From an uncultured Actinomycetota bacterium (GTDB lineage: Bacteria; Actinomycetota; Actinomycetes; Mycobacteriales; Mycobacteriaceae): a stretch of 64,000 nt of DNA. The translations under genes and the position numbers were made by a program. This document shows, piece by piece, positions 1 through 64,000 of this stretch; positions within the stretch are counted from its first letter, which is position 1; the number at the start of each line of letters is the position of its first letter. The notes beneath the pieces are model-generated. The model saw only the letters and a list, made by a program, of their open reading frames with translations. It was not told the DNA's origin and did not search any database. The stretch is from assembly GCA_963716465.1 (NCBI GenBank), contig CAVQTS010000010.1, forward strand, positions 2,657-66,656, in the 5' to 3' direction.

Positions 1-259
1 ACACGAACGGCGCCACCACGAGGTCGCCGACCGCGAAGCCGCTGACCTCGGCACCGAGTTCCTCGACGATGCCGATGAACTCGTGCCCCATCCGCCGGCC
101 CTGATCGCTGTGCGGCATGGATCCGTACGGCCACAGGTCGCTGCCGCAGATGCAGGCGGAGGTGACGCGGACGATGGCGTCGCTGGTCTCGCGCAAGACG
201 GGGTCGGGCACGGTCTCGATGCGGACGTCGCCCGCTTGGTACATGACGGTTGCTCTCAT
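1..259 (-). CDS. zinc-dependent alcohol dehydrogenase, 5' part only (runs off the left edge)
   Basis: Translated by hand from the ATG at 259: MRATVMYQAGDVRIETVPDP...ACICGSDLWPY...MGHEFIG, containing the MDR-family CGSD and GHE zinc motifs. Confidence 0.9.
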   Translation of the reverse strand, partial: MRATVMYQAGDVRIETVPDPVLRETSDAIVRVTSACICGSDLWPYGSMPHSDQGRRMGHEFIGIVEELGAEVSGFAVGDLVVAPFV

Positions 260-310
260 GGACACCAGCCAACGCCTGTTTTCCGCGGGGTGGCAGTACC
301 TATCGTTCCA

Positions 311-325
311 GGTACCGGCAGTACC
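311..325. promoter_or_regulatory. putative operator GGTAC-N5-GTACC upstream of the dehydrogenase; degenerate copy GGCAC-N5-GTACC at 1257-1271 upstream of the regulator
   Basis: Palindrome seen directly in both upstream regions. Assignment to the adjacent XRE regulator is inference. Confidence 0.55.
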
Positions 326-327
326 CC

Positions 328-1221
328 TCAGCCCTTGCCGGGCGCGGCTTCAGATGGCAGATTCTCCTGGCTGGCGGCCCAGGAGGCGAGCAGCTTGAGC
401 CCGTCGGCTGTGGGGGTGTTGGCCGCCGCGGTGTAGATATTCAGCTGGAGGCCGGGTTCGGACGGTAGTTGCATCGCTTCGAAGTCGAGATCGAGTTGAC
501 CGACCACGGGGTGGTTGATGCGCTTGCGGCCGGAGCGGTGGAATCGCACGTCCTGCGAGGCCCACCGTTGTCGGAACAGTTCGCTGCGCGTGCACAGTTC
601 GCCGACCAGTGCGATCAATTGATCATCGTGCGGATTGTTTCCGGCTTCCAGCCGCAGCATCGCGGCCGCGTCGCGAGTGATCTGGTCGTAGTCGACGAAG
701 AACCGCTCGGCTTCCTGCGGATTGAGATACACGAACCGGGTGGTGTTGGCCGGACGGCGCGGGTCGGCGAGGACCGGGGCGTAGAGCGCGCGGGCGAGCT
801 GGTTCATCGCGAGTACGTCATGGCGGCCGTTGCGAATCCAGGCCGGAGCGTCTGTGATGGCGTCGAGTATCTGGTGCAACGCAGGTCGCAGGGTCCCGGT
901 GGTCTTGCGCTTGCGGCGGCTGCCGGGAGGTCCGGACTCCCGCGCGAGGGCGAAGAGATGGTCCCGCTCGGCCTCATCGAGTTGCAGCGCCGAGGCGAGG
1001 GCGTCGAGCACGGTCTCGGAGGCGCCAGCCAGGCTCCCGCGCTCCATGCGGACGTAGTAGTCGACGGACACGCCGGCCAGCATCGCGACCTCCTCGCGGC
1101 GCAGCCCTTTCACCCGTCGGTTACCGCCGTAGGCGGGCAGGCCGGCCTGCTCGGGGGTGATGCGAGCGCGCCGCGAACGTAGGAACTCGCGGATCTCGCT
1201 GGGTACATCCATGCCCGTCAT
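328..1221 (-). CDS. XRE-family HTH regulator with MmyB-like ligand-binding domain
   Basis: N-terminal EFLRSRRARITPEQAGL...GLRREEVAMLAGVSVDYYVRMERG; C-terminal RFHRSGRKRINHPVVGQL. Confidence 0.92.
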   Translation of the reverse strand: MTGMDVPSEIREFLRSRRARITPEQAGLPAYGGNRRVKGLRREEVAMLAGVSVDYYVRMERGSLAGASETVLDALASALQLDEAERDHLFALARESGPPGSRRKRKTTGTLRPALHQILDAITDAPAWIRNGRHDVLAMNQLARALYAPVLADPRRPANTTRFVYLNPQEAERFFVDYDQITRDAAAMLRLEAGNNPHDDQLIALVGELCTRSELFRQRWASQDVRFHRSGRKRINHPVVGQLDLDFEAMQLPSEPGLQLNIYTAAANTPTADGLKLLASWAASQENLPSEAAPGKG

Positions 1222-1774
1222 GTCTTTACGGTAGGTGCGGACGGCCAGTCCTGGGAGGCACTAGCGGTACCCCGAACGACCAGCGCCCTGCTCGGGACGG
1301 CTCTCCTGGCGACCGTAGAACTACGGTCGTGGTAGTAGAACTTCCTGTAGGTCAGATCGAAATCTGATGGTGCGCGGATGCCGTCAGAGCTGCTCGAACT
1401 GATCGGCCTACCGCCCCATGCGCGTACGCAGGCAATTGGTCGCGCGGCGAGAGCGAGCTGCTTTGGCCGGGCTCGATGCCCCCGGTGTGATGATCATCGC
1501 TTCTTGGTCTTCTGACCCTGTTTTTTAACGCCGTTCAGGCGTTCGGAGGAGGTAGGTGTTCCAGGGGTGCGGAGATACCGGCGCCTGGCTCAAGGGATTT
1601 GATCCTGGGTCGGAGTCCTCACCTCGGCGCCAGCAGCAGGAGTCCGTGGTCCAGCGGTCGGGATACGGCGATCGTGGTTTTGCCGCTCGAACCCTGTAAG
1701 TCGCAGGAGTCCCCGCCTTAATGGGTGACACCACCACCCGGAGGTGTCACAACCCCCTCATTAAGGAGGAAAAT

Positions 1775-2425
1775 ATGTACCCCGACACCTTCCGTCCCGA
1801 ACCCCGCTGCCATGTCTGCCGCGACGAGCAAGTCATGGTTCAGGTCAACGAGATGCTGGCCACCGGGTCGTCCCTTGCCGGGATCGTCCGCGCCCTCGCC
1901 GCCCACGGCTACGACGTGAGCCTGGACAGCGTGCGCAATCATGCGAACCGGCATTTCCCGGCCCAGAACGTCGCAGGGGCGATCTACCGCGAGATTGTGG
2001 AGCGGCGCGCCGCTCAGTGTGAGATCGACTTCGAGAACGGGGTGGCCACGGCGCTCACTCCGATCGCCTACATGGAGGCGATGATGGTCAAGGGTTTTCA
2101 GAACATGGTCCGAGACGACACCGAGGTCAGCCCCGAGATGGGGTTCAAGGCCGCGGAGAAGCTCCACAAGGCCATCGGCGGCACTGAGGACACTGGTGCG
2201 AAGATCTTGGAAATGCGGGTGCAGGTGGGCCGGCTCATTGAGGTGGTGAAGTCGACGGTGCCCGAGGAGTACTGGCCCGCGATCGCCGCCAGGCTTGAGG
2301 AGCCCGGGCCGGGCAGGTTCGACCTGGGTGGGTCTGAACCGGGCGAGCCGGACGAGTCGTGCGGTCCCACCGATGAGGTGATCGTGGTGCCGATCGATCC
2401 CGGCGAGGGCGACGACGACTTCTGA
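1775..2425 (+). CDS. hypothetical protein with N-terminal CxxC...HxxxH and HTH-like segment, acidic tail
   Basis: Strong SD (AAGGAGG) before the ATG at 1775; RCHVC...SVRNHANRHF. Confidence 0.7.
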   Translation: MYPDTFRPEPRCHVCRDEQVMVQVNEMLATGSSLAGIVRALAAHGYDVSLDSVRNHANRHFPAQNVAGAIYREIVERRAAQCEIDFENGVATALTPIAYMEAMMVKGFQNMVRDDTEVSPEMGFKAAEKLHKAIGGTEDTGAKILEMRVQVGRLIEVVKSTVPEEYWPAIAARLEEPGPGRFDLGGSEPGEPDESCGPTDEVIVVPIDPGEGDDDF

Positions 2426-2470
2426 TCGGCGCGGCGGCCCGGCCACCTCGGTGGTTGAGCAGTGGCCGGT

Positions 2471-2592
2471 GTGCGGCACATCGCCGTACTTACGCGGTAC
2501 TTACTCGAACTTACTCAGTCCGCGTACCTCGACGTGCCGCACATCGGCCCTGCTTCGACGACACCCCTGACGACAACGCCGACGACAACCCC
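2471..2592. repeat. structured repeat block: GTGC(G/C)GCACATCG x2 flanking three G(T/A)ACTTAC units, then 3 x 12-bp GACGACA(A/C)C units
   Basis: Seen directly: 2471-2483 and 2534-2546; 2486, 2497, 2507; 2557, 2569, 2581. Confidence 0.8.
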
Positions 2593-2680
2593 TCCGCGGG
2601 CGACGGTGCGGCCGGCTGGGGTGGCAGCCTCCCCGACTACGGACACTTGTTGACGACCTCGGACAGTGCATAAGAGCCAG

Positions 2681-2703
2681 ATAGCGCATCGAATAGCGCA
2701 TCG
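2681..2703. repeat. tandem ATAGCGCATCG x2, possible integrase arm-type sites
   Basis: 11-bp unit at a 12-bp period, about 70 bp from the 3' end of tRNA-His. Function is inference. Confidence 0.55.
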
Positions 2704-2774
2704 GGGATCCGGCGTAGCGAGTGGGCACAACAGAAAACCGCCCCTGAACAGGTCAGGAGCGGTTCTCCGCTTCC

Positions 2775-2849
2775 GGGTGGCTGACGGGACTCGAACCCGC
2801 GACAGCCAGGATCACAACCTGGTGCTCTACCAACTGAACTACAGCCACC
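2775..2849 (-). tRNA. hisT: tRNA-His (GTG)
   Basis: Minus strand GGTGGCTGTAGTTCAGTTGGTAGAGCACCAGGTTGTGATCCTGG...GGTTCGAGTCCCGTCAGCCACCC: cloverleaf, GTG anticodon, TTCGA loop, extra G-1. Confidence 0.97.
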
Positions 2850-2874
2850 ATTGCCGGAAACCGGCCCGTCGATA

Positions 2875-3511
2875 CTAGCCGCTTTCCCGCTCGAGGGCCG
2901 AATCGGTTCCGTCGACGCCATCGATCTGCACCGCCGCGGCGGCGATCTCGCTGGTAGACGGCCCCGGCGGCGGGACGAACGCGGTGCGGCGGTAGTACTT
3001 CAGCTCGCGGATCGACTCGCGGATGTCGGCCAGCGCCCGGTGCGCGAGACCCTTCTCCGGCTGGCCGTAGTAGATCTTGGGATACCAGCGCCGGCACAGC
3101 TCCTTGATGGAGCTGACGTCGATCATCCGGTAATGCAGGTAATTGTCCAGCGCAGGCATGTCGCGGGCGATGAAACCGCGATCGGTGGCGATGGAATTCC
3201 CGGCCAGCGGCGCGGTCTTGGCCTGCTTGACGTGGGTCGCGGATGTAGTCGAGGACCAGCTGCTCGGCGGCGGCCAGGTCGACGGTCGACTTGCGCACCT
3301 CTTGGGTGAGGCCCGACCGGTGGTGCATCTGCGCGACAACCTCGATCATGCCGTCCAGCGCCTCGTCGTCGGCGTGGATCACCACGTCGATTCCCTCGCC
3401 GAGCACGTTGAGCTCGGCGTCGGTCACCAGGGCTGCGATCTCGATGAGACGGTCGGTCCGCAGGTCCAGCCCCGTCATCTCACAGTCGATCCACACCAGT
3501 TCTTCGCGCAC
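2875..3511 (-). CDS. orn: oligoribonuclease, split by a +1 frameshift near 3234-3236 (probable sequencing error)
   Basis: N-half [11 protein letters not shown] and C-half [12 protein letters not shown]...[12 protein letters not shown]...[11 protein letters not shown] are in different frames; span is 637 nt = 3n+1. Confidence 0.9.
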
Positions 3512-3626
3512 AGCGCTCAAGAGTATGCCCACTCGGGCACGGGCGGCCCGTTCCACCCATCCTGAGGGCGCTGGGCCAAGTAGTGTCTTACCGGCCAACG
3601 CGCAAGGAAACACGGAGGATCGGGCC

Positions 3627-5204
3627 ATGACGAGCGAATCGACAGCGACACCTGCCCAGCAGATCGCGGCCGGCTACGCCACCACCGGAGAGGCGCTCGA
3701 CCTCGGCTCGGTCGTCGTTGGCGGTGTGGTGGATCCCGCGGCGCAGATCCGCATCCCGCTGTCGATGATGAACCGACACGGCCTGGTAGCCGGCGCCACC
3801 GGTACCGGCAAGACCAAGACGCTGCAGGTGATCGCCGAGCAGCTGTCGGCCGCGGGCGTGCCGGTGATGATGGCCGACGTCAAGGGCGACCTGTCGGGCC
3901 TGTCCCGACCGGGTGAGGTCAACGATCGCACCGCCCAGCGCGCCAAGGACACCGGCGACGACGGCTGGACGCCCACGGCGTTCCCGGTCGAGTTCCTGTC
4001 GCTGGGCACCGGCGGGATCGGGGTTCCGGTCCGCGCGACGATCTCCGCCTTCGGGCCCATCCTGCTGTCGAAAGTGTTGGGGCTCAACGCCACTGGGGAG
4101 TCCACCCTCGGGCTGATCTTCCACTGGGCCGACCAGCAGGGGCTGCCGCTGCTGGACCTGAAGGACCTGCGCTCGGTGATCAGCTTCTTGACCAGCGACG
4201 AGGGCAAGGAACAGCTCAAAACCGTCGGCGGCGTCTCATCGCAGACCGCGGGCGTCATCCTGCGGGCACTGGTCAACCTCGAGGCCGAGGGCGGCGACAC
4301 CTTCTTCGGCGAGCCCGAGATCGAACCCGCCGACCTGCTTCGCCTCGACGCCCAGGGCCGCGGCGTGATCACCCTGCTCGAACTGGGCGACCAGGCCGCC
4401 CGCCCGGTGATGTTCTCCACGTTCCTGATGTGGGTGCTGGCCGACCTGTTCACCTACCTGCCCGAGGTCGGCGACGTCGACAAGCCGAAGCTGGTGTTCT
4501 TCTTCGACGAGGCCCACCTGCTGTTCACCGACGCCTCGAAGGCATTCCTGCAGCAGGTCGAGCAGACCGTCAAACTGATCCGGTCCAAGGGCGTCGGCGT
4601 GTTCTTCTGCACCCAGCTGCCCACCGACGTCCCCAACAACGTGCTCTCCCAGCTGGGTGCCCGCATCCAGCACGCGCTGCGCGCGTTCACCCCGGACGAC
4701 CAGCAGGCGCTCACCAAGACGGTGCGCACCTACCCCAAGACCGACTTCTACGACCTGGCCACGGACCTGACCTCGCTGGGCATCGGTGAGGCGATCGTGA
4801 CGGTGCTCTCCGAGCGCGGCGCGCCGACACCGGTGGCCTGGACCCGCCTGCGGCCCCCGCAGTCGCTGATGGACACCATCGGCCCGGACTACATCAAGGC
4901 CGCCGCCCAGGCCAGCCCGCTGTTCCTGAAGTACGGCCAGACCGTCGACCGTGAATCGGCCTACGAGATGCTGGCGTCCAAGCTGGCGCCGCCGCCCGAG
5001 GCGGCCGACGGCACCGACCTGCCGCCGATCATGCCGACCGGCATCGACCTGCCGCCGATGCCCCGACAGGCCCAGAAGCCAGAGCCCGGCGTGCTGGAGA
5101 AGATGATGGACAACCCGGCGTTCAAGAGCGCAATGCGCTCGGCGGGCACGGTCATCGGCCGCGAGATCTCCCGAAGCATCTTCGGCACCGGCCGGCGCCG
5201 CTAG
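3627..5204 (+). CDS. HerA/FtsK-like P-loop ATPase (DUF853/YjgR family, Rv2510c-like)
   Basis: [15 protein letters not shown] Walker [11 protein letters not shown] Walker [15 protein letters not shown]. Confidence 0.9.
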
Positions 5205-6007
5205 TCGCCGCCCAGCTTCTTGTACACCGCGCCGACGATCGGGGTGACGATCGCGCGCGGCGCATAGCCGGAGGCCACCGACATCGCCTTCGACGTCACG
5301 CCCGGGACCACCCGCATCTTGTTGCGCTCCAAACCATCCAGCGAAATCCGCGCCGTGTACTCGGTGTCGATCCACAGGAAGTCTGGGATCAACCGCTCCA
5401 CCAGTGATTGCTCTGCCGGGTCGGGCAGCTCGGTGCGCACCGGACCCGGCGCCAGCAGCGTGACGTGGACGCCCGAGTCCTTCAATTCGCCGCGCAGCGA
5501 CTCGCTGAACGTGTTCACGAACGCCTTGGTCGCCGCGTAGGTCGCATTGTTGGGGATGGGCGAGTTGCCGGCCGCCGAGCCCGAGATCAGGATGCCGCCG
5601 GCCCCGCGGGCCACCATCCCCGGCAGCACCGCGAGCACCAGGTCGTGCACTCCCAGGACGTTGAGCTGAACCTGGGCCCGCTCGCCGGCCGGGTCGAGAT
5701 TGGCCACCGGCCCGAACGTCGCGGTACCCGCATTGGCGCACAGGATCGAGATGTTGCGCTCGGCCAACTCGTCGGCAAGCGCTGCGCGAGCCGCGGGGTC
5801 GGCGAGGTCGACGGCGCGGACCTCGACGGTGACGCGGTAGCGCTCGGTCAGACGTGCGGCCAGATCGGTCAGGACCTCCCCGCGGCGCGCCGTGACGATC
5901 AGGCTGTGGCCGCGGGCGGCGAGTTCGGTGGCCAGCGCCTCACCGATGCCCTGGGAGGCTCCGGTGACGACGGCTCGGCTGTCCGGTGAGGGTGCAGGGA
6001 CTGGCAT
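5201..6007 (-). CDS. cmrA: mycolate reductase, short-chain dehydrogenase
   Basis: TGASQGIG, YAATK catalytic motif, 268 aa, syntenic with Rv2509. Confidence 0.88.
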   Translation of the reverse strand: MPVPAPSPDSRAVVTGASQGIGEALATELAARGHSLIVTARRGEVLTDLAARLTERYRVTVEVRAVDLADPAARAALADELAERNISILCANAGTATFGPVANLDPAGERAQVQLNVLGVHDLVLAVLPGMVARGAGGILISGSAAGNSPIPNNATYAATKAFVNTFSESLRGELKDSGVHVTLLAPGPVRTELPDPAEQSLVERLIPDFLWIDTEYTARISLDGLERNKMRVVPGVTSKAMSVASGYAPRAIVTPIVGAVYKKLGGD

Positions 6008-6043
6008 GCGGACATCGTAGGGGGGCTGGATACTCTGGCCCAT

Positions 6044-7354
6044 ATGAGCGGACCCCGGGCGGCTCCCGAAACCGTCCCGCGGTCGAAGATCCTGGCGTGG
6101 GCGCTGTGGGACTGCGGCGTGACCGGGATGACCGCCATCGTGGCCACTTTCGTCTTCTCGGTCTACCTCACGAGCACGGTCGGCGTGGGTCTGGCCGGCG
6201 GCACCTCACCGGCCAGCTGGCTGGGCCGCGCGCTGACCATCGCCGGCCTCACGGTAGCGGTCCTGGCTCCGGTCACCGGAGTCGTGGTGCAGGAACCGCC
6301 GCGACGCCGGGCCGCGCTGACGATCCTGACCAGTCTGGCCGTGGTGCTGACCGGCGCGATGAGCCTGATTCGCGCCGAGCCCGCCTACTTCGCGATGGGC
6401 CTGGTGCTGCTGGCATCGACCGCGGCGTGCGGTGACCTCGCGGCGGTGCCCTACAACGCGATGCTGCGCCAGCTGACCACCCCGCAGAACTCCGGGCGCA
6501 TCTCCGGCGTCGGGGCGGCTGCGGGCTACCTCGGCAGCGTCACGCTTCTGCTGCTGGTCTACGTCGGCTTCATCGCCGGTAGCGGACCCACCCGCGGTCT
6601 ACTCGGAATCCCGACCGCCGACGGGCAGAACGTGCGCGACGCGATGCTGATGGCGGCCGCGTGGTTCGCCGTGCTCGCCGTCCCGCTGCTGTGGACCGCT
6701 CATACTTTCGCGCCCGCGGCCGAGGCGCGGGTCCGGGCGACCGGGCTGTTCGGGGGCTACCGGCAGCTGGGGGTGGACCTGCGCGCCGAATGGCAGCGCG
6801 ACCGCAACTTCGTCTACTACCTGGTGGTCAGCGCGGTCTTCCGGGACGGGATCGCCGGGGTGTTCGCCTTCGGCGCGGTGGTCGGCGTCAGCGTCTACGG
6901 AATCTCGCAAGCCAACGTGCTGGTGTTCGGTGTCATCGCCAGCACGATGGCCGCTCTGGGCGCCGTGCTCGGCGGCCACCTCGATGACCGGATCGGGGGC
7001 AAGCCGGTGATCGTCGCCTCGCTGTCAGCGCTGATCGCCGTCGGGCTGACCTTGATGACACTGTCGGGTCCGGTCGCGTTCTGGGTCTGCGGACTGCTGC
7101 TGGCGCTGTTCGTCGGACCCGCGCAGTCGGCGTCGCGCACGGTGTTGTTGAAGATGGCCAGCCACGGCAAGGAGGGCGTCGCGTTCGGGCTCTACACGAT
7201 GACCGGGCGCGCGGTCGCCTTCCTGGCGCCGTGGCTGTTCTTCGTCTTCGTCGACGCGTTCGGAACCGACCGGGCGGGGTTCGGCGGTCTGTGCGTCGTG
7301 CTCACGGCGGGCCTGGTGGGGATGCTGATGGTCCGGGTGCCGGCGGCTGCCTAG
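6044..7354 (+). CDS. MFS transporter (UMF1/Atg22-like, Rv2508c-like)
   Basis: WALWDCG, YNAMLRQL, about 12 hydrophobic segments, synteny. Confidence 0.88.
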   Translation: MSGPRAAPETVPRSKILAWALWDCGVTGMTAIVATFVFSVYLTSTVGVGLAGGTSPASWLGRALTIAGLTVAVLAPVTGVVVQEPPRRRAALTILTSLAVVLTGAMSLIRAEPAYFAMGLVLLASTAACGDLAAVPYNAMLRQLTTPQNSGRISGVGAAAGYLGSVTLLLLVYVGFIAGSGPTRGLLGIPTADGQNVRDAMLMAAAWFAVLAVPLLWTAHTFAPAAEARVRATGLFGGYRQLGVDLRAEWQRDRNFVYYLVVSAVFRDGIAGVFAFGAVVGVSVYGISQANVLVFGVIASTMAALGAVLGGHLDDRIGGKPVIVASLSALIAVGLTLMTLSGPVAFWVCGLLLALFVGPAQSASRTVLLKMASHGKEGVAFGLYTMTGRAVAFLAPWLFFVFVDAFGTDRAGFGGLCVVLTAGLVGMLMVRVPAAA

Positions 7355-8121
7355 CCGGCGCCGGTGCAGATCGTCAGCCCCCGGCCGGTGCGCTGACGCA
7401 CCTGGACACCGTTGACCGACACGCTGCAGGTGACGTCTTGCCCGACATTGACCACGGCCACGCTGGCCGAGCCGCGGGCCGGTGACGACAGGCTCACCTC
7501 TTTGCTCCACGGCAGCATCACGTTGAACTCGGTCTGCATGATGCCGCCGGTGTCGACGTAGGTGATGTTGATCGCCCGGCCGTCACCGCCGACGTTGTAG
7601 ACGACGGTGTCGGTGCCGCTGGGACTGGTGGTGTCGGCGGGCGGCACCGGGGTGCCGGGAGCCTCGGTGCTGGTCGGCAGCGGCGACTCCGACGTGGTGG
7701 GCAGCGGGAACCGGGACGTGGTCGTCGGGATCGAGGGCTCAGTACTGGTCCCGGTCACCGGCGGTACCGGCACTGCGACCGTGGATTCCCTCGACGAACT
7801 GGTCACGATGACCAGGGCGATGACCAGTCCGACCACCAGGAGCACGGCGACGGCGGCGAGGATCCACAGCCAGCGCGGTGACTTCGGGGGGCCAGGCGGG
7901 GGCTGGGGCGGTTCGGTGGGCTGGTAGCCGCCCTGCTGCCAGGACGTCGGCAGCTGCTCGGTGGGCTGAGTCGGTGGAGGCACGTAGCCGGGGCCGGTGT
8001 ACGGGGCTCCGTACCCGTAGTACTGACCTGCGTAGGCGGGGTCGGGGTTCGGTGGATAACCATTGCCGGCCTGCTGCGTCGGGTCGGACCACTCTGTTCG
8101 ACGCGGATCGTTCATTCCCAC
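7351..8121 (-). CDS. proline-rich membrane protein with C-terminal MmpS domain (Rv2507-like)
   Basis: Pro-rich N-terminus, one TM, then VVYNVGGDG...INITY...PWSKEV...VTCSVSVNG. Confidence 0.85.
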   Translation of the reverse strand: MGMNDPRRTEWSDPTQQAGNGYPPNPDPAYAGQYYGYGAPYTGPGYVPPPTQPTEQLPTSWQQGGYQPTEPPQPPPGPPKSPRWLWILAAVAVLLVVGLVIALVIVTSSSRESTVAVPVPPVTGTSTEPSIPTTTSRFPLPTTSESPLPTSTEAPGTPVPPADTTSPSGTDTVVYNVGGDGRAINITYVDTGGIMQTEFNVMLPWSKEVSLSSPARGSASVAVVNVGQDVTCSVSVNGVQVRQRTGRGLTICTGAG

Positions 8122-8221
8122 CTCATGCCTGCAGGCTACCGCCTACCGGCAACCACTCGTTTCTGCCCCGTTGGCCCAGCAACTTGTTTACCACCGGTTG
8201 GCTGCGTGGAACGAAGTACGG

Positions 8222-10054
8222 GTGGATCGGGACGTTCGGGCGACGTATGGCGCTTCCCTGTCGCCCGATGGCACCGCGTTCGCCCACCTGGTCGACGACG
8301 GCGGCTACCCACGGGCAGTGCAGCGGTTCCTGCGCGGCCGGCGAGCGTCCTCATCGCGCGACGTCGAACTGCCGGTCAAAGGACCGGTGACCAAGGTCGT
8401 CCACTCCGCCGACGGTCACTGGCTGGCCTGCCAGGTGGCGCCCGAGGGCAGCACCCGCACCCAGATCTGGGTGGTGACCACCGACCCGGACGACCGGCTG
8501 GCTCGCCGCATCGACGGCATGCACGCCGGTACGGCGGAATTGATCGCCTGGGACGGGGACCTCGTCTGCGCGATCCTCACCGGCGAGGACGGCATCGGTC
8601 AGTCCACACTCATCGACCCCGCCACCGGCGCGGTGACGGTTCTTGACCGCCGCTCCGGGGGTCGGTTGGTCGACGCGTGGGCGGGCGCGGCGCTGATCCG
8701 AGTCGGGCCACGCGGCTACCGCGAATTGATCATGCTGCGCGGCAGCACCGAAATAGCTTTGCTCCCTTCAGATCCCGGCTCCAGTACCGAGACCGGAGTG
8801 ATCCTCGACGACCACGCACCGCGACGGCTGCGGTGCGGTCACGACGGCGAGCACACAGCGCTGTATCGGCCGGGGGAGTACGTGCGCGCCCTCGTGCGCA
8901 GCGACAACGGCGCACGGCACACGCGACTGCTCGAGGTCACCGTGACCGCCGACGGCGTCGCCTACCACGTGGTCGCCGAACGCGACGGAATCGACCTCGA
9001 CGAGTTCGCGGTGAGTGACGACCTGTCCACCGTGGCGCTGTTGTGGAACATAAACGGCTGCAGCCAGTTACAGATCCTGGCATACGCCGACAACTCCCTG
9101 GGCGAGCCCATCCCGCTACCCAACATGGTGGCGAGCGAGCTGTCGATCAGCGCCGGCGGGTCGATGGTCGCGATGACCGTCGAAGGACCCGACCTGCCAC
9201 GCACGGTCGAACTCGTCGACCCACGCACGCGACAGTGGGAACGCATCGACCGCAAGCCGAGCACCGGGCCGGTGTCGGCCCCGCCGACACCGCACACGGT
9301 CATCGCGCGCGACGGCATGCGCCTGCCGTGTTGGCTGTACCGTCCACCGCCGCGCGTCGAACAGATCGGCGCGATGATCTACCTGCACGGCGGCCCGGAA
9401 GGACAGGCACGTCCCGGTTACAGCGAGATCTTCCCGCTGCTGCTCGACGAGGGCATCACCGTGTTCGCGCCGAACGTCCGCGGGTCGGGCGGATCCGGAC
9501 GCGAGTTCTGCCACGCCGACGACAGGGAGAAGCGGTTCGCCGCCATCGACGACGTCGCCGACTGCGCCCGCCACCTCGCCGAGACCGGGATCGTCGAAGC
9601 GCACCGGATCGCCTGCGCGGGTTGGTCTTACGGCGGATATCTCACGATGGCGGCGCTGACCTTCCATCCAACCCTGTTCGTGGCCGGCATCAGCATCTGC
9701 GGGATGAGCGATCTGGGCACGTTCTACCGGAACACCGAACCGTGGATCGCCGCCGCGGCCTACCCCGAATACGGCCACCCGGTGGCTGACCGTGAACTGC
9801 TCGAGGCACTGTCGCCGTTGCAGCGCGTCCAGTCACTGACCGCACCGTTGCTCGTGGTGCACGGCGCCACGGACACCAACGTTCCGGTCAGCGAGTCCGA
9901 GCAGATCGTCGAGGCCCTGCAAGCCCTGCGCCGACCGGTGCGCTACCTGTTGTTCTGCGACGACGGACACGAGATCACCCGACGGGAGAACCATGCGGTC
10001 CTGGCGGGCACGGTCGCGGACTGGGTGCGGGCGGCGTTGGGGTCCGATGTTTAG
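8222..10054 (+). CDS. S9 family (prolyl oligopeptidase-like) peptidase; start codon uncertain
   Basis: HGGPE, GWSYGG nucleophile motif, LLVVHGATDTNVP, DDGHE. Confidence 0.88.
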   Translation: MDRDVRATYGASLSPDGTAFAHLVDDGGYPRAVQRFLRGRRASSSRDVELPVKGPVTKVVHSADGHWLACQVAPEGSTRTQIWVVTTDPDDRLARRIDGMHAGTAELIAWDGDLVCAILTGEDGIGQSTLIDPATGAVTVLDRRSGGRLVDAWAGAALIRVGPRGYRELIMLRGSTEIALLPSDPGSSTETGVILDDHAPRRLRCGHDGEHTALYRPGEYVRALVRSDNGARHTRLLEVTVTADGVAYHVVAERDGIDLDEFAVSDDLSTVALLWNINGCSQLQILAYADNSLGEPIPLPNMVASELSISAGGSMVAMTVEGPDLPRTVELVDPRTRQWERIDRKPSTGPVSAPPTPHTVIARDGMRLPCWLYRPPPRVEQIGAMIYLHGGPEGQARPGYSEIFPLLLDEGITVFAPNVRGSGGSGREFCHADDREKRFAAIDDVADCARHLAETGIVEAHRIACAGWSYGGYLTMAALTFHPTLFVAGISICGMSDLGTFYRNTEPWIAAAAYPEYGHPVADRELLEALSPLQRVQSLTAPLLVVHGATDTNVPVSESEQIVEALQALRRPVRYLLFCDDGHEITRRENHAVLAGTVADWVRAALGSDV

Positions 10055-10117
10055 AGAACTGTCGGACGGGTAAAACCCTGTGCGCCATGTGGTGCGGATT
10101 ATCAAGGGAGGCTCACC

Positions 10118-10327
10118 ATGCGAGGCCGCGGAATCGTGGGTGTGATCGTGGTCGTGTGGCTGCTGATCGGCGTGTTCGCTACCTGGCAGCGCGGTTACTT
10201 TTCGGGCAGCGAAGCCAACTGTGCTACGGCAGGGTCCATCGCACTGACCGTCGTGGTCGGTCCGTTGAACTACGCAGGGGTCAACCCAAAGGTGACCAAC
10301 TGCAACCTGCCGCGACCCAGCCAGTAG
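10118..10327 (+). CDS. small membrane/secreted protein with two cysteines
   Basis: SD GGGAGG, hydrophobic N-terminus, 69 aa. Confidence 0.75.
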   Translation: MRGRGIVGVIVVVWLLIGVFATWQRGYFSGSEANCATAGSIALTVVVGPLNYAGVNPKVTNCNLPRPSQ

Positions 10328-10369
10328 TGGAGCGAAAACAGTTCAGCAAGTTACATTTTGGAGGAAGCA

Positions 10370-10525
10370 ATGATCGTGCTCGGAGCAATTCTGCTCATCC
10401 TCGGGTTCGTTCTGAAGATCCAGATTCTCTGGACCATCGGAGTCATCCTGCTGGTGGTCGGTGCAGTCCTGTGGCTGCTGGGTGCGGTGGGCCGCCCCGT
10501 CGCGGGACGCCGCTACTGGTATTGA
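10370..10525 (+). CDS. 51-aa hydrophobic membrane protein (not in the ORF track)
   Basis: SD GGAGG; MIVLGAILLILGFVLKIQILWTIGVILLVVGAVLWLLGAVGRPVAGRRYWY, a common small actinobacterial family. Confidence 0.8.
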   Translation: MIVLGAILLILGFVLKIQILWTIGVILLVVGAVLWLLGAVGRPVAGRRYWY

Positions 10526-11157
10526 CCGATCGCGCGGGACTGACGGTCGCCGGCCGACGACACCGCGGCCACCGTCATCGCCCGTAGTACGTCGCGTGAA
10601 TGCCCCGGGTCGGACGCCCGGGGCTTCATGCTGTGTGGAGTCGAATTGAGCAGACCGAAGACGGCGTGCGCCATCAGACGCGCGTCGGCCTCGTCCAGGT
10701 GTGGGTCGAGGTCGCGCAGCGTGCTCACCCAGACCTCCACGTAGCGGCGCTGCGCGCGGCGCACCTGGCGTTGCGCGGGGGCGGGCACGTTGTCCAGGTC
10801 GCGGTCCTGGATGCGGATCAGGTCCGACTCGCCCAGCGCGAAGTCGAGATGGAACTCGATCAGGCCGTCCAGCGCTGCCGGCGGGTTCGGTGCCTCGGCC
10901 ACCACCGCCTGGGCACCGGCCAGCAGTCGGGTGCTGATCCCCACGAGCAGTTCGACCAACAGCGCTTCCTTGTTGGGGAAGTGCCGGTAGATGGCCGGTC
11001 CGCTGACGCCCGCGGCCGAGCCGATGTCCTCGAGCCGGACGGCCAGGAAGCCCCTCTCGGCGATCAGCCGTTCGGCGGCGGTCAACAGAGCCGAGCGGCG
11101 GTCGGACTTCTGCCGGCTGCGCCGTGTGGCTTCCTCTGACATCGGACCCTCCGGCAA
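10513..11157 (-). CDS. bkaR: TetR-family repressor of the branched-chain keto-acid operon (Rv2506-like); start may be 11142
   Basis: TetR HTH RGFLAVRLEDIGSAAGVSGPAIYRHF; divergent from accD1. Confidence 0.88.
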   Translation of the reverse strand: MPEGPMSEEATRRSRQKSDRRSALLTAAERLIAERGFLAVRLEDIGSAAGVSGPAIYRHFPNKEALLVELLVGISTRLLAGAQAVVAEAPNPPAALDGLIEFHLDFALGESDLIRIQDRDLDNVPAPAQRQVRRAQRRYVEVWVSTLRDLDPHLDEADARLMAHAVFGLLNSTPHSMKPRASDPGHSRDVLRAMTVAAVSSAGDRQSRAIGQYQ

Positions 11158-11174
11158 CGCGTCTGGACGTCTCG

Positions 11175-11215
11175 GTTAATCTTCACTAACCTAACACGAG
11201 TTAGTCGTCATTAAC
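11175..11215. promoter_or_regulatory. two BkaR operators, GTTANT-N4-ANTAAC
   Basis: GTTAAT-CTTC-ACTAAC (11175-11190) and GTTAGT-CGTC-ATTAAC (11200-11215) match the BkaR motif as I recall it. Confidence 0.85.
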
Positions 11216-11233
11216 TCAGACGGGACTGCGACG

Positions 11234-12784
11234 ATGACTTCACCGGCTGCGAACCGTGAGGCGCACCTGCAACTCGTCGATCAGTTGCGCGCCAAGCTGG
11301 CCGAGGCGGCGCTGGGCGGATCGGAACGGGCTCGCGAGCGCCACGTGGAGCGCGGGAAGCTGCTTCCCCGTGACCGGGTGGACGGACTGCTCGACCCGGG
11401 CAGCCCGCTGCTCGAGATCGCGCCGCTGGCCGCCGACGGCATGTACGACGACGACTGCCCTGCCGCCGGGATGATCACCGGTATCGGCCGGGTCTCCGGG
11501 CGCGAGTGCATGATCGTCGCCAACGACGCCACCGTCAAAGGCGGTACCTACTACCCGGTGACGGTCAAGAAGCACCTGCGCGCCCAGGAGATCGCGCTGC
11601 AGAACCGGCTGCCCTGCATTTATCTGGTCGACTCCGGCGGCGCATTCCTGCCCCGCCAGGACGAGGTGTTCCCCGACCGCGACCACTTCGGCCGCATCTT
11701 CTACAACCAGGCCACCATGAGCGCTCAGGGCATCCCGCAGATCGCGGCGGTGCTCGGATCGTGCACCGCCGGCGGCGCCTACGTGCCCGCGATGAGCGAC
11801 GAAGCGGTGATCGTGCGCAACCAGGGCACGATCTTCCTCGGCGGGCCGCCGCTGGTGAAGGCCGCCACCGGAGAGGTGGTGACCGCCGAGGAACTCGGCG
11901 GCGGCGATCTGCACTCCAAGACCTCCGGCGTCACCGACCATCTGGCGCACGACGACCGCGACGCGCTGCGCATCGTCCGCCGCATCATCGCCACCCTGGG
12001 CCCACGCGAGCAGCGGCCCTGGGCCGTCCGGGCTAGCGCCGACCCGATCGTCGACCAGCACGAGCTCTACGACGTGGTGCCGGTCGACGCGCGGGTGCCC
12101 TACGACGTGCACGAGGTGATCACCCGCATCGTCGACGGCGGCGAGTTCACCGAGTTCAAAGCCGAATACGGTACGACACTGGTCACCGGATTCGCCCACA
12201 TCCACGGCCACCCGGTCGGCATCGTCGCCAACAACGGCGTGCTGTTCGGCGAATCCGCGCTCAAGGGAGCACATTTCATCGAACTGTGCGACAAGCGAAT
12301 GGTGCCCCTGGTGTTCCTTCAGAACATCACCGGCTTCATGGTCGGCCGAGACTACGAGGCCAGTGGCATCGCCAAGCACGGTGCCAAGATGGTGACCGCC
12401 GTGGCCTGCGCGCGGGTACCCAAGCTGACCGTGGTCATCGGCGGCTCGTACGGTGCCGGCAACTACTCCATGTGCGGGCGGGCCTACTCTCCGCGCTTCC
12501 TGTGGATGTGGCCCAACGCCCGCATCTCGGTGATGGGCGGCGAACAGGCCGCCTCGGTGCTGGCCACGGTGCGCGGCGAGATGACCGCCGAGGAGGAAGA
12601 AGCCTTCAAGGCGCCGATCCGCGCACAGTACGAAGAACAGGGCAACCCGTACTACTCGACCGCCCGGTTGTGGGACGACGGCGTGATCGATCCCGCCGAC
12701 ACCAGAACAGTTCTGGGACTGGCGCTTTCGGTGACCGCCAACGCGCCCGTCGAATCGGTGTCCTACGGCGTGTTCAGGATGTGA
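11234..12784 (+). CDS. accD1: acyl-CoA (methylcrotonyl-CoA-type) carboxylase beta subunit
   Basis: [40 protein letters not shown]. Confidence 0.93.
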
Positions 12785-14775
12785 CGATGTTTACCAGTGT
12801 CCTTGTCGCCAACCGGGGCGAGATCGCCGTGCGCGTCATTCGAACACTGCGCGCGATGGGCATCCGCTCGGTCGCGGTATACAGCGACGCCGATGCCGGT
12901 GCGCGCCACGTCGCCGAGGCCGACGTCGCGGTGCGCATCGGGCCGCCGCCCGCGCGACAGAGCTATCTCGACATCGAGGCGGTGGTGGAAGCCGCCCGCA
13001 GGACCGGCGCGCAAGCCGTCCACCCGGGTTACGGATTCCTCTCGGAGAACTCCGATTTCGCCGCGGCACTCGAGCGCGCCGGAGTGACGTTCATCGGGCC
13101 GCCCAGCGGTGCGATCCGCACGATGGGCGACAAGATCGCGGCTAAGGCGGCGGTGTCCGCGTTCGGGGTTCCGGTGGTTCCCGGCATCGCCCGGCCCGAC
13201 CTGAGCGATGCCGACCTGATCGCGGCGGCCGACGACATCGGCTTCCCGATCCTGGTCAAGCCGTCCGCCGGTGGCGGTGGCAAGGGCATGCGTCGGGTCG
13301 ATCGTGCCGGGGATCTTCCGGCCGCGTTGGCCGCGGCCCGCCGGGAGTCCGGTGCGGCGTTCGGCGACGACACCCTGTTCCTCGAGCGATTCGTGCTGCG
13401 GCCCAGGCACATCGAGGTCCAGGTCCTCGCCGACGGCTACGGCACCGTTCTGCACTTCGGCGAACGCGAGTGCAGCCTGCAGCGCCGACATCAGAAGGTC
13501 ATCGAGGAGGCTCCGTCGCCGCTGCTGGACGCGGCCACCCGCGCCCGCATCGGGGCCGCCGCCTGCGACACCGCCCGCAGCGTCGACTACGTGGGTGCGG
13601 GCACCGTCGAGTTCATCGTGTCCGCCGACAAGCCCGAAGAGTTCTTCTTCATGGAGATGAACACCCGACTGCAGGTCGAGCATCCGGTCACCGAACTCGT
13701 CACCGGTTGGGACCTCGTCGAGTGGCAGGTCCGCATCGCGGCGGGGGAGAAGCTACCCGCCGGCCAGGACGACATCACGATGCACGGGCACGCCATCGAA
13801 GCCCGCATCTACGCCGAGGACCCCGCCGCCGGCTTCCTGCCGACCGGTGGGCCGGTGCTGGGATTGCTGGAACCGTCCGGCCCGCACGTCCGGGTGGATT
13901 CCGGCCTGGCGGTGGGGATGACGATCGGCAGCGACTACGACCCGATGCTGTCGAAGGTGATCGCCTACGGCCCGGACCGCGCAACGGCATTGCGGACGCT
14001 GGACCGCGCGCTGTCCGACACCGCCGTGCTCGGCGTCGGCACCAACGTCGAATTCCTGCGGTTCCTGCTGGCCGACGACGACGTGGCGGCGGGACGGCTC
14101 GACACCGGCCTGATCGACCGGACGGTCTTCACCGCTGAACCCCCCGGTGACGAGACCTTCGTCGCGGCAGCCGCATATCGATGGCTCCAGCTGTGGGCCG
14201 ACGCCGACGCCGACCTCTGGGACGTGCCGACGGGCTGGCGCCTCGGCGAACCAGCGCCCACCAGTCTTCGGCTGCGGTCAGGCGCACGCACCGATCACGT
14301 CCACATCACCGGCACGCCCGGGCATGCTGTCGCGCGGGTCGAGGACGGTGAAACCCGTTCCCTGTCAGCCCAGTTGAGCGGTGATGTGCTGGCGGTGACC
14401 ATCGACGGGCTTCGTGCCACCTACACCGTCGCCACCGCCGGGCATCAGATCTGGCTCGCAGCTGCGGGCCCGACGGTGATGGTCGAGGAGGTCCGCGAAG
14501 CGCCGGTCCGCCCCGACGACGCCCACAGCGGAGATGCCGAGCTGCTCAGTCCCATGCCCGGTTCGGTTGTCGCCGTTGGTGTTTCCGACGGGCAGACCGT
14601 GACCGCGGGGACGGTGGTGGTCGCCGTCGAGGCGATGAAGATGGAACATTCGCTGACCGCGCCGGTCGACGGCGTCGTAGAGCTTCTGGTCGCCGTCGGC
14701 GACCAGGTCAAGGTGGGCCAGCTGTTGGCCAAGGTCATAGCCGCCACGAAAGAGAAAGCAACATCCGATGAGTGA
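12781..14775 (+). CDS. accA1: biotin carboxylase / biotin carrier alpha subunit
   Basis: [32 protein letters not shown] biotinylation motif. Confidence 0.93.
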
Positions 14776-15931
14776 CCTCCTGTCCACCGGACTCCTTCCC
14801 GAGGAGTACGAGCAACTGGCCAAGACCGTGCGGGACTTCGCACGCTCGGTGGTCGCCCCCGTCTCGGCCAAGCACGACGCCGAACACTCCTTCCCCTACG
14901 AAATCGTCTCGGGCATGGCCGACATGGGCCTGTTCGGTCTGCCGTTCCCCGAGGAGTACGGGGGCATGGGCGGCGACTACTTCGCCTTGTGCCTGGCCCT
15001 GGAAGAACTCGGCAAGGTCGACCAGAGTGTGGCGATCACCCTGGAGGCCGGTGTCTCGCTCGGCGCGATGCCGGTCTACCGGTTCGGTAACGAGGTGCAG
15101 AAGCAGGAATGGCTGCCGCAGCTGACCAGCGGCGCGGCGCTCGGCGCGTTCGGCCTCACCGAGGCCGGCGGCGGCACCGACGCCGGCGCCACCAAGACCA
15201 CCGCGCGCATCGACGACGGCCATTGGGTGATCAACGGCTCCAAGCAGTTCATCACCAACTCGGGCACCGACATCACCAAGCTGGTCACCGTCACCGCTGT
15301 GACGGGAACCGTCGGCGACCGCCGGGAGATCTCCTCGATCCTGGTGCCGGTTCCCACCCCCGGCTTCACCGCCGAACCGGCCTACGACAAGGTCGGCTGG
15401 AACGCCTCGGACACCCACCCGCTGACTTTCGAGGATGTCCGCGTCCCCGAGGAGAACCTGCTCGGCGAACGGGGCCGCGGCTACGCCAACTTCCTGCGCA
15501 TCCTCGACGAAGGCCGCATCGCGATCGCCGCGCTGGCGACCGGTGTCGCTCAGGGCTGCGTCGACGAGAGCGTCAAGTACGCCAAGGAGCGAACCGCCTT
15601 CGGCCAGCCGATCGGGCGCTTCCAGGCCATCGAGTTCAAAATCGCCCGCATGGAGGCGCGGGCGCACGTGGCCCGCACCGCGTACTACGACGCGGCGGCT
15701 CTGATGCTGGCGGGCAAGCCGTTCAAGAAGGAAGCCGCGATCGCCAAGATGGTCGCCAGCGAGGCCGCGATGGACAACGCCCGCGACGCCACCCAGATCC
15801 ACGGCGGCTACGGGTTCATGAACGAGTACCCCGTCGCGCGCCACTACCGCGACAGCAAAATCCTCGAAATCGGCGAAGGGACAACAGAAGTGCAGCTGAT
15901 GCTCATCGCAAGGGAGTTGGGCGTCGCATGA
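14768..15931 (+). CDS. fadE19: acyl-CoA dehydrogenase
   Basis: [35 protein letters not shown]; synteny. Confidence 0.92.
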
Positions 15932-16416
15932 GTGAGCCGGTCGGGGAGAAGGTCGTCGAGCAGCGCGGCCTGTGGTTCGAGGAGTTCGAGCCGGGCGTGC
16001 GCTACCTGCACCGGCCCGGGCGCACCATCACCGAGGCCGACAACGTGCTGTTCACCACGTTGACGATGAATACCCAGGCGCTGCACCTGGATGCGGCGTT
16101 CTCCGACGCGCTGCCGCCGTTCCACCAGCGACTCGTCAACTCGATGTTCACCCTCTCCACCTTGGTGGGTCTGTCGGTCGCCCAGTTGACGCAGGGCACC
16201 ATCGTCGGCAACCTGGGCTTCTCCGAGATCGCCTTCCCCAAGCCGCTGTTCCACGGTGACACGCTCTACGCGGAGACCGTCATCACCGAGAAGCGCGAGT
16301 CCAAGAGCCGCCCGGGAGAGGGCATCGTGACGTTCGCCCACACCGGGCGCAACCAGCACGGCGACATCGTGGCGACGGCGAGCCGCAAGACCATGGTTCG
16401 GAAGAAGCCCGTCTGA
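15928..16416 (+). CDS. MaoC-family dehydratase (Rv2499c-like)
   Basis: GLWFEEF, RTITEADN, PLFHGDTL. Confidence 0.9.
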   Translation: MSEPVGEKVVEQRGLWFEEFEPGVRYLHRPGRTITEADNVLFTTLTMNTQALHLDAAFSDALPPFHQRLVNSMFTLSTLVGLSVAQLTQGTIVGNLGFSEIAFPKPLFHGDTLYAETVITEKRESKSRPGEGIVTFAHTGRNQHGDIVATASRKTMVRKKPV

Positions 16417-17234
16417 TGGCACTTGAGAATCCCGGGCCGGCCTGGCTGTTCTGCCCCGCCGACCGTCCGGAACGCTTCGAAAAAGCGTCGGCGACAGCCG
16501 ATGTCGTGATCCTCGACCTCGAGGACGGGGTGGCGGCCAAGGATCGTGCCGCCGCACGGGAGGCGCTGCTGGCCACTCCGCTCGATCCCGGTCGCACCGT
16601 GGTGCGGGTCAATCCGTCTGGCACCGAGGACCACCCCCGCGATCTCGAGGTGCTGGCTCGCACGCCGTACACGACGGTGATGCTGGCCAAGACCGAGTCC
16701 GCCGGACAGGTTGCCGCGCTGGCCCCGCTGGATGTGGTGGTCCTCGTCGAGACTCCGCTCGGTGCGCTGGCCGTGACCGAAACGGCGCGGGTGGCCAACG
16801 CGTACGCGGTGATGTGGGGAGCCGAGGACCTGTTCGCCGTGACCGGCGGCACCAACAACCGCTTCCCGGACGGCACCTACCGCGACGTCGCCCGCCACGT
16901 GCGGTCGCAGAGCCTGCTGGCTGCGAAGGCGTTCGGCAAGCTCGCGCTCGACTCGGTGTTCCTCGACATCAAGAACCTCGACGGCCTGCGCGCCGAGGTC
17001 GACGATGCCGTCGCCGTCGGCTTCGACGTCAAGGTGGCCATCCATCCCAGCCAGGTCGCCGTCATCCGCGACGGCTACGCGCCCACGGCCGATCAACTCG
17101 GGTGGGCACGACACGTACTGGCCGCCGCCCGCGATGAACGCGGTGTGTTCCAGTTCGAGGGCATAATGGTAGATGCCCCGGTGCTGCGGCGAGCAGAGCG
17201 CATCGTCCAGCTCGCGCCCGATCCCGGCCGTTAG
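16416..17234 (+). CDS. citE: CitE-family CoA ester lyase
   Basis: LFCPADRPERF, ILDLEDGVA, MWGAEDL, AIHPSQ. Confidence 0.9.
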   Translation: MALENPGPAWLFCPADRPERFEKASATADVVILDLEDGVAAKDRAAAREALLATPLDPGRTVVRVNPSGTEDHPRDLEVLARTPYTTVMLAKTESAGQVAALAPLDVVVLVETPLGALAVTETARVANAYAVMWGAEDLFAVTGGTNNRFPDGTYRDVARHVRSQSLLAAKAFGKLALDSVFLDIKNLDGLRAEVDDAVAVGFDVKVAIHPSQVAVIRDGYAPTADQLGWARHVLAAARDERGVFQFEGIMVDAPVLRRAERIVQLAPDPGR

Positions 17235-17338
17235 CTGGCACTCCGCCACAACGGATCTTGCTCTGACCGCCTCCGCACTGAGCAGACTTGAGGTCGTGAC
17301 GGCCAAACATGCCGTCGACGTGGCCATAAGGAGGCGGC

Positions 17339-18391
17339 ATGGGTCGATTGGTGCAACACATCGCACCGGACGGAACCGCGAATGCGGACTCCGACTATCG
17401 CCTGCCGCCGGAAACCTTGGCCTGGCTCTACGAAAACCTGATCGTCACCCGAGATCTCGACGGCGAGTTCGTCAACCTGCAACGCCAGGGTGAACTGGCC
17501 CTCTACGCGTCGTGCCGTGGTCAGGAAGCCGCCCAGGTGGGCGCGGTGGCCTGCCTGCGCAAGACCGACTGGCTCTTCCCGCAATACCGCGAACTCGGCG
17601 CCTTCCTGGTGCGTGGCATTGCACCCGCGCAGATGGCCGCGGTATGGCGCGGCGCGTGGCACGGCGGCCTGCAGTTCACCCGGAAGTGCTGCGCGCCGAT
17701 CGCGATTCCGATCGCCACCCATGCCCTGCACGCCGTGGGTGCCGCGATGGCGGCTCAGCGGCTCGGTGAGGATTCTGTGACGGTGGCCTTCCTCGGTGAT
17801 GGCGCGACGAGCGAGGGCGACGCCCACGAGGCGATGAACCTGGCCGCCGTCGACAAGGTGCCGTGCGTGTTCTTCGTGCAGAACAACCAGTGGGCGATCT
17901 CGGTGCCGGTGAGCCGCCAGCACGCCGGACCGTCGATCGCGCACCGCGCCTCCGGCTACGGAATGGCCGGAGTCATGGTGGACGGCAACGACGTTCTGGC
18001 CTGCTATGCGGTGATGAGCGAGGCGGCCGAACGGGCCCGCGCCGGTGAGGGGCCCACGCTGATCGAAGCGGTCACCTACCGGATGGGTCCGCACACCACG
18101 TCTGACGATCCCACCCGCTACCAGCCCGCAGAGGAACTCGACGAGTGGGCCGCGCGGGACCCGATCACCCGCTACCGCAGCTACTTACAGCGCATCGGGG
18201 TGCTCACCGACCGGCTCGAACAGCGGGTGAGCGCCCGCTCCGCACGGCTGCGCGCCGAACTTCGCGACGCCGTGGTCGACGCTCCGGATCCGGACGTGGG
18301 CGAGCTGTTCGACACCGTCTATGCCGAGATCACGCCGCTGCTCGCGGCCCAACGCGAGCAGTTGCTCGCCGAGATGGCGAAGGAGATCTGA
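17339..18391 (+). CDS. bkdA: branched-chain keto-acid dehydrogenase E1 alpha
   Basis: GQEAAQVG, GDGATSEGD...NN TPP-binding motif, YRMGPHTTSDDP. Confidence 0.92.
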   Translation: MGRLVQHIAPDGTANADSDYRLPPETLAWLYENLIVTRDLDGEFVNLQRQGELALYASCRGQEAAQVGAVACLRKTDWLFPQYRELGAFLVRGIAPAQMAAVWRGAWHGGLQFTRKCCAPIAIPIATHALHAVGAAMAAQRLGEDSVTVAFLGDGATSEGDAHEAMNLAAVDKVPCVFFVQNNQWAISVPVSRQHAGPSIAHRASGYGMAGVMVDGNDVLACYAVMSEAAERARAGEGPTLIEAVTYRMGPHTTSDDPTRYQPAEELDEWAARDPITRYRSYLQRIGVLTDRLEQRVSARSARLRAELRDAVVDAPDPDVGELFDTVYAEITPLLAAQREQLLAEMAKEI

Positions 18392-18392
18392 G

Positions 18393-19409
18393 ATGACCCA
18401 GATCATCGAACGGCCCCCGAAATTGACCGACCTGCCGGCGATCACAACTCTGACCATGGCACAGGCGATCAACCGCGCACTGCACGACGCGATGGCTGCC
18501 GACGAGCGCGTGCTGGTGTTCGGCGAGGATGTCGCGACATTGGGCGGGGTGTTCCGAGTGACCGAGGGACTGTCCGAAACATTCGGCGCTCCAAGGTGTT
18601 TCGACACTCCGTTGGCCGAGTCCGCGATCATCGGCATCGCCGTCGGCCTGGCTATCCGCGGGTTCGTGCCGGTACCCGAGATCCAGTTCGACGGCTTCTC
18701 GTATCCGGCGTTCGACCAGATGGTCAGCCACCTGGCCAAGTATCGGATGCGCACGCGAGGCGAAGTCGACATGCCGGTGACCGTGCGCATCCCGTCGTTC
18801 GGCGGCATCGGAGCGGTCGAGCACCATTCGGAATCGACCGAGACCTACTGGGCCCACACCGCCGGGCTCAAGGTCGTGGTGCCCTCGACTCCGTCGGACG
18901 CGTACTGGCTTCTGCGGCATGCGATCAGCTCCCGTGACCCGGTCGTCTACCTCGAGCCCAAGCGCCGCTACTGGACCCGCGACACCGTCGACTTCGCCGA
19001 TCCGGCACCGCCAATCGGCCGGGCCGCGGTTCGCCGGTCGGGCGGGGACCTCACGGTGATCACCTACGGCGGTCTGGTCGCCACCGCGCTGAACGCCGCC
19101 GAGATCGCGGAGTTCGACCTGGAGGTGATCGACCTTCGATCACTGAGCCCGCTGGACTTCGACACCGTCGCGGCCTCGGTCCGCAAGACCGGCCGGGCGG
19201 TGGTCATGCACGAGGGGCCGCGCACCCTGGGTTTCGGCGCCGAACTGGCGGCGCGGATCTCCGAGGAACTGTTCTACGACCTGGAGTCACCGGTGCTGCG
19301 CGCCACCGGATTCGACACACCGTATCCACCGGCGCGCATGGAGAAGGTCTGGTTGCCCGGGGTCGACCGGCTGCTGGACTGCGTCGAGAAAGCGATGCGA
19401 CGGCCATGA
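18393..19409 (+). CDS. bkdB: branched-chain keto-acid dehydrogenase E1 beta
   Basis: FGEDV, FDTPLAE, EIQFDGF, EHHSES. Confidence 0.92.
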
Positions 19410-20512
19410 GCGACTTCCTGGTTCCCGACCTCGGTGAGGGCCTGCTGGACGCCACGATCACCCGATGGGCCGTCTCGGTCGGCGACGTCGTCGAACTCAA
19501 CCAGACGCTGTGCACCGTGGAGACCAACAAGGCCGAGGTCGAGATCCCCAGCCCGTACGTCGGCCGGATCGTCGCCTTCGGCGGTGCGGAAGGCGAGACC
19601 CTGGCCGTCGGAACGTTGTTGGTGCGCATCGACACCGGTGGAGAGGAGAAACGCACGCCAGTTCTGGTCGGCTACGGAACCGACAACGGCATGGACCGCA
19701 GTCGACGGCCGCGTGCCGCACCGAAGGTCCGCAAGCTCGCCGCTGAGTTGGCCGTCGAGCTGTCCGGCCTGCAGCCCGGGTCGGGCGCCGACGGCATCAT
19801 CACCGACCAGGATGTGCTGGCGGCTGCGGGGTCTGATACTGAAACCATTGCAGTACAGGGTGTTCGGGCCCGGATGGCTACGCAGATGACGCTGTCGCGC
19901 AGCCGCATCCCCGACGCGCACGCCAGTGTTCAGGTGGATTGCTCTGCGCTACTGCGGTTGCGGGATCGGCTGGAGGTGACCCCCTTCGCCCTGACGTTGC
20001 GGATGCTCGTCATCGCACTGGGCCGTCATCCGGTAATCAACGCCACGTGGCTGGAAACCGAAGACGGCCCGCGGATTCAGCTGCATCGCGGCGTTCGGCT
20101 GGGCATTGCGGTGGCCACCGATCGGGGACTCGTGGTCCCGGTGATCCCCGACGCCGATACGCTGACCACGCGGCGGCTCGCGGCCGCAGTCGACGACACG
20201 GTCGAGCGGGCCAGGAGGGGCGCCCTTTCTCCAGCGGAACTCGGCGGGTCGACGTTCACGGTGTCCAACTTCGGTGCGCTCGGACTCGACGAAGGCGTTC
20301 CGGTGATCAACTACCCCGAAGCGGCGATCCTCGGAATGGGTTCGCTGAAGCCGAGGGCGGTGGTGGTCGACGACGCGGTGGTTGCCCGGCCGACGATGAC
20401 CTTGACATGCGCCTTCGATCACCGCGTCGCCGACGGCGCGCAGGCGGCGGCGTTCCTCGCCGACCTTCGTAGCCTGATCGAGGAGCCGGCGATCGCGCTG
20501 CTGGAACTCTAG
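19406..20512 (+). CDS. bkdC: dihydrolipoamide acyltransferase E2
   Basis: ETNKAEVEI lipoyl motif, DHRVADG catalytic motif. Confidence 0.92.
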
Positions 20513-22182
20513 GCCTGCGGGTAGGGCGCATAGCGCTTGTCGTAGGCCAGTTTTCGGGCCGCGAGTTGAGCCTGGCGCTCTGCTTCGGTGACGGTGGGGA
20601 GACCGCTGAGTTCGTTCAGCTTCACGACCTGAGAGCTGACGGTCGGGTCGACGTCGGAGGCCGGGTCGAAGTCCTGGAACCGGATCGAGATTGTGCCCTG
20701 GTTGAGGCCGCCGGTGGACACCCAGTTCGCCACACCGGGATCGGTGGGGGAGACGACGATCGTGTATGTGCCGTCGGCGTTCTTCACGGACTGGGCGATG
20801 TTGAGGCTGGTCTGCTGGTCCCAGTAGTTGCTGGTGATAGTCCAGTCATTGGTGACCGGAACGCTGAAATACCCTGCGTTGCCGGGATTGATCGTGATGA
20901 CCAGTGCCTCGTCGTCGGCAAGCTGGAAGTAACCGGCGCTCTGCAACTGGGTTGCCAGGAACGCCGCGTTGTGGTCGGGGCTCGACAGGACGTTGGGCGG
21001 CTGTTGCTTGCCGGTCACGGAATCGTTGGTCGCGACACCCATGTACTGGTTCTCTCCCTTGATGCCGAGAAGCAGCATGATCGCGGCGGTCTCGACCGAC
21101 TGCAGCAGTCGGGGGGCGGGAAGCGGCGGGATGATCGAGACCAGGCGGGTCAGCAGCGGGCTTTTCGAAACCAACGTGCCGATTCCCGGGAAGGCGAAGC
21201 CGCCGAACTGGCTGAACAGGCTGTCGGGGGGTCCGCTGACCCGCTGGATCGATAGACTCATCGGATCTTGAGTGGTCCAGTCCGACAATGTGTTTCGGGT
21301 GGTGATCAACGTCGCACCCGGCGCCAGATAGAGATGGTTGGTCTGCCCCGGCGCGGTCGGCGTGGAGTCGACGGTGATGCTGAACGAATTGTCCGCGTTC
21401 AGCACGAGGTCCTTGCCGTTGATGTTGTCGGCGGTCGCGCCGTTCAATCCGGTCAGGACGCTGAAGTTGGTGTCCGCCGGCATTCCGCCGCTGAACTTCC
21501 CGGTGATCACATAGGACGAGACGGTGTTGACCCCGACGAAGCGGTAGATGGTGTCGGGGTTGTCGTACCAGATTCTGGAACCGGCGAAGTCCTGGCCGTA
21601 CCAGCTGTGCGTCGGCGCAACCTGCTGAAAGATCTTGGGGTTGTTGGAGTCCAGCAGCTGAACCTCCATCGCGGCCTGATCCGCGTACTCGTCGACCGCC
21701 TGGTCCAACTGCGCGAGGTTCGCCTGGTCCGGGCCGCCGACGGCGGCGAAGTTCTTGTTCGCCGCTGCCCGCCAGCCGATCTTGAGTACTGCCTTGGAGA
21801 GCCGCACCGGCAGTGAGTTGGCGAGCCGCGTCGCGGTCTGCTCGCCGGCGAGCTGATCGGGTGTGGCGAGCACGCTGACGTCCTGGGCGTTCTGCGAAGC
21901 CTGGACCTGTTCGACTTCGCGGCGCGCGTAGGCGAGCGCATCGGAGACCGTGGCCGCCCCGGTCGGCTGCGCCGGGCGGGTCGGGGTCGCGCTGGCCGTC
22001 ACGTGCACGGTCCCGGTGGGTTTGGCTGGGTTTCGGTGCGCGCTCGCGCCGGCGGAGCTGCCGGTGTCGGCCGCCGCGACAGCGGTATTGCTGCCCACCG
22101 CGACGCCGACCCCGAGCGCGAATGCGAGCGCCCCGATCCGCCCGACATACCGTGCGTGGCGACTCTCTGTGGTGCGGCTCAC
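20509..22182 (-). CDS. secreted protein with C-terminal DUF1214-like domain
   Basis: Signal [43 protein letters not shown]. Confidence 0.7.
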
Positions 22183-22226
22183 ACAGCGGACTCTAAGTGT
22201 CCGGGGTGTCCATTACTATCGAACAC

Positions 22227-23483
22227 ATGTTCGAATTATTGTTGGATATCGACACCGGTGCCGATGAGTCGGCGCTGGTCGAGCGCATCGCCGCCCTCGA
22301 GCGGCTCAAGGCCGCGGCCGCGGCGGGGCAGGCGCGGCTGGCGGCCGCTCTGGACCAGGCGCGTCGGTCCGCCGAGGCGGCGGCCGGTGTTCCGGCCGCC
22401 CGACGCGGGCGAGGGGTGGCCACCGAGGTGGCTTTGGCGCGGCGGGACTCACCCGCTCGCGGTGGACGGCACCTGGGGTTCGCGAAGGCACTCGTTAACG
22501 AGATGCCTCACACCCTGGCCGCACTGGAGGACGGCGTGCTGTCGGAATGGCGCGCCACCATCGTGGTGCGGGAGTCCGCCTGCCTGGACGTCGAGGATCG
22601 CGGACGGCTGGACGCCGAACTGTGTTCGGGCCCGGCCGCGCTGGAGGGCCTCGGCGATGCGGCGTTGGCGGCGGCGGCCAAGGCGATCGCCTACCGGCTG
22701 GATCCGCATGCGGTGGTCGACCGTGCCGCCAAGGCGGAATCCGAGCGGACGGTGACCATCCGCCCGGCGCCCGACACGATGACCTATGTGACGGCACTGC
22801 TGCCGGTCGCGCAGGGGGTGTCGGTGTACGCGGCGCTCAAGCGGGAAGCCGACGTCTGCTTCGACGGGCGTTCTCGCGGCCAGGTGCTGGCCGACACTCT
22901 CGTCGAGCGGGTGACCGGCCGGCCGGCCGGCCAGGCTGTCCCGGTCACGGTCAACGTGGTGATCTCCGACCAGGCGCTCTTCGGGGTGGAGTCGGCATCG
23001 GCGGCGATCATGGGTTACGGCTCGGTGCCCTCGACGGTAGCGCAGAAGTTGGTCATCGACGCCGTCGCCGACGGGCGGTCGCGGGCCGCGCTGCGCCGGT
23101 TGTATGCCAGACCGGGCAGTGGAGCGCTGGTGGCCATGGACTCACGGTCGCGGCTGTTCCCCAAGGGCCTGGCCGACTTCATCGAGCTGCGCGACCAGCG
23201 CTGCCGGATGCCGTACTGCGACGCGCCCGTCCGGCACCGCGACCATGCCCAACCGCATCGCCGAGGCGGCTCCACCAGCGCGCTAAACGGCCTGGGCACG
23301 TGCGAAGCGTGCAACTACGCGAAGGAGGCGGCGGGCTGGAAGGTGGCGACGAGTATCAGCGAAAGCGGCAGGCACACAGCTGAATTCACCACACCGACCG
23401 GGTCTAACTACCAGTCAGTAGCACCGCCGGTGCCAGGCACAGCACCCGCGGCCGGAGAGTTCGAGGAGCTGAGCGTCGCCTGA
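22227..23483 (+). CDS. DUF222 + HNH endonuclease (REP13E12-type repeat element protein)
   Basis: MFE start, VTIRPAPDTMTY, RDQRCRMPYCDAP...DH...G...CEACN. Confidence 0.88.
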   Translation: MFELLLDIDTGADESALVERIAALERLKAAAAAGQARLAAALDQARRSAEAAAGVPAARRGRGVATEVALARRDSPARGGRHLGFAKALVNEMPHTLAALEDGVLSEWRATIVVRESACLDVEDRGRLDAELCSGPAALEGLGDAALAAAAKAIAYRLDPHAVVDRAAKAESERTVTIRPAPDTMTYVTALLPVAQGVSVYAALKREADVCFDGRSRGQVLADTLVERVTGRPAGQAVPVTVNVVISDQALFGVESASAAIMGYGSVPSTVAQKLVIDAVADGRSRAALRRLYARPGSGALVAMDSRSRLFPKGLADFIELRDQRCRMPYCDAPVRHRDHAQPHRRGGSTSALNGLGTCEACNYAKEAAGWKVATSISESGRHTAEFTTPTGSNYQSVAPPVPGTAPAAGEFEELSVA

Positions 23484-23485
23484 GC

Positions 23486-24232
23486 TCACTTCTGCCGGGC
23501 GGCAGCCAGCCGGGCCTTGAACTCCGGTGACTCGATCGACGCGGCCTGCGGGCCGAGCTCGATGTTCTTGGCGGCCTCGTGATGGTCAGTGTCGAAGAAG
23601 CCGGGGACAGCGGTGGCGCGCATCGACGCCTTGGTGGCCAGCACCACGTCGCGCGGCGCCGACGCGGGAGCTGCCGCGAGTTCGAGGGCCGCGGCCACCG
23701 GATCCTCGGCGACGCGCAGGGCCAAGCCGTGCCGCACGGCGGACTCGGCGTCGAAGCGCATGCCGAACAGCAGGGCCGCGCGGGCGACCTGCGGTCCGAC
23801 CGCGCGTTGCAACATCCAGGTGGCCCCGCCGCCGGGGTGGATGCCGAGCTTCTGGAAGCGCGGGTCGAACATCGCGTAGGGACCGGCGATGCGCACGTCG
23901 GCAGCCAGGGCAAGGTTGAGGCCGGCGCCGACCGCGGCGCCGTTGACCGCCGCGATGGTCGGCAGGGTGCAGCGGCCGACGGCCATGAAGCCCGCGTAGA
24001 TGCGTTCGAGGCCCTCGGTGGCGGCGGCGCCGAGCGCGGACAGGTCGGCGCCTGCGCAGAACGCCTTGCCGGCGCCGGTCACCACGACGGCGTGCGCCTC
24101 GGCCTCGGCGGCCTCGACGGCGGACCGCAGCTGCTGCGACATCGCGTCGGTGACCGCATTGCGGCGGTCCGGATCGTTGACGGTGATCAGCGCGACGCGA
24201 TCGCGGACTTCATAGAGAACCAAATCAGCCAC
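23486..24232 (-). CDS. echA14: enoyl-CoA hydratase
   Basis: [37 protein letters not shown]; synteny. Confidence 0.88.
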
Positions 24233-24429
24233 AACCGAGAGGCTAACAATCATCGCCCCTTCGATGTTGGGGCGGTTGCCGGGCAGGGCGGCGGCACGAC
24301 GGTGCCACGCCAGCTCCTGAATTTCTGGTGTCAATTTGGCTAAACGCACCCATATTTACGGAGGCGCAGATTTGATGAATCCGATTGAATTGAGCGGCGC
24401 GTTTCGGTGCCTGTCAGAAGGGACGTTGG

Positions 24430-25089
24430 ATGGCCACGATCGATGCAGAACCCTTCCCCCTGGACTTCGATGTCGACAGCACCGCGCTGCTCATCATCGA
24501 CATGCAGCGCGATTTCGTGCTGCCCGGCGGCTTCGGTGAAGCCCTGGGCAACGACACCTCGCTGCTGCTCGCCGCCGTCGAGCCCATCCAGCGGGTGCTC
24601 GAACGTGCTCGCGACATCGGCATGTTCGTGATCCACACCCGCGAAGGCCACCGGCCGGACCTCACCGACTGTCCAGCGGCGAAACTCACCCGCGGCGGTA
24701 AGACCTTCATCGGCGAGGACGGCCCGATGGGCCGCATCCTGGTCCGCGGCGAGCAGGGCCACGACATCATCCACCAGCTGTATCCCATCGAGGGCGAACC
24801 GGTGATCGACAAGCCGGGCAAGGGCTCGTTCCACGCCACCGACCTGCAACAGATCCTCTTCGATCGCGGCATCAAGACGCTCGTGGTGTGCGGCGTGACG
24901 CTCGAGGTCTGCGTCCACACCACCGTGCGCGAGGCCAACGACCGAGGCTACGAGTGCGTGGTCCTGTCCGACTGTGTGGCCTCCTACTTCCCGGAGTTCC
25001 AGCGAGTCGGCCTGGAGATGATCAAGGCCCAGGGCGCGATCTTCGGCTGGGTGTCGGATTCCGAGCGCTTCCTGGCCGCCACGTCCTAG
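24430..25089 (+). CDS. isochorismatase-like cysteine hydrolase of the TrtA/BiuH group, TrtA (triuret hydrolase)-type signature
   Basis: D-K-C triad ([20 protein letters not shown]) plus [24 protein letters not shown]. From memory these match TrtA rather than BiuH (GGYVDHMGYD, DVCV, GATDYGNH, QGGVFG). Confidence 0.8.
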
Positions 25090-25153
25090 CAACCGCGCGC
25101 CGAAGGGGGTTGTCGGCGAACGGATTCGTCCTCTCTGAGCAGAAGGCCACAGC

Positions 25154-26716
25154 ATGAGCACCAACTCGCGTTTCTACCCCAACCTCTACAAGGACTCCGT
25201 GTCCTTGATGACGGTCTCGGCACAGGTGACGTCCATACCGGGCATCGAAGCAGCGTCGGTGGTGATGGCCTCGGCCACCAACGTCGACAACCTCGCCCAA
25301 GCCGGACTGGGCACCTTCGACGTCCGGCCCAACGACCTGGTGGTCGCCGTCTCCGGCACCGACGAGGCCTGCGAGGAAGCTCTGGCGCTGGCCGACCAAC
25401 TGCTCTCCGCGGCACCCGGTGGCGGGGGCGAGGAGACCAGCGCGGCCGCGCCGACCACCAGCATCCAGATGGCCGTCACCAAGGACCCCGCTCTGAACCT
25501 CGCCTTGGTGTCGGTGCCCGGCGACTACGCCGCGGCCGAGGCCATGAAGGCGCTGCGGCTGGGCCTGGACGTGATGATCTTCAGCGACAACGTGACTCCC
25601 GACGCGGAACTGGCGCTCAAGGAGTACGCCCGCGAGGTCGACCTGATGGTCATGGGGCCCGACTGCGGGACCTCAATCGTCAACGGCATCCCGCTCGGCT
25701 TCGCCAACGTGGTGCGCCGCGGACCGATCGGGGTGGTCGGAGCGTCCGGAACCGGCACCCAGGAGGTCACCGTCCGGGTCCACCAGAACGGATCGGGGAT
25801 CTCCCAGGCTCTCGGCACCGGCGGACACGACCTGGCCGACGCCATCGGCGGCATCTCGATGCTGCACGGCCTGGCCGCCCTCGACGGCGACCCGGGCACC
25901 TCGGTGATCGTGCTGGTGTCCAAACCCCCGTCACCGGACGTCGCCGCCAAGGTGCTCTCGGCCGCCGAGGCCAGCGACAAGCCGGTCGTCGTCATCTTCC
26001 TCGGCGCCGATCCCGCCTCGATCACCCGCAACGGCGTCTACGGTGCGGCCTACCTGGCGCAGGCCGCGGACATGGCGGTGGAGTTGGCCCGCGGCGAAGA
26101 GCCGCACTCCGGTGAGATCACCGTCTCGAACGAAATGCGGCGCACGCTCAAGGATCTCGCCCGGTCGATGGCCCCGAGTCAACGTCATGTGCGCGGCATC
26201 TTCTCCGGCGGCACGTTCTGTTACGAGGCCCAGCTGGTGCATCGCGCCCGAGGCATCTCCGCCTACTCCAACACCCCGGTGAAAGGCAACAGCGCGCTGG
26301 ACGACATCCGCAAGAGCCTGGAGAACACCATCGTCGACATGGGTGACGATGAATTCACCCAGGGCAGACCGCATCCCATGATCGACCCGTCCCAGAAGGA
26401 CGCCCGCATCCGCGACGAAATCGCCGACCCCACAACGGCTGTCGTGCTGTTCGACGTGGTGCTGGGTTACGGATCCGCCGATGACCCGACGGCGGAACTG
26501 ATCTCGATCATCGGGTCGTCGAAGGCCAAGGCCCGCGCCGCGGGCAGAAACGTGGCGTTCATCGGTTACGTCTGCGGCACCGATCTGGACCCGCAGGACC
26601 GCGCGAAAGCCGTGGCCGGCCTCAAGTCGGCCGGTGTGCTGGTCGCCTCGAGCAACGCCGAGGCTGCCGTCTGGTCGGCGGCGCTGATCGCCGAGCGAGA
26701 AGGAGTCGGCAAGTGA
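25154..26716 (+). CDS. fdrA: FdrA/AllF/YahF-like acyl-CoA-synthetase-fold protein
   Basis: YKDSVSLM, ALVSVPGDYAAAEA, MGPDCGT, IGVVGASGTG, DMGDDEFTQGRPHPMIDP. Confidence 0.9.
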   Translation: MSTNSRFYPNLYKDSVSLMTVSAQVTSIPGIEAASVVMASATNVDNLAQAGLGTFDVRPNDLVVAVSGTDEACEEALALADQLLSAAPGGGGEETSAAAPTTSIQMAVTKDPALNLALVSVPGDYAAAEAMKALRLGLDVMIFSDNVTPDAELALKEYAREVDLMVMGPDCGTSIVNGIPLGFANVVRRGPIGVVGASGTGTQEVTVRVHQNGSGISQALGTGGHDLADAIGGISMLHGLAALDGDPGTSVIVLVSKPPSPDVAAKVLSAAEASDKPVVVIFLGADPASITRNGVYGAAYLAQAADMAVELARGEEPHSGEITVSNEMRRTLKDLARSMAPSQRHVRGIFSGGTFCYEAQLVHRARGISAYSNTPVKGNSALDDIRKSLENTIVDMGDDEFTQGRPHPMIDPSQKDARIRDEIADPTTAVVLFDVVLGYGSADDPTAELISIIGSSKAKARAAGRNVAFIGYVCGTDLDPQDRAKAVAGLKSAGVLVASSNAEAAVWSAALIAEREGVGK

Positions 26717-28131
26717 AGAAGCTCTTCGAAGAAGACCTCAAGGTCGTCAACATCGGCCTGCAGGGATTCGCCAACAACATCACCGCGGCAGGTGGTCAGG
26801 TCACCAACATCACCTGGGCCCCGCCCGCGGGCGCCGACGCGGCGCTGGGCTGGACGCTGGCCAACCTGGTGGGCGACCCCCGCATCGCGGAGGCCAACCG
26901 GGTTGCCTACGACCGCTACCTCGGCGCGCAGCCACGACTGGTCGACCTCGTCCGCGCCACCGAGGCGATCCCCGGACTTGGACCGGGGGAGCGCCGCATC
27001 CTGCATTCGGGGCCGCCGATCGCCTGGCCCGACATGTGCGGCCCGCAACGCGGGGCGATCGCGGGCGCCATCCTCTACGAGGGCTGGGCCGACGATCTCG
27101 AAGCCGCTGAGAAGCTCGCCGAAAGCGGTGCGGTGGCGCTGGATCCGTGCCACGAGCACGGCGCCGTCGGACCGATGGCCGGCATCATCAGCCCGTCGAT
27201 GCCGGTGTGGGTGGTGGAGAACACCGCGGCGGGAAACCGTGCCTACTGCAACCTCAACGAAGGTCTGGGCAAGGTGCTGCGGTTCGGCGCCAACTCCCCG
27301 GAGGTGCTGGACCGGCTGCGCTGGCTGGGTAGCGACTTCTTCGAGACCATGCAGGTCGCGGTGCGCGGGCTGGCCGACCCCGACCTCAAACCACTGATGG
27401 CGCAAGCGCTGCACATGGGCGACGAGCTGCACAACCGCAACGCCGCAGCCTCGGCGCTGCTGTTCAAGCGGCTGACCTTGTCGCTCCTGGCCTCGGACCT
27501 GCCCGCCGACGCGGTGCGCCGGGCGCTGGAGTTCGTCGCCGGCAACGACCACTTCTTCCTCAACGTGTCGATGGCGGCGTGTAAGTCGATGACCGACGCC
27601 GCCGCCGGCGTGGCGGGCAGCAGCATGGTGACGGTGATGGCCCGCAACGGGGTGAACTTCGGCATCAAGCTCAGCGGAACGGGTGACCAGTGGTTCCAGG
27701 CACCTGCCAATCCCGTTGACGGCCTGTACTTCCCGGGTTACACGGTCGAGGACGCGGCGGCCGACCTGGGAGACTCGGCGATCACCGAGACCAACGGCCT
27801 GGGCGGGTTCGCGATGGCCGCGTCACCGGCGATCGTGCAGTTCGTCGGTGGCACACCCGCCGACGCGACGGCCAACAGCCGCCGGATGCTGAGCATCACC
27901 CTCGGCGCCAACCCGGCATTCACGTTGCCGCCGTTGAACTTCGGCGGAACCCCGGCGGGCATCGACGCCCGGCTGGTGGTGGACTCCGGGGTGTTGCCGA
28001 TCATCAACACCGGTATCGCTCACCGGCTGGCCGGCGTCGGGCAGATCGGCGCCGGCATCACCACCGCCCCGATGGAGTGTTTCAACGAAGCGCTCGCGGC
28101 GCTGGCCGCCGACCTGGGAGCGGGCAAGTGA
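26713..28131 (+). CDS. DUF1116 (YlbE/AllG/YahG-like) protein
   Basis: LHSGPPI.W..MCGPQRGA, MGDELHNRN, GNDHFFLN, DLGDSAITE, INTGIAH. Confidence 0.9.
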   Translation: MKKLFEEDLKVVNIGLQGFANNITAAGGQVTNITWAPPAGADAALGWTLANLVGDPRIAEANRVAYDRYLGAQPRLVDLVRATEAIPGLGPGERRILHSGPPIAWPDMCGPQRGAIAGAILYEGWADDLEAAEKLAESGAVALDPCHEHGAVGPMAGIISPSMPVWVVENTAAGNRAYCNLNEGLGKVLRFGANSPEVLDRLRWLGSDFFETMQVAVRGLADPDLKPLMAQALHMGDELHNRNAAASALLFKRLTLSLLASDLPADAVRRALEFVAGNDHFFLNVSMAACKSMTDAAAGVAGSSMVTVMARNGVNFGIKLSGTGDQWFQAPANPVDGLYFPGYTVEDAAADLGDSAITETNGLGGFAMAASPAIVQFVGGTPADATANSRRMLSITLGANPAFTLPPLNFGGTPAGIDARLVVDSGVLPIINTGIAHRLAGVGQIGAGITTAPMECFNEALAALAADLGAGK

Positions 28132-29501
28132 GCACCGCGATCGTGGCCTTCGGCGGCAACGCACTGGTCACCGACGCCGAGCACGATTCGATCCCGCAGC
28201 AGTACGAGACCGTCAGCCGCACGGTGCCGCCGCTGATCGACATGGTCGAGCAGGGTTGGAAACTCGTTGTCTCCCACGGCAATGGACCCCAGGTGGGATT
28301 CATTCTGCGCCGCTCCGAGCTCGCCGAGGACGAGGTGGATCCCGTCCCGGTCGACTACGCCGTCGCCGACACCCAGGGCGCGATCGGCTACATGTTCGTC
28401 AAGGCGTTGCGCAACGAGCTCGCCCGGCGCGGGTTGTCCCGGCCCGTCGTGGCGGTGGTCACCCACTCTGTGGTGAGCCTCGACGATCCCGCGTTCCAGA
28501 ACCCGACCAAACCGGTCGGGTCCTTCCTCGAGGAGGCCAAGGCCAAGGAGATGGCGGCCACGCTCGGCTGGACCATCGCCGAGGACGCCGGGCGTGGATG
28601 GCGCCGTACGGTCGCTTCGCCACAACCCACCGAGATTCTTGAGACCGACCTGATCCGAAGTCTGCTCGACGACGGGGCGATCGTGGTGGCGGTCGGCGGT
28701 GGCGGCATCCCGGTCGCGGTGGAATCCGACGGGACCGTGGTCGGCGTGGAAGCCGTGGTGGACAAGGACCTTGCCTCCGGTCTGCTGGCCCACGACCTGG
28801 GCGCCGACCTGCTGATGATCCCCACCGGCGTGCCGCGGGTCGCCATCGGCTTCGGCACCCCCGAGGAGAAGTGGCTGGACTCGATCACCGTCGAGGAGGC
28901 CCGCGACTACATCGCCTCCGGCCAGTTCGGCAAAGGCTCGATGGAACCCAAGGTCGAGGCCGTCGCCGACTTCGTCGCCACGACGCCGGGTGCCACCGGC
29001 GTCATCGGTGCCGCCGAGGAGATCCCGGCGATCCTGGCCGGAACATCCGGAACCCGGATCGTCGGCGACAGCGCAGCCGCCAAACCGGCTGCGCAGCACA
29101 CCGATAGCGGGGCAGTGCTGTTGGCGGTCAACGGCACCTTGATGCGCGGGCTGAAACTCTCGCCGAACATGGCGGCCGCAGGCGCCTCGTTCGTCCGGGA
29201 GATTACCACCGAACCGGTCTACCGGATCTGGACCGTCAACGACGACCACCCCGCGATGATTCGGGTAACCGACGGCTCGGGAGTGGCTGTCGCCGTTGAG
29301 GTCTGGTCGGTCCCGGCCGCGGGTCTGGCCGGAATCCTGCTCAACGAGCCCCCGGGGCTGTCGATCGGCAAGGTCAACCTCGCCGACGGATCGACGGTGC
29401 TCGGCGTGATCGCAGAGCCGGCCCTCGTCGAAGGCCAACGCGAAATCAGTCACCACGGCGGTTGGCGGGCTTACACCGCCGCGGAGGGAGTTTCGTCATG
29501 A
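28128..29501 (+). CDS. carbamate kinase fused to an allophanate-hydrolase C-terminal-like domain
   Basis: N-part AFGGNAL, SHGNGPQVG, ADTQGAIGY, GGGGIPV, VVDKDLAS, GSMEPKV. C-part of about 130 aa: LAVNGTLMRG...YRIW...VEVW..P...IGKVNLADG...ISHHGGWRAY. Confidence 0.88.
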   Translation: MSTAIVAFGGNALVTDAEHDSIPQQYETVSRTVPPLIDMVEQGWKLVVSHGNGPQVGFILRRSELAEDEVDPVPVDYAVADTQGAIGYMFVKALRNELARRGLSRPVVAVVTHSVVSLDDPAFQNPTKPVGSFLEEAKAKEMAATLGWTIAEDAGRGWRRTVASPQPTEILETDLIRSLLDDGAIVVAVGGGGIPVAVESDGTVVGVEAVVDKDLASGLLAHDLGADLLMIPTGVPRVAIGFGTPEEKWLDSITVEEARDYIASGQFGKGSMEPKVEAVADFVATTPGATGVIGAAEEIPAILAGTSGTRIVGDSAAAKPAAQHTDSGAVLLAVNGTLMRGLKLSPNMAAAGASFVREITTEPVYRIWTVNDDHPAMIRVTDGSGVAVAVEVWSVPAAGLAGILLNEPPGLSIGKVNLADGSTVLGVIAEPALVEGQREISHHGGWRAYTAAEGVSS

Positions 29502-30445
29502 CCATCATGGGCAAGAACGTGTTGCCCGAAGCGCAACTCGGCAGCCTTCCGTTCTGGCGGCAGTACCTGAGGGGCTTCTCGCAGTGCGCGTTTCAGGCCA
29601 ACGAGATCACCGGCCTGCTCTTCGTCATCGGGGTGCTGACCTATGACTGGCGCATGGCGGTGTTCTACGTCATCTCGGTGCTCATCGCGACCGTTGTGGC
29701 GCGGCTGCTCAAGGCCGACCGCACGCTACTGGATCTCGGGCTGTTCGGTTTCAACTCCGGCCTGATGGGCCTGGCTATGGGCAACTTCTACCAACCTGGC
29801 ATAGCGCTGTGGGTGTGGGTGATAGTGCTGGCCGCCGTGGTCGCCGTGGTCGCGGTCGCGATGTCCAAGTTGCTGCCGTTCCCGTTCCTGGCGGCGCCTT
29901 TCATCGTGACCTTCTGGCTCATCTGGTTCATCGCCGACGCCCGCCCGGAACTGGTCAAGCTCGACTTCGGACCGTGGCCGGTGGAGAACGTGCGGTGGGG
30001 CACCGCGCTGATCGACGCCTTGGGTGCAACATTGTTCGCACCGGCAATCCTGACCGGGGTGTTCTTCTTACTCGGTGTACTGGTCAGCAACTGGCGCCAC
30101 GCGGTGATCGCCGTGGTGGCCGCCTTCATCGCCGTCGCGATCGCCGCCCATGTCGGCACCGCGGGAGGGGCCATCAACACCGGGTTCGTCGGCTTCAACG
30201 CCGTGCTGGCCGCGCTGGGCGCCGCCGCTGTGCTGGATGGTGACCTGCGTCTGGCCATCCTGGCCGCACTACTGGGCACCTGGTTCTTCAGCTACATCAA
30301 TCGCAACGCACCGGTTCCGGCACTGGCGTCGGGATTCGTTCTCGCCGTCTGGGCGGTGATGGTGCTCGACTGGCTGCACCGGCGATTCGGCCCTGGGGCG
30401 CATCAGGATTCAGCGCCACCGGCAACCGAGTCGGTCAGCGCTTGA
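29498..30445 (+). CDS. urea transporter (UT-family channel)
   Basis: LRGFSQCAFQAN..TG, GLFGFNSGL and GFVGFNAVL internal repeat halves, PFLAAPF; about 10 TM. Confidence 0.85.
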   Translation: MTIMGKNVLPEAQLGSLPFWRQYLRGFSQCAFQANEITGLLFVIGVLTYDWRMAVFYVISVLIATVVARLLKADRTLLDLGLFGFNSGLMGLAMGNFYQPGIALWVWVIVLAAVVAVVAVAMSKLLPFPFLAAPFIVTFWLIWFIADARPELVKLDFGPWPVENVRWGTALIDALGATLFAPAILTGVFFLLGVLVSNWRHAVIAVVAAFIAVAIAAHVGTAGGAINTGFVGFNAVLAALGAAAVLDGDLRLAILAALLGTWFFSYINRNAPVPALASGFVLAVWAVMVLDWLHRRFGPGAHQDSAPPATESVSA

Positions 30446-30788
30446 GCGGGCTGTAGAAGACGATGCCATTGCCCTTGGTGTCGTAGACCACGGCGCGACG
30501 CTCGTGCGCGTCGTCATACGGGCCTTTGACGATGCCGCCGCCGCTTTCCTCCACGGCTTTGGCCGCGGCGTCGACGTCGGCGGTCTTGATGCCGACCACG
30601 ACCTGTCCCGGAATCGGATGGTCGATCTCGGTGGCGAGCGCCAGGGTGACCGGGCCACCGTCGAGTGCTGCGAAATGCGTTCCGTCCCGAAATTTCAGCG
30701 CCATTCCCAAGGTGTCGCTGTAGAACCGGATCGACTCGTCCAGGTCGTCAGTGGACAGGATGACCATCTTGACTTCGTGGTCGCTCAC
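30435..30788 (-). CDS. VOC/glyoxalase family protein
   Basis: DLDESIRFYSDTLG...DVDAAAKAVEESGG...AVVYDTKGN. Confidence 0.85.
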   Translation of the reverse strand: MSDHEVKMVILSTDDLDESIRFYSDTLGMALKFRDGTHFAALDGGPVTLALATEIDHPIPGQVVVGIKTADVDAAAKAVEESGGGIVKGPYDDAHERRAVVYDTKGNGIVFYSPLKR

Positions 30789-31022
30789 GGGTGCCTCCTC
30801 TGGCTGAATCCAGCGCCCTCGACAGGTTGGCTGGCAGCGCGATTGTAACGACTGCGTTCACGCGGGCCCCGAGGCGATGAACCCCGGACGGGTCGGCCGC
30901 GGGCTGGCGGTGAGTAGAAGCGTTTCCCACAGTCTGAAGTCCCTGCCCGGCCCCAGAATCAGCGCAATCGGCTCGGTTCCTTTAATCTCCTTGAATAGTC
31001 AATCGCTGACCACGGGGATCTG

Positions 31023-31745
31023 GTGATGGATAGCGACGGCCCGCGACGAGAGGCGGACGTAATGAGCACCGCCGGATCGGCACGTGGCGCGGCGCGCCGG
31101 ACGGTACTTGGCACACTGGTGTCCGCTTCAATAGCGACGGCAGTGAGCTCGGCCGGCGTTGCCGATGCTACGTGCACGTTGGTGCGCGGCACCGGCGCGG
31201 ACGCGCGGTGCAGCAGCGCCCCGTCCAGCTTCGCAGCCCCGCTCGACTCGAGATCGTCGGTGTCGGCCCAGGGCAGCCTGGACGGCACCGCCGCGGGTGC
31301 CAGCAGGAGTAATGCCGCCGCGGGTGTTTCGCCCAGCCCCAGCAACGTCGCCACCGCCAGCGCGGGCGGTAATCCTGTGATGGTCGCCGAGAGCATGTTG
31401 GGCACGGACCAGTTCGGCGCCTATGGCTGCGAAGATTTCGTCGACGCCGCCTATGGCCTCACCACCGCCACCGGCATTGGTCACGACGCGGCATTGTCCT
31501 TCTACCAGTCGCTGGCCGACCGCGGGCTCGACCATCACGAAATGCCCGTCCCGCGCGGTGCACTGGTGTTCTCGGCAGGTCCCGATGGGAACCATGTCGA
31601 CATCTCTCGGGGCGACGGCACGTATGTTTCCGGCGGCGTACAAGGACTTTCGCCCGGTTACGGGGACGGCCACGACGTGCAGATCCTGCCCAGCCCCAAC
31701 CTTGGCTCGTGGACGATGTACGGCTGGGTCTACCCCCCTTGGTAG
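31023..31745 (+). CDS. secreted protein with C-terminal NlpC/P60- or CHAP-like domain; start may be 31062
   Basis: RRTVLG signal, Ala/Ser linker, GCEDFV and NHVDIS as candidate Cys/His dyad, YGWVYP end. Confidence 0.55.
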   Translation: MMDSDGPRREADVMSTAGSARGAARRTVLGTLVSASIATAVSSAGVADATCTLVRGTGADARCSSAPSSFAAPLDSRSSVSAQGSLDGTAAGASRSNAAAGVSPSPSNVATASAGGNPVMVAESMLGTDQFGAYGCEDFVDAAYGLTTATGIGHDAALSFYQSLADRGLDHHEMPVPRGALVFSAGPDGNHVDISRGDGTYVSGGVQGLSPGYGDGHDVQILPSPNLGSWTMYGWVYPPW

Positions 31746-32087
31746 GACGGTGTCGGTAGGCGCGCCGGCGTGTATCCGGCGGGCTAGGGCCGCCTCGGTG
31801 GGGTCAAGGGACGTCGGACGACCAATGGACTGACCGCGGGCGCGGCGGGCCTTGCGGGCTGCGCGCGCCGCGCTCGGACGGTCAAATCATCACCAAGACG
31901 AACCCCGGTATCGCAATCAATGGCTTCCGGGTGGGTGGGGCCGGAAAGTAGGCCCAGCGCCTTGGCGTCTACTCACCGCGCAGCAGCAATACCGTGCGGC
32001 CGTCACGCGGCCCCTCATTCACCCGGGCCATGCGCAAGACGTGTCCGGTCACGGCAGCAGGAGCGCAGTCAGTCCTGGACCCTCGGA

Positions 32088-32462
32088 TCAGTAGTTGGTG
32101 CAGGTGTTGGCCACCTGCATGATCTCCTGCTGGCCCTGCGGTCCGATCGCCGAGGCGATCATCTGTTGCATCTGGGGGTTGTTGGCCTGCTGCTGGGCGA
32201 TCAGCGCCTGGCGCTGATCGATCGGCAGGGCCAGGAACTGCTGCAACCTGGTCTGCATCTGCGGCCGGTTGTTGAGCATGGTGGCCAGATCGGGTGCCTG
32301 CGCATTGAGCGCGGAGGTGATCTGGGCGTAGCTGCAGGTGGTGGTGGCCAATGCGGCCGTGATCGGATCGGCCGATGCCTGGCCGGCTGCCGGTGTCAGG
32401 ACGATCGCGGCCAGCAGGGCGCCGCCGACGGCGACACCGCCTAGCAGACGTACAGATGTCAT
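32088..32462 (-). CDS. secreted hemophore-related (Rv0203-like) protein
   Basis: Signal peptide, then ADPITAALATTTCSYAQITSAL...LQQFLALP...VANTC. Confidence 0.8.
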   Translation of the reverse strand: MTSVRLLGGVAVGGALLAAIVLTPAAGQASADPITAALATTTCSYAQITSALNAQAPDLATMLNNRPQMQTRLQQFLALPIDQRQALIAQQQANNPQMQQMIASAIGPQGQQEIMQVANTCTNY

Positions 32463-32607
32463 GAGACACGTGCCCTTTCTTCCGATGAGGAATAAGCCGT
32501 CGAGAGTGTGAAGGTAAGTTAACCATCGACGGCGGGATTTTGCGAGTCCAACTAGCAACAGTTTCGAAATATTACCGGTCGAGTAAGTGAGCGAACGCCA
32601 ATCCGCG

Positions 32608-33342
32608 TCAGGTGGAGTTCTCCTGTGAGTAGCTGTTGTTGAGGTTGTCCTGTAGGACGTGCGCGCTGGTCGTGGTGGTGAGGACATCCAGCGGTGCGGA
32701 CAGGGTCCGGACGTCGTATTTCCATCCGGCCGGCAGGGTCAGTCGGGACGCCAGGCCCGGCAGATCGGCTTGCGAGAGTGTGGGGTCCGTCTTCTGGCTC
32801 CAACTCTGCATGACCCAGCGTGTCCCGTTCGGTTCCACCAGTTCGTAGACCTGCTGTCCGGCGTCGAAGGTGAACTCGGCTCCGCGATTCACCGCGTGCG
32901 GGGTGTAGGGCCGCGCCGCCGTCACCGGATTGCCGATGTCCACCGTGGCTTCCTTGCGCATCGCGATCCCGCCGAAGGTCGTGGTTTGGCCCGCCGCACC
33001 GTCCTTGGCGATGGAGTCCATCAGCCAGTACCGCGGTCCATTGAGCACCGCGGTGAGCGCGCCGTTGTCGTCGGCGATCTTGTCGGCATCCAGCGCCGCC
33101 CACTGCGGCTGCGGGCAGTCGTTCAGCCCATAGGAGTTGTACACATCGGCGCTCAACCCGCTCAGGCCCGCGTGGACGAGAAGGACCTCGCAATACCGTT
33201 TGCCCCGCAGGTCGGTGGCCACAACGTGGGTTGTGACCGATGTCGTCGGGGCGGGCGCCGGCCCGGTGCCGCACGCCGCGCCGGTCAGGATCGCCGCGAC
33301 GATCCCCAGGGTCGCGGCGAACCGGTGCCGGTGAGATCTCAT
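32608..33342 (-). CDS. putative lipoprotein of unknown function
   Basis: Signal ending ILTGAAC; globular domain RYCEVLL...NDCP...GPRYWLMD. Confidence 0.7.
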   Translation of the reverse strand: MRSHRHRFAATLGIVAAILTGAACGTGPAPAPTTSVTTHVVATDLRGKRYCEVLLVHAGLSGLSADVYNSYGLNDCPQPQWAALDADKIADDNGALTAVLNGPRYWLMDSIAKDGAAGQTTTFGGIAMRKEATVDIGNPVTAARPYTPHAVNRGAEFTFDAGQQVYELVEPNGTRWVMQSWSQKTDPTLSQADLPGLASRLTLPAGWKYDVRTLSAPLDVLTTTTSAHVLQDNLNNSYSQENST

Positions 33343-33421
33343 GGCGGCAAGTAAAGCACCGCCGGCGATATTATGCGAGTGCGACTAGCAATATCTCCGG
33401 TCGGCCTCTACCCTGTTCGAC

Positions 33422-34070
33422 GTGAGCGCAGAACCCGTTGACGTCAGTGGCGATGTGGGCGTGCAACCGGACGGACGGCGGGCGCGGCGCGAGCGCGGCA
33501 GGCAGGCGGTGGTCGACGCGGCATTCGCGCTGATTCTGGAAGGCAAGATCCCCCCGTCGGCGCAGGATGTTGCCGAGCGGGCCGGGGTGTCGGTCTCCTC
33601 GGTGTTCCGCAACTTCGATGGCCTGGCCGACCTGCAGGGTCAGGCCTTGGATCGATTCCGTTCCCGCTATTCGCATTTCGTCGCCGCCAGGCCCGCACCG
33701 GGTGCGGATCTTGACTCGCGAATCGGATTTCTTTGTGCGCCAACGGGTGAGCCTCTATGGGCAAGCCGGACCGTTGTTGATGCTGGCGCGGACCCGCGCA
33801 TTGGACCACAACACCATGGCAGAGGCGGTCGCCCACAACCGTGCCGCCCTCGCGGCCCAGACGCAAGAGTGCTTCCGGGCCGAAATCGCCTCGCGGACAA
33901 TGACAGCCGCATCAGATCTGGTATCACTGCTGGACGCGCTGACGTCTCCGGAGGCCTTCGAACTGATGACCAGGACCCATGGCCGGTCTGCCCGACAGAT
34001 CACCCGGTCGTGGCGGTTGGGGCTGCGGGAGTTGATCGCCGGGTGGCCACACGTACGGCCACCGCACTAG
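33422..34070 (+). CDS. TetR-family regulator with +1 frameshift at TTT 33728-33730 (error or pseudogene)
   Basis: DGRRARRERGRQAVVDAA...VAERAGVSVSSVFRNF continues in another frame as FFVRQRVSLY...DALTSPEAF; span 649 = 3n+1. Confidence 0.8.
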
Positions 34071-34144
34071 CCGCCGGCGACAGGATCGTCACCGGATGAG
34101 CCCAGCCTTAGATTTCGCGCCGAACGCCTGAGGGGAGACCGTCG

Positions 34145-34789
34145 ATGATGTCCGGGTGGTGGGTGTGGCTGGTGGCGGCCGTGCTCTACGGTGCCTTTCG
34201 ATTGTTCTATGACAACTGGCGTGGCAGGCTGACGCCGGTCGAGATCGAGGCCCTGCTGGCCCAAGCCGAGGCACAGGGCGCGGGCGAGGTGAATGATCTG
34301 TCGATCGTGCGCACCTTCCTCGAAGAAGACGACGGCCGCGAATTCATCATGGTCAATCTGGTCCGGGTGCCCGACACCACGGTCACTGATCCTGACACCG
34401 GGGAACAGGTGCCGGCGCGGGCGATGATGCAGGCCTATTCCAAAGCATTCATGCCGCTGCTGCTGCGACACGGCGGCCATCCGGCGCTGGCGACCCGCAA
34501 AATCGGCGGCTACGTCGATTCCTGGCTGGTGGGCCCCGATCCGGGCTGGAGCATCGTCGGCTTCATGCGCTACCGCTCGCGCCGCGACATGCTCAAGATG
34601 GTGCTCGACCCCGCCTTCGAGGCCGCCCACAAATACAAACCGCTCGGGGTCGCCGAGACCTTCTCCTTCCCGACCCAGCCCTTCCTGCGCACCTACGTCA
34701 GCCCGCGCATCTCGGTGTTCCTGATCCTCGCCCTGGCCGCCGCGCTCGCGCAGTTGGCGATCATCGCCACCACCGGATGTGTTCTGTGA
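34145..34789 (+). CDS. membrane-anchored protein with DUF1330/dimeric alpha-beta barrel-like domain
   Basis: TM at both ends, DDGREFIMVNL, MRYRSRRDML. Confidence 0.6.
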   Translation: MMSGWWVWLVAAVLYGAFRLFYDNWRGRLTPVEIEALLAQAEAQGAGEVNDLSIVRTFLEEDDGREFIMVNLVRVPDTTVTDPDTGEQVPARAMMQAYSKAFMPLLLRHGGHPALATRKIGGYVDSWLVGPDPGWSIVGFMRYRSRRDMLKMVLDPAFEAAHKYKPLGVAETFSFPTQPFLRTYVSPRISVFLILALAAALAQLAIIATTGCVL

Positions 34790-34851
34790 GCACCGGGACC
34801 GCCCCGCTTCATGGTGGGCCGCGCCGGCACGTCGTGTGCGGCGGCGATCTC

Positions 34852-35295
34852 TCAACGACTATGTGACAGCAGTACTTGCAATGTCTCGCGCAAGGCGTCC
34901 AGGCGGTGTTGCCCGAGGATCTCTTGCCACAGGTGTTCGCGATCGACGGCGTTGGAGCGCATCACATGTAGCGCTTGGTGGCCGCGCGGTGTCAATGCGA
35001 TACCCAGAGCCCGCGCGTCCTCGACGTCGGGTGATCGCGCGACGTAGCCGTGCCGTTCCAGCACTTTGACGGCCTGGGCTACGGCTTGTCGGCTGACGCC
35101 GAGCCGGTCGGCGAGTTCGGAGGCATGCAGTGGGCCCGCCGCGAGCGGCACCAGGGCCATCGCCTGTGCTGGGCGAATACCGTCGAGGCCGGCGGCGGCG
35201 AATGCGGCCCGCAGGCCAGGTCCGCCGCCGGCCGCCAGCATCTGCACCAGCGCGGGCACCGTCGGCTGCCACTCTCTATCGGAAACATCGCCCAT
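34852..35295 (-). CDS. MarR-family regulator
   Basis: ASELADRLGVSRQAVAQAVKVLERHGYVARSPDVEDARA...LTPRG. Confidence 0.85.
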   Translation of the reverse strand: MGDVSDREWQPTVPALVQMLAAGGGPGLRAAFAAAGLDGIRPAQAMALVPLAAGPLHASELADRLGVSRQAVAQAVKVLERHGYVARSPDVEDARALGIALTPRGHQALHVMRSNAVDREHLWQEILGQHRLDALRETLQVLLSHSR

Positions 35296-35360
35296 GAATC
35301 ACGAGTCTGTCACCCGCCACCGAATTGACAAGATACTTGTCAAAATTGGTTCGGAGGCCC

Positions 35361-36320
35361 ATGATGGGCGACATGGCCACCCGAGCGATGCAGCTACTTC
35401 TCAGTTGCGTGATGAGCGTCCTCGCCATGCTCATCAGCAGCTGTCTGGGCGGAGGCCATGCCGTCGGTGCCCCATCCCCGCCTGGAGCTATTCCGATCGG
35501 GCAGTCCACCCAGTCGCTGCAGTCCGGCGGCCTGACCCGGACGTTTCATCTGTACCGACCTGACGGTTTGACCGGCGCGGCCCCGTTGGTGGTGATGCTG
35601 CACGGCGGCTACGGCGACGGCGCACAGGCCGAACGGGCCTACCACTGGGACGCAGAAGCCGACACCGGGCATTTTCTGGTTGCCTATCCCGACGGAGTCG
35701 ATCGGGCCTGGAACGCAGGCAGCTGTTGCGGGCGCCCGCAGCGCGCCAACATCGACGATGTGGGCTTCCTGACTGCCATGGTCAGCAGCGTCGAGCAGCA
35801 GCTCCCCATCGACACCACCCGGGTCTACGTCACCGGCATGTCCAACGGCGCCATGATGGCTCTGCGCCTCGGCTGCCAAACCAACCTCTTCGCCGCCATC
35901 GCCCCGGTGGCAGGCACCCTGCTGACCGACTGTTCACAAGCCCAACCCACCTCGGTCCTACAGATCCACGGCACCGCCGATGACCGCGTGCCCTACAACG
36001 GCGGACCAGGCAAAGCCCTCTCGGCGACCGGCGCCCCCAATGTCGATGGGCCCTCGGTGGAATCCGTCAACGCCACCTGGCGTGCCATCAACGGCTGCCC
36101 AGCGCCTACGTCCACCACCAATGGCGACGTGACCACCCAGATCGCGGACTGCCCCGACGGACGCACTGTCGAACTCATCACGATCGCCGGCGCCGGTCAC
36201 CAATGGCCCGGCGGCGTCCCCAGTCCCCTGGCGCAAGACCTCGGAGACCTCCCACCTCCCTCGACAGCACTGAACGCCACCGACACCATCTGGGGCTTCT
36301 TCAGCCAACACCACCGCTGA
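35361..36320 (+). CDS. secreted PHB-depolymerase-type esterase (LpqC/LpqP-like)
   Basis: LVVMLHGG, WNAGSCCG, DDVGFL, VTGMSNGA nucleophile, IHGTADDRVP, GAGHQWPG. Confidence 0.88.
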   Translation: MMGDMATRAMQLLLSCVMSVLAMLISSCLGGGHAVGAPSPPGAIPIGQSTQSLQSGGLTRTFHLYRPDGLTGAAPLVVMLHGGYGDGAQAERAYHWDAEADTGHFLVAYPDGVDRAWNAGSCCGRPQRANIDDVGFLTAMVSSVEQQLPIDTTRVYVTGMSNGAMMALRLGCQTNLFAAIAPVAGTLLTDCSQAQPTSVLQIHGTADDRVPYNGGPGKALSATGAPNVDGPSVESVNATWRAINGCPAPTSTTNGDVTTQIADCPDGRTVELITIAGAGHQWPGGVPSPLAQDLGDLPPPSTALNATDTIWGFFSQHHR

Positions 36321-36432
36321 TAGTCGCCACTGAATGAAAGCGACCCGGGATTGGACGCTGTCGGCATCTACGCTCGGCCTCAGGCGACCTCGTTGTGCCG
36401 GATGATCGCCAACCGGCGTCTTAGACCACATT

Positions 36433-36471
36433 TGCGCCCCCGGCAGGAATCGAACCTGCGACCTAGGGATT
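36433..36471 (-). repeat. att core, left copy: 39-bp 3' half of a tRNA, probably tRNA-Arg(TCT)
   Basis: TGCGCCCCCGGCAGGAATCGAACCTGCGACCTAGGGATT, identical to 42541-42579; its reverse complement has the GGTTCGATTCC T-arm; no 5' half adjoins it. Confidence 0.92.
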
Positions 36472-36729
36472 AACAGATGAGTCTTCATGATGGTTGCCGA
36501 ATGGTGTTGATATCTCCACGTTAGAGGGTATTTTACGTGCGAAAATGAGTTAGCTGACTTCAGTCGATTTTGACCAATTTTCACTCATTTTCGATGAATA
36601 AACGATGGCTCCAAGATGCACGTGTAGGAGTCACGAGCACGGGCGGTCGGTGCTGACCCGTGCAGAGTTCAGCGTCGCTGTCGTGCAGACAGGGGTCTCG
36701 GTTTCAGCGAAGCCCGGGACAAGGGCGCG

Positions 36730-37020
36730 TTACGAACGCTCGGCCAGTTCGCCGTAGCGTTCCTGAGCGGCCTGGCGGCTGGTGCCAAGCATGGCTGCGA
36801 TCTGAGTCCAGGTGTGTCCGTGCACGCGGGCCTCGGCCACCGCATCGGCCAATTCCGCCTGGCTTTTTGCAACAGCGCACACGGCATCGCCGATGCGGCG
36901 CAGCCGACTGGCATCGGCGTCCGGGGAGGCAACACTCGCCGGGTCAAGCGAGTCGAGCCACCGCTCGGCGGCCTCGGCTGCTTGCTGGAGCTGTTCGCGG
37001 GTTCGGGGCATGTCCATCAC
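36730..37020 (-). CDS. putative antitoxin with C-terminal HTH
   Basis: HTWTQIAAMLGTSRQAAQERY; starts 2 bp after the stop of the upstream small gene. Confidence 0.7.
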   Translation of the reverse strand: MMDMPRTREQLQQAAEAAERWLDSLDPASVASPDADASRLRRIGDAVCAVAKSQAELADAVAEARVHGHTWTQIAAMLGTSRQAAQERYGELAERS

Positions 37021-37022
37021 CT

Positions 37023-37244
37023 CTATAAGTGCTCGTAGAACTTGGGGCGGAGCGGCATCGCGTGGATCGCAACGAGTTGTCCGTCGTCATCGAGAACGAC
37101 GACCTCAAGGAGCCGGCCGGTTCGGTCGGCACCGATGTAGAGATCGCGATCGCCCTGGCCCACAACGCGGATGGCGTTGCGGACTGCGTGCTTGATGTCC
37201 TCGTCGTCAACACCGTGCTTGCGGGCGTTGTCGGCGACCTCCAC
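37023..37244 (-). CDS. putative toxin (small RelE/BrnT/DUF4258-like fold)
   Basis: 73 aa, ARKHGVDDEDIKHAV...LYIGADRTGRLLEVVV...AIHAMPLR. Confidence 0.65.
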   Translation of the reverse strand: MEVADNARKHGVDDEDIKHAVRNAIRVVGQGDRDLYIGADRTGRLLEVVVLDDDGQLVAIHAMPLRPKFYEHL

Positions 37245-37248
37245 CTAT

Positions 37249-37289
37249 GCAGGTTATCTTGCCTCCAGTCGCGGTGCAAGTTACCTTGC
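37249..37289. promoter_or_regulatory. paired operators GCA(A/G)G-N4-CTTGC upstream of the toxin gene
   Basis: GCAGGTTATCTTGC (37249-37262) and GCAAGTTACCTTGC (37276-37289). Confidence 0.7.
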
Positions 37290-37446
37290 GGGGTCAGGAA
37301 CGGGACCAGGGGAGTCGTCGTACGGACCGCGGTCGAAGCGTAGGCAGGATCTGAACCCTCCTGGCGGGGGGACCTGCCGGAGGCGGTGCTGGCGACGCGG
37401 CCGTCGTTCGCAGGCTGCGCGAGGCGCTTCCCCAACGGGGCTGCAA

Positions 37447-38104
37447 GCTATTACCAACAGGCTATTACCGCTGGTAACAGGCCTGCTAATAGCGCGCGGC
37501 CCCGACACCCTGCGGGTGTCGGGGCCGCGTCGGGTCTTTGGCCCTTCTCGGGCCAAAGCCCCTCCCCACCCCCAACTTTCCCGCCATAGTGTCGGGGCCG
37601 GGAGGGCGTGCTTTACTCTCACCGCTGCCCCGCCCGCGGGGCAGCGGGCCGGGGTGGGGTGGGTTGCCCCTTTCACCGGTTGGCGGCCTCCTCGCCTACG
37701 GGGTTTGATCTCCGCGGGTGTCCTGATGGCGTGGATTGCAGGCGCCTTGGAGGTTCTCGAGATGGTTGGCATGTCTGCGGTCGACGCTCAGTTTGCGGAC
37801 GGCGACGATCCGGTCAATTTCTTTCGTCGAACAGGTGGCGTTCGGCCAGGGCGTGGGTGGCCGCTTGTCGCTGTGCCTCGGTGCGCAGGTCGTGCTGCAC
37901 AGCAAACGTGTCTCCTTCTGTCATGGCCTGGTACTCCCGGTTGGGGCGGTCCAGTTCCCGCGCCAGCGTTCCTGTCATCCCACCTGATGTTTTGGAGCGA
38001 TTTCTTCGTGCGGGGGGTGGGGAGGTGGGGAAATCCCCACTCAACATATGTACAGTTCAGGATGGTTTTCGAGGGGGTGGGGAGAGGGTGGGGACCCCAC
38101 CCCG
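37447..38104. other. non-coding, structured region; candidate replication origin or packaging region
   Basis: GCTATTACC x2, a perfect 16-bp hairpin at 37495-37529, an 11-bp hairpin at 37622-37647, and two GGGTGGGG-rich repeats at about 38010-38040 and 38072-38100, directly after the helicase-like gene. Confidence 0.55.
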
Positions 38105-38112
38105 GGTGCCGG

Positions 38113-39393
38113 CTAGTTGGATTCCATTCGGTACTTGGGGGCACGGCCTTCCATCTCCTCGCAGCAAACAAGGAATCCTGTGTCGAAGAGGAGATCGAAG
38201 ACGGGTGCGAAGTCCTGCCGGATGGTCGAGTCGCACGCCTGAAGCAGGTCCTTCCTGCTCGCTGCCCCGACCCGCTGGAGCTTTCGGCTGATGGCCTTGG
38301 CGACCCGCTGCTGACGTTCCTCAGTCAGACGTTCGGCGATGATCGCTTCCCTGTCGGCTTGGTTGTGAGCCTTCGCCACGTTTGCATTGCGGCGGCGGTC
38401 ATCTAAGACGAATCGGACGTCGTCACGGGCACGCTTGGACACCGCCAGCAGTTCCCCTCCGATCTTCCAATCGAACTCGTCGATGTCCCGTCGCCCCTCC
38501 AGCAGCGCCAGCCCGAATGCGACCTTCAACCTGGTGAGCATCAGGTGACCGTCAAGCGGGTCGATGTCGGTGGAACCGGTCAGGACGAGGTGGCGGTGGG
38601 CGAGGATCTCGTCGGTGACCGACTCGGGCACCGAGACCAGGTACTCCTCGTCGCAGCCGAAGTCAGGGACGATCACGTCGACCGGAGTCACTGGCTCGGG
38701 TCGGTCGGCCGGGGCGTACGGGTCGATCGTTGGCACCCACAGGAATCGTTGCGGGAACCCGTCCTTCTCCCGGTCGAGGAAGAAATCGCAGTTCTCCGGT
38801 TGGGAACTGATCCCCAAGCAGAGGCGATACGAGTGGGCCGGGACCGCGGTGGTGGTCTCCTTCTGCGCGTTGTGAAAGCCCAACGGTTGTCCCATGTAGG
38901 CCTTCAAAAGCTCCCCGGCCAGCGTGGCACCCTGGCGGCCCGCCAGCGCGGCCAGTGTTGAGACCTCGGGCACGGTCAGGTGCGCCCGCATCATGCCCGG
39001 CTGGTTCTTGGAGCCCTTGAAAAGTCGGGCCAATCCTTCCCCGGTGCCGATACTCGGGCGTTCGGCGTCAAGGGGTATCCCGCCCTCGCCGGGGAAGGAC
39101 ACAGCCGAGAAGCCGGCCGCGTCAGCGGCGTCCTTACCCTGTCCAGATCGGCCCACGGCGACAGTGTTCAGGTTGACCGAAACCGCGCCACCAACGATCG
39201 GCGGCAGCTTCACCTTCGGGTCAACACAGGAGATCGCCCGCCGCAGAACACAACCCAGTACCGGGTAGGGTGCGACCGATCGGGATCGGGCGAATCGGTG
39301 GATGTGGATGAGGATGTCCCGTTGGGTCCAGAACCCGATATCGGGGTCGGACTCCTCGGCACTCATCGGTTCGACGGTGCTGGCATCGATCAC
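38113..39393 (-). CDS. replication protein, putative helicase (DUF3987-like P-loop)
   Basis: VAVGRSGQGK Walker-A-like motif, EVSTL, YRLCLGISSQP, GFPQRFLW; overlaps the primase-polymerase gene. Confidence 0.7.
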   Translation of the reverse strand: MIDASTVEPMSAEESDPDIGFWTQRDILIHIHRFARSRSVAPYPVLGCVLRRAISCVDPKVKLPPIVGGAVSVNLNTVAVGRSGQGKDAADAAGFSAVSFPGEGGIPLDAERPSIGTGEGLARLFKGSKNQPGMMRAHLTVPEVSTLAALAGRQGATLAGELLKAYMGQPLGFHNAQKETTTAVPAHSYRLCLGISSQPENCDFFLDREKDGFPQRFLWVPTIDPYAPADRPEPVTPVDVIVPDFGCDEEYLVSVPESVTDEILAHRHLVLTGSTDIDPLDGHLMLTRLKVAFGLALLEGRRDIDEFDWKIGGELLAVSKRARDDVRFVLDDRRRNANVAKAHNQADREAIIAERLTEERQQRVAKAISRKLQRVGAASRKDLLQACDSTIRQDFAPVFDLLFDTGFLVCCEEMEGRAPKYRMESN

Positions 39394-40463
39394 GGAATCT
39401 CCTGCAGTCGTAATGCTCTGGCGGCAGCAGACATATCTCCCCCATGGTTCAGGACTGCGTACGCGCGGAATTTCGTGTAGCCCTTAGGGTTATCGGGCTC
39501 GGTGGCCTCGAAGTCGGTCGATGTTGAGTAGACGAACAGGCAGCCGTTCCGGACCGTGGCCGAACAGCTCGACGTCGCGGCCGGGTGCAGCCACACCGCA
39601 CCATCCGACTCTGGGTCGTTCGTGACGCAGCGCCAGCCGCGCGGCTGCAGGATCGACGCCCAGGTGCTGGTGGCGCAGAAGTCTTCGGCGATCGACCGGC
39701 CCCAAGTGTGGACGCTGACCAGTCGGCGCGTCGACCTTGGGGCGGCTTTGACCGTTTCGAGGCACAACAGATTCACCAGCCATGCGGGAGGCGTGGCGAC
39801 CGGCCCCTCAACCCGCGTGTAGCGGTTACCGGTATCGGGGTGGATCGACGGCGGACCCACGACATAGCCGGTCGAGGTCTTGATCTCGATGCCCTTGGGC
39901 AGCTTCATGACCGACAGCTCCCCGTGCGGCCGCCGGAAGTACAGATGCCGTCCACCGGTGGCGCGGCCGGTGACCGTGGTCAACGTCTCGGGCAAGGTGC
40001 CGTACCGGTTCTCCATCGCCCTTAGGGCGTCAAGGTTGTCGACGTCAAGGACGAACATTGACTCAGGCACCCTGATCCCGATATTGCAGCCGGCCCACTG
40101 TCTGCCCCACCACGAGGCGACCGTGCGGATGTCGGTCGTGGCGTCGTAGAGGCCGTGGCCGAACTGCCCGCACTCGCCGCGGCAGTTCTTCCTCTCCTTG
40201 CTGCCCTCCGGGTGGGGGCTGGCGATCACGGGGCACTTTCCCCGCAGAGGGAAGACCGGCCACTTGTTCGCCGCGTACTCGACCGCGTAGGTGCCGATGC
40301 CGCTGGCGGCCGACTGGGCGCGGAGAAGTTCCTCACCTTCCCGCTGCTGTGCCACGATGGCTTTAGACCTGCTCTCCCGGATGGATGGTTGGTTGAACGG
40401 CTCCCGGCTCGGTGGTGGTGCATCGAGGACATCGGGGGCCGTTTTCTCATGCCGCATCACCAC
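39390..40463 (-). CDS. bifunctional DNA primase/polymerase (Prim-Pol)
   Basis: WPVFPL, ATTD...WW...NIGI, VLDVD, TGRATGGRHLYF, GYVVGPPSIHPDTG.Y. Confidence 0.9.
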   Translation of the reverse strand: MVMRHEKTAPDVLDAPPPSREPFNQPSIRESRSKAIVAQQREGEELLRAQSAASGIGTYAVEYAANKWPVFPLRGKCPVIASPHPEGSKERKNCRGECGQFGHGLYDATTDIRTVASWWGRQWAGCNIGIRVPESMFVLDVDNLDALRAMENRYGTLPETLTTVTGRATGGRHLYFRRPHGELSVMKLPKGIEIKTSTGYVVGPPSIHPDTGNRYTRVEGPVATPPAWLVNLLCLETVKAAPRSTRRLVSVHTWGRSIAEDFCATSTWASILQPRGWRCVTNDPESDGAVWLHPAATSSCSATVRNGCLFVYSTSTDFEATEPDNPKGYTKFRAYAVLNHGGDMSAAARALRLQEIP

Positions 40464-40716
40464 CGGTGAACTGGGCGTTCTCCCACGCGATCACGTCGGA
40501 CAGCCGGTAGCGGACGTGCCGGCCGAAGCGGGCATAACGCGGCCCCACGCCGTGGTGTGCCCACTGGTCAAGGGTCGACTTCCTCACCTTCAGCCGTTCA
40601 GCGACCTCAAGGCGCGTTAGCCACTCGTCAACCAGGGGAGCGAAATGTGGGTCAGAGCCACACTTAAGACCGTTAATTGATTCCATGTCGGCAACCGTAG
40701 GGTCCACTCGCGACAC
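40447..40716 (-). CDS. excisionase / AlpA-like HTH DNA-binding protein
   Basis: WLTRLEVAERLKVRKSTLDQWAHHGVGPRYARFGRHVRYRLSDVIAW. Confidence 0.9.
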   Translation of the reverse strand: MSRVDPTVADMESINGLKCGSDPHFAPLVDEWLTRLEVAERLKVRKSTLDQWAHHGVGPRYARFGRHVRYRLSDVIAWENAQFTGGDAA

Positions 40717-40759
40717 TTCTCAAGAGGGATGCGTTAGTTCGAAGAGAATGCATTAGATT

Positions 40760-41338
40760 TTGCGTGTGTCACACACATCGATGTCTTGGGACGAGCAGGT
40801 CGTCAAGCGGATCGCCTCTCAAATACGCGCGCTGCGAACAGCAGAGGGCATCTCGGCGCAAGGACTGGCCGACAGGATCACCGAACTGGGGCACGCGATG
40901 TCCCGATCGACACTGGCCGACATTGAGAACGGCCGGCGGAAGTACATCACCGTCACCGAGCTGATGATGCTCGCTAGGGCTTTGAACACCGCCCCGATTC
41001 TGCTGATCTACCCCGGCCCCTACGGAGACGCCACCGAGGTTCTCCCCAACATCAACTTCACTCAGATGCAGGCGCTCAAGTGGTTCACGGGAGACTTGAC
41101 GGGTTCCGCCGATGCCGCTATTTACGGCGAGGCTAGGTCCGACGACCGCGACATCTACCAGTCCACTGTCCGCCGGCAGCGCTTGGAGATGGCGCTCTGG
41201 GACCTCGAAGAAAAGCAGGCCGCCATGGAGGAGCTGATCCGCCGTCTTCGACCGGGTGACGAGTCGACGATCAAAGCCATCGAAGAATCCGTCGAGATGG
41301 CCCGGACGATCGAGAGTTACAAGCTGTATGGCGGGTAG
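40760..41338 (+). CDS. XRE-family repressor; start may be 40781
   Basis: IRALRTAEGISAQGLADR...MSRSTLADIENGRR. Confidence 0.85.
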   Translation: MRVSHTSMSWDEQVVKRIASQIRALRTAEGISAQGLADRITELGHAMSRSTLADIENGRRKYITVTELMMLARALNTAPILLIYPGPYGDATEVLPNINFTQMQALKWFTGDLTGSADAAIYGEARSDDRDIYQSTVRRQRLEMALWDLEEKQAAMEELIRRLRPGDESTIKAIEESVEMARTIESYKLYGG

Positions 41339-42494
41339 ACCACCACTGAGGATCGGGCACCACGGGAAGATCACCCGGATCCAGGTGGCCGATGGAATGT
41401 GGTTGGCGCGGTGCCGATTCCGCGACTCTGACGGAATCACCCGTATCGTGGAGCGTCGAGGCCCGCCGGGGGACCAGCACGGCAAGCTCGCCGAGGATGT
41501 TCTGGTCGCCGCACTGGCTGACCGTCGGCCCCCAGGGGTCGACCAGATCAGACTGGACACCCCGGTGATGACGTTGGTCGGCATGCACATCGAACGTCTT
41601 GCCCAGGACGGCAGGTCAATCCGCACTCTCGACACCTACCGTTACGACTCCGAGAAGCTCAAGAAATTTCTCGCCGGGGTGCGGGTGGGGGAGTCCACCA
41701 CGGCCCGCATCGATGCCGCCCTGCGATCCATGCGCGCCAGCCATGGCTCGACCATGGCCCGAAGATCCCGCACAGTCCTACGCGGAGCCCTCCAGCTGGC
41801 GGTCCTTAACAACGTTCTCGGTTCCAATCCCGTCCGCGATGTCCAGATGATCCGGTCGAAGGCAAGGCCCAAGGGTGCGGCCGCGCTGACCGCCGACGAA
41901 TTAGGAGCGCTCCTCGACAAACTCCGCGCCTCCGAGGTGTGCCGCAAGCATGACCTTGTCGACCCGATCACCATCCTGATGGCAACCGGCCTGCGCAGGT
42001 CGGAGCTGCTGGCCCTGCGCTGGACTGACTTCAGTCCGACGGCTCGCACACTGACGGTGCGCGCCAAGGTGGTGCGGCAGAAGGGTGAAGGGTTGAAGCT
42101 GGTCGAGGAACCCAAGACCGCAGCCGGATGCCGAACAATCCCGTTGCCGCCCTTCGCAATCCGCACATTAACCGAACGCCGCAAGCTGCCCTACCTCGGC
42201 GAGCAGAAGGTTATCTTTCCGTCGACCGCCGGAACCCTGCGGGACCCGGACAACTTCGGCTCCCAATGGCGGGAAGCCCGCGACGAGTTGGGTGTGCCCG
42301 ACGTCTCATCACATTCGTTCCGCAAAAGCCTCGCTACGTTGATCGATTCGGCCGGCCTGTCAGCCCGGATCGGGGCCGATCACCTGGGCCACGCCAAGGT
42401 GTCGATGACGCAGGACCGCTACATGGCCAGGGGCCGCGTGCATTCCGAAGTGGCCGAGGTGGTGGAGCGGTCGATCATCAAAAACGATGAATAA
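41328..42494 (+). CDS. tyrosine integrase
   Basis: ATGLRRSELLAL (R), KTAAG (K), HSFRKSLAT (HxxR), LGHAKVSMTQDRY (H, Y); ends 46 bp before the att repeat. Confidence 0.95.
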   Translation: MAGRPPLRIGHHGKITRIQVADGMWLARCRFRDSDGITRIVERRGPPGDQHGKLAEDVLVAALADRRPPGVDQIRLDTPVMTLVGMHIERLAQDGRSIRTLDTYRYDSEKLKKFLAGVRVGESTTARIDAALRSMRASHGSTMARRSRTVLRGALQLAVLNNVLGSNPVRDVQMIRSKARPKGAAALTADELGALLDKLRASEVCRKHDLVDPITILMATGLRRSELLALRWTDFSPTARTLTVRAKVVRQKGEGLKLVEEPKTAAGCRTIPLPPFAIRTLTERRKLPYLGEQKVIFPSTAGTLRDPDNFGSQWREARDELGVPDVSSHSFRKSLATLIDSAGLSARIGADHLGHAKVSMTQDRYMARGRVHSEVAEVVERSIIKNDE

Positions 42495-42540
42495 ACGATG
42501 GATCGGTACTAGAGAAACATAACATAAATAGGCCCTGAGC

Positions 42541-42579
42541 TGCGCCCCCGGCAGGAATCGAACCTGCGACCTAGGGATT
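42541..42579 (-). repeat. att core, right copy of the 39-bp tRNA 3' half
   Basis: Identical to 36433-36471; flanked by non-tRNA sequence. Confidence 0.92.
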
Positions 42580-42757
42580 TGTGATTTCGGGTGCCGACGA
42601 GTTCCGGAAAAGTGCTTGTTTGTGCTGGTAGAGGGCAGTTTTGGTTTCCGGGTGATGGGGTCTCGAACCGGCTGAATCCGGTCGATTCTTGGTCATTAGC
42701 ACCGAATAAACGGCAACGCGGTTCGAGGCAAATGCGGGCTGGAATATCGGCAGCTGT

Positions 42758-43036
42758 TCATTGCGTCCGGTAGGCGTCTGCGCGGCTGAATACACCCACG
42801 ACCGTGACGCGTCGGTGCTCGTCGTCTATGCGGTAGATCACGCGGTACGTTCCCCGTCGGGCACTGTGGCGATCCTCCAGTGGCGGCCGCAATCGTTTGC
42901 CGACCCGATGTGGGTTGTCCAGCAGTGGTCCCGTGATGAACTCATACGCGGCGAACGCCACTGCCTCCGGTAGGACTTCGGCCAGCTGTCGCCTCACGAT
43001 CGGGGCGATGACCAATTTGTATCGCTGGTCGGTCAC
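42758..43036 (-). CDS. relE: RelE-family toxin
   Basis: GPLLDNPHRVGKRL...HSARRGTYRVIYRIDD, close to mycobacterial RelE/RelG. Confidence 0.9.
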   Translation of the reverse strand: MTDQRYKLVIAPIVRRQLAEVLPEAVAFAAYEFITGPLLDNPHRVGKRLRPPLEDRHSARRGTYRVIYRIDDEHRRVTVVGVFSRADAYRTQ

Positions 43037-43323
43037 TTTCCGGCTCGACGAGCTTGCATCGCCGCGGCGAGATCGTCCTCGTTCTCGCCTTCGCCTCTGG
43101 CCAATTCAGCGTCAGCCTCGCTCAGTGCGCGCAGCGCAGCAGAGTCGGACAGGATCGCAATGGTCTCCTCGAGTGACTCCAGATCGTCGACAGCGATAAG
43201 GACCGCGGTGGGGCGCCCATGGACCGTGACGGTGATCCGTTCGTGTTGCTCTCCGACCCTAGCGACCAACTCAGAGAGGTGGGCTTTTGTTTCAGCGAGT
43301 GAGCTGATTTCAGTCATGGTCAT
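43033..43323 (-). CDS. relB: Phd/YefM-family antitoxin (RelB/RelF-like)
   Basis: SLAETKAHLSELV...ITVTVHGRPTAVLI..DDLESLEET; an ATGGTCAT-N4-ATGACCAT palindrome (43316-43335) overlaps the start. Confidence 0.9.
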   Translation of the reverse strand: MTMTEISSLAETKAHLSELVARVGEQHERITVTVHGRPTAVLIAVDDLESLEETIAILSDSAALRALSEADAELARGEGENEDDLAAAMQARRAGK

Positions 43324-43473
43324 AAGTATGACCATAAATTAGGTCCTTGTCCAAGCTCTTCAGGACGGGGTTGATCGGTCTCATTTCGCGAAAAAGTGTG
43401 CAGTCCGCGTGGTCGGAACCTGGGTCAAAGCGTCGAAACCCTCTCGCCGGTGCTGGGGTTATGCCGCGTCAAC

Positions 43474-43500
43474 TGAAGTCAACCGCTCCTATTGACTTCA
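43474..43500. promoter_or_regulatory. inverted repeat TGAAGTCAA-N9-TTGACTTCA upstream of fic
   Basis: Perfect 9-bp arms; an extra AACTGAAGT copy at 43512-43520. Confidence 0.6.
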
Positions 43501-43532
43501 TTTAATCCAATAACTGAAGTTAAACTCGACGC

Positions 43533-44705
43533 GTGACTTCACTTCGTCCGATCGCCTACGAGGACGTTCGTTGGGAACCGCAAGGCGGGCGCCACGCGAG
43601 CCAGGCGCGAGCTCGGTACGGCACCTATCACCCCGCCGTGCCGGCCAGCATTGCGGACCTGGCCCTCGATTTGTCACCGTCGGTGCTGGCTGATGCTGAG
43701 TCCGCCAGTCGCGAGATCGCACGTTTCGACGCCGAACTAGGCGGCGAGATCGCACCATTTGCTTCAGTGTTGCTGCGGTCGGAATCCGCCGCGAGCTCGC
43801 AGATCGAAAACTTGACCGCATCGGCGCGCGCGATCGGCGAGGCCGAGTTGCCCGGTGGCAAGGCAAAGCGCAACGCGGAGGTGATCGTCGCCAACACAGC
43901 CGCGATGCAAGCAGCGGTCGCTCTGTCCGACACCGTTGATGCCGACGCAATTCTGGCGATGCACCGCGCGCTGATGGTGAACGAGCCACGCCATACGCCA
44001 GGTGAATTCCGCACCGAGCCGGTGTGGATCGGCGGTGGCTCCACACCGATCGGTGCGACGTTTGTCGGCCCGCGCCACGAGTTGATCCCTGGAGCGATCG
44101 CCGACCTGATCGATTTCGCGCAGCGCACTGACCTTCCCGCGCTACCGCAGATCGCACTCGGCCACGCCCAGTTCGAGACCATTCACCCCTTCACCGACGG
44201 CAACGGCCGTACGGGCCGCGCACTGGTACAAGCGATGCTGCGCAACAAAGGCCTCACCCGTCAGGTCACGGTGCCAGTCTCCGCCGGGCTGCTGGCCGAC
44301 ACCGGCGCATACTTTGCTGCCTTGACGAACTATCGCGACGGTGACGCCGCGCCGATTGTCGAGCGCTTCTCGCAGGCCACTGTCTTGGCTATCGCCAATG
44401 GGCGGCAACTGGTCACCGATATCCGTGATATCCGGGAGACCTGGAACGGTGTGATCACCGCGCGGTCTGACTCGGCGGTGTGGAAGGTCGCCGATTTGTT
44501 GACCCGCCGTCCAGTCGTCAACGCCGTACTCGTAGGCCAGGAACTAGGTATCGAGTCCACAAACGCACACCGCTATCTCAACCCGCTCACCGAGGCGGGA
44601 ATCCTCATCGAGTCAACCAATGGACCCCGTAACCGAGTGTGGCGTTCTCCGGAAGTACTTGCCGCGCTGGACGCTTTCGCCGAACGCGCCGGCCGGCGAG
44701 GCTGA
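43533..44705 (+). CDS. fic: Fic-domain protein with N-terminal inhibitory motif and C-terminal wHTH
   Basis: HPFTDGNGRTGR canonical motif; SSQIEN matches (S/T)xxxE(G/N). Confidence 0.92.
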   Translation: MTSLRPIAYEDVRWEPQGGRHASQARARYGTYHPAVPASIADLALDLSPSVLADAESASREIARFDAELGGEIAPFASVLLRSESAASSQIENLTASARAIGEAELPGGKAKRNAEVIVANTAAMQAAVALSDTVDADAILAMHRALMVNEPRHTPGEFRTEPVWIGGGSTPIGATFVGPRHELIPGAIADLIDFAQRTDLPALPQIALGHAQFETIHPFTDGNGRTGRALVQAMLRNKGLTRQVTVPVSAGLLADTGAYFAALTNYRDGDAAPIVERFSQATVLAIANGRQLVTDIRDIRETWNGVITARSDSAVWKVADLLTRRPVVNAVLVGQELGIESTNAHRYLNPLTEAGILIESTNGPRNRVWRSPEVLAALDAFAERAGRRG

Positions 44706-44820
44706 TCGATCGTCATATCGCGCCTCTCCATCCGCGCCGCGCGGCGCGGATGGAAGTCCGATGGTGGAGGCGGCCCCCGGCTGTCGGGATTGCTATTGCC
44801 ACTGAAGCGCTCGAACCCCT

Positions 44821-45055
44821 TTCCCTTCAATCTTTCAGGCTCATTCATCTCATCAACCCCCTATACACTCCCGGCAATCCCCGACATCTCCTCATCAATC
44901 TCACTCCATACCAAAACCATTGCACCACTACATCTCTCACTGAATCAGCACCCAAGAATCTGTTGGCACATTGGCACAAGGATGTGCAACACTGGTTCCA
45001 GCCGCGCGGGGCGCGTCTGGAACCCGAGTCCTCAAGTCGCCCAGTGGTGTTGAGG
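44821..45055. other. candidate oriT region
   Basis: G-poor tract, TTGGCACA x2, a 14-bp stem with one mismatch (44994-45024) and CCTCAA/TTGAGG arms, all directly upstream of the relaxase. Confidence 0.5.
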
Positions 45056-45076
45056 CTTGTGGAGGTGGTTGGGTCG

Positions 45077-48058
45077 GTGTTGACGATTTCGCGGTTGCGT
45101 CGCTGGAGTATCGACTATTACAACCGCACCGCCGATCAAGCCCGGCGGTCGGCGATGGATCGTCAGGCCGCCAATGGCGGGTTGGGGGAGTACTACGCCG
45201 AGGCTGATACCCGCACCCCGACGTGGGTGCTGGCCGGCGATGTCGCGGCGGTGGCAGCCTTGACCGGTCTGGACGGCGCCGCGGTCGCGGGCGGGTTCGC
45301 CGACACCACCCAGGTGGCGCGCTGGCTCGATGACGGCGTCGCCCCCAACGGGGCCAGCGGGCGCGGGTTCGGGCGGGAGTCGGTGCACGGTTTTGATCTG
45401 GTGTTCGCCGCCCCGAAGAGTGTGTCGCTGGTGCGGGCGCTGTCCGCCGATGGTGTGAATGAGAAGGCGGTCGCCCAAGCTCATGCGATCGCGGTCGGGG
45501 CGGCGATGACCTATCTGGCTGAGCATGCCGGCTACACCCGGGTGCACAACCCGGTGACCGGGATGAAGGATTTGCAGCGGCTTCCCGGTCTGGTCGGCAT
45601 CGCCTATCAGCACGAAACCAGCCGGTGCGGTGATCCGCACCTGCACACCCACCTGATCGTGCCCAACCGCCAGCCCCGCGCCGACGGCGTGCTGGTGGCC
45701 CTTGATTCCAAGTCGCTGTATCACGAGGCCAAAGCGGCCGGGGTGATCTATCAGGCGGTGCTGCGCCACGAACTGCATGCTGCGCGCGCCATGGAGTGGG
45801 AGCCGGTCGATCCGCACTCGGGGATGGCCGAGATCGCCGGGGTCACCACCGAGTGCATCACCGCCTATTCGCGGCGTTCCACCCAGTTGCGGGACTGGGC
45901 AGCTAACCGGCTGGTCGTGGTCGACGGGGCGCCCACGGCCGCCCAGTTGGCGGCAGCGCAGAAAGCCACCCGCCCGGTCAAACCCGAATCACTGTCGTGG
46001 GAGCAGCTCACCGAGGGCTGGCGTGCTGAGGGGCGCGGCCTGCAGATCGACCCCGAAGCCCACTACCGCGCCCGCACCGCCCGCCAATCCATGCCACCCA
46101 CGTTCCGCGACCACAACGTTCACCAGGCCAGTGACCAGTCAGTGTCACCCACTTTCGGTCAGTCACTTTCACCCACTTCCGGTGGCTGGTCAGTTCCACC
46201 CACTTCTGGTCAGTCAGCTCCACCCGGTTCGGGCGGGTGGTCGGTGTCACCCACTGTCGGTCAGATGGCCGGGCGGATCGGCAAGGCGGTGTTCACCCGC
46301 GCGGACATGGTGGAACTGATCGGCGCCCAGCTACCGGTGGACGCCCACGGTGATCCGCGCAGGCTGATCGAACGTGCGGTGGATGCGGTCAGTGTGCGGG
46401 TATCGGGCCCGCGGGAGGCCCATCACCGCGAAGGCCACGTCACGTACACGGTGGCGGCGGTGATCGCCGAAGAGGAACAGATCCTGGGCATGCTCGACAC
46501 CACCGAGGGTGGCTCCCAGTTGTGGCCCAAACCCGAGGACCTGGCCGGGTTGTCGGCAGGCCAAGCGCGCGCGGTCGCCGCGATCGCCGCCTCGACCCAT
46601 CTGGTGCAGCCGCTGCAAGCCCCGGCCGGGGCCGGCAAGACCCACTCCCTGCAGGCCCTGCGCGCGGGCGCCCACCGGGCGGGTAAGGACGTTGTGGTGG
46701 TGGCCCCGACCGGTAAGGCTGTTGATGAGGCGATGCGCGGCGGGGCGGGGGACCGCGGCCTGACGGTGGCCAAAGCGCTGCACCTGCTTGACACCGAGCG
46801 GTTGGCGTTCACCCGCGCCAGCGTGGTCATCGTGGACGAGGCCTCCATGCTGGCCACCCCGGACCTGGGCAGACTGCTGGCCCACGCCACTGTGGGGCGG
46901 GCGAAGATGGTGCTGGTCGGGGACCCCTATCAGCTGGCCCCGGTGCGGGCCCGCGGCGGGATGTTCGAGCAGCTGTGCACCGAGCTGCCCTGGGCGCAGC
47001 GCCTCGGTGAGGTGTGGCGGATGCATGACCCCGCCGAACGCCACGCCTCCCTGGCCCTGCGCTGCGCGCGCGGCAACCCTCTGCGCACCGCGGTCGGCTG
47101 GTATCGCACCCAGGGCCGGCTACACACCGGGGATCCCGTCGCGATGGCCGCCGATGCCCGCGACGCCTACCGGACCGCCCACGCCGACGGCGCGGACGTC
47201 GCCATCCTCTGCGACACCTGGGAGATGGCCGATGCCATCAACCGCCAACTGCACGACACCTACACCCAAGCCGGCGCCCCGAGCGTGCCCGCCGCCCGGG
47301 GCCAGCAGCTGCGGCGCGCCGACCTGATCATCACCCGCCACAACGACACCAGCGTCCAGGTGATGCCCGGCCCGGACCACACACCCAACCAGCACATTGA
47401 CCAAGTCCGCAACGGCAACCGGTGGCGGGTGGTCGGCGTCGACGAAACCTCCGGGCGCATCGGCGCCGAACGGATCAGCGACCGGGCCAGGGCCGTCTTC
47501 GGTGCCGAGTATGTGCGCGAGCACATCACCTGGGGCTACGCCACCACGGTGCACTCCGCCCAGGGCATCACCATCGGCACCAGCCGCCGCCGCGGGGTGT
47601 GCTGGTCGATCCTGTCCACCCACGCCACCCGGGCCATGGCCTACGTCGCGGCCACCCGCGCCACCGACGACAACCACCTCGCCCTCTACCAACCCAATTC
47701 GGGTGAAGCCGACCACGACCACACCCCGCCGACCGGCGACACCCTGCACATCGCGCACCGCGGCACCACATACACCGCCGCCCACCACCTGCACACGATC
47801 TTGGGCAACGACGACCGGCCCCACACCCTGCACACCGAAGCCGAACACACCGAACGCCACCACCTGCCCGCCGAGGTCGCCGAGGCCCTCAACCGCAACA
47901 ACGAGCGCCGCACCGCCCGCCGCGCCACCTGGCGCCACGACAAAGCCCGCGAACGCGCCCACGCCCAGGCCTACGAACAGATGGTCAACCGATTCCACAG
48001 CGCCGAACAGTCACGCGAGCAGGGCCGGGCCCAAGAGGCCGACGGCCTAGAATTGTGA
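45077..48058 (+). CDS. MobF (TrwC-type) relaxase-helicase
   Basis: MLTISRLRRWSIDYY, GEYY, HETSRCGDPHLHTH (HUH), QAPAGAGKT, IVDEASM, VGDPYQL, GYATTVHSAQG. Confidence 0.93.
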   Translation: MLTISRLRRWSIDYYNRTADQARRSAMDRQAANGGLGEYYAEADTRTPTWVLAGDVAAVAALTGLDGAAVAGGFADTTQVARWLDDGVAPNGASGRGFGRESVHGFDLVFAAPKSVSLVRALSADGVNEKAVAQAHAIAVGAAMTYLAEHAGYTRVHNPVTGMKDLQRLPGLVGIAYQHETSRCGDPHLHTHLIVPNRQPRADGVLVALDSKSLYHEAKAAGVIYQAVLRHELHAARAMEWEPVDPHSGMAEIAGVTTECITAYSRRSTQLRDWAANRLVVVDGAPTAAQLAAAQKATRPVKPESLSWEQLTEGWRAEGRGLQIDPEAHYRARTARQSMPPTFRDHNVHQASDQSVSPTFGQSLSPTSGGWSVPPTSGQSAPPGSGGWSVSPTVGQMAGRIGKAVFTRADMVELIGAQLPVDAHGDPRRLIERAVDAVSVRVSGPREAHHREGHVTYTVAAVIAEEEQILGMLDTTEGGSQLWPKPEDLAGLSAGQARAVAAIAASTHLVQPLQAPAGAGKTHSLQALRAGAHRAGKDVVVVAPTGKAVDEAMRGGAGDRGLTVAKALHLLDTERLAFTRASVVIVDEASMLATPDLGRLLAHATVGRAKMVLVGDPYQLAPVRARGGMFEQLCTELPWAQRLGEVWRMHDPAERHASLALRCARGNPLRTAVGWYRTQGRLHTGDPVAMAADARDAYRTAHADGADVAILCDTWEMADAINRQLHDTYTQAGAPSVPAARGQQLRRADLIITRHNDTSVQVMPGPDHTPNQHIDQVRNGNRWRVVGVDETSGRIGAERISDRARAVFGAEYVREHITWGYATTVHSAQGITIGTSRRRGVCWSILSTHATRAMAYVAATRATDDNHLALYQPNSGEADHDHTPPTGDTLHIAHRGTTYTAAHHLHTILGNDDRPHTLHTEAEHTERHHLPAEVAEALNRNNERRTARRATWRHDKARERAHAQAYEQMVNRFHSAEQSREQGRAQEADGLEL
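46136..46261 (+). repeat. five in-frame 24/27-bp tandem units inside the relaxase gene
   Basis: Units start at 46136, 46160, 46187, 46211, 46238; core (T/C)CACCCACT. Confidence 0.88.
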
Positions 48059-48149
48059 GACGACGGCGGCTGGCGCGCGTTCGGCACAGACGAAGACTCC
48101 GAGACGTTCTCGTCGGTGGAAGTGAGCGCCGCAGTGCGCTTAGCGTTTC

Positions 48150-49154
48150 GCAGAACCCCATCCGGTCCGACCGCCACATCTTCCAGCAGCTTTTGGAATA
48201 TCCGGTCGCCGCCACCACCGAGGCCTGCGCCCACCAACGCGTCAACGCGCTCATCATCGTCAACGCACACGGCGGTAACGCCGTGCTGGCCAACGTCGCT
48301 CAAAAAGCTGACGTTCACGGTCCGCTGCGTGTCGGGCTCTACCCCAGCCGCGAAGACTTGGCGGAGGCCCGCACCGCCGCGCGCATCACCAGCAGCAACC
48401 ACGACGACATGCACGCTGGCGAGCTCGAAACGTCCATCCTGCTCGCCGCGTACCCGGACTACGTGCGCGACCGTCGTTACACCACCGACCAGAGCGCACA
48501 CCTCTTCGACCTGGCCCGTGCCGCCAACGCGGCGCCGCGGACCCGACGACGGAGCAGCGCGGCGGGGGTGCGGCCCAGCGTGCAGCGGGTGCTCGACGCC
48601 ATGTCCGGAGCGCCGGCCTGGGTGCACAATGACCGGCTGGATTTCCTCGCCGCGAACCGGCTCGGGTACGCGTTGTATTCGGAGTTCTCCACCGATCCGA
48701 TCCGCCCGGCCAACAGTGCCAGGTTCATGTTCCTCAACCCGCGCTCGCGTGACTTCTACCCGGATTGGGAGCAGATAGCGGACAACACCGTCGCGACCCT
48801 GCGAGGGGCGGCAGGCCGCAACCCGTTCGACGACAAACTCACCAAGCTGATCGGTGAATTATCTACCCGTAGCGAGGATTTCCGCACCCGATGGGCCGCA
48901 CACAACGTGCGTCTGCATCGCACGGGTGTGAAGCGTCTGCACCCCCCGTGATCGGTGACCTTGAGCTCAGCTACGAGGGGATGGAGCTACCGGCCGATCC
49001 GGGACTGACGTTGTTCGCCTATACCGCCGAGCCCGGGACAAGGTCCGAGGACGGGCTCAAGCTGCTTGCCAGCTGGGCCGTCACCCAAGAACTCGAGGAT
49101 TCGGTGCAGGCCAGTCGTGCGACGAAGGTTCGTCCTGGCGGCTCCGACGAGTGA
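48150..49154 (+). pseudogene. chimeric remnant: creatininase-family fragment joined to the 3' two-thirds of an XRE-MmyB regulator
   Basis: IVNAHGGN and DMHAGELETSILL, then HLFDLARAAN...LAANRLG...RWAAHNVRLHRTG; a -1 slip near 48941 continues as VIGDLELSYEG...LKLLASW. Confidence 0.8.
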
Positions 49155-49324
49155 CGCTCGTGGAGATCCCGAAGTGGCTAGGTCGATGGCGCGAAGCAGC
49201 TCAAGGACCTAGGCTCGGACAATTCCACGTCGAATCAGTGTGCCCTCCAGGTCTGGCTGAGAGAGGTCGCGCGCAACCATCCTTGCCTGGCCTCGTCGGT
49301 GCGGCCTGCAACAAGCGCGGTGCG

Positions 49325-50926
49325 CTACCTGTCCCGTTGGATGAGATCCGCAGCGCGCCAAGCCATCGCCATCATCGGCCCGTTGAGGTTGCCTGCCACC
49401 ATGATGGGCATCACCGAGCAGTCGACGACGCGCAGATGATCGATCCCGCGGACCTTGAGTTCGCTATCGACCACGTCATCCTCGCCTGGTCCCATCGCGC
49501 AACTGCCGACGGCGTGGTAGCCGCAGTATCCTCCGTCCAACGCGGCGTCGGCGAGTTCCTCGTCACTCTGCGCTGACGGTCCTGGGTAGGTCTCGTGGCT
49601 GATGCGCTCGGCGATGGGGGACTGCTCGAAGATCGAGCGCATCTTGCGCATGAGGTTGGCCGTGGTCTCGCGGTCGTGGTCGCTGCCCAGATAGTTGGGA
49701 TCGATCCGCACCGGTGCGTCCGGGTCGTTGGCGGTGAGCTCGATACTGCCCTGTGCGGTCGGGCGCAGGACCATCCCAAGGCAGGACAGGCCGGGCTCGC
49801 GTTCGATGGCGACCGGCTCGCCGGTGTTGTAGGGCGGAATCGTCCACGGCCCGAGCAGCAACTGCCCGTCGACGCGTTCGGCATCCGGCCTGGACTTGAC
49901 GAAGGCCATGATGTCGAACGAAGGAGTGGCAAGTGGCCCTTTGCGGGTAGCGAGGTAGCGGGCTCCGGTGACGGCCTGGGCGAAACTGCTCGACAGCTTT
50001 CGGTTGTATCCGAGGTCCGCGTTGAGCCGGTATCGCAATGTGGCACAGCGGTGTTCACGCATCTTGCGGCCGACGTTGTCTCGTTCCACCTGGATCGGCA
50101 CGCCTGCGGCCTGTAGCACCTCGCGCGGGCCGATCCCGGACAGTTGCAGCAGCTTGGGACTGTTGAGGCTACCGAGTGAGACGATGACCTCGCGGGAGGC
50201 GCGAATCTCGCCGGTTCCCCTCTTGCCGGCGATCTCCAGCCCCACCGCGCGCCCGTTCTCGAGCAGGATGCGGCGCACCGTGGTGTTGGTCAGAACTGTC
50301 AGGTTCGGCCGGCGCAGTACGGGTTTCAGGAATGCGGTGGCGGCGCTGACCCGCCGCCCGCTTTTGATGGTCGACGTGGCGTAGCCGATGCGCTCGGCGT
50401 CGCTTTCGTTGATGTCCTGGACCTGGATCAGGCCGACTCTGGTGCCCGCGGCCATCATCTCCTCGCACAGCGGGTCGGGATCGCGCGGAACCGAGATGTG
50501 CAGAGGGCCGCCGACACCTCGGGTCGGGGAGGAGCCGAACTCGTTATCCTCGAACCCTTTGAAGATCGGCAGGATCTCGTCCCAGCCCCAGCCCTTGTTG
50601 CCCAGACGTTCCAGTTCGTCGTAGTCGGCGCGGTTGCCCCGGTTGTAGACCATGCCGTTGATCGAACTGGAGCCACCGATGACCCGGCCGCGCATCCACA
50701 TCTCGGTGTGTGGGTTCGGCCCGAACGGGGTGGTGGTGTGGTGCCACATGTACTTGTCGTTCTCGAACAACATCCCGGACCCCTTCGGGATGTGGAACAA
50801 CGGGTTGCGGTCACCGCCGCCCGCTTCGACCAGCAGCACCGAGACACCCGGATCGGCCGACAATCGGTTGGCCAATACACAACCCGCCGAGCCGGCGCCA
50901 GCGATGATGTAGTCGTAGGCGGTCAT
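49325..50926 (-). CDS. GMC-family oxidoreductase
   Basis: YDYIIAGAGSAGCVLANRL, RGRVIGGSSSING, YHAVGSCAMG, GNLNGP. Confidence 0.93.
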   Translation of the reverse strand: MTAYDYIIAGAGSAGCVLANRLSADPGVSVLLVEAGGGDRNPLFHIPKGSGMLFENDKYMWHHTTTPFGPNPHTEMWMRGRVIGGSSSINGMVYNRGNRADYDELERLGNKGWGWDEILPIFKGFEDNEFGSSPTRGVGGPLHISVPRDPDPLCEEMMAAGTRVGLIQVQDINESDAERIGYATSTIKSGRRVSAATAFLKPVLRRPNLTVLTNTTVRRILLENGRAVGLEIAGKRGTGEIRASREVIVSLGSLNSPKLLQLSGIGPREVLQAAGVPIQVERDNVGRKMREHRCATLRYRLNADLGYNRKLSSSFAQAVTGARYLATRKGPLATPSFDIMAFVKSRPDAERVDGQLLLGPWTIPPYNTGEPVAIEREPGLSCLGMVLRPTAQGSIELTANDPDAPVRIDPNYLGSDHDRETTANLMRKMRSIFEQSPIAERISHETYPGPSAQSDEELADAALDGGYCGYHAVGSCAMGPGEDDVVDSELKVRGIDHLRVVDCSVMPIMVAGNLNGPMMAMAWRAADLIQRDR

Positions 50927-50962
50927 GCGGCATTCCCTCGAACGAAGTTCTCTGGCACGGGG

Positions 50963-50978
50963 CTATACGATCGTATAG
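50963..50978. promoter_or_regulatory. perfect palindrome CTATACGATCGTATAG, putative TetR operator; 13/16 copy at 54506-54521
   Basis: Lies between divergent GMC and TetR genes; CTGTACGACTGTATAG lies upstream of the monooxygenase operon. Confidence 0.75.
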
Positions 50979-51033
50979 TATGGTCAACGGGGGGATCGGC
51001 ACGTCGAGTCATGCCGGGTAGCAAGATGAGCGA

Positions 51034-51615
51034 ATGACGTCTGCGGGCGCACGCCGAACCGAGAAGCTCCAGGCCATCCTTGCCGCCACTGAGCAACTCA
51101 TGCTCGAGCAGGGCTATGGCTCGGTCACCTACCGAAGCATCGCCGCGAAGGCCGGGGTGGCCGCCGGCCTGGTGCAGTACTACTTCCCGTCGCTGGACGA
51201 CCTCTTCGTCGCCGTCCTTCGCAATGGCACCGATCGGGTGATCGAAGGCCTCGAGGACGCCGCACGGTCCGAGCATCCGTTGCGTGCGCTCTGGGAGTAC
51301 GCCAATGACGGGAGCGGCACGGCGCTGTTGATGGAGTTCATGGCCCTCGCCAACCACCGACCGGTCGTCCGTGGCGTCATCGGCGAGGGTGGTGAGCGGG
51401 TCCGCAGGGTCGTCGTGGAGGCGGTCTCCGAGCGCTGGCCCGCCTACGGCCTCGACGAGGACGAGTTGCCTCCGACGGCGCTGGTATTCCTGTTGGGGGC
51501 CATTCCGCGAATGGTCCACCTGGAAGAAGGTCTGGGCACGTTCACTGGGCACGCGGAGACGGTCGCACTGGTCGAGCGATTCCTGAATCGGATCGAACCC
51601 GACGTCGCCGACTGA
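51034..51615 (+). CDS. TetR-family regulator
   Basis: GYGSVTYRSIAAKAGVAAGLVQYYFPS. Confidence 0.92.
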   Translation: MTSAGARRTEKLQAILAATEQLMLEQGYGSVTYRSIAAKAGVAAGLVQYYFPSLDDLFVAVLRNGTDRVIEGLEDAARSEHPLRALWEYANDGSGTALLMEFMALANHRPVVRGVIGEGGERVRRVVVEAVSERWPAYGLDEDELPPTALVFLLGAIPRMVHLEEGLGTFTGHAETVALVERFLNRIEPDVAD

Positions 51616-51707
51616 CCCGCAGCGCGCCCAGTTCGACTCCCAGGCTTGCGCTCTGCCTGCGGATATGATGTTCTTGTACAGATCACCAAACATCTTCGGA
51701 GGTCGGC

Positions 51708-52550
51708 ATGTCTGGAACTTCTCGTCCGATCGCTCCGGCCTTGGGCCTCGAAGTCACCGGTTTGACCACCGATGAGCTGGTCACACCGGAGGGCGCCCGG
51801 AAGGCTCAGGAAGCGCTCGATCGATACGGCGTCGTGGTCTATCGCGAGATCAACATCGACGATGACGACCTCCTCGCCTTGAGTCGGATGATGGGCACCC
51901 TTGTGGTCCAACCGACGGGTGAGCACAAGCACCCCGAGATCCAGACCATCACGCTGGATCCGACGAAGACCAACGCGCTGTTGGCGTCCTTTCGGCAGGG
52001 CAACTTCCACTGGCACATCGACGGCGCCACCGACGAGCGTCCGCAGAAGGGAACGCTGCTGACTGCGCGTGAGGTCGACCCCGCCGGCGGCGACACTGAG
52101 TTCGCCACCACCTATGCCGCCTACGAGGCGTTGTCAGATGGCGAGAAGGACGAGATCGACTCGCTCCAAGTGGTGCACAGCTTTGCCCACGCTCAGTCCC
52201 TGGCCAATCCCGACCCCTCCGCCGAGGAGCGTGCCGTCTGGAACCGGGTTCCTACGCGGGTGCACCCGCTGGTCTGGCGGCGCCGTAGCGGGCGCAAGTC
52301 TCTGCTACTGGGCGCGACCGCGGCCGAAGTCGTGGGCTGGCCCGCTGACAAGGGGCGGGAGTTGCTGGACCGGTTGCAGGATTGGTGCACGCAGCCGCGG
52401 TTCACTCTGCAGCACAAGTGGCACCGAGGTGATTTGGTGATGTGGGACAACACCGGAATGTTGCACCGCGCCTTGTCCTTCGAACCGTCCTCGGTGCGGC
52501 TGATGCACCGCACCACCCTGGTCGGCGAAGAGCCCGTCGCCGTCGCCTGA
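51708..52550 (+). CDS. TauD/TfdA-family Fe(II)/2-oxoglutarate dioxygenase
   Basis: WHIDG (HxD), GGDTEFA, WDNTGMLHRA. Confidence 0.92.
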   Translation: MSGTSRPIAPALGLEVTGLTTDELVTPEGARKAQEALDRYGVVVYREINIDDDDLLALSRMMGTLVVQPTGEHKHPEIQTITLDPTKTNALLASFRQGNFHWHIDGATDERPQKGTLLTAREVDPAGGDTEFATTYAAYEALSDGEKDEIDSLQVVHSFAHAQSLANPDPSAEERAVWNRVPTRVHPLVWRRRSGRKSLLLGATAAEVVGWPADKGRELLDRLQDWCTQPRFTLQHKWHRGDLVMWDNTGMLHRALSFEPSSVRLMHRTTLVGEEPVAVA

Positions 52551-52560
52551 CCTCGGGGTG

Positions 52561-53097
52561 CTACTGCGCCTCGGCGGAAAGTTCGGCGACGACCGCGCGA
52601 ACCTTGTCTGCCAGTTCTGCGTGTTCCCGCGGATGTACGCCGTTGAGTGTCTTCAGCGGAACCGAGAGCTTGATCGATTCGACAACTCGAGGGCCCGCGA
52701 TTGCGAACGACTTGCGCGTCTCGTCGTGCGCCCAGGTGCCGCCGTATGACCCGAGCGAGGCTCCGATCACGGCGAGTGGCTTGCCTTTCAGCGCGCCCTT
52801 ACCGTAGGGGCGCGACAGCCAGTCGATGGCGTTCTTGAGCACACCGGGGATGGTGGCGTTGTACTCCGGCGTGACGACCAGGACGGCGTCGGACTGCGCC
52901 GCGGCACGCCGCAGCGCAGTCACCGGTTCGGCGACATCTTCGCTGTCGATGTCCTCGTTGTAGAACGGCAACTCGCCGAGCCGGTCGAACAGTGTCAGCG
53001 TCACCCCGTCGGGGGCCACCTCGACGGCGAGTTCCGCCAGCTGCCGGTTGACCGACGCCGCGCGCAGACTTCCCAGCAAGACGAGGACGTGGGTCAT
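52561..53097 (-). CDS. NAD(P)H-dependent FMN reductase
   Basis: LLGSLRAASVN, TPEYNATIPGVLKNAIDW. Confidence 0.92.
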   Translation of the reverse strand: MTHVLVLLGSLRAASVNRQLAELAVEVAPDGVTLTLFDRLGELPFYNEDIDSEDVAEPVTALRRAAAQSDAVLVVTPEYNATIPGVLKNAIDWLSRPYGKGALKGKPLAVIGASLGSYGGTWAHDETRKSFAIAGPRVVESIKLSVPLKTLNGVHPREHAELADKVRAVVAELSAEAQ

Positions 53098-54470
53098 GGC
53101 GTGCTGAACATGCCTCGGTAGCCGAAGGCCGGGTGATGCCGCGAGATGTCCGGAGTGTCCGTGTCGAACAACTTCTGTCGCAACGTTCCCGGCCGGTACT
53201 CCTTCTGCATCAGGCCCTTCTCCTGAAGCGCCGGAACGACGTGTTCGAAGAATTCGTCGTAGCTGCCCGGCATCAGAATGTTCATGATCTGCACGCCGTC
53301 TACCCCCGCTGCCTGGTACTCGGCCAGCCGCGCGGCGATGGTCTCCGGAGACCCGACAACCATCTGGGGCAGCGACATTGTGGTCAGGAAGTCGTGGATC
53401 GTAGGCTTGGCCCCTGCCGGCCACGCGTTGATGATCGATCGGAAAGCGCCCTGAATGCCGGGGATTTCGTCGACCAGGTCCTCCAGTGGGGTTTGCGGAG
53501 CGTAACGTCCGAGGTCGGTGCCGGAAAGGCCGGCGAAGTAGGCGATCTGACCTTCCTGGCTGCGGTACTGCTCGAGGTCCTGCCACTTGCGGAAAGCCTC
53601 TTCGTCGGTCGATCCGACCACGAACATCAGGCCCTGCAGAAACAGAATGTCGCCGTCGCGTCGACCGTGCTTGCGCGCCATGGTGCGCACCGTGTCGATC
53701 TGCTGGGCGATCGTCTCAGGGGTGTACGCGGACAGGAACATCAATTCCGCATGCTTGCTGGCGAAGTCCAGTCCGACAGGCGACCCGCCGGCCTGCGCCA
53801 ACACCGGCGTGCGTTGCGGCGAGGGCTCCATGAGGTTGAATCCTTCGACGCTGTAGCGCTCTCCTTTGTGGTGGATGTCGTGGATCTTCGATGGATCGGT
53901 GTAGACGCCGCGAGACGGGTCGTCGACCACGGCGCCCTCATCCCAGGAGCCCTCCCAGAGTTTGTAGACGACGTCGACATACTCGTCGGCCCACTTGTAG
54001 CGTTCCTCGTGGGAAAGGTTACTCGGTAGTCCGAAGTTGCGGAACGCACGCTCGTTGGCCGATGTGACGATGTTCCAGCCGACCCGTCCGCCGCTGAGTT
54101 GATCCAGGGTCGAGACCTGGCGGGCGAACATGAACGGGTGCTGGGAGATGACCGAACTGGTGTAGAGGAATCCGATATCGGAGGTTTCGTGGGCTAGCGC
54201 CGGCACCAGCGTGGTGCAATCACCGATCGGGACGTTAACCGCCTGCTCGAAGACGATGTCGCGAGATTGGTTGAATTCGCCCTGGATTCCCAGGACATCG
54301 GTGAAAAAGAAGGCGTCGATCTTGGCCTGCTCGGCCTTCTTAGCCAGTTCCACCCAGAGATCGAACTTCTTGTATTCCCGATTGCGCGCCTGCGGATGCC
54401 GCCAGATCCCGTGGAAGTTGTGGCCGACGGAGTCCATCACCAACAAGGTGAAGATCATGCGTTTCGTCAT
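53094..54470 (-). CDS. NtaA/DszA-family flavin-dependent (LLM) monooxygenase
   Basis: AEQAKIDAFFFTD, LDQLSGGRVGWNIVTS, LWEGSW, PSPQRTPVLAQAG.S; overlaps the FMN reductase gene. Confidence 0.92.
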   Translation of the reverse strand: MTKRMIFTLLVMDSVGHNFHGIWRHPQARNREYKKFDLWVELAKKAEQAKIDAFFFTDVLGIQGEFNQSRDIVFEQAVNVPIGDCTTLVPALAHETSDIGFLYTSSVISQHPFMFARQVSTLDQLSGGRVGWNIVTSANERAFRNFGLPSNLSHEERYKWADEYVDVVYKLWEGSWDEGAVVDDPSRGVYTDPSKIHDIHHKGERYSVEGFNLMEPSPQRTPVLAQAGGSPVGLDFASKHAELMFLSAYTPETIAQQIDTVRTMARKHGRRDGDILFLQGLMFVVGSTDEEAFRKWQDLEQYRSQEGQIAYFAGLSGTDLGRYAPQTPLEDLVDEIPGIQGAFRSIINAWPAGAKPTIHDFLTTMSLPQMVVGSPETIAARLAEYQAAGVDGVQIMNILMPGSYDEFFEHVVPALQEKGLMQKEYRPGTLRQKLFDTDTPDISRHHPAFGYRGMFSTP

Positions 54471-54630
54471 ACGGTGACCTTCTGTCTCGTGTTAGGCGAT
54501 CTCGACTGTACGACTGTATAGCAAAGAAGTGCAAGCATGGCCAAGACGGGAATTTCCTTTGAGATCGCTTGCGTGCCAGATCTTCACACCACTGATGGGG
54601 GCTTGATAGTCCATCGCCTGTGCTACAGGC

Positions 54631-55638
54631 CTAACCGCCCGTGATTCGTTGTTCCCGGTAGAAACGGGCTGCTTTGCGCACGGACTCTTCGACGGGCTTC
54701 GGACTCCAACCCAGTTCGCGTTCTGCCTTACTGTGATCCAGCGGTGACATGACATCGGCCATGCGGATTCCGACGGTGGCGAACTTCAGGTCTTTACGCA
54801 CGAGTCGCGCCGCGAAGTCGTTGACGCGGGCTGCGGCGTACACGGCCTTCATCGGGACTGCGATGGTCGGAGGCCTTGCGCCGACGGCTTCGGCGGCGAC
54901 TTGATGTAGCTCGCGCTGGCTGACCATCCGGTCGGAGATGATGTACCGCTCTCCGATTCGGCCTTTGTCACCAGCCAGCACCATCGCGTGTGCGGCATCT
55001 TCGATACCGACGATCTCCATCGAGTTCTTGAAGTAGAAGGGCCATCTGCCGGCCGCGACGAGTGCCAACAGTCCGCCGTGCGGCGTCGGTTGCCAGTCCC
55101 TGGGACCGTAGGTGGTGGAAATGCACAACGCCACCGCCGGTAAGTCTTTGTCGCGGGCATATTGCAGGACGAGGCTTTCCGCCGCGACGCGCGACTCGAC
55201 GTAGGGCCCGCCACCGTGCCAGTCAAAGCGATCTGCCTCGGTGACCGGGGACCCATCGCCGATCGCAAGCGTGGCGATGGTGCTGGTGAACACAAAACGC
55301 TTGAGGTTGGCCTCGCATGCCGCGTCGAGGACGTGGCGCAGACCCTCGACGTTGGTGCGGAACAAAGGTGAGGGGTCACGAAGCCAGGCCCTGGCATCGA
55401 CCACACAGTAGTAGACGACATCGCAGTCGACCATCGCCGTCTGTAGTGCTTCGTCATCGAAGACGTCCCCGTAGACGCGTTCGACGTCGAGGTCGTCGAT
55501 GCCGCGGGTGGAACTCGTTTTTCGGAGCATCACGCGGACATCGTCGCCACGCTCGACGAGCTGCCGGGTGACGTGGGAGCCCAGAAACCCGCTGGCGCCG
55601 ATGACCAACTTCTTCGACGTCAACTTTTCCCCGCTCAC
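54631..55638 (-). CDS. NAD-dependent epimerase/dehydratase (extended SDR)
   Basis: VIGASGFLGSHV, TNVEG, YVESR, TTYGP. Confidence 0.9.
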   Translation of the reverse strand: MSGEKLTSKKLVIGASGFLGSHVTRQLVERGDDVRVMLRKTSSTRGIDDLDVERVYGDVFDDEALQTAMVDCDVVYYCVVDARAWLRDPSPLFRTNVEGLRHVLDAACEANLKRFVFTSTIATLAIGDGSPVTEADRFDWHGGGPYVESRVAAESLVLQYARDKDLPAVALCISTTYGPRDWQPTPHGGLLALVAAGRWPFYFKNSMEIVGIEDAAHAMVLAGDKGRIGERYIISDRMVSQRELHQVAAEAVGARPPTIAVPMKAVYAAARVNDFAARLVRKDLKFATVGIRMADVMSPLDHSKAERELGWSPKPVEESVRKAARFYREQRITGG

Positions 55639-56078
55639 TTCTCGCCTGAGGAGGCAGGATCGGGCAGGGGGTTGACGAAGAACGTGCTTTCCTCTCGGAG
55701 TTCCTTGCTGCGCCACCCCTCAGGGGTTCGGACAAGGACATGGTGGTAGTAGCCGCCGCAACAACTCAGGCCGGGGTTGCCGGGCAGCTGCATGGGGTTG
55801 AGGAACATGGCCCGCACATGTGCAGTGTCACCGCGGATTTCACTTTCGATGTTGGTGATGTAGTGCTGTTTCATCGGTAGTAGGGCAAGCGAAACACTCA
55901 GCCATTGGGCCACGTCGTCTCGGGTACCCGCGATCCCGCCGGACGCAACGTAGTCGACCGTGGCGTCTTCGGTGAACAATGAGCGCCACAATTCCCAGTC
56001 TTCGGTGTCGACCGCCCGGGCATAGCGTGCAAGCAGTGCGGCGATGTCAAGCTGATCTTGGACATGCTGAATATCCAT
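55635..56078 (-). CDS. SnoaL/NTF2-like protein
   Basis: LLARYARAVDTEDW, HYITN, GGYYH...GWR. Confidence 0.88.
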   Translation of the reverse strand: MDIQHVQDQLDIAALLARYARAVDTEDWELWRSLFTEDATVDYVASGGIAGTRDDVAQWLSVSLALLPMKQHYITNIESEIRGDTAHVRAMFLNPMQLPGNPGLSCCGGYYHHVLVRTPEGWRSKELREESTFFVNPLPDPASSGEK

Positions 56079-56161
56079 GGGGTTCCTTCAGTGCAGTAGG
56101 GATGAATCGACCACCACGTTGGATCTGGTGGTCGAGATTGGGAACGAGCAGATTGCGCGCG

Positions 56162-56824
56162 TCAGCGCGATCGGGCGCGGAGCTTCTTCGATGCAGCGGC
56201 GCCGCGGAAGAAACGCCCTTCGATAAGCAGCTTCAATGCTTGAACGGTGGCGTGATATTCGGCGGTTGGCGCCAGGGCTGCATGGTCGTTGAGGCCCCGG
56301 ATTATCGTGTAGATGGCGTTCGAAGCGCTCTGTACATCGAGTTCTGGTGCCAGTGTGCCGTCTGCTTGCGCTTCTTCGATGATCTTGACGATCAGGGTGT
56401 GCAGGGTGACCGTCATCGACATCGCGTCGCTGTTGAGCAGCTCGATGTCTGATTTGCGTTCCGTACGCAAAGCCCGGTCGAAGGCAGCGACGTACGGATA
56501 ATCGCTCACCACCGCGTCGCATTCGTCGAGCACGGCCATCAACTTCTGCAGCGCAGTGCCACCGCGCCCAGAGGCTCGTACTAACCGTGGAACAGTCAGC
56601 TCGGCGAATTCGGCGACTGTCACCTTCATGAGTTCGGACTTGTTCGGAAAGTAGTGGTAGAGACTGCCACTCGTCATCTGCGCGACACGTGCGATCTCGC
56701 GGATGGTGGCCTGCGAGTAGCCGACCTCTGCCACGCAGCGCATGGTGGCCTCGATGATGCGCTGCCGTGTTTCCTCGCCGCTGGAGCCGACCGGCCTGCC
56801 CAGAAGGGCTGGGGTGGTGGACAC
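56162..56824 (-). CDS. TetR-family regulator
   Basis: VGYSQATIREIARVAQMTSGSLYHYFPNK. Confidence 0.92.
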   Translation of the reverse strand: MSTTPALLGRPVGSSGEETRQRIIEATMRCVAEVGYSQATIREIARVAQMTSGSLYHYFPNKSELMKVTVAEFAELTVPRLVRASGRGGTALQKLMAVLDECDAVVSDYPYVAAFDRALRTERKSDIELLNSDAMSMTVTLHTLIVKIIEEAQADGTLAPELDVQSASNAIYTIIRGLNDHAALAPTAEYHATVQALKLLIEGRFFRGAAASKKLRARSR

Positions 56825-56888
56825 GGTTCCCCCTAGGTCGGCGTGCGTTCTCAGTACATTTTGTCATGTGGTCGGGGGTGTGGGTGAA

Positions 56889-58506
56889 CTAGCTGGCCGG
56901 GTTCGCCACCGGGCGTTCGCTGGCGGACATCGCCGCATGCTCGCCCGCACGTTTGCCGGAGAACACGCAGTCCGCCAGTGCCAGGCCGCTGACATAGCTG
57001 TTGGAACAGATCCCCACCGCGGTACGTCCCGCGGCGTACAGCCCTGGGATCGTGTCACCGCTGGCGTTCAAGACCAGACCGCTTATTCCATCGACCTTCA
57101 GTCCGCCGAGCGTGAGCCCCGGCACCGGGTAGGTGAGGGACGGGCGGATAGAGATATCGATGCCGTAGAACGGCGCCTGCACGATGGGTGCGCATAGCTC
57201 CGACGCCTTGTGGGCGGGATCCTCGGTACCTGAGGCGATGGCGTCGTTGTAGGCCTTGACGGTGGCCGCCAGTCCCGACGTGGAGATCCCGAGTTTGCCG
57301 GCGAGCTCGGCGAGGGTGGCCGCCTTGCGGTGACCCGTGGTGAACAGCGCCGCTATCTGCAGTCTCAGAATCGATTCGGCCTGGTCCAGCGCTTGAGCCC
57401 GTGCCCGGTTCCAAATATCCGAATCCACGATCAGAAAGCCTTTGCCGCCGAACTTATGGATCATGACATCGAAATGTGTTGCTCCATAGAGATCCTCGTT
57501 GGCTATCCGGTCTCCGTTGATCCCGACGGTGATCCCCTCGATCAGGGCGGATGGTGGAGTCAGCAGGCGCCAGCCGGTGACACGGTCGAGTTTGCCCGTG
57601 GCGCCGCCCGCGGAGACTCCCAGCTCGATGCCCGCACCGTCGTCCGCCCGCGTGCCGAGCGGGCGGATCTGTTGGAACGCAGGTGCATAACGCCGAAGCA
57701 TGTCTTGGTTGAACGCGAATCCACCGGCCGCGAGAATGACACTCGTCGCGGTGAAGGTCCGCGGTTGCGCGCGTCGTTGCCACATCTTGTCGGCCAGATC
57801 GGTGATGGGGTGGCCGATCGGCGGCATCCAATTGGTGAGTTTTGCTCCCACTGCCGTCGTGCGCCCGTATAGCGCCTGCGCAAGGCGATCGCCATCGGAC
57901 CATGTCCGGCAACGGATTCCGCAGACTCGTCCGTCGACGATCACCAGCTCATCCACCAGGGTTCGCGGCAGGAACGTAACACCGAGGCGCAGCGCGGAAT
58001 CGCGGAGACACCGCCATAGATCCCGTCCCGATTTCGTCCCGGTGGCGATCTGCCGATGACCACGCGGGGCGGGTCTGGCGTGCAACTTGTACGGGTACGC
58101 CTTCTCGTTTCCCGAGAAGTACAGGTAGTGCTTGGTCGGGTAGGACGTCTTGTACGGGCACAGCGAGGATTCGAACTTGGCTCCATGCGCCTCGAGCCAG
58201 GCAAGCTGGTTGGCGCTGTGCTCGCAGAATCGCCGTAGGGTCGCATCATCGACGACGCCCTGTACCTCTTGCCGCAGATAGTCGAACATGTTGTCGGCGT
58301 CGTCGTCATAGCCGGCAGCCACCTGATACGGCGTTCCACCGCCGGCGTAGACGACGCCGCCGGACACCGCCGACGCGCCGCCTCCGAGCGCCCGGTCGAC
58401 GACGAGCACTCGTGCGCCGGTGCTCGGCTGCTGCTATGGCGGCGCACGCTCCGGCGGCCCCGAAGCCAACGACGATGACGTCGAAGTCACGATCTGGAGT
58501 GGCCAT
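56889..58506 (-). CDS. FAD-binding oxidoreductase (3-ketosteroid dehydrogenase/fumarate-reductase flavoprotein-like); +1 frameshift near 58419-58420
   Basis: DVIVVGFGAAGACAA, then in another frame VLVVDRALGGGASAVSGG; LAAGGF, TLGGL, IPGLYAAG, YVSG; span 1618 = 3n+1. Confidence 0.85.
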
Positions 58507-58897
58507 CAGCATCTCCTTGGTCATGGTTGTCGGGTGTCTTGGCCACAGTGACGCCCGGCTTGCGCACGGTGATGGTGCCGTTGCTCCGCAGTTGGCACGC
58601 TAGCCGTATCCGGCGGGGATCCACCCGCCGGACGCGGCGGCGTGAGAGGTCGGCCAGTAACCGTTCCTCGGGCTCGGTACGGGGGGAGAGCAGATGCGCC
58701 CCCTCGAGCACCTCGCAGCTGCAGGCGGTACACTCGCCTACTCCGAAACATAGTGTCGGCCAATGGTATCCGCATCGCCACGCCGCCTGGATGAGTGTCT
58801 CGCCGGGCCGGATGTCGATGACGAGACCGGCGGGATCCACCCGTGCCAGGGTCGGGGAACCGGCCGATTCGTCATCGTCGGTGCTGCGTGGGTCCAC
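58487..58897 (-). CDS. 2Fe-2S ferredoxin (putidaredoxin-type spacing); start uncertain
   Basis: CFGVGECTAC (C-x5-C-x2-C) and RLACQ. Confidence 0.85.
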   Translation of the reverse strand: MDPRSTDDDESAGSPTLARVDPAGLVIDIRPGETLIQAAWRCGYHWPTLCFGVGECTACSCEVLEGAHLLSPRTEPEERLLADLSRRRVRRVDPRRIRLACQLRSNGTITVRKPGVTVAKTPDNHDQGDADGHSRS

Positions 58898-58901
58898 AGA
58901 T

Positions 58902-60308
58902 TCAGTAGACGGCGAGGTATCGGTCGATCTCACTGTGCAGGCTGTAGATCATCGGTTCGAAGAGTGGCGACATGATGGTGTGCGTGATCGCGCCGGAGCG
59001 AAACCCGGCCTGCTGACGTGAGACGTTGTCCATGTCCTGGCGTAGGACGAACGGCCAGTCATCGAGAGCCAGGGGCCCTTCTGGGTGTGGCGCAGCGTTG
59101 TCCATGTCAGCCTGGCGGGGAACCTGCATGGCCAGCGCCTCGAAGATCGCCGAGTTCGGGTCGGTGCCGTTGGGGCGAACCCGGTAGAACAGCAGGTTTC
59201 CCGGCATGCCGAGGAACGCCATGTTCGGGAAGACGAATCCGTACCCGGATGCGTTGGGATCGATTGGGGGCATGGGGATGTCGGCCTCAGCGGCGTATTC
59301 GTAGAGTTCCTGGTAAAACCGCCCCAGCACCTCGTCGTCGGACAGGTTGCGTACCCGGTCGGCGATGTACTCGTCACGCGCGGTGGCGAATCCGTCGGTG
59401 CCCTCGAAGAGCACCCGGTTCTGCTCGATGATGTAGCGCGAGACGCTCATGCCCTGGATCGGTGAGGCGGGCATCGAGAAGCTGCTCGGGTCGGCGGGAT
59501 CGAAGCGGGGTGTGCTGTCGACGTGTCCCATCCCGTGGGGGTAGTACTTGATGCCGTCGACGTTGTAGTCCTCTCCGGTGGCGCCCAGCGTCAGTTCCGG
59601 GTGGGTCTGCATGACGTGGTAGGCCTCGAGGAATGCCTCCAGGGCGACTTTCCAATTGGCCGGCACGATCGTGTACTTCCACCAGCGCAACCGCATGCGG
59701 TCCATGGCAATCGGGGCCAGGTGCACATCGTAGTCGCCGAGGAACTCCTCCAGGGTGGGCGCGTCGTCGTCGAAGTTGATCCACACGAACCCGTACTTGA
59801 CCGTGCTGCGGACCTCTTTCAGTCCGATGTCGGCCGGATCCAGCGAGCCGGCGACGAAGCCGTGACGGGCGTAGATGTAAGACGGCGTTCCGTCGGTGTT
59901 GAAACGCCAGCCGTGGAACGGACACACGATCTGGCCGCCGCCGAAGCTACCGCAGCTTCCCGGTTCCACGAGTTGCGTCGCGCGGTGCGGGCACACGTTG
60001 TGTAGGACCTTGATGCTGAGGTCGGCCTGCCGCACGACGATGACGGTTCGATCGACGATGGTGTACTCGATGTAGTCGCCCGGGTGTGGAACCATTTCTT
60101 CGCGAGCTGCCCACTGCCAGGTGTGCGACCACATCTTGGAGTTCTCCAGGTCGGCGAAGCTCTGGTCGTAGTACCGCTCGACGGGCAAGTGGATGCCGTC
60201 GACCAGAGCGAAGGGAACCTGCGAGGTGTCGACGGTATGGCTCGGGACGTAGGGCGCGGCCTCCTCAGAAGCCGCCGGGGATGCCGGTGGAGTGAGTTGC
60301 GTTGTCAA
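58902..60308 (-). CDS. Rieske non-heme iron oxygenase alpha subunit
   Basis: NVCPHR and CPFHGW Rieske ligands; NWK..LEAFLEAYHVMQTHP mononuclear iron site. Confidence 0.93.
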   Translation of the reverse strand: MTTQLTPPASPAASEEAAPYVPSHTVDTSQVPFALVDGIHLPVERYYDQSFADLENSKMWSHTWQWAAREEMVPHPGDYIEYTIVDRTVIVVRQADLSIKVLHNVCPHRATQLVEPGSCGSFGGGQIVCPFHGWRFNTDGTPSYIYARHGFVAGSLDPADIGLKEVRSTVKYGFVWINFDDDAPTLEEFLGDYDVHLAPIAMDRMRLRWWKYTIVPANWKVALEAFLEAYHVMQTHPELTLGATGEDYNVDGIKYYPHGMGHVDSTPRFDPADPSSFSMPASPIQGMSVSRYIIEQNRVLFEGTDGFATARDEYIADRVRNLSDDEVLGRFYQELYEYAAEADIPMPPIDPNASGYGFVFPNMAFLGMPGNLLFYRVRPNGTDPNSAIFEALAMQVPRQADMDNAAPHPEGPLALDDWPFVLRQDMDNVSRQQAGFRSGAITHTIMSPLFEPMIYSLHSEIDRYLAVY

Positions 60309-60339
60309 AATGAACCTTTCATCGTTCTACGGTGCGTGA

Positions 60340-60570
60340 TCATTCGATCGTGGCGACGACGGCGCCGACCGGGTAGCTGGTCTCGGCCTCGCCGATGATC
60401 GAGATTCGGCCGCGAATGGGACTTTCGATCTCGGTTTCGGTCTTGTCGGTTGCTAGGGTGTAGAGCGGCTGGCCGGCCTCCACGAAATCGCCGTCGGCGC
60501 AGAGCCATTCGGTGATCTCACCTTCTTCAACGGCGACGCCGAGCTTGGGAATCCGTACTTCTTCTGCCAC
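60340..60570 (-). CDS. stand-alone lipoyl-domain protein
   Basis: 76 aa, IPKLG...ATDKTETEIESP. Confidence 0.88.
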   Translation of the reverse strand: MAEEVRIPKLGVAVEEGEITEWLCADGDFVEAGQPLYTLATDKTETEIESPIRGRISIIGEAETSYPVGAVVATIE

Positions 60571-60587
60571 GTGAATACTCCCTCAGT

Positions 60588-61583
60588 TCAGGAAATCAGC
60601 CGTTGCACGGCCGCTTCGATCCGCCCGGTCGGCAAGAAGGCCTGCTCCAGCGAGGATGCATACGGAACTGGTGTGTTTGCCCCGCCGACCCGTGCCACGG
60701 GTTGGGCCAGTTCGTTGAACAGCTCGGCATGGATCTGCGCCGAGAGTTCGGCACCGAATCCTCCGCGCGTAACCGCTTCGTGCACCACGACCGCCCGCCT
60801 GGTCTTGCTGACGGAGTTGAACACCGTCGCGGTATCGAGCGGTTGCAGGCTGCGCAGGTCGATGACCTCCAGCGAGATCCCCTCTGCAGCCATGGTTTCT
60901 GCCACCGCCAGGCAGTCGAGCACCTGGCGGCCGTAGCTGATCATTGTCAGGTCGGTGCCCTCGCGGGCGATGCGCGCCTTACCCAGCGGGACACGGTAAT
61001 CACCGGTGGGGACTTCGTCGCGGGCGGTGAAGTAGAGGCTGTTCATCTCGATGAACACGCATGGGTCGTTGTCGAAGATGCACGACAGCAATAGGCCCTT
61101 GGCATCGGCGGCGGTGCTGGGCACCACGACCTTCAGGCCGGGGGTGTGGATCAGCGCGGCTTCCAGCATGTCGGAGTGTTGGGCCCCGAAGCCGGCGCCG
61201 GCGCCGGTGGTGGTGCGCACCGTCAGCGGGACCGGTGTGACGCCGCCGGACATGTATCGAAGCTTGGCTGCGTGGTTGAACAGTTGGTCGGCGGCCACCG
61301 AGATGAAGTTCATCAGCATGATCTCGGCAACGGGGCGCATCCCGGCTATCGCCGCCCCGATCGCAGCACCCATGATCGCCTGCTCCGAGATCGGGGTGCA
61401 GCGGACCCGATCGGAGCCGTACTTGGTCTCCAGGCCCTTGTGGATCCCGAAGCCGCCGCCTTTGGGATCCTGGATGTCTTCGCCCAACTCGAACACCGAT
61501 GGGTCCATGCCCAGGGCGACATCGAGGGCGTCTCGAATCGCGTCCGTCATCATCATTGTGGGCGACACGGTGGCGGTACTCAT
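60588..61583 (-). CDS. TPP-dependent dehydrogenase E1 beta (acetoin/2-oxoacid dehydrogenase-like)
   Basis: LGEDI, TPISEQAI, EIMLMNF, GAQHS, IDLRSLQPLD. Confidence 0.9.
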   Translation of the reverse strand: MSTATVSPTMMMTDAIRDALDVALGMDPSVFELGEDIQDPKGGGFGIHKGLETKYGSDRVRCTPISEQAIMGAAIGAAIAGMRPVAEIMLMNFISVAADQLFNHAAKLRYMSGGVTPVPLTVRTTTGAGAGFGAQHSDMLEAALIHTPGLKVVVPSTAADAKGLLLSCIFDNDPCVFIEMNSLYFTARDEVPTGDYRVPLGKARIAREGTDLTMISYGRQVLDCLAVAETMAAEGISLEVIDLRSLQPLDTATVFNSVSKTRRAVVVHEAVTRGGFGAELSAQIHAELFNELAQPVARVGGANTPVPYASSLEQAFLPTGRIEAAVQRLIS

Positions 61584-62566
61584 TGAACAGTCTCCTGGGA
61601 GTAGACATCGGTAGTCAGTTCGCGCGGGTCCGGCAGCGGCTGATCGAAGGCCCAGTCGGCGGCGTCGTCGACTTCGTGGCGGGCGAGGCTCTCGATCTCA
61701 TCGAGATCGGCGGCAGCGACTCCTGATTCGATCAGGTGTGCACGGAAGCGCGGGATCGGATCGGCAGCGGTCGCGGCCTCGAACTCTTCGGTGGGGATGT
61801 ACTCGCCGGGGTCGCCGAAATAGTGCCCGCAGAACCGGTAGGTCACCGCCTCGAGAAGCGTCGGGCCTTCCCCGCGCCGGGCCCGGCCGATCGCCTCGCC
61901 AGCCAGCGCGTACAGGGCCAACGGATCATTGCCGTCGACGGTCACTCCGGGCATGGAGTAGCTCGTCGCACGATCGGCGATATTGGCGACGGTGGTGCCG
62001 TTGGCCAGCGAGGTGTACTCGGCCCATTTGTTGTTCTGGCAGACAAATACCACCGGCAACTGCCATAACGATGCCAGGTTGAGGCTCTCGTGGAAGGCGC
62101 CGATGTTGCTCGCGCCGTCACCGAAGTTCACCACGGTGACCTGGTCGGTGCCGCGCAACTTCGCGGCCAGTCCGAGCCCGTTGGCGATCGGCAACCCAGA
62201 GCCGACTACCCCGGTGGTGACCATCAGGCCGTGTTTGGGTGAGGTGACGTGCATCGGCCCACCCTTGCCACGGCAGGTACCGCTCGCCCGGCCGAGGTAC
62301 TCGGCCCACAGGACGCGCAAGGGGATGCCCTTGGCGATCTGGTCGTGGAGTCCCCGATACGTCGTCACGACGTAGTCGCTGGCGCTCAGATGGGCCGACA
62401 CCGAGGCCGCGGCGAACTCCTGACCACGCGGTGAGTAGTACATTCCGGCGAATTTTCCGCTCATCATCGACGCTCGGTACTTCTCGTCGAAAGCCAGGAT
62501 CCGGAAGGCTGTTCGGTATAGCGCCACCTGGGTGTCCAGATCGACGCTGAGTTCGCTGGTTGTCAT
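61580..62566 (-). CDS. TPP-dependent dehydrogenase E1 alpha (acetoin/2-oxoacid dehydrogenase-like)
   Basis: GQE, GKGGPMH, FGDGASNIG...QNN, TYRFCGH. Confidence 0.9.
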   Translation of the reverse strand: MTTSELSVDLDTQVALYRTAFRILAFDEKYRASMMSGKFAGMYYSPRGQEFAAASVSAHLSASDYVVTTYRGLHDQIAKGIPLRVLWAEYLGRASGTCRGKGGPMHVTSPKHGLMVTTGVVGSGLPIANGLGLAAKLRGTDQVTVVNFGDGASNIGAFHESLNLASLWQLPVVFVCQNNKWAEYTSLANGTTVANIADRATSYSMPGVTVDGNDPLALYALAGEAIGRARRGEGPTLLEAVTYRFCGHYFGDPGEYIPTEEFEAATAADPIPRFRAHLIESGVAAADLDEIESLARHEVDDAADWAFDQPLPDPRELTTDVYSQETVQ

Positions 62567-62618
62567 AGACGGCAGTTCCTCCTATCCACGCGCATGGAAT
62601 CGCCGCGGGGGTTTGAAT

Positions 62619-62637
62619 TAATCAATCGGATTGATTA
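62619..62637. promoter_or_regulatory. perfect inverted repeat TAATCAATC-G-GATTGATTA in the divergent promoter
   Basis: Seen directly between E1 alpha and the CoA ligase. Confidence 0.7.
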
Positions 62638-62726
62638 GATACACTATGACCGGCGTCACGGTGATGTCAATCCTCGAACGCCGAACACAAGCAGCGCGGA
62701 TGCGCGCGGGAAGGTGTGGTGGCTCG

Positions 62727-64000
62727 ATGCGCGAGATACCGGTGGAGTTGAGGCAGCGTTACCGCGAACACGGTTGGTGGACCGATGACACCCTCGGTGA
62801 ACTTCTGTCCCGAGGCCTGGAGCAACACTCCCGCAGTGCCTTTCGTGTGCACTCCGACACCCGGCCGTGGCAGGGGACATTCGGTGAAGTCGAGCACACC
62901 GCCCGGCGCCTTGCCACCGGGCTACACCGGCGCGGGATCGGCCCCGGCGACGTTGTGGTGTTCCAGTTGCCCAACTGGATGGAGGCGGCCGCGACGTTCT
63001 GGGCCGCGGCATTCCTGGGAGCAGTCGTTGTGCCCGTCGTGCACTTCTACGGAGACAAGGAGCTCAGCCACATCCTGCGGGCCAGCAAGGCGAAGGCGTT
63101 CATCACCGCCGAGCAGTTCGGCCGGATGCGGTTCAACCCCGACATCTGCGGCGACGTCCCGGTCGTCGGAGTGGTGGGGCGCGATTTCGAAGACTTGCTG
63201 GCCGAGACGCCATTGTCGGGCACACTTGACGCCGACCCCGGCGCGGCGGCGCTGATCGCCTTCACCTCGGGTACGACGAGCGACCCGAAGGGTGTCATCC
63301 ACAGCCACCAGACGCTGGGCTTCGAGACCCGGCAATTGGCCGCGATGTTCCCCGAAGACCGCGGAGATCAACTCACCGCCACACCGGTCGGCCACTTCAT
63401 CGGAATGCTCAGCGCATTCCTGATCCCCGTGCTCGACGGCACCCCGGTCAACCTGGCTGACACCTGGGACCCGGCACTGGCGCTGCGCCTGATGAGCACC
63501 GACGGTCTGGTCGTCGGTGGGGGGCCGCCCATCTTCGCCACCAGTCTGGTTGACCATCCCCACTTCACGCAGCACCATCTCGGACAGCTGAAGTACATGG
63601 GCCTGGGAGGCGCGTCCGTCCCCCCCACGATCAGCCGTCGACTCACGGATCTGGGTATCACCGTCTACCGCTCCTATGGCAGCACCGAACATCCCTCGAT
63701 CACCGGTTCGCACCCTAGCGCCCCAGAGGCAAAGCGGATCCTCACCGACGGAAATCCGCTGGGCGGAGTCGAAATCCGGATCGATACAGACGGCGAAATC
63801 CTCAGCCGGGGACCCGATCTGTGTCTGGGCTACACCGACGAGGCCCTGACGAAGAAGGCGTTCGACGACGAAGGCTGGTACCGCACCGGTGACATCGGCG
63901 AACTCGACGACGATGGCTATCTCACCATCACCGACCGCAAATCCGACATCATCATCCGCGGCGGGGAAAACATCAGTGCCGTCGAGGTCGAGGAGGTCCT
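62727..64000 (+). CDS. AMP-binding acyl-CoA ligase, 5' part (runs off the right edge; not in the ORF track)
   Basis: Translated by hand from the ATG at 62727: FTSGTTSDPKGVIHSH, YGSTE, WYRTGD, IIRGGENI. Confidence 0.92.
   Translation, partial: MREIPVELRQRYREHGWWTDDTLGELLSRGLEQHSRSAFRVHSDTRPWQGTFGEVEHTARRLATGLHRRGIGPGDVVVFQLPNWMEAAATFWAAAFLGAVVVPVVHFYGDKELSHILRASKAKAFITAEQFGRMRFNPDICGDVPVVGVVGRDFEDLLAETPLSGTLDADPGAAALIAFTSGTTSDPKGVIHSHQTLGFETRQLAAMFPEDRGDQLTATPVGHFIGMLSAFLIPVLDGTPVNLADTWDPALALRLMSTDGLVVGGGPPIFATSLVDHPHFTQHHLGQLKYMGLGGASVPPTISRRLTDLGITVYRSYGSTEHPSITGSHPSAPEAKRILTDGNPLGGVEIRIDTDGEILSRGPDLCLGYTDEALTKKAFDDEGWYRTGDIGELDDDGYLTITDRKSDIIIRGGENISAVEVEEV

Follow-up and report, generated by a model that had tools for sequence, protein, structure and literature searches.

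Five genes lie side by side on the plus strand of the 64-kb stretch of DNA that was analyzed (the window). Gene 1 (24430-25089) encodes a TrtA-like cysteine hydrolase of the isochorismatase family (219 aa). It is followed by gene 2 (25154-26716), encoding an AllF/FdrA-type subunit that resembles the alpha subunit of succinyl-CoA synthetase (520 aa), and gene 3 (26713-28131), encoding an AllG subunit (formerly DUF1116; 472 aa). In the product of gene 4 (28128-29501; 457 aa), a carbamate kinase (residues 1-312) is fused to an AH_C/GGCT-like domain (residues 331-450; 29118-29477, plus strand). Gene 5 (29498-30445) encodes a channel of the urea-transporter (UT) family (315 aa). As described in an earlier note on this DNA, the genes are co-directional and the last four are joined by overlapping junctions, namely GTGA at 26713 (genes 2/3), GTGA at 28128 (genes 3/4), and ATGA at 29498 (genes 4/5). 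A Shine-Dalgarno-like sequence (AAGGAG, GGGAG or AGGGAG) was found ahead of each junction. The domain assignments of that note (Isochorismatase, FdrA, AllG/DUF1116, carbamate kinase, and UT) were upheld by Pfam and NCBIfam profile scores. Its kinase fusion is also real, and the fused domain, which it had left unnamed, is AH_C. The cluster had further been said to start beside an echA14-type gene. An enoyl-CoA hydratase gene (23486-24349) does adjoin gene 1, but it is on the minus strand and hence divergent. The 80-bp divergent intergenic region (24350-24429) is presumed to hold the promoter/operator of the operon. Neither a sigma-70 consensus nor an Rfam element was found there, a result that is uninformative for a high-GC actinobacterium.

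The window was then searched by tblastn with TrtA/BiuH-type hydrolases, AtzF, AtzD, AllH, and one CFT073-type NCS1 permease. The 64 kb yielded no match to a second isochorismatase-type hydrolase (BiuH included), to AtzD, to the amidase domain of AtzF, or to the CFT073-type NCS1 permease. With these references, the reported absence of a second cysteine hydrolase and of an amidase-signature allophanate hydrolase extends to the whole window. Urease is likewise absent from the cluster, as each of its five ORFs is accounted for by another gene. Allantoin genes were found neither in the window nor in related loci. The dN/dS values of all genes were 0.08-0.19 against two Mycolicibacterium loci and at most 0.26 against a more distant Mycobacterium MAG, and all five genes are under purifying selection. 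A genome search for the gene order, which the earlier note had proposed, recovered it in at least 80 species-level loci from several phyla. These results indicate that the operon is not a chance juxtaposition; it is real, widely conserved, and mobile.

The hydrolase encoded by gene 1 matched PF00857 at 147.6 bits. Its best match in the PDB was TrtA (6XIX, 268.9 bits), with BiuH (6AZO) at 229 bits. The Asp-Lys-Cys triad (D24 and the equivalents of K129 and C162) and the cis-peptide Val-Thr (equivalents of V157/T158) are conserved. Six residues discriminate TrtA from BiuH: F35, N41, E160, Y187, I205, and A134 (PMC7948467). Gene 1 is of the TrtA type at the first five, all of which were also present in eight of eight module hydrolases examined ("module" denotes the gene set conserved among related loci). 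Position 134 is Ser, as in BiuH, and A134S is the one change that was not deleterious in TrtA (PMC7948467). BiuH itself was rejected as the identity of gene 1, since the score against the BiuH equivalog NF050097 was 268.7 bits (cutoff, 370) and the residues are not Y35, Y41, D160, T187, and V205. In a neighbor-joining tree of 19 sequences rooted with RutB, the module hydrolases were sister to TrtA (96 of 100 bootstraps), with BiuH outside. They formed a clade of their own (100% support). The label "TrtA-like" given in the earlier note is apt. Identity between module hydrolases and TrtA proteins was about 50-60%, compared with 58-75% among canonical TrtA proteins. From these features, the predicted reaction of gene 1 is the conversion of triuret to 1-carboxybiuret and NH3. 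Because identity to TrtA is ~60% and the clade is separate, another acyl-urea may be the true substrate.

Gene 2 exceeded the cutoff of the NCBIfam FdrA model (462.6 bits; cutoff, 433) and contains CoA_binding and Ligase_CoA domains. It shares 52% identity with FdrA of the module in Escherichia coli CFT073 and 40% with AllF of E. coli K-12. Gene 3 scored 307.9 bits against PF06545 (AllG; cutoff, 27), with identities of 65% to its counterpart in the CFT073 module and 47% to K-12 AllG. Residues 6-51, at its N terminus, align with positions 508-553 at the C-terminal end of the FdrA model, and the AllF/AllG boundary has moved by ~50 residues relative to K-12. Overall, AllF, AllG, and the carbamate kinase of the module were 40-47% identical to K-12 AllF/G/K, whereas identity to the CFT073 module was 52-65%. 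Of 5,426 complete E. coli genomes, 5,424 had the K-12-type allFGHK genes, and ~1,560 of these had the module as well. The view that this enzyme set is distinct from the oxalurate enzymes therefore stands, and the divergence together with the coexistence in E. coli points to a different substrate for the module.

These data bear directly on a variant of the allantoin pathway, in which AllF-AllG and the kinase would act on oxalurate as in K-12, and the hydrolase would supply oxalurate or clear a side product derived from another purine oxidation product. AllF and AllG do pass their NCBIfam and Pfam cutoffs, and biuH/trtA genes beside allFGHK were reported in 2025 and taken as oxalurate catabolism (PMC12625717). 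However, the low identity to K-12, the presence of a complete allFGHK set alongside the module in E. coli, the lack of allantoin genes, and the partner enzymes (a TrtA-like hydrolase or AtzD), which point to carboxybiuret, make an oxalurate pathway very unlikely.

The third subunit of the E. coli oxamic transcarbamylase is AllH, and most oxamate formation requires it (PMC11326118). AllH (DUF2877) was detected neither in the window nor in any of 20 Mycobacterium-type loci by tblastn with three AllH proteins and by an HMM derived from 41. The same HMM detected AllH in 40 of the 64 related loci that had adequate flanks for comparison. The absence of AllH counts against AllFGH-like phosphorolysis at the window locus.

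The kinase domain of gene 4 spans a full-length amino-acid-kinase fold and scored 339.5 bits against PRK12352 (cutoff, 266) and 350.3 bits against TIGR00746, just short of the cutoff of 358.25. Its C-terminal tail matched PF21986 (AH_C) at 128 bits, and the match to GGACT was weak. Allophanate-hydrolase models matched only residues 313-453 of gene 4, by their C-terminal part. The amidase-signature N-terminal domain is missing from gene 4, where the tblastn matches of AtzF were confined to 29112-29483. The tail scored 153 bits against PDB 5C5Z and 63 bits against the allophanate hydrolase 4GYR. 5C5Z is a standalone AH_C protein of the module from E. coli CFT073, deposited without a function, which we take to be c4763, a uropathogen-specific protein. 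The kinase-AH_C fusion is kept in more than 120 protein clusters. The function of AH_C within AtzF itself is disputed, and an N-carboxy compound has been suggested as the target of a related domain. In allophanate hydrolase, a His of the GAH motif has been put forward as catalytic; in the K. lactis enzyme (AH) it is reportedly His492 (Fan et al. 2013). By our mapping, the equivalent position in the AH_C domains of the module is an invariant Leu338 (75 sequences). In the same 75 sequences, the polar residues N335, T337, R340, Y365, W368, H374, R379, E391, W393, and E407 were invariant, and E358, R366, and D372 were kept in 97-99%.

We compared the gene content of the 64 related loci. The backbone (AllH)-AllF-AllG-carbamate kinase-AH_C was kept across Actinomycetota, Alpha-, Beta-, and Gammaproteobacteria, and Acidobacteria, and AH_C was present in 60 of the loci. 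Among the complete E. coli genomes, 1,560 of 5,426 (~29%) contained the module, which also occurred on conjugative plasmids. The earlier note had placed the novelty in the combination of genes; this did not hold, given its frequency in E. coli, the crystal structure of the AH_C protein, and the 2025 report (PMC12625717). The hydrolase was found in 62 loci, and the two loci without it were exactly the two with AtzD. Both AtzD proteins passed the NCBIfam equivalog for cyanuric acid amidohydrolase (575 and 539 bits; cutoff, 360). Further AtzD-type loci comprised one metagenome locus with AH_C and 48 Enterobacterales plasmid records, although the swap represents two or three independent lineages only. 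TrtA and AtzD share the product 1-carboxybiuret (PMC7948467). Since an enzyme with this product replaces the hydrolase in variant loci, the phosphorolysis module is tied to the triuret/cyanurate branch. The swap is the strongest functional clue that we obtained.

A module of the same logic might nevertheless serve another acyl-urea or ureide, perhaps a further oxidation product of uric acid or a pyrimidine taken up by nucleobase-type permeases. The separate hydrolase clade (100%) with about 60% identity to TrtA, the variable transporters (NCS1, NCS2, UT, or an unclassified protein with 10-12 transmembrane segments), and the enrichment of the module in E. coli, avian isolates and plasmids among them, are consistent with such a substrate. 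By contrast, the five second-shell residues on which the triuret specificity of TrtA depends are all kept, and the alternative enzyme AtzD exceeds the cutoff for cyanuric acid hydrolase. We thus regard a different natural substrate as distinctly unlikely.

Gene 5 scored 157.3 bits against PF03253 (UT) and 118.7 bits against the NCBIfam Yut equivalog (cutoff, 274.6). It matched the Desulfovibrio urea channel 3K3F at 107 bits in two partial stretches and was 58-61% identical to UT proteins of Acetobacteraceae and Acidimicrobiales-type modules. UT was present in 6 of the 64 loci; its place was taken elsewhere by an NCS1 permease or a different membrane protein. A CFT073-type NCS1 permease followed AH_C in 25 loci and never occurred alongside UT. 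The known solutes of UT channels are about the size of urea. Regulators at module loci were of the LysR, GntR, or PucR type. We also considered an anabolic role, in which the kinase would make carbamoyl phosphate and AllF-AllG would carbamoylate an acceptor to build a ureide. Oxamic transcarbamylase does catalyze a readily reversible reaction, and its published assay ran toward synthesis (PMC11326118). However, the module is built as a catabolic one, with a hydrolase or ring-opening amidohydrolase first, uptake permeases, and LysR/GntR/PucR regulators, and biosynthetic partners are absent. A biosynthetic function is hardly credible.

We consider the chances about even that the five genes constitute a catabolic operon for triuret-type urea oligomers, which would gain ATP by substrate-level phosphorylation instead of hydrolyzing every bond. 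As its active-site residues and close homologues suggest, the TrtA-like hydrolase would strip the terminal amide from triuret, giving 1-carboxybiuret and NH3. AllF-AllG, without AllH, would move the terminal carbamoyl group of an N-carboxy-ureide onto phosphate (1-carboxybiuret + Pi -> carbamoyl phosphate + allophanate). The reaction would be chemically equivalent to oxalurate + Pi -> carbamoyl phosphate + oxamate; we base this step on the relationship to E. coli AllFGH and on the replacement of the hydrolase by AtzD at related loci. The kinase domain would convert carbamoyl phosphate and ADP to ATP, the established function of its family, and the carbamate would decay to NH3 and CO2. The fourth step is the weakest and a guess: the AH_C/GGCT-like domain may handle the N-carboxy leaving group, most likely by decarboxylating allophanate to urea. 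Alternatively, AH_C may hold the enzymes together and channel labile intermediates, or allophanate may undergo a second phosphorolysis (allophanate + Pi -> carbamoyl phosphate + carbamate). The UT channel, in the slot of the nucleobase-type permeases of sister operons, is guessed to admit the substrate, pictured as small, neutral, and planar, or to release urea.

The earlier note had proposed a different order, in which 1-carboxybiuret loses CO2 and AllF-AllG phosphorolyses biuret to carbamoyl phosphate and urea. The loss of CO2 might be spontaneous or aided by AH_C, and the urea would leave by UT. The net stoichiometry of this order (one carbamoyl phosphate, one urea, and one CO2) equals that of the preferred step order. 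BiuH is nowhere in the window, translational coupling links the UT and kinase genes, and AH_C, kin of a domain proposed for an N-carboxy compound, is present in 60 of the 64 loci. The decarboxylation half-life of 1-carboxybiuret is ~20 min (PMC7948467), and canonical pathways carry a decarboxylase (PMC7948467, PMC12625717). Conversely, the only characterized relative works on oxalurate, a carboxylated ureide, and biuret has no carboxylate. The AH_C domains have Leu in place of the proposed catalytic His. UT is lacking from 58 of the 64 loci and never accompanies the CFT073-type NCS1 permease (25 loci), and BiuH is kept beside the module in some loci (L052). Phosphorolysis of biuret is thus unlikely, and we prefer 1-carboxybiuret and/or allophanate, which are closer analogues of oxalurate and products of the upstream enzymes, as the likeliest phosphorolysed species.

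In its widest form, the proposal is of a horizontally mobile "carboxy-ureide phosphorylase" pathway. AllF-AllG types would cleave 1-carboxybiuret, and perhaps allophanate, with phosphate, so that triuret or cyanuric acid would yield one or two ATP per molecule. AH_C/GGCT-like proteins would be new enzymes for the N-carboxy leaving group, and E. coli carriers could feed on uric acid oxidation products. This full version is plausible, with a chance somewhat below even. If true, N-carboxy-ureides derived from triuret and cyanuric acid would join the very small set of compounds that give ATP via carbamoyl phosphate. A function would be assigned to the crystal structure 5C5Z and to an operon that lacks annotation on conjugative plasmids, in ~1,560 complete E. 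coli genomes, and in many soil actinobacteria and proteobacteria. Triuret and biuret contaminate fertilizers, and cyanuric acid serves as a pool chemical and arises when triazines break down; the environmental fate and energetics of all three would need revising. Uropathogenic and avian E. coli could use uric acid oxidation products in urine and bird excreta. The "oxalurate genes" beside biuret genes in nitrifiers would gain a new reading, and the question of how AllF-AllG work without AllH in mycobacteria would be posed.

The proposed pathway shares features with several known systems. In E. coli K-12, AllFGH and AllK are homologous to AllF, AllG, and the carbamate kinase of the module and have the same gene order (PMC11326118, PMC9843812). 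Experiments showed that these enzymes phosphorolyse an N-acyl-urea to carbamoyl phosphate, from which ATP is then made (PMC11326118), and the same is predicted for the module. The module differs in lying outside any allantoin cluster, in being accompanied by a TrtA-like hydrolase (or AtzD) and AH_C, in lacking AllH in the window, and in being a paralogue that is 40-47% identical and coexists with AllFGH in E. coli. In the TrtA-(TrtB)-BiuH-AtzF pathway of Herbaspirillum/Rhizobium (PMC7948467), the first enzyme is closely related to gene 1, with which it shares the catalytic triad and five of six specificity-determining residues, and the predicted intermediate 1-carboxybiuret is common to both. 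Canonical triuret operons also encode BiuH, AtzF, a formamidase, a BMP-type ABC transporter, and a small cupin/HpxZ-like protein. None of these accompanies gene 1, and phosphorolysis with a yield of ATP is predicted for the steps that follow it. The uncharacterized genes C_RS22495-22530 of E. coli CFT073 constitute the same module (hydrolase C_RS22530, 71%; FdrA, 52%; DUF1116, 65%; carbamate kinase, 60%; and AH_C, 62% identical). There, AH_C is a separate protein, AllH is present, and an NCS1 permease and a LysR regulator stand where the window has UT.

The AtzD-AtzEG-AtzH-AtzF pathway for cyanuric acid reportedly handles 1-carboxybiuret and allophanate (Esquirol et al. 2018), and its AtzF contains AH_C. 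AtzD heads variant forms of the module. The cyanuric acid pathway is fully hydrolytic and is not known to involve carbamoyl phosphate or a kinase. The arginine deiminase pathway (catabolic ornithine transcarbamylase and carbamate kinase) likewise gains ATP from a ureido compound via carbamoyl phosphate, but its transcarbamylase has an unrelated fold and its substrate is citrulline. The module also lies next to a full hydrolytic BiuH/AtzF set, both in some loci (such as L052) and in comammox Nitrospira (PMC12625717). Because this set stands alongside, the module is an addition in such cases and not a replacement.

The 24430-30445 region of the window (G+C content of ~67%) contained five open reading frames on the plus strand, of 219, 520, 472, 457, and 315 codons. 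The last four genes were translationally coupled through overlapping junctions, with GTGA at 26713 and at 28128 and ATGA at 29498; a Shine-Dalgarno-like purine run precedes every one of them. Family scans identified gene 1 as an isochorismatase-family hydrolase (NCBIfam BiuH, 268.7 bits, below the cutoff of 370), gene 2 as FdrA/AllF (462.6 bits, above the cutoff of 433), gene 3 as the Pfam family AllG (the renamed DUF1116; 308 bits), gene 4 as a carbamate kinase (residues 1-312) fused to the C-terminal domain known from allophanate hydrolase (Pfam AH_C; residues 331-450, 128 bits), and gene 5 as a UT-family protein (157 bits). The reading frames, coupled junctions, and family scans thus bear out the five-gene operon described in the earlier note. 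The neighboring enoyl-CoA hydratase gene lies on the strand opposite to gene 1, and the pair diverges from an 80-bp spacer. When the 64 kb were searched by tblastn with reference proteins, no second TrtA/BiuH-type hydrolase, amidase-signature AtzF domain, AtzD, or CFT073-type NCS1 permease was found. No riboswitch, promoter, or terminator was found near the operon; the promoter search was for a sigma-70 consensus, whose absence says little in a high-GC actinobacterium.

The closest solved relative of gene 1 was Herbaspirillum TrtA (6XIX, 268.9 bits, ~60% identity), and the match to BiuH was lower, at 229 bits and 52% identity. The consensus sequences of TrtA and BiuH differ at six positions, F35, N41, E160, Y187, I205, and A134, and A134S was the one harmless change among them in TrtA (Tassoulas et al., PMC7948467). 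We aligned gene 1 with seq­uences of seven orthologues from the same operon type, five proteins each from the TrtA and BiuH positions of canonical operons, and RutB. All eight aligned hydrolases of the module, as we call the operon type built on (AllH)-AllF-AllG-kinase-AH_C and headed by a TrtA-like hydrolase or AtzD, had the TrtA-type residue at each of the first five discriminating positions (F, N, E, Y, and I), and Ser or Ala at position 134. In a neighbor-joining tree rooted on RutB, the module, TrtA, and BiuH proteins formed three clades, each with 100% support, and the module and TrtA clades were sisters in 96 of 100 bootstraps. These results indicate that gene 1 was rightly called TrtA-like, being nearest to TrtA in residues, score, and tree, yet it belongs to a sister clade of its own, outside the TrtA clade proper. 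A hydrolase from Pseudomonas mendocina pMET-2, possibly of the guanylurea type, was more distant; such an identity for gene 1 was rejected, since the two proteins are only 49% identical and their pocket residues differ.

The kinase-AH_C fusion was represented by more than 120 protein clusters at at least 73% identity. A species-level genome scan with an AllG alignment gave 575 relatives, and the best 80 loci (at least 64% identity) were taken further. These best 80 of 575 came from Mycobacterium, Mycolicibacterium, and other Actinomycetes among the Actinomycetota, and also from Burkholderiales, Caballeronia, Rhodobacterales, Silvimonas, Dyella, Serratia, Edwardsiella, Rahnella, Lelliottia, and one Acidobacteria MAG. 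After annotation by tblastn and an AllH HMM, 64 of the 80 had adequate flanking sequence and were judged. AllF, AllG, and the kinase were present in all 64 loci, a TrtA-like hydrolase in 62, AH_C in 60, AllH in 40, a CFT073-type NCS1 permease in 25, UT in 6, and an AtzD-like gene in 2. AH_C was fused to the kinase in ~25 loci of the Mycobacterium-centered subclade and encoded separately elsewhere. The order hydrolase-AllH-AllF-AllG-kinase/AH_C-UT was found in Acetobacteraceae and an Acidimicrobiales-type contig, and hydrolase-AllF-AllG-kinase/AH_C, with neither AllH nor UT, in Mycolicibacterium psychrotolerans and a Mycobacterium MAG. In a Burkholderiales MAG (L037, 11433-12900), the AH_C gene lies ahead of the gene for the carbamate kinase, which here belongs to another subtype (56% identity to that of CFT073).

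Only two of the 64 loci lacked the hydrolase, and an AtzD-like gene was found in these two and in no other; one is from Dactylosporangium salmoneum, the other from a plasmid contig of Klebsiella michiganensis. From the 64-locus counts, and ignoring phylogenetic dependence, we calculated the chance of this coincidence as 1 in 2,016. Both AtzD-like proteins scored above the cutoff of 360 for the NCBIfam cyanuric acid amidohydrolase equivalog (575 and 539 bits), and the alternative that they are barbiturases was rejected on these scores. The Dactylosporangium type recurred in a metagenome contig as PucR-AtzD-NCS1-AllH-AllF-AllG-kinase-AH_C. The enterobacterial type, AtzD-NCS2-AllH-AllF-AllG-kinase, is bounded by insertion sequences and was present in 48 plasmid records at at least 95% identity. 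In named genomes, the next-closest relatives of the Dactylosporangium AllG were those of Cryobacterium and Blastococcus (72% identity), which belong to hydrolase-headed operons, indicating that the first enzyme is exchanged while the backbone remains constant. The hosts of the IS-bounded unit include Citrobacter, Klebsiella, Enterobacter, and Aeromonas, one source being a hospital shower, and in Citrobacter freundii pE11_001 (L101, 201197-210126; also in the related locus L091) a gene for a 411-residue hypothetical membrane protein precedes AtzD.

TrtA converts triuret to 1-carboxybiuret and NH3, and ring opening by cyanuric acid hydrolase yields the same 1-carboxybiuret (PMC7948467). In E. 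coli, AllFGH cleaves oxalurate with phosphate in a reversible reaction that gives carbamoyl phosphate and oxamate, and AllK makes ATP (PMC11326118). From the chemical structures we infer that 1-carboxybiuret (H2N-CO-NH-CO-NH-COO-) corresponds to oxalurate (H2N-CO-NH-CO-COO-) with an inserted NH, and allophanate to oxalurate minus one CO. In the most economical reading, AllF-AllG would phosphorolyse 1-carboxybiuret to carbamoyl phosphate and allophanate, and the kinase would make ATP from carbamoyl phosphate. Allophanate would then either be decarboxylated to urea or undergo a second phosphorolysis to carbamoyl phosphate and carbamate. Decarboxylation may instead come first, followed by phosphorolysis of biuret, as the earlier note proposed; the net products of that order equal those of the urea branch. 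In ammonia-oxidizing archaea, biuH was reported beside allFGHK, a neighborhood that the authors of that report read as oxalurate catabolism (2025, PMC12625717) and that is consistent with allophanate as the substrate. In the literature searched, phosphorolysis of triuret, biuret, or carboxybiuret was not described. The logic leading from a ureide through carbamoyl phosphate to ATP is already known; the class of substrates, AH_C as a partner, and the form that lacks AllH would be new.

AllH (DUF2877) is required by oxamic transcarbamylase in E. coli, where most oxamate production depends on it (PMC11326118). It was missing from the window, from each of the 20 Mycobacterium-type loci, and from four others (three proteobacterial isolates and one Casimicrobiaceae MAG); L095, another related locus, gave only a weak, short AllH match of 29.6 bits. 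In most related operons AllH lies between the hydrolase and AllF, as seen on comparing window positions 25090-25153 with L002, L006, and L012 (CFT073). An AllH hidden in the window or fused to AllF or AllG was rejected, since tblastn and the AllH HMM were negative and AllF and AllG are as long as in modules that contain AllH. These lengths, and dN/dS values of 0.08-0.19 against the two Mycolicibacterium loci, indicate that both proteins are maintained without AllH. Compared with K-12, the module AllF is ~35 residues shorter (520 versus 555) and AllG ~53 residues longer (472 versus 419), and the E. coli FdrA model aligns at its C-terminal end with residues 6-51 of AllG. A segment has thus been shifted across the AllF/AllG boundary, as one would expect of proteins that together form a complex. 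In the window, this part of AllG falls within 26713-26880 (AllG residues 1-57).

The AH_C tail matched PDB 5C5Z (153 bits, ~62-65% identity), which we take to be c4763 of uropathogenic E. coli CFT073; its deposited name, "Glutamyl-tRNA amidotransferase," looks like a misnomer. AH_C was under purifying selection (dN/dS of ~0.10). Among 75 AH_C sequences, N335, T337, R340, Y365, W368, H374, R379, E391, W393, and E407 were invariant, and E358, R366, and D372 were conserved in 97-99%. The His of the GAH motif of allophanate hydrolase, presumably the proposed catalytic His492 of the Kluyveromyces lactis enzyme as mapped from chain numbering, aligned with an invariant Leu in module AH_C. The VNGTLMRG motif of AH_C, together with its weak match to Pfam GGACT, recalls gamma-glutamylcyclotransferase-like proteins. 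Because it is nearly universal, under purifying selection, and equipped with its own set of conserved polar residues, AH_C is probably functional, but without the proposed catalytic His of the AtzF C-terminal domain. The role of that domain is disputed: either it breaks down N-carboxycarbamate, or it serves to form the quaternary structure or a complex. For AH_C we considered two candidate roles, decarboxylation of an N-carboxy product or scaffolding. The idea that AH_C stands in for the small gene that follows TrtA was rejected, since the Sulfitobacter gene encodes a cupin with no similarity to AH_C. This gene, on Sulfitobacter pontiacus plasmid p2 (L018, 9653-10000), is called "allophanate hydrolase," and its product is 56% identical to a Rhizobium cupin from the same slot; in P. 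luteola, an HpxZ-like protein occupies that slot.

Gene 5 scored well below the Yut equivalog cutoff and matched a Desulfovibrio channel with 107 bits. The transporter family encoded after AH_C varied from locus to locus, and none of the 64 loci had both UT and the CFT073-type NCS1 permease. In several other loci, this place is taken by a conserved, unclassified membrane protein, ~520 residues long and predicted to have 10-12 transmembrane segments (L076, 13110-14657; L082, 5467-7044; L096, 12801-14417; L052, 14503-16185). Neither Pfam nor NCBIfam gave a match to this protein, which may represent an unclassified transporter family. One reading of gene 5 is that UT would share a substrate-uptake role with the other transporters; the other is that it would release urea.

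An unfused form of the module was present on the E. coli CFT073 chromosome (L012, 4527206-4535402) as cysteine hydrolase-DUF2877-fdrA-DUF1116-arcC-"allophanate hydrolase-related protein"-cytosine permease-LysR. Its hydrolase, AllF, AllG, kinase, and AH_C were 71%, 52%, 65%, 60%, and 62% identical to those of the window, whereas K-12 AllF, AllG, and AllK were only 40%, 47%, and 40% identical. Of 5,426 complete E. coli genomes, 1,560 carried the module, in most cases on the chromosome and otherwise on plasmids. It was also found in 78 E. coli plasmid records, many of them poultry-derived. K-12-type allFGHK was present in 5,424 of the 5,426 genomes, and the two sets thus occur side by side as paralogues, an argument against a common substrate. 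A literature search under CFT073 locus tags, guessed by numbering outward from c4763, gave no usable matches, and a urinary tract infection transcriptome paper on fdrA/ylbE was rejected as evidence for the module, since the genes meant are the K-12-type b0518 and b4572. Among the plasmids with the unfused module are conjugative plasmids of the IncF type, many of them of poultry origin. On pACN001-B (L013), ~4 kb separate the module from an iron-type ABC transporter and a colicin-immunity-like region.

Furthermore, we compared window positions 24430-29501 with L002, L040, and L037-L042 across phyla. The module proteins of Mycobacterium-type Actinomycetota and of Acetobacteraceae, Burkholderiales, and Rhodobacterales MAGs were 75-88% identical, and the cross-phylum dS (~0.55-0.88) was not above that among mycobacteria. 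These values suggest that the whole operon moved between phyla recently.

The upstream flank encodes the enoyl-CoA hydratase, a DUF222 protein, and a protein whose match to DUF1214 is weak and below the cutoff; downstream, a convergent glyoxalase-family gene (30435-30788) is followed by reading frames without a family match. A link of the flanking genes to ureide metabolism was rejected, as no neighbor on either side relates to it. The weak-DUF1214 gene and the DUF222-type gene (20509-23483) lie between the 2-oxoacid dehydrogenase E2 and enoyl-CoA hydratase genes. In M. psychrotolerans, a MarR/AHSA1-type regulator gene is found there instead, and a 1,205-residue BTAD/AAA regulator is encoded between the hydratase gene and the operon. 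The comparison indicates that the operon occupies the same chromosomal place in both, with variable insertions. In the ~4 kb 3' of the operon (30900-35000), long reading frames occur on both strands, none of the 14 candidates having a Pfam match. The only Rfam or ARAGORN match in the window was a tRNA-His (GTG) on the minus strand at 2775-2848.

Follow-up and report, generated by a model that had tools for sequence, protein, structure and literature searches.

Triuret, biuret and cyanuric acid occur as fertiliser impurities, as breakdown products of herbicides and disinfectants, and as oxidation products of uric acid. To our knowledge, the known routes for their degradation are purely hydrolytic and run through either TrtA, TrtB, BiuH and AtzF or AtzD, AtzE, AtzG, AtzH and AtzF. 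Both triuret hydrolase (TrtA) and cyanuric acid hydrolase yield carboxybiuret, which decarboxylates spontaneously. A second described system, the oxamic transcarbamylase of Escherichia coli, interconverts oxamate plus carbamoyl phosphate and oxalurate plus inorganic phosphate and requires AllH. Its logic, with AllFGH and the catabolic carbamate kinase AllK (YbcF), is to phosphorolyse an N-carbamoyl compound and then to form ATP. A third is allophanate hydrolase, for which PMC5770610 states that the N and C domains run sequential reactions and no more. In the window, by which we mean the whole 64-kb stretch of DNA analysed here, relatives of components from all three systems are encoded in one operon, where a carbamate kinase is fused in frame to a domain of the family found at the end of allophanate hydrolase.

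Five genes on the + strand make up this operon. The first (24430-25089) encodes a 219-aa isochorismatase-like cysteine hydrolase of the TrtA type (Pfam Isochorismatase, E 5e-43). It is followed by an AllF/FdrA-like carbamoyltransferase subunit of 520 aa (25154-26716; Pfam CoA_binding and Ligase_CoA, with an NCBIfam FdrA score of 462.6 bits against a cut-off of 433) and an AllG (DUF1116)-like subunit of 472 aa (26713-28131; Pfam AllG, E 4e-92). The fusion gene starts with a GTG at 28128 and stops at 29499-29501. Its start overlaps the stop of the AllG-like gene, the GTG and the upstream TGA forming a GTGA, and its own TGA shares bases with the ATG of the downstream gene in an ATGA at 29498. This last gene (29498-30445) encodes a divergent channel of the urea-transporter (UT) family (Pfam UT, E 7e-46) that scores 119 bits against the 275-bit cut-off of the Yut urea-transporter equivalog. 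In general, the gene order is TrtA-type cysteine hydrolase, (AllH), AllF, AllG, kinase, AH_C and transporter. The AllH profile gave no match up to E 10 in either the 64-kb window or the mycobacterial loci, the window holds no allantoin genes, and promoter, terminator and Rfam scans across the operon returned no matches. No characterisation of the operon was found in the literature searched.

The fusion gene (28128-29501) encodes a 457-aa protein comprising a carbamate kinase domain (residues 1-312; 28128-29063), a 16-aa linker rich in alanine and proline (residues 313-328; 29064-29111; GDSAAAKPAAQHTDSG) and a c4763-like AH_C domain of GGCT-like fold (residues 329-457 with the stop codon; 29112-29501) that ends in ...HHGGWRAYTAAEGVSS. 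Pfam places AA_kinase at residues 3-283 and AH_C (PF21986) at residues 331-450 (E 2.5e-37); the latter match, at 128 bits against a gathering threshold of 27, covers positions 2-122 of the 123 in the profile. The NCBIfam carbamate kinase match spans residues 3-312, with a score above the cut-off of the subfamily model PRK12352 (339.5 against 266) and slightly under that of the equivalog TIGR00746 (350.3 against 358.25). The domain aligns with the solved carbamate kinases 1E19 (E 1.7e-79) and 1B7B, has all of their GGNA, HGNGPQVG, TKPxG, GGGGIPV, DKD and PK motifs, which are invariant in 34 fused homologues, and is modelled at a pLDDT mostly above 80. By profile and motifs, the kinase half is an intact carbamate kinase (EC 2.7.2.2, arcC). 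A first-pass annotation had read a complete carbamate kinase and an AH_C domain in one ORF, joined by an Ala-rich linker, ending in GGWRAY and without the amidase domain that such a C-terminus usually follows. The domain scan bore out this architecture, with no Amidase match and the carbamate kinase as the N-terminus.

The fusion is genuine, and an assembly artefact is ruled out. All 120 of the best database matches, which stem from independent isolates and metagenomes, are proteins of 443-615 aa that carry both PF00696 and PF21986, and among 108 fused homologues the linker varies in sequence and in length (5-29 aa). One soil-metagenome contig also crosses the kinase/AH_C junction without indels, but contig coverage of the locus is thin and adds little. 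In the full-length model, linker residues 317-327 fall below a pLDDT of 50 and the C-terminal domain reaches 35-76; because of this poor C-terminal confidence, the full-length model was left out for domain packing and the AH_C domain was remodelled alone (pLDDT 85). The annotation had not recognised the fusion from characterised proteins, and none with this pair of domains was found in the literature searched. The fusion is nonetheless not rare, and it unites two genes that lie adjacent in a conserved operon. It appears to have arisen once, when the carbamate kinase gene was joined to the gene of a small AH_C protein of the c4763 type.

The operon is widespread. Besides the window, its fused form is carried by genomes of Mycobacterium, Mycolicibacterium, Alphaproteobacteria, Hyphomicrobiales and Burkholderiaceae, by an Acetobacteraceae MAG and by a metagenome contig (cluster relatives named Acidimicrobiales). 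A split version, with the kinase and a separate AH_C gene of 126-132 aa, is present in E. coli CFT073, Caballeronia, Photobacterium, Psychrobacter and Dyella. In the split operons the AH_C gene comes directly after the carbamate kinase gene, the same position that the domain occupies in the window, where it is fused in frame. Three loci (L020, L023 and L025) that looked fused by tblastn have their kinase and AH_C matches in different reading frames and were therefore counted as split-adjacent. Among loci with AllF/AllG and the kinase, 16 have the hydrolase and AH_C, two the hydrolase only, none AH_C only and five neither (Fisher test p = 6e-4, descriptive only, as the loci are not phylogenetically independent). 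Neither the lone kinases (none of about 50) nor the AllFG-linked kinases without a hydrolase are accompanied by AH_C, which indicates that AH_C tracks the hydrolase and not the kinase. Two loci, L017, nested in the fused clade, and L021, with the cyanuric acid hydrolase version of the operon, are without AH_C in the DNA covered, so the domain may be dispensable or encoded elsewhere. The transporter slot is taken by a UT-family channel, by an NCS1 permease or by a membrane protein of unknown kind, or it is empty. Since this slot varies and the UT homologue scores far below the Yut cut-off, the gene was downgraded to weak evidence for urea as a product.

The closest solved relative of the first-gene hydrolase is TrtA (6XIX, E 2.7e-79; 59% identity), ahead of BiuH at about 1e-67; against the BiuH equivalog it scores 269, under the cut-off of 370. 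The catalytic D24, K129 and C162 are in place, as are the TrtA-type residues F35, N41, E160, Y187 and I205. These are five of the six TrtA-specific residues, position 134 being Ser and not Ala. Their significance is taken from PMC7948467, according to which TrtA tolerates the A134S change and is inactive on biuret. TrtA-type residues are found in all 25 operon hydrolases. In place of the TrtA-like gene, Huaxiibacter has a bona fide cyanuric acid hydrolase ahead of an AllH-AllF-AllG-kinase module that belongs to the same AllG clade as the window operon. As the enzymes found at the operon start are both makers of carboxybiuret, they provide an independent pointer to this compound, and carboxybiuret-type N-carboxy ureide chemistry fits the operon context very well. 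The TrtA/TrtB/BiuH/AtzF pathway of Herbaspirillum sp. BH-1 begins with the same type of enzyme, and its unstable intermediate carboxybiuret is also to be expected here. In contrast to that pathway, the window operon is without BiuH, AtzF and TrtB and has the module of AllF/AllG, kinase and AH_C instead.

With E. coli AllFGH and AllK the operon has homologous AllF, AllG and kinase genes, grouped in one operon, in common and, it would appear, the succession of phosphorolysis and ATP formation. The mycobacterial form differs in having neither AllH nor allantoin neighbours, in the TrtA-type hydrolase upstream and in the extra domain on the kinase. AllF, AllG and the kinase share 41-47% identity with their characterised AllFGHK counterparts in E. 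coli and form a separate clade. The AllF-like protein shares 52% identity with the copy in the CFT073 operon and 41% with AllF of E. coli; for the AllG-like protein, the corresponding values are 65% and 47%, and the AllG tree places the window AllG inside the hydrolase-linked clade. CFT073 itself holds both systems, AllFGHK and the hydrolase-linked operon, at different loci. Compared with the AllFGHK oxalurate system as a whole, the window locus has AllF and AllG and lacks AllH, the allantoin linkage and orthology.

The first-pass annotation had taken the C-terminal domain for the type that closes allophanate hydrolase or urea amidolyase, which holds for fold and family but not for subfamily. 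The C domains of the Kluyveromyces lactis (4ISS, 5I8I) and Granulibacter (4GYR) enzymes belong to the same Pfam family and fold; Foldseek aligns the domain model with the K. lactis domain at TM 0.80 and 28-30% identity, and T361, Y365, R366, E391, W393, P408, G414, E430 and the GGWR.Y end are common to both types. By its sequence, the window domain belongs to the c4763-like AH_C subfamily, which is mostly standalone and separate from the allophanate-hydrolase type. It is 60% identical to c4763 of CFT073 (PDB 5C5Z; sequence match E 4.5e-44, Foldseek TM 0.83/0.91) and 54-63% identical to 38 standalone members, and it carries the subfamily motifs LAVNGTLMRGL, HPAM, EPPGL.IGK and GGWR.Y. Ten residues (N335, R340, R366, D372, H374, E391, E407, K415, E430 and R447) are invariant in the alignments of both fused and standalone proteins. 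In CFT073, c4763 fills the same slot after the kinase gene but is a separate, unfused protein of 129 aa, and its operon includes AllH and has an NCS1 permease where the window has the UT-family channel. The PDB entry contains two chains, and c4763 has been described as a homodimer.

Where allophanate hydrolases have VGAHL and VPxPL, the window domain has VNGTL and EPPGL, the VGAHL motif being absent from it. The equivalent of His492 in the GAHL motif, which we take to be the catalytic histidine of the K. lactis C domain, is Leu338. Against the allophanate hydrolase (AtzF/DUR1,2) models, the fusion protein scores 100-103 bits, far from their cut-offs of 487-511. In allophanate hydrolase, moreover, the proposed substrate N-carboxycarbamate is made by a fused amidase, which the window protein lacks. 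Fan in 2013 is said to have proposed this compound as the substrate of the C domain and carbamate as its product, while Balotra in 2015 reportedly found the AtzF C domain to be without relevant catalysis. AtzF lacking its C-terminal 14 kDa is fully active and shifts from a larger oligomeric form to a dimer, suggesting that, for this allophanate hydrolase at least, the region serves a structural purpose. More distantly, GGACT (3JUC) and GGCT (2RBH) share the general fold (TM 0.5-0.6) and the N-terminal motif G-T-L-x-x-G, but at 11-20% identity and with no gamma-glutamyl context around the window domain. The Pfam GGACT match stays under threshold (18.4 bits against 22.8), and a conserved Glu aligns, weakly, with the catalytic Glu of GGACT-like proteins.

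The operon probably degrades carboxybiuret derived from triuret or cyanuric acid while making ATP. In the pathway that we propose, the hydrolase would convert triuret to carboxybiuret and NH3, and AllF/AllG, as a paralogue of oxamic transcarbamylase, would split carboxybiuret, an aza-homologue of oxalurate, by phosphorolysis into carbamoyl phosphate and allophanate. The kinase domain would then use carbamoyl phosphate and ADP to form ATP and carbamate, and the AH_C domain would turn the N-carboxy co-product, allophanate, into urea and CO2 by decarboxylation. Through these last two steps, the fused protein would clear both products of an unfavourable phosphorolysis. The architecture, the operon and its conservation, and the placing of the domain in its subfamily are direct results, whereas what each enzyme acts on, whether decarboxylation or phosphorolysis comes first, and catalysis by AH_C are our inference. 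In favour of the pathway, AH_C is fused in algae to BiuH, an enzyme that makes allophanate, and allophanate equals in size N-carboxycarbamate, the substrate suggested for the C domain of allophanate hydrolase. Against it stand Leu338 at the position of the catalytic histidine, the mycobacterial operons without the AllH that E. coli oxamic transcarbamylase needs, the two loci L017 and L021 without AH_C, and the activity of truncated AtzF. Taken as a whole, a kinase::AH_C fusion in a carboxybiuret-phosphorolysing, ATP-making operon is the best explanation and may well be right, if slightly likelier to fail in some part than to hold throughout.

The first-pass annotation had suggested that AH_C decarboxylates carboxybiuret to biuret, the job of TrtB elsewhere. 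While the N-carboxy ureide theme of this suggestion fits the operon, the particular reaction belongs to just one of two or more step orders that are equally economical. Following it, AllF/AllG would phosphorolyse biuret to carbamoyl phosphate and urea; the net stoichiometry equals that of the pathway proposed above, and only the step order differs. The operon does begin with a carboxybiuret-producing enzyme, comammox contigs with trtA and biuH beside allFGHK are without trtB, and a UT gene would suit urea as a product. However, carboxybiuret loses CO2 unaided, biuret is neutral whereas oxalurate, the substrate of the characterised homologue, is a carboxylate, and biuret would have no dedicated hydrolase in an operon that is without BiuH and whose TrtA-type enzyme is of a kind inactive on biuret, all of which make this order unlikely. 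Streptophyte algae, in which AH_C domains of the same family are fused to BiuH-type hydrolases, speak for both sides. The order AH_C, BiuH, TrtA-like domain in a Chlorokybus protein would represent three consecutive steps if AH_C acts between TrtA and BiuH, while two-domain AH_C-BiuH proteins, which have no TrtA domain, are in keeping with an AH_C step that follows BiuH. These fusions are compatible with both orders and were set aside as a guide to them; being eukaryotic, they also come without operon context. The comparison with TrtB holds by functional analogy only: TrtB falls in one tree with AtzH and HpxZ (PMC12625717), AtzH is an NTF2-superfamily protein, and the NTF2-like fold of TrtB is unrelated to the GGCT-like fold of AH_C.

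Improbable to a similar degree is a non-catalytic AH_C that serves in oligomerisation, docks the kinase on AllF/AllG, or shields an unstable N-carboxy intermediate by binding it. The behaviour of truncated AtzF, the reported Balotra result, the leucine in place of histidine, the two loci without AH_C, the two chains of 5C5Z and the homodimer described for c4763 would all agree with such a role. It sits less well with the many polar residues that are invariant across phyla, with AH_C being a separate gene in most lineages, and with the retained GGCT-fold signature and the Glu at the weakly aligned GGACT catalytic position; the variety of fusion partners (the kinase here, BiuH in algae) is also more in line with a catalytic module that moves between proteins than with a dock for one particular partner. 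Direct fusion to the kinase, together with the carbamate proposed as product of the allophanate hydrolase C domain, could instead suggest that AH_C acts on the kinase product, hastening the release of NH3 and CO2 and pulling the kinase reaction. Carbamate decomposes rapidly unaided, AH_C accompanies none of the roughly 50 lone kinases and none of the five AllFG-linked kinases without a hydrolase, and its algal partner is BiuH and not a kinase, so that this role seems quite improbable. Least convincing is ordinary oxalurate (allantoin) catabolism with AH_C as an incidental addition, the reading that PMC12625717 gives for allFGHK by biuH in nitrifier genomes. AllF, AllG and carbamate kinase are indeed all present, but the missing AllH and allantoin genes, the distance from the E. 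coli proteins and the separate AllG clade, the coexistence of both systems in CFT073 and the tight linkage to TrtA-type hydrolases and AH_C leave it hardly credible.

Should the proposed pathway be correct, bacteria of several phyla would regain one ATP per molecule via carbamoyl phosphate, and the newly defined AllFGH transcarbamylase family would gain a second substrate. The AH_C/c4763 domain, whose catalytic role is disputed even in allophanate hydrolase, would acquire a testable function, as would c4763 itself, a protein described as uropathogen-specific. The pathway would also account for a gene cluster in about 1,560 complete E. coli genomes (about 29%), including UPEC and the probiotic Nissle 1917. 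That these amount to an unrecognised ATP-yielding branch of triuret and cyanuric acid degradation, with a bifunctional kinase::AH_C that is unfused in those E. coli genomes, is a broader claim that we put forward with reserve and that may more readily prove wrong than right. In public annotation, the fused protein is named simply carbamate kinase, c4763 carries the RefSeq name allophanate hydrolase-related protein, and the split AH_C protein appears under the misleading name glutamyl-tRNA amidotransferase.

The gene at 28128-29501 (+ strand) runs from a GTG at 28128 to a stop at 29499-29501 and encodes one protein of 457 aa. By Pfam, residues 3-283 are an amino-acid-kinase domain and residues 331-450 an AH_C domain (PF21986), the latter scoring 128 bits against a cut-off of 27. 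NCBIfam matches a full carbamate kinase across residues 3-312 (PRK12352, 339.5 against a cut-off of 266; TIGR00746, 350.3, slightly below its cut-off of 358.25). The kinase motifs GGNA, HGNGPQVG, TKPxG, GGGGIPV, DKD and PK line up with their counterparts in 1E19 (E 1.7e-79) and 1B7B, two kinases of solved structure. Residues 313-328 form the linker GDSAAAKPAAQHTDSG, a low-confidence stretch in the full-length model. The single ORF of kinase, linker and C-terminal domain described in the first-pass annotation is thereby borne out. The fusion is not an assembly error. Both Pfam domains (PF00696 and PF21986) are present in 120 of the 120 best database matches, which come from isolates and metagenomes (Mycobacterium, Mycolicibacterium, Acidimicrobiales, Acetobacteraceae); the linker measures 5-29 aa in 108 of these best 120 fused homologues; and the junction is crossed without indels by one soil-metagenome contig. 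Since its start overlaps the upstream stop (GTGA) and its stop overlaps the next start (ATGA), the fusion gene lies within a tightly coupled operon.

The operon comprises an isochorismatase-like cysteine hydrolase (24430-25089), AllF/FdrA-like (26716 being the last position of a gene that begins at 25154) and AllG-like (26713-28131) proteins, the kinase-AH_C fusion and a UT-family channel (29498-30445). A like-ordered operon with the fused gene, but with AllH (DUF2877) inserted after the hydrolase and before AllF, occurs both in an Acetobacteraceae MAG and in a metagenome contig that clusters with relatives named Acidimicrobiales. In E. coli CFT073, the gene for the standalone AH_C protein c4763 lies directly after arcC, within an operon (L005 28189-35402) of cysteine hydrolase, DUF2877, fdrA, DUF1116, arcC, "allophanate hydrolase-related protein" and cytosine permease, beyond which lies a LysR regulator gene. 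An identical seven-gene operon surrounds four more standalone AH_C relatives, in Caballeronia, Photobacterium, Psychrobacter and Dyella. Because the kinase and c4763-type genes are adjacent in these operons, the kinase-AH_C protein represents a Rosetta-stone fusion of neighboring genes. The in-frame fusions form one clade in a neighbor-joining kinase tree, with members from Actinomycetota, Alpha- and Betaproteobacteria, suggesting a single fusion event followed by horizontal spread. In a Gammaproteobacteria MAG (L017 10001-11912), a kinase nested in the fused clade is without AH_C, and its gene is directly followed by the UT gene; either the domain has been deleted naturally in this variant or it lies past the contig end. 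AllF, the kinase and UT are each split over several frames in an Actinomycetota MAG (L022 7025-12319), probably by assembly error rather than decay.

The C-terminus had been assigned to the C domain of allophanate hydrolase. The assignment stands at the level of the AH_C family, given the Pfam score and a domain-only structure model (pLDDT 85) that has the AH_C fold, with TM 0.80 to the K. lactis allophanate hydrolase C domain, 0.83/0.91 to 5C5Z and 0.5-0.6 to GGACT/GGCT, but not at the level of the subfamily. The best solved relative is 5C5Z, that is, c4763 (129 aa, uropathogenic E. coli CFT073; E 4.5e-44), not allophanate hydrolase, and the nearest of 1,608 AH_C relatives among 1.8 billion representative proteins are standalone and ~130 aa long. 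An alignment of 75 near-complete domains separated two types. The c4763 type, made up of standalone, kinase-fused and hydrolase-fused members, reads LAVNGTLMRGL at the N-terminal strand, HPAM in the middle, EPPGLxIGK in the Glu region and GGWRxY at the C-terminal end, against LAVVGAHLxGxPL, KPGL, VPxPLxIG and GGWRAY in the allophanate hydrolase type. Common to both are T361, Y365, R366, E391, W393, P408, G414, E430 and the GGWR.Y end. The c4763 type retains the GGCT-fold signature G-T-L-x-x-G, and E407 of the fusion aligns, weakly (E 0.43), with the conserved Glu region of PH0828 (1V30). The GAHL histidine corresponds to H515 of the 4ISS chain, which we take to be His492, reportedly a catalytic residue; its equivalent in the fusion is Leu338. 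These differences (NGTLMRG versus GAHL, Leu338) mean that the mechanism of allophanate hydrolase should not be carried straight over to the fusion.

Other AH_C architectures among the representatives are hydrolase-AH_C, AH_C-hydrolase, AH_C-hydrolase-hydrolase, AH_C-DUF3810, GGT-AH_C and the classical amidase-AH_C. The fused hydrolase domains are of the biuret hydrolase (BiuH) type by their motifs, and AH_C-BiuH proteins are present in the streptophyte algae Klebsormidium, Chlorokybus and Spirogloea. As allophanate is the product of BiuH, AH_C recurs beside enzymes whose products or substrates are N-carboxy ureides resembling allophanate. The algal proteins P0136, P0189 and P0390-P0409 include the AH_C-BiuH and AH_C-BiuH-TrtA-like fusions of these streptophytes; in P0189 the catalytic residues of the second hydrolase domain are apparently altered. 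Double-hydrolase proteins without AH_C occur in some green algae.

For the operon hydrolase of the window, the best solved relative is the triuret hydrolase TrtA (6XIX, E 2.7e-79), ahead of biuret hydrolases at ~1e-67, and its score of 269 is under the NCBI BiuH equivalog cut-off of 370. Of the residues listed as distinguishing TrtA from BiuH (PMC7948467), the TrtA set F35, N41, E160, Y187 and I205 is present in this protein and in all 24 other operon hydrolases. Catalytic D24 and K129 are found in all 25 and C162 in all but one. The product of TrtA is carboxybiuret. At a Huaxiibacter chinensis locus (L021 2511-10275), cyanuric acid hydrolase and an NCS2 permease are followed by AllH-AllF-AllG-kinase and then a LysR gene, with no TrtA-like hydrolase and no AH_C in the locus. 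This cyanuric acid hydrolase is bona fide (NCBIfam equivalog, 579 against a cut-off of 360; 6BUM, E 3.6e-174), its product is likewise carboxybiuret, and the accompanying AllG is sister to that of the CFT073 operon. The arrangement suggests a carbamoyl-phosphate route for cyanuric acid. That two non-homologous enzymes with one and the same product stand ahead of the same module is the best evidence that AllF/AllG is fed by carboxybiuret or by what it directly gives rise to.

In E. coli, AllFGH catalyzes oxamate + carbamoyl phosphate <-> oxalurate + Pi, and AllK then makes ATP; the kinetics were done with carbamoyl phosphate and oxamate (oxamate KM 36.9 mM). Identity to the E. coli AllFGHK proteins is 41% for window AllF, 47% for AllG and 42% for the kinase, compared with 52%, 65% and 61% to the hydrolase-linked copies of CFT073. 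The hydrolase-linked AllGs form their own clade in the AllG tree, and CFT073 carries both systems at separate loci. These relationships indicate that the hydrolase-linked proteins are paralogues of AllFGHK, for which different substrates are expected. Carboxybiuret (H2N-CO-NH-CO-NH-COO-) is oxalurate (H2N-CO-NH-CO-COO-) with one inserted NH. While the E. coli oxamic transcarbamylase is reported to need AllH, the mycobacterial operons lack it, and an AllH profile matched nothing anywhere in the window, nor within 10 kb on either side in the relatives. Operon versions without AllH are mycobacterial, plus one from Hyphomicrobiales (window 24430-30445; L006-L012, L016, L018, L022).

To examine the company that AH_C keeps, the fusion served as query to collect 79 loci of species-representative genomes, which were annotated with window and CFT073 reference proteins. 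Where AllF/AllG and kinase occur with the hydrolase, AH_C is present at 16 loci and absent from 2; without the hydrolase, it is present at none of the informative loci and absent from 5 (Fisher p = 6e-4, phylogenetic kinship ignored). It accompanies 0 of ~50 lone kinases in the set. AH_C thus goes with the version of the AllFG-kinase module that includes the hydrolase, rather than with carbamate kinase in general.

In the proposed pathway, the hydrolase would convert triuret to carboxybiuret and NH3, and AllF/AllG would cleave carboxybiuret with Pi into carbamoyl phosphate and allophanate. The kinase domain would then use carbamoyl phosphate and ADP to yield ATP and carbamate, and the AH_C domain would take allophanate to urea and CO2. 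All substrates, the order of decarboxylation and phosphorolysis, and catalysis by AH_C are inferred. This phosphorolysis-first order is preferred because the characterized AllFGH homologue binds a carboxylate substrate, because allophanate equals in size the substrate that has been proposed for the C domain of allophanate hydrolases, because each fused domain would remove one product of one reaction, and because AH_C-BiuH proteins without a TrtA domain fit an AH_C that acts after allophanate formation.

The order favored in the first-pass annotation, in which AH_C makes biuret and AllF/AllG would split it into carbamoyl phosphate and urea, has identical net stoichiometry; the carboxylate substrate of the homologue and the AH_C-BiuH proteins lacking TrtA both speak against it, and we consider it improbable. 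A structural rather than catalytic AH_C domain would accord with AtzF, which kept activity but altered its oligomeric state on losing the C-terminal 14 kDa, and with the nested L017 kinase and the Huaxiibacter locus, each without AH_C in the available DNA; we regard this role as similarly unlikely.

The UT-family protein scores 119 bits, far below the cut-off of 275 for the Yut urea transporter equivalog. Its role may be uptake of the pathway substrate, and its cargo something other than urea. The transporter slot varies between lineages, and several have a conserved protein of ~520-600 aa without a Pfam match there (L023 2369-4168; L029 4537-6201; L030 4639-6198; L063 11626-13257; L039 10764-12542; L075 16028-17773; L013 2665-3762; L025 6263-6964). 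The N-terminal region of this protein is hydrophobic (WWEPGDWNGFFGL...), which points to a membrane protein, probably an undescribed permease.

A nitrifier metagenome study (PMC12625717) placed allFGHK beside triuret and biuret genes and interpreted it as oxalurate catabolism; the literature searched gave no other mention of this neighborhood, and nothing on a kinase-AH_C fusion or a carbamoyl-phosphate route from carboxybiuret. The operon joins an AllFGHK-type module to an AH_C domain, each of a known kind. Databases name the fusion "carbamate kinase" and the split gene "glutamyl-tRNA amidotransferase" or "allophanate hydrolase-related protein". The split operon, with kinase and AH_C as separate genes, is found in 1,560 of 5,426 complete genomes of E. 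coli, Nissle 1917 and UPEC strains among them, for the most part with identity of 99% or more. As 127 of its places are on plasmids, it counts as an accessory, mobile trait in this species. Elsewhere in the window, 38113-48951 encodes Prim-Pol, a tyrosine integrase and a TrwC relaxase-helicase, likely an integrative mobilizable element. In the ORF at 48055-48951, which looks like an insertion boundary, a creatininase fragment and a truncated MmyB-like ligand-binding domain are joined. Upstream, 12286-20512 holds an apparently unrelated branched-chain/leucine catabolism block (methylcrotonyl-CoA carboxylase alpha, acyl-CoA dehydrogenase, and 2-oxoacid dehydrogenase E1 alpha, E1 beta and E2).

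Follow-up and report, generated by a model that had tools for sequence, protein, structure and literature searches.

How an integrated element of 6.1 kb, with its own integrase and replication genes and no detectable capsid, terminase, or transfer gene, might persist and move between cells is the question raised by positions 36433-42579 of the 64,000-nucleotide stretch of Mycobacteriaceae DNA analyzed here (the window). A first-pass annotation had described this segment as a minimal PICI-like satellite, fully dependent on a helper. Our preferred reading, to which we give somewhat less than an even chance, is that it represents an intact integrative-replicative element that depends on a helper and is the counterpart, among actinobacteria, of the PICMI satellites of 6.1 kb. 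Set beside its kin, it is a pared-down version of satellite-like elements already known from mycobacteria, and so a neat illustration of a familiar kind.

Limits of the element and its tandem partner

The segment is bracketed by exact 39-bp direct repeats, as had been claimed (Table 1), and a 31-mer taken from the repeat has two copies in the window, where shuffled sequences would be expected to give 0.00. On the minus strand, the repeat matches the 3' portion of tRNA-Arg(TCT), spanning the anticodon loop through the acceptor end. The earlier assignment of the att site to tRNA-Arg thus stands for the origin of the core, but neither repeat lies within an intact tRNA: ARAGORN retrieved only a tRNA-His at 2775, Rfam found no tRNA at the repeats, whose adjacent bases complete no cloverleaf, and no Rfam family gave a credible match across 30-50 kb. 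The single intact copy of tRNA-Arg(TCT) in the genome is on contig C14, and synteny in genome G016 identifies the left part of the window as the chromosomal flank of this tRNA gene. The motif of the candidate arm-type sites, GAATAAACG, occurs three times in 64 kb, against 0.06 expected, and recurs at equal offsets in the neighboring relaxase island, at the C14 tRNA, and in the island of genome G010; a paralogous integrase at the end of contig C17 likewise has a GAATAAACG site overlapping its stop codon.

The relaxase island (IME), suspected earlier as a mobilizing agent, proved to be the element's partner, occupying the same att site. It adjoins the element, which lies distal to it, with the same att core and arm-type sites, and the presence of its own GAATAAACG site in its P arm indicates a tandem arrangement. 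The element is second in the array, for which we propose the order chromosome, att fragment, 6.1-kb element, att fragment, relaxase island (ParE/Phd, Fic, TrwC ... xis, int), and the intact tRNA on C14; contigs C10, C14, and C17 are not joinable because their ends fall in paralogous segments that are 88-90% identical. In the complete genome G010, tRNA-Arg(TCT), int, TrwC, Fic, and an orphan fragment all fall within 19.5 kb, with an integrase 91% identical in amino acid sequence to that on C14. An empty site was sought in relatives near the esterase gene, where no tRNA is present, and searches of JGI metagenome contigs for the attP junction and the P-arm/core junction returned no exact match.

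Table 1. Features of the 6.1-kb element and the adjoining arm of the relaxase island (window coordinates)
Feature	Position	Strand	Description
Distal att (attR)	36433..36471	-	Orphan 39-bp 3' segment of tRNA-Arg(TCT); low-coordinate side abuts chromosomal DNA
Candidate arm-type integrase site, P arm	36592..36611	+	GAATAAACG at 36596-36604, 125 bp from core
HTH protein, 96 aa, putative antitoxin/autoregulator	36730..37020	-	phrog_686 (HTH family), E 7.7e-11
Putative BrnT-like toxin, 73 aa	37023..37244	-	phrog_17063 'toxin', E 3.6e-7
Putative operators	37249..37289	-	Two GCAAG-N4-C(T/C)TGC palindromes, 27 bp apart, upstream of toxin gene
GC-rich hairpin stack	37400..37700	-	Folding z = -6.9
Perfect arms of hairpin stack	37495-37529; 37622-37647	-	16 bp; 12 bp
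Imperfect arms of hairpin stack	37518-37576	-	27 nt
Predicted replication origin	38005..38108	-	Two palindromes GTGGGG-N-CCCCAC plus half-site CCCCACCCCC; directly 3' of helicase stop
DUF3987 replicative helicase	38113..39393	-	Predicted MCM-like AAA+ fold; C-terminal winged-helix-like domain
Prim-Pol (AEP primase-polymerase)	39390..40463	-	PF09250, E 5e-34; phrog_5852, E 7e-34
Excisionase/AlpA-type HTH_17 protein	40447..40716	-	PF12728, E 8e-9; TIGR01764 'excise', E 3.6e-7
XRE-family HTH regulator, putative master repressor	40760..41338	+	PF01381, E 7e-8; phrog_3 repressor
Tyrosine integrase, 388 aa	41328..42494	+	Phage_integrase PF00589, E 1e-15; phrog_1, E 6.5e-50
Candidate arm-type site, P' arm	42485..42504	+	GAATAAACG at 42489-42497; overlaps integrase stop, about 40 bp before core
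Proximal att	42541..42579	-	Orphan 39-bp tRNA-Arg(TCT) 3' segment; common to distal end of relaxase island
Distal P arm of neighboring IME	42580..42712	+	Outside the element; own GAATAAACG site 125 bp from core

A predicted replicative backbone and its relatives

All five backbone genes are intact, with ORFs that are full length relative to their homologs, so that the integrase and repressor (both with Pfam and PHROG matches) are as intact as they had appeared; the divergent xis/Prim-Pol/helicase operon and the int-repressor/xis-pri-rep-ori layout are likewise real. Alignment of homologs places the integrase start at the ATG at 41328 rather than at 41256, and the catalytic R, K, HxxR, H, and Y residues are all readable in its translation. 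The XRE gene, which occupies the same position in relatives, overlaps the integrase start by 11 nt and is divergently arranged with the HTH_17/excisionase gene. The true start of the latter is probably the ATG at 40686, given that homologs of 64 to 71 aa align from residue 30.

The stop of the Prim-Pol gene overlaps the start of the helicase gene. The helicase matched the Pfam DUF3987 family (PF13148) with an E value of 2.9e-5 at 23.9 bits, below the cutoff of 27 bits; its homologs do carry PF13148, and it matched the PHROG 'DNA polymerase/primase' family with an E value of 7e-43. Walker A and B motifs are present, the former invariant in the alignment. Sequence searches of the PDB with the helicase profile and the Prim-Pol gave no meaningful match, so a fold search was needed for the helicase; with an AlphaFold model (pLDDT 88.7) as the query, the best 50 PDB matches were all MCM helicases. 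Published work on one DUF3987 protein demonstrated 5'-3' helicase activity and binding to the PrimPol encoded next to it (PMC11724360). Compared with a 99.6%-identical metagenome copy, the helicase gene shows five synonymous and no nonsynonymous changes. A second metagenome contains a 99.4%-identical copy of the segment from the helicase through the noncoding block and toxin/HTH cassette to the att, terminating in the att core.

We predict that the iteron region directly 3' of the helicase gene is the replication origin. Its repeats flank a 32-nt spacer that is richer in A+T, and the proposal of an ori at the end of this operon is backed by 14 relatives in which the same layout (palindrome plus half-site, spacer, repeat) follows the helicase gene with element-specific sequences. 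An apparently diverged ori in the metagenome contig L085 was rejected, the alignment showing an error-laden, low-quality tail.

Beyond the origin lies a noncoding stretch of 0.87 kb, within which the structured block reported earlier was recovered. The hairpin stack probably represents terminators or an insulator between the rep operon and the toxin/HTH cassette. The 0.87-kb block had no homolog in 400 genomes of the genus and no Rfam family. The cassette is the only cargo of the element, and its toxin and HTH genes travel together as a 560-bp unit in 10 of the 400 genomes; the match extends to about 37289, so the putative operator palindromes are conserved in other genomes. Its description as a toxin-antitoxin (TA) pair stood in part: the two-gene cassette is real, but the toxin's match to Pfam BrnT_toxin is weak (E 0.005, below the cutoff) and its partner is an HTH protein, whereas the BrnA antitoxin is of the RHH type. 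Phage genes that carry a BrnT-like toxin annotation share 38-47% identity with the putative 73-aa toxin.

Searches with the backbone in other genomes, as had been proposed, recovered it at intact tRNA-Ala, -Arg, -Gly, -Pro, and -Ser genes and at tmRNA genes. Mycobacteriaceae elements that share this backbone have helicases with 58-72% identity to the one here, and the Prim-Pol is 46-59% identical to those of capsid-encoding elements with the same gene order. The nearest helicase relatives, L035 (72%), L038 (70%), and L036 (69%), all have head or packaging genes, which in L038 are an HNH gene and a TerL-like ORF. Two relatives, L036 and L056, are decaying copies with a split TerL, portal, or capsid gene. 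The distal module of the relatives varies between HNH-TerL-portal-capsid, HNH-TerS, and defense cargo (type I R-M, GmrSD, Mrr-helicase, and DUF499/DUF1156); about half of those sampled have such cargo in place of detectable head genes. The kin of the element include capsid-encoding elements of the layout described for the phiRv2 type. The chassis of int, XRE, xis, Prim-Pol, DUF3987 helicase, and iteron ori underlies such capsid-encoding Mycobacteriaceae elements as well. The lineage itself is rare: in the 400 genomes of the genus only the cassette matched. In a DNA-level comparison with phages and plasmids, only short pieces of the Prim-Pol and integrase genes matched.

We envisage that the XRE regulator holds the divergent xis-primpol-helicase operon off and that, upon derepression, Xis and Int would recombine the two 39-bp cores via arm sites at distances of about 40 and 125 bp, releasing a 6.1-kb circle. 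The Prim-Pol and the MCM-like helicase would copy this circle, starting at the iterons that directly follow the helicase gene, and the cassette may promote retention. The element is complete and probably capable of excising and copying itself.

Absence of packaging genes and possible routes of spread

In agreement with the first-pass annotation, neither Pfam nor PHROG profiles matched a capsid, terminase, or transfer gene in the element, and the TerL, portal, capsid, HNH, and TerS proteins of relatives gave no tblastn match in 36000-43500. No pac or cos site, terS, or capsid interference gene was identified in the element. A profile search of the genome returned no TerL_ATPase (PF03354), leaving no obvious resident helper; the sole match to PF05065 (capsid) is on contig C13, outside the element. 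A genome-wide search for a coupling protein of the TraG/VirD4 type (PF12696) gave no match, and there are no FtsK-type (PF01580) genes in or near the element, the matches in the genome being confined to chromosomal FtsK and ESX EccC contexts. With no transfer genes, cell-to-cell spread must use a helper. The likeliest route would be packaging of concatemers into the capsids of a phage or satellite, on the PICMI pattern, and a second would be coexcision and cotransfer with the neighboring relaxase island.

The most serious competing explanation, which we nonetheless consider unlikely, is a stranded remnant, in which a capsid-encoding, phiRv2-type satellite has lost its packaging module and gained the cassette; it might still excise and replicate and would persist through the TA pair and vertical descent without moving between cells. 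Loss of a module is plausible because the closest helicase relatives carry head or packaging genes, including HNH-TerL-portal-capsid, and the decaying relatives, the rarity of the lineage, and the occurrence of the cassette alone elsewhere as an independent module point the same way. Further, the 0.87-kb noncoding stretch sits where the genes of relatives begin, about 130 bp after the helicase. However, when 90 proteins from seven relatives were compared with 36000-43500 by tblastn, only backbone genes matched and late genes all had E values above 0.1, so that we rejected a deletion scar. Both att cores are exact, the arm sites and the five backbone genes are intact, the helicase changes are synonymous only, and packaging-less family members with defense cargo recur. 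The relatives therefore give an ambiguous answer to the earlier concern that the element might be a deletion remnant of a larger prophage, the nearest of them favoring it, whereas no trace of such genes was detected here and about half of the sampled family lacks them too.

Less probable still is that the element spreads mainly by accretion as a passenger mobilized in cis, where recombination between the intact tRNA and the 36433 fragment would place island and element on one circle, to be nicked by TrwC and exported by the machinery of a conjugative plasmid. In streptococci, ICEs and IMEs accrete site-specifically with cis-mobilizable elements that lack transfer genes. The arrangement here is similar, with two elements in direct tandem at one att site with a shared core, related recombination modules (the integrase is 70% identical in protein sequence to that beside the intact tRNA on C14, and the two Xis proteins are 61% identical), arm sites at identical offsets, and a TrwC relaxase at 44639-48058; it differs in that the partner has a relaxase only and that integrase and replication genes are present in the passenger itself. 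Streptomyces avermitilis provides a described case of AICEs in tandem within a single Arg-tRNA gene (PMC2440964). Against such a mode of spread, searches detected neither a coupling protein nor any mating-pore gene, the G010 island is without a 6.1-kb passenger, and the kin of the backbone are phage-like rather than conjugative.

A more specific form of the preferred reading, that of a mycobacterial PICMI counterpart, has the capsid-less, terminase-less 6.1-kb satellite packaged as concatemers by temperate or virulent actinophages or by phiRv2-type satellite capsids (a satellite of a satellite), or alternatively exiting by conjugative comobilization. The latter exit is conceivable because the att core and arm sites are common to the element and the relaxase island. 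We rate this combination as improbable, below both of the preceding explanations; if true, one element would have two helper routes. Descent from a pMEA-type AICE through loss of the spread genes and the FtsK-like Tra is very improbable and was rejected: AICEs do integrate in tRNA genes, carry int, xis, Prim-pol, and Rep, and replicate as a circle, and a relationship between the pMEA300 protein RepAM and a protein of phiRv2 has been reported (PMC2440964), but AICEs carry FtsK/SpoIIIE-type Tra, spd, and kor genes, of which the element has none, and no FtsK/SpoIIIE Tra gene adjoins the backbone in the relatives examined.

Relation to described satellites

Of the five core components in the SatelliteFinder PICI model, at least four of which are required (PMC10085698), the element has three, namely, an integrase, a regulator (HTH_17 plus XRE), and a primase-replicase; a small terminase (including any tblastn match to the TerS of L034) and a capsid or capsid morphogenesis gene are missing, so the model would not call it. 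The term PICI-like hence fits the gene layout but not the published model. The phiRv2-type 'candidate PICIs' (PMC10654092; PMC10085698) are similarly integrated at tRNAs and have a tyrosine integrase, a regulator, xis, and Prim-Pol plus a rep protein in about 10 kb. The likeness extends to helicases 58-72% identical to those of the capsid-encoding M. shinjukuense element L030 and metagenome element L035, and for phiRv2 itself it concerns the published layout only. They differ in being defined by an integrase plus a major capsid gene and in having HNH, TerL, portal, and capsid genes, all of which are lacking from 36433-42579, which is 4 kb shorter.

The PICMI model specifies an integrase, AlpA (PF05930/PF12728), and a primase (DUF3987 PF13148 or DUF5906) (PMC10803314). 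The element has all three: PF00589 and PF12728 score above their cutoffs, and PF13148, although below its own, is carried by the helicase homologs. The element lies, however, at tRNA-Arg(TCT) core copies rather than beside fis; at most, it works like a PICMI without membership. PICMI115, at 6,110 bp, likewise has only an integrase, an AlpA-type HTH protein, a DUF3987-type primase/helicase, and a few small genes, without capsid-remodeling or terminase genes, and PICMI shows that a minimal satellite relying entirely on a helper can work (PMC10803314). PICMI lacks both a separate Prim-Pol and an XRE repressor and belongs to the Vibrionaceae, in a different phylum. Its helper and concatemer packaging were established by experiment (PMC10803314), whereas for the present element both are hypothetical. 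Adjacent PrimPol and DUF3987 helicase genes also occur in AgaPP/AgaPH on tRNA-integrated, integrase-bearing islands that are rich in defense cargo, where helicase activity and the interaction with PrimPol were demonstrated biochemically (PMC11724360); these differ in their Bacteroidota host, a PriCT domain in the helicase, and long-B Argonaute cargo.

The survey of mycobacterial satellites defines candidates by an integrase plus a capsid (PMC10654092), and both this rule and that of at least four of five PICI components miss elements of the present type. To judge from the relatives compared, Mycobacteriaceae may use the int-xis-PrimPol-DUF3987-ori chassis as a general platform, bearing head genes, defense systems, or almost nothing; packaging genes were not detected in about half of the members sampled. 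If its minimal members are transferred, actinobacterial satellite counts are underestimated, and the minimal satellite gene set argued for PICMI would hold beyond Vibrionaceae. The family-wide ori layout with its element-specific palindromes offers a testable origin and specificity determinant, and it could serve as a compact replicon in mycobacterial genetics. The tandem with the relaxase island documents tRNA-Arg(TCT) as a hot spot at which elements with related integrases pile up.

Backbone of the element and its relatives

The 6.1-kb element represents a capsid-less form of a satellite-like family already known in mycobacteria and resembles PICMI in its likely function. It shares a tRNA-Arg hot spot with a mobilisable island, to which it lies in tandem. 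The integrase, repressor and divergent xis/prim-pol/helicase-like operon described in the first-pass annotation were borne out, with every backbone gene full length (see table). The label "helicase-like" for the DUF3987 protein is justified, since it aligns with the C-terminal two thirds of phage families annotated "DNA polymerase/primase" (E = 7e-43), has a Walker A motif, GxSGxGK, invariant in an alignment of 20 homologues, and yields a confident AlphaFold model (pLDDT 88.7) for which MCM helicase subunits make up all of the top 50 PDB matches (Foldseek E ~1e-6, TM ~0.4). Further, where a DUF3987 protein is encoded beside a PrimPol on an integrase-bearing island, it has been demonstrated to act as a 5'-3' helicase and to bind its PrimPol neighbour; the family has been placed in superfamily 6 (PMC11724360).

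Features of the element and associated loci (window positions unless a contig or genome is named)
Feature	Position	Remarks
att cores	36433-36471; 42541-42579	39-bp direct repeat, exact; spaced 6108 bp
Putative toxin-antitoxin-type pair	36730-37244	73-aa protein and 96-aa HTH protein
Structured non-coding block	37400-37700, minus strand	three long GC-rich hairpins; folding z = -6.9 vs shuffles
DUF3987 protein, 426 aa		same divergent operon; Pfam match under cut-off, backed by further evidence
Prim-Pol		same divergent operon as excisionase; E = 5e-34
Excisionase-type HTH_17 protein		divergent from XRE/integrase; TIGR01764
XRE regulator	40760-41338	stop overlaps integrase start
Tyrosine integrase	true start ATG 41328	homologue alignments begin there; catalytic R, K, HxxR, H, Y readable
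TrwC gene	44964-48058	
Second TrwC copy	C2:101578-104672	95% identical to window copy
Xis-like gene	C2:101120-101314	just upstream of second TrwC copy
Third paralogous integrase	C17:25347-26113	contig end; 5'-truncated
Paralogous 3-4.4-kb segments	C10:1-2986; C14:157027-160009; C24:155256-158239	88-90% identity
ParE/Phd pair of G010	G010:C1:4298352-4299338	L028 18212-19338
Second small phage-like element (L090)	C13 ~118300-125200	
Phage_capsid match	C13:118328-119146	PF05065; in 545-aa open frame
TerS-like ORF	C13:120783-121097	
Integrase of second element	C13:124536-125141	

Homologues of the helicase number in the hundreds across Mycobacteriaceae and Nocardiaceae. Across the 25 loci that we examined, the int/XRE/xis/Prim-Pol/helicase/ori backbone is constant, and the element measures 7.4 to 12.5 kb where the distal repeat was located. 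The first-pass annotation suggested a search for the same backbone at tRNA-Arg in other mycobacteria; the backbone adjoins intact genes for tRNA-Arg(CCT, CCG, ACG), tRNA-Ala, Gly, Pro, Ser or tmRNA.

What follows the ori is variable. An HNH-TerL-portal-capsid set follows it in the closest relative (L035, 72%) and in Mycobacterium shinjukuense (L030), and in decayed form in L036 and L056; other loci have a capsid gene alone (L048, L050, L052), HNH with a TerS or TerL-like gene (L034, L038) or HNH with genes of unknown kind (L032, L047). About half of the sampled loci have no detectable packaging gene. Those without a head gene carry type I R-M (L044, L045), GmrSD (L046), an Mrr-helicase fusion (L042), DUF499/DUF1156 (L037) or other genes (L039-L043, L049). 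In five of these loci (L044, L045, L046, L042, L037), the named systems occupy the slot where others have head genes, and this slot behaves as a hot spot for defence cargo. Searches of window 36000-43500 with 90 proteins from seven relatives recovered no trace of late genes in the element (all E > 0.1).

Capsid-bearing members of the family have been called "candidate PICIs" and equated with phiRv1/phiRv2 (PMC10654092; PMC10085698). The HNH-TerL-portal-capsid set that the literature describes for phiRv2-type elements recurs in some of the relatives, a comparison made with phiRv2 by description. Of the earlier designation of the element as a PICI-like satellite, the layout and the lack of capsid, terminase and transfer genes stand, but the SatelliteFinder PICI model, three of whose five components are present, would not call it. 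The precedent for helper-dependent transfer is PICMI115, a 6,110-bp element that contains no more than int, alpA, a primase of the DUF3987 type and small genes, and fills the capsids of its helper with concatemers (PMC10803314). The element has the genes of the PICMI model but lacks its fis integration site; by analogy, it may work like a PICMI without being a member of that group.

Predicted origin, non-coding block and cargo

Directly 3' of the helicase stop is a palindrome, GTGGGG-N-CCCCAC, with a half-site, CCCCACCCCC, present in two copies 60 bp apart that enclose an A+T-richer spacer. Inspection of the 330 nt 3' of the helicase gene in 15 loci with the same backbone revealed the plan of palindrome plus half-site, spacer of 17 to 32 nt and repeat again in 14, the plan being not clearly visible in the remaining one (L037). 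The repeat sequence differs from element to element across the 14, and its second copy is mirrored in most relatives whereas it is direct in the element. This layout looks like that of a replication origin whose initiator is specific to each element.

The structured non-coding block noted earlier was recovered as a set of hairpins that are most simply terminators parting the replication operon from the cargo. It matches no Rfam family, and a search of 400 genomes of the genus recovered no homologue.

The single TA pair of the first-pass annotation corresponds to a putative two-gene TA cassette. The 73-aa protein is similar to BrnT-like toxins annotated in phages (phrog "toxin", E = 4e-7) and is 38 to 47% identical to products of Gordonia and Mycobacterium phage genes; the 96-aa HTH protein matches phrog_686 (E = 8e-11). 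Upstream are two GCAAG-N4-C(T/C)TGC palindromes, 27 bp apart. A 560-bp cassette including these palindromes occurs alone and in varied contexts in 10 of the 400 genomes (69 to 92% nucleotide identity), in five of them whole (79 to 91%), and the toxin gene is frameshifted in several of these copies. The pair is predicted to be a self-contained TA-type module acquired by the element.

Attachment sites and the tRNA-Arg(TCT) array

The exact 39-bp att repeats reported earlier were confirmed; a 31-mer from them occurs at only these two sites in the window, against 0.00 expected from shuffles. An intact gene elsewhere in the genome identifies the repeat as a 3' segment of tRNA-Arg(TCT) on the minus strand, extending from the anticodon loop as far as the acceptor end. 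The earlier reading requires correction in that both copies are orphan tRNA pieces: neither belongs to a complete tRNA (the one tRNA that ARAGORN calls in the window is a tRNA-His at 2775), an Rfam search at the copies gave no match, and the bases outside each lack the tRNA continuation. The sole intact tRNA-Arg(TCT) of the genome is on contig C14, followed by an integrase and a Xis paralogous to those of the element (70 and 61% protein identity, respectively). The motif GAATAAACG occurs three times in the window (0.06 expected), on the P-arm side 125 bp from each fragment and on the P' side over the integrase stop, and at equivalent positions next to the tRNA on C14 and at each end of an island in the complete genome G010.

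In G010, tRNA-Arg(TCT) is followed by a TrwC relaxase and by an integrase that shares 91% identity with that of C14. The G010 island has a Fic gene 87% identical to that of the window, and 19.5 kb from the tRNA its 3' end recurs as an orphan copy, with a homologue of window 42580-42720 before it. On the basis of this layout, the ParE/Phd-Fic-TrwC region right of 42579 is the distal portion of a mobilisable island that integrates at tRNA-Arg. The closest relative sampled was G016, where homologues of window 24408-31750 are found in the predicted orientation, ~3 kb from both an intact tRNA-Arg(TCT) and the upstream flank of C14. Synteny in these two genomes gives the order chromosome (to 36432), fragment, 6.1-kb element, fragment, relaxase island and intact tRNA, with the relaxase island running off C10 and re-entering from the C14 end; the matching positions of GAATAAACG support this order.

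Three paralogous segments that carry an MmyB-like regulator (also at window 48499-49000) and an aldo-keto reductase fall at contig ends, by which a C10-C14 join is blocked. The truncated integrase on C17 shares 68% identity with residues 184-383 of the window integrase. Its stop is likewise overlapped by the CGATGAATAAACGATGGAT site, sequence like window 31763-31871 is present just upstream, and its contig stops 37 nt on, exactly at the expected start of the att core; it is probably a further piece of the array. The second TrwC copy on C2, with its Xis-like neighbour, suggests a second relaxase island in the genome. Chromosomal homology in G016 ends at the equivalent of 31750, and 55 nt on is a 27-nt orphan tRNA-Arg fragment, then a 3-kb insert and the intact tRNA; because homology stops there, window 31751-36432 (4.7 kb, an esterase and neighbours) may be an older decayed insertion. 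The ParE/Phd pair of G010 lies outside its island, past the orphan fragment, unlike that of the window, which is inside the island and before the fragment; ~50 bp of arm sequence is duplicated there, which suggests that G010 retains a remnant of an older element end.

Proposed working, transfer and activity

From knowledge of the protein families and the anatomy, we infer that Int and Xis would excise the element between its two cores and that Prim-Pol and the helicase would replicate it from the iterons. Transfer would require a helper, whose capsids could be filled with concatemers of the element as in the PICMI precedent, and this phage route is favoured because the backbone and its kin have phage affinities. 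The tandem relaxase island points to a possible conjugative route, but the genome has no TraG/VirD4-type coupling protein (PF12696), and there is no FtsK-type Tra near these contigs. A resident helper is not evident: TerL (PF03354) has no match in the genome, and the sole capsid-family match is on C13, in the genome's second small phage-like element. This element also has a TerS-like ORF and an integrase and is devoid of Prim-Pol/DUF3987; it may be a PICI-like neighbour or a candidate helper.

Rarity in the genus, the lineage being absent from the 400 genomes, and two empty exact-junction scans of metagenome contigs count against a live element. Its identical att cores, intact arm sites, full-length genes, synonymous-only change and metagenome copies count for one. 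In a JGI metagenome contig, the copy of the helicase gene shows five synonymous changes and no nonsynonymous ones; if about a quarter of random changes are synonymous, the chance of all five being so is roughly one in a thousand. An ENA metagenome contig (L084) matches at 99.4% identity over the helicase from its start codon, the non-coding block, the TA pair and the P arm, and stops inside the att core. Its bases 1-624 are unrelated to anything in this genome and reflect either a chimeric assembly or a variant with the Prim-Pol side replaced.
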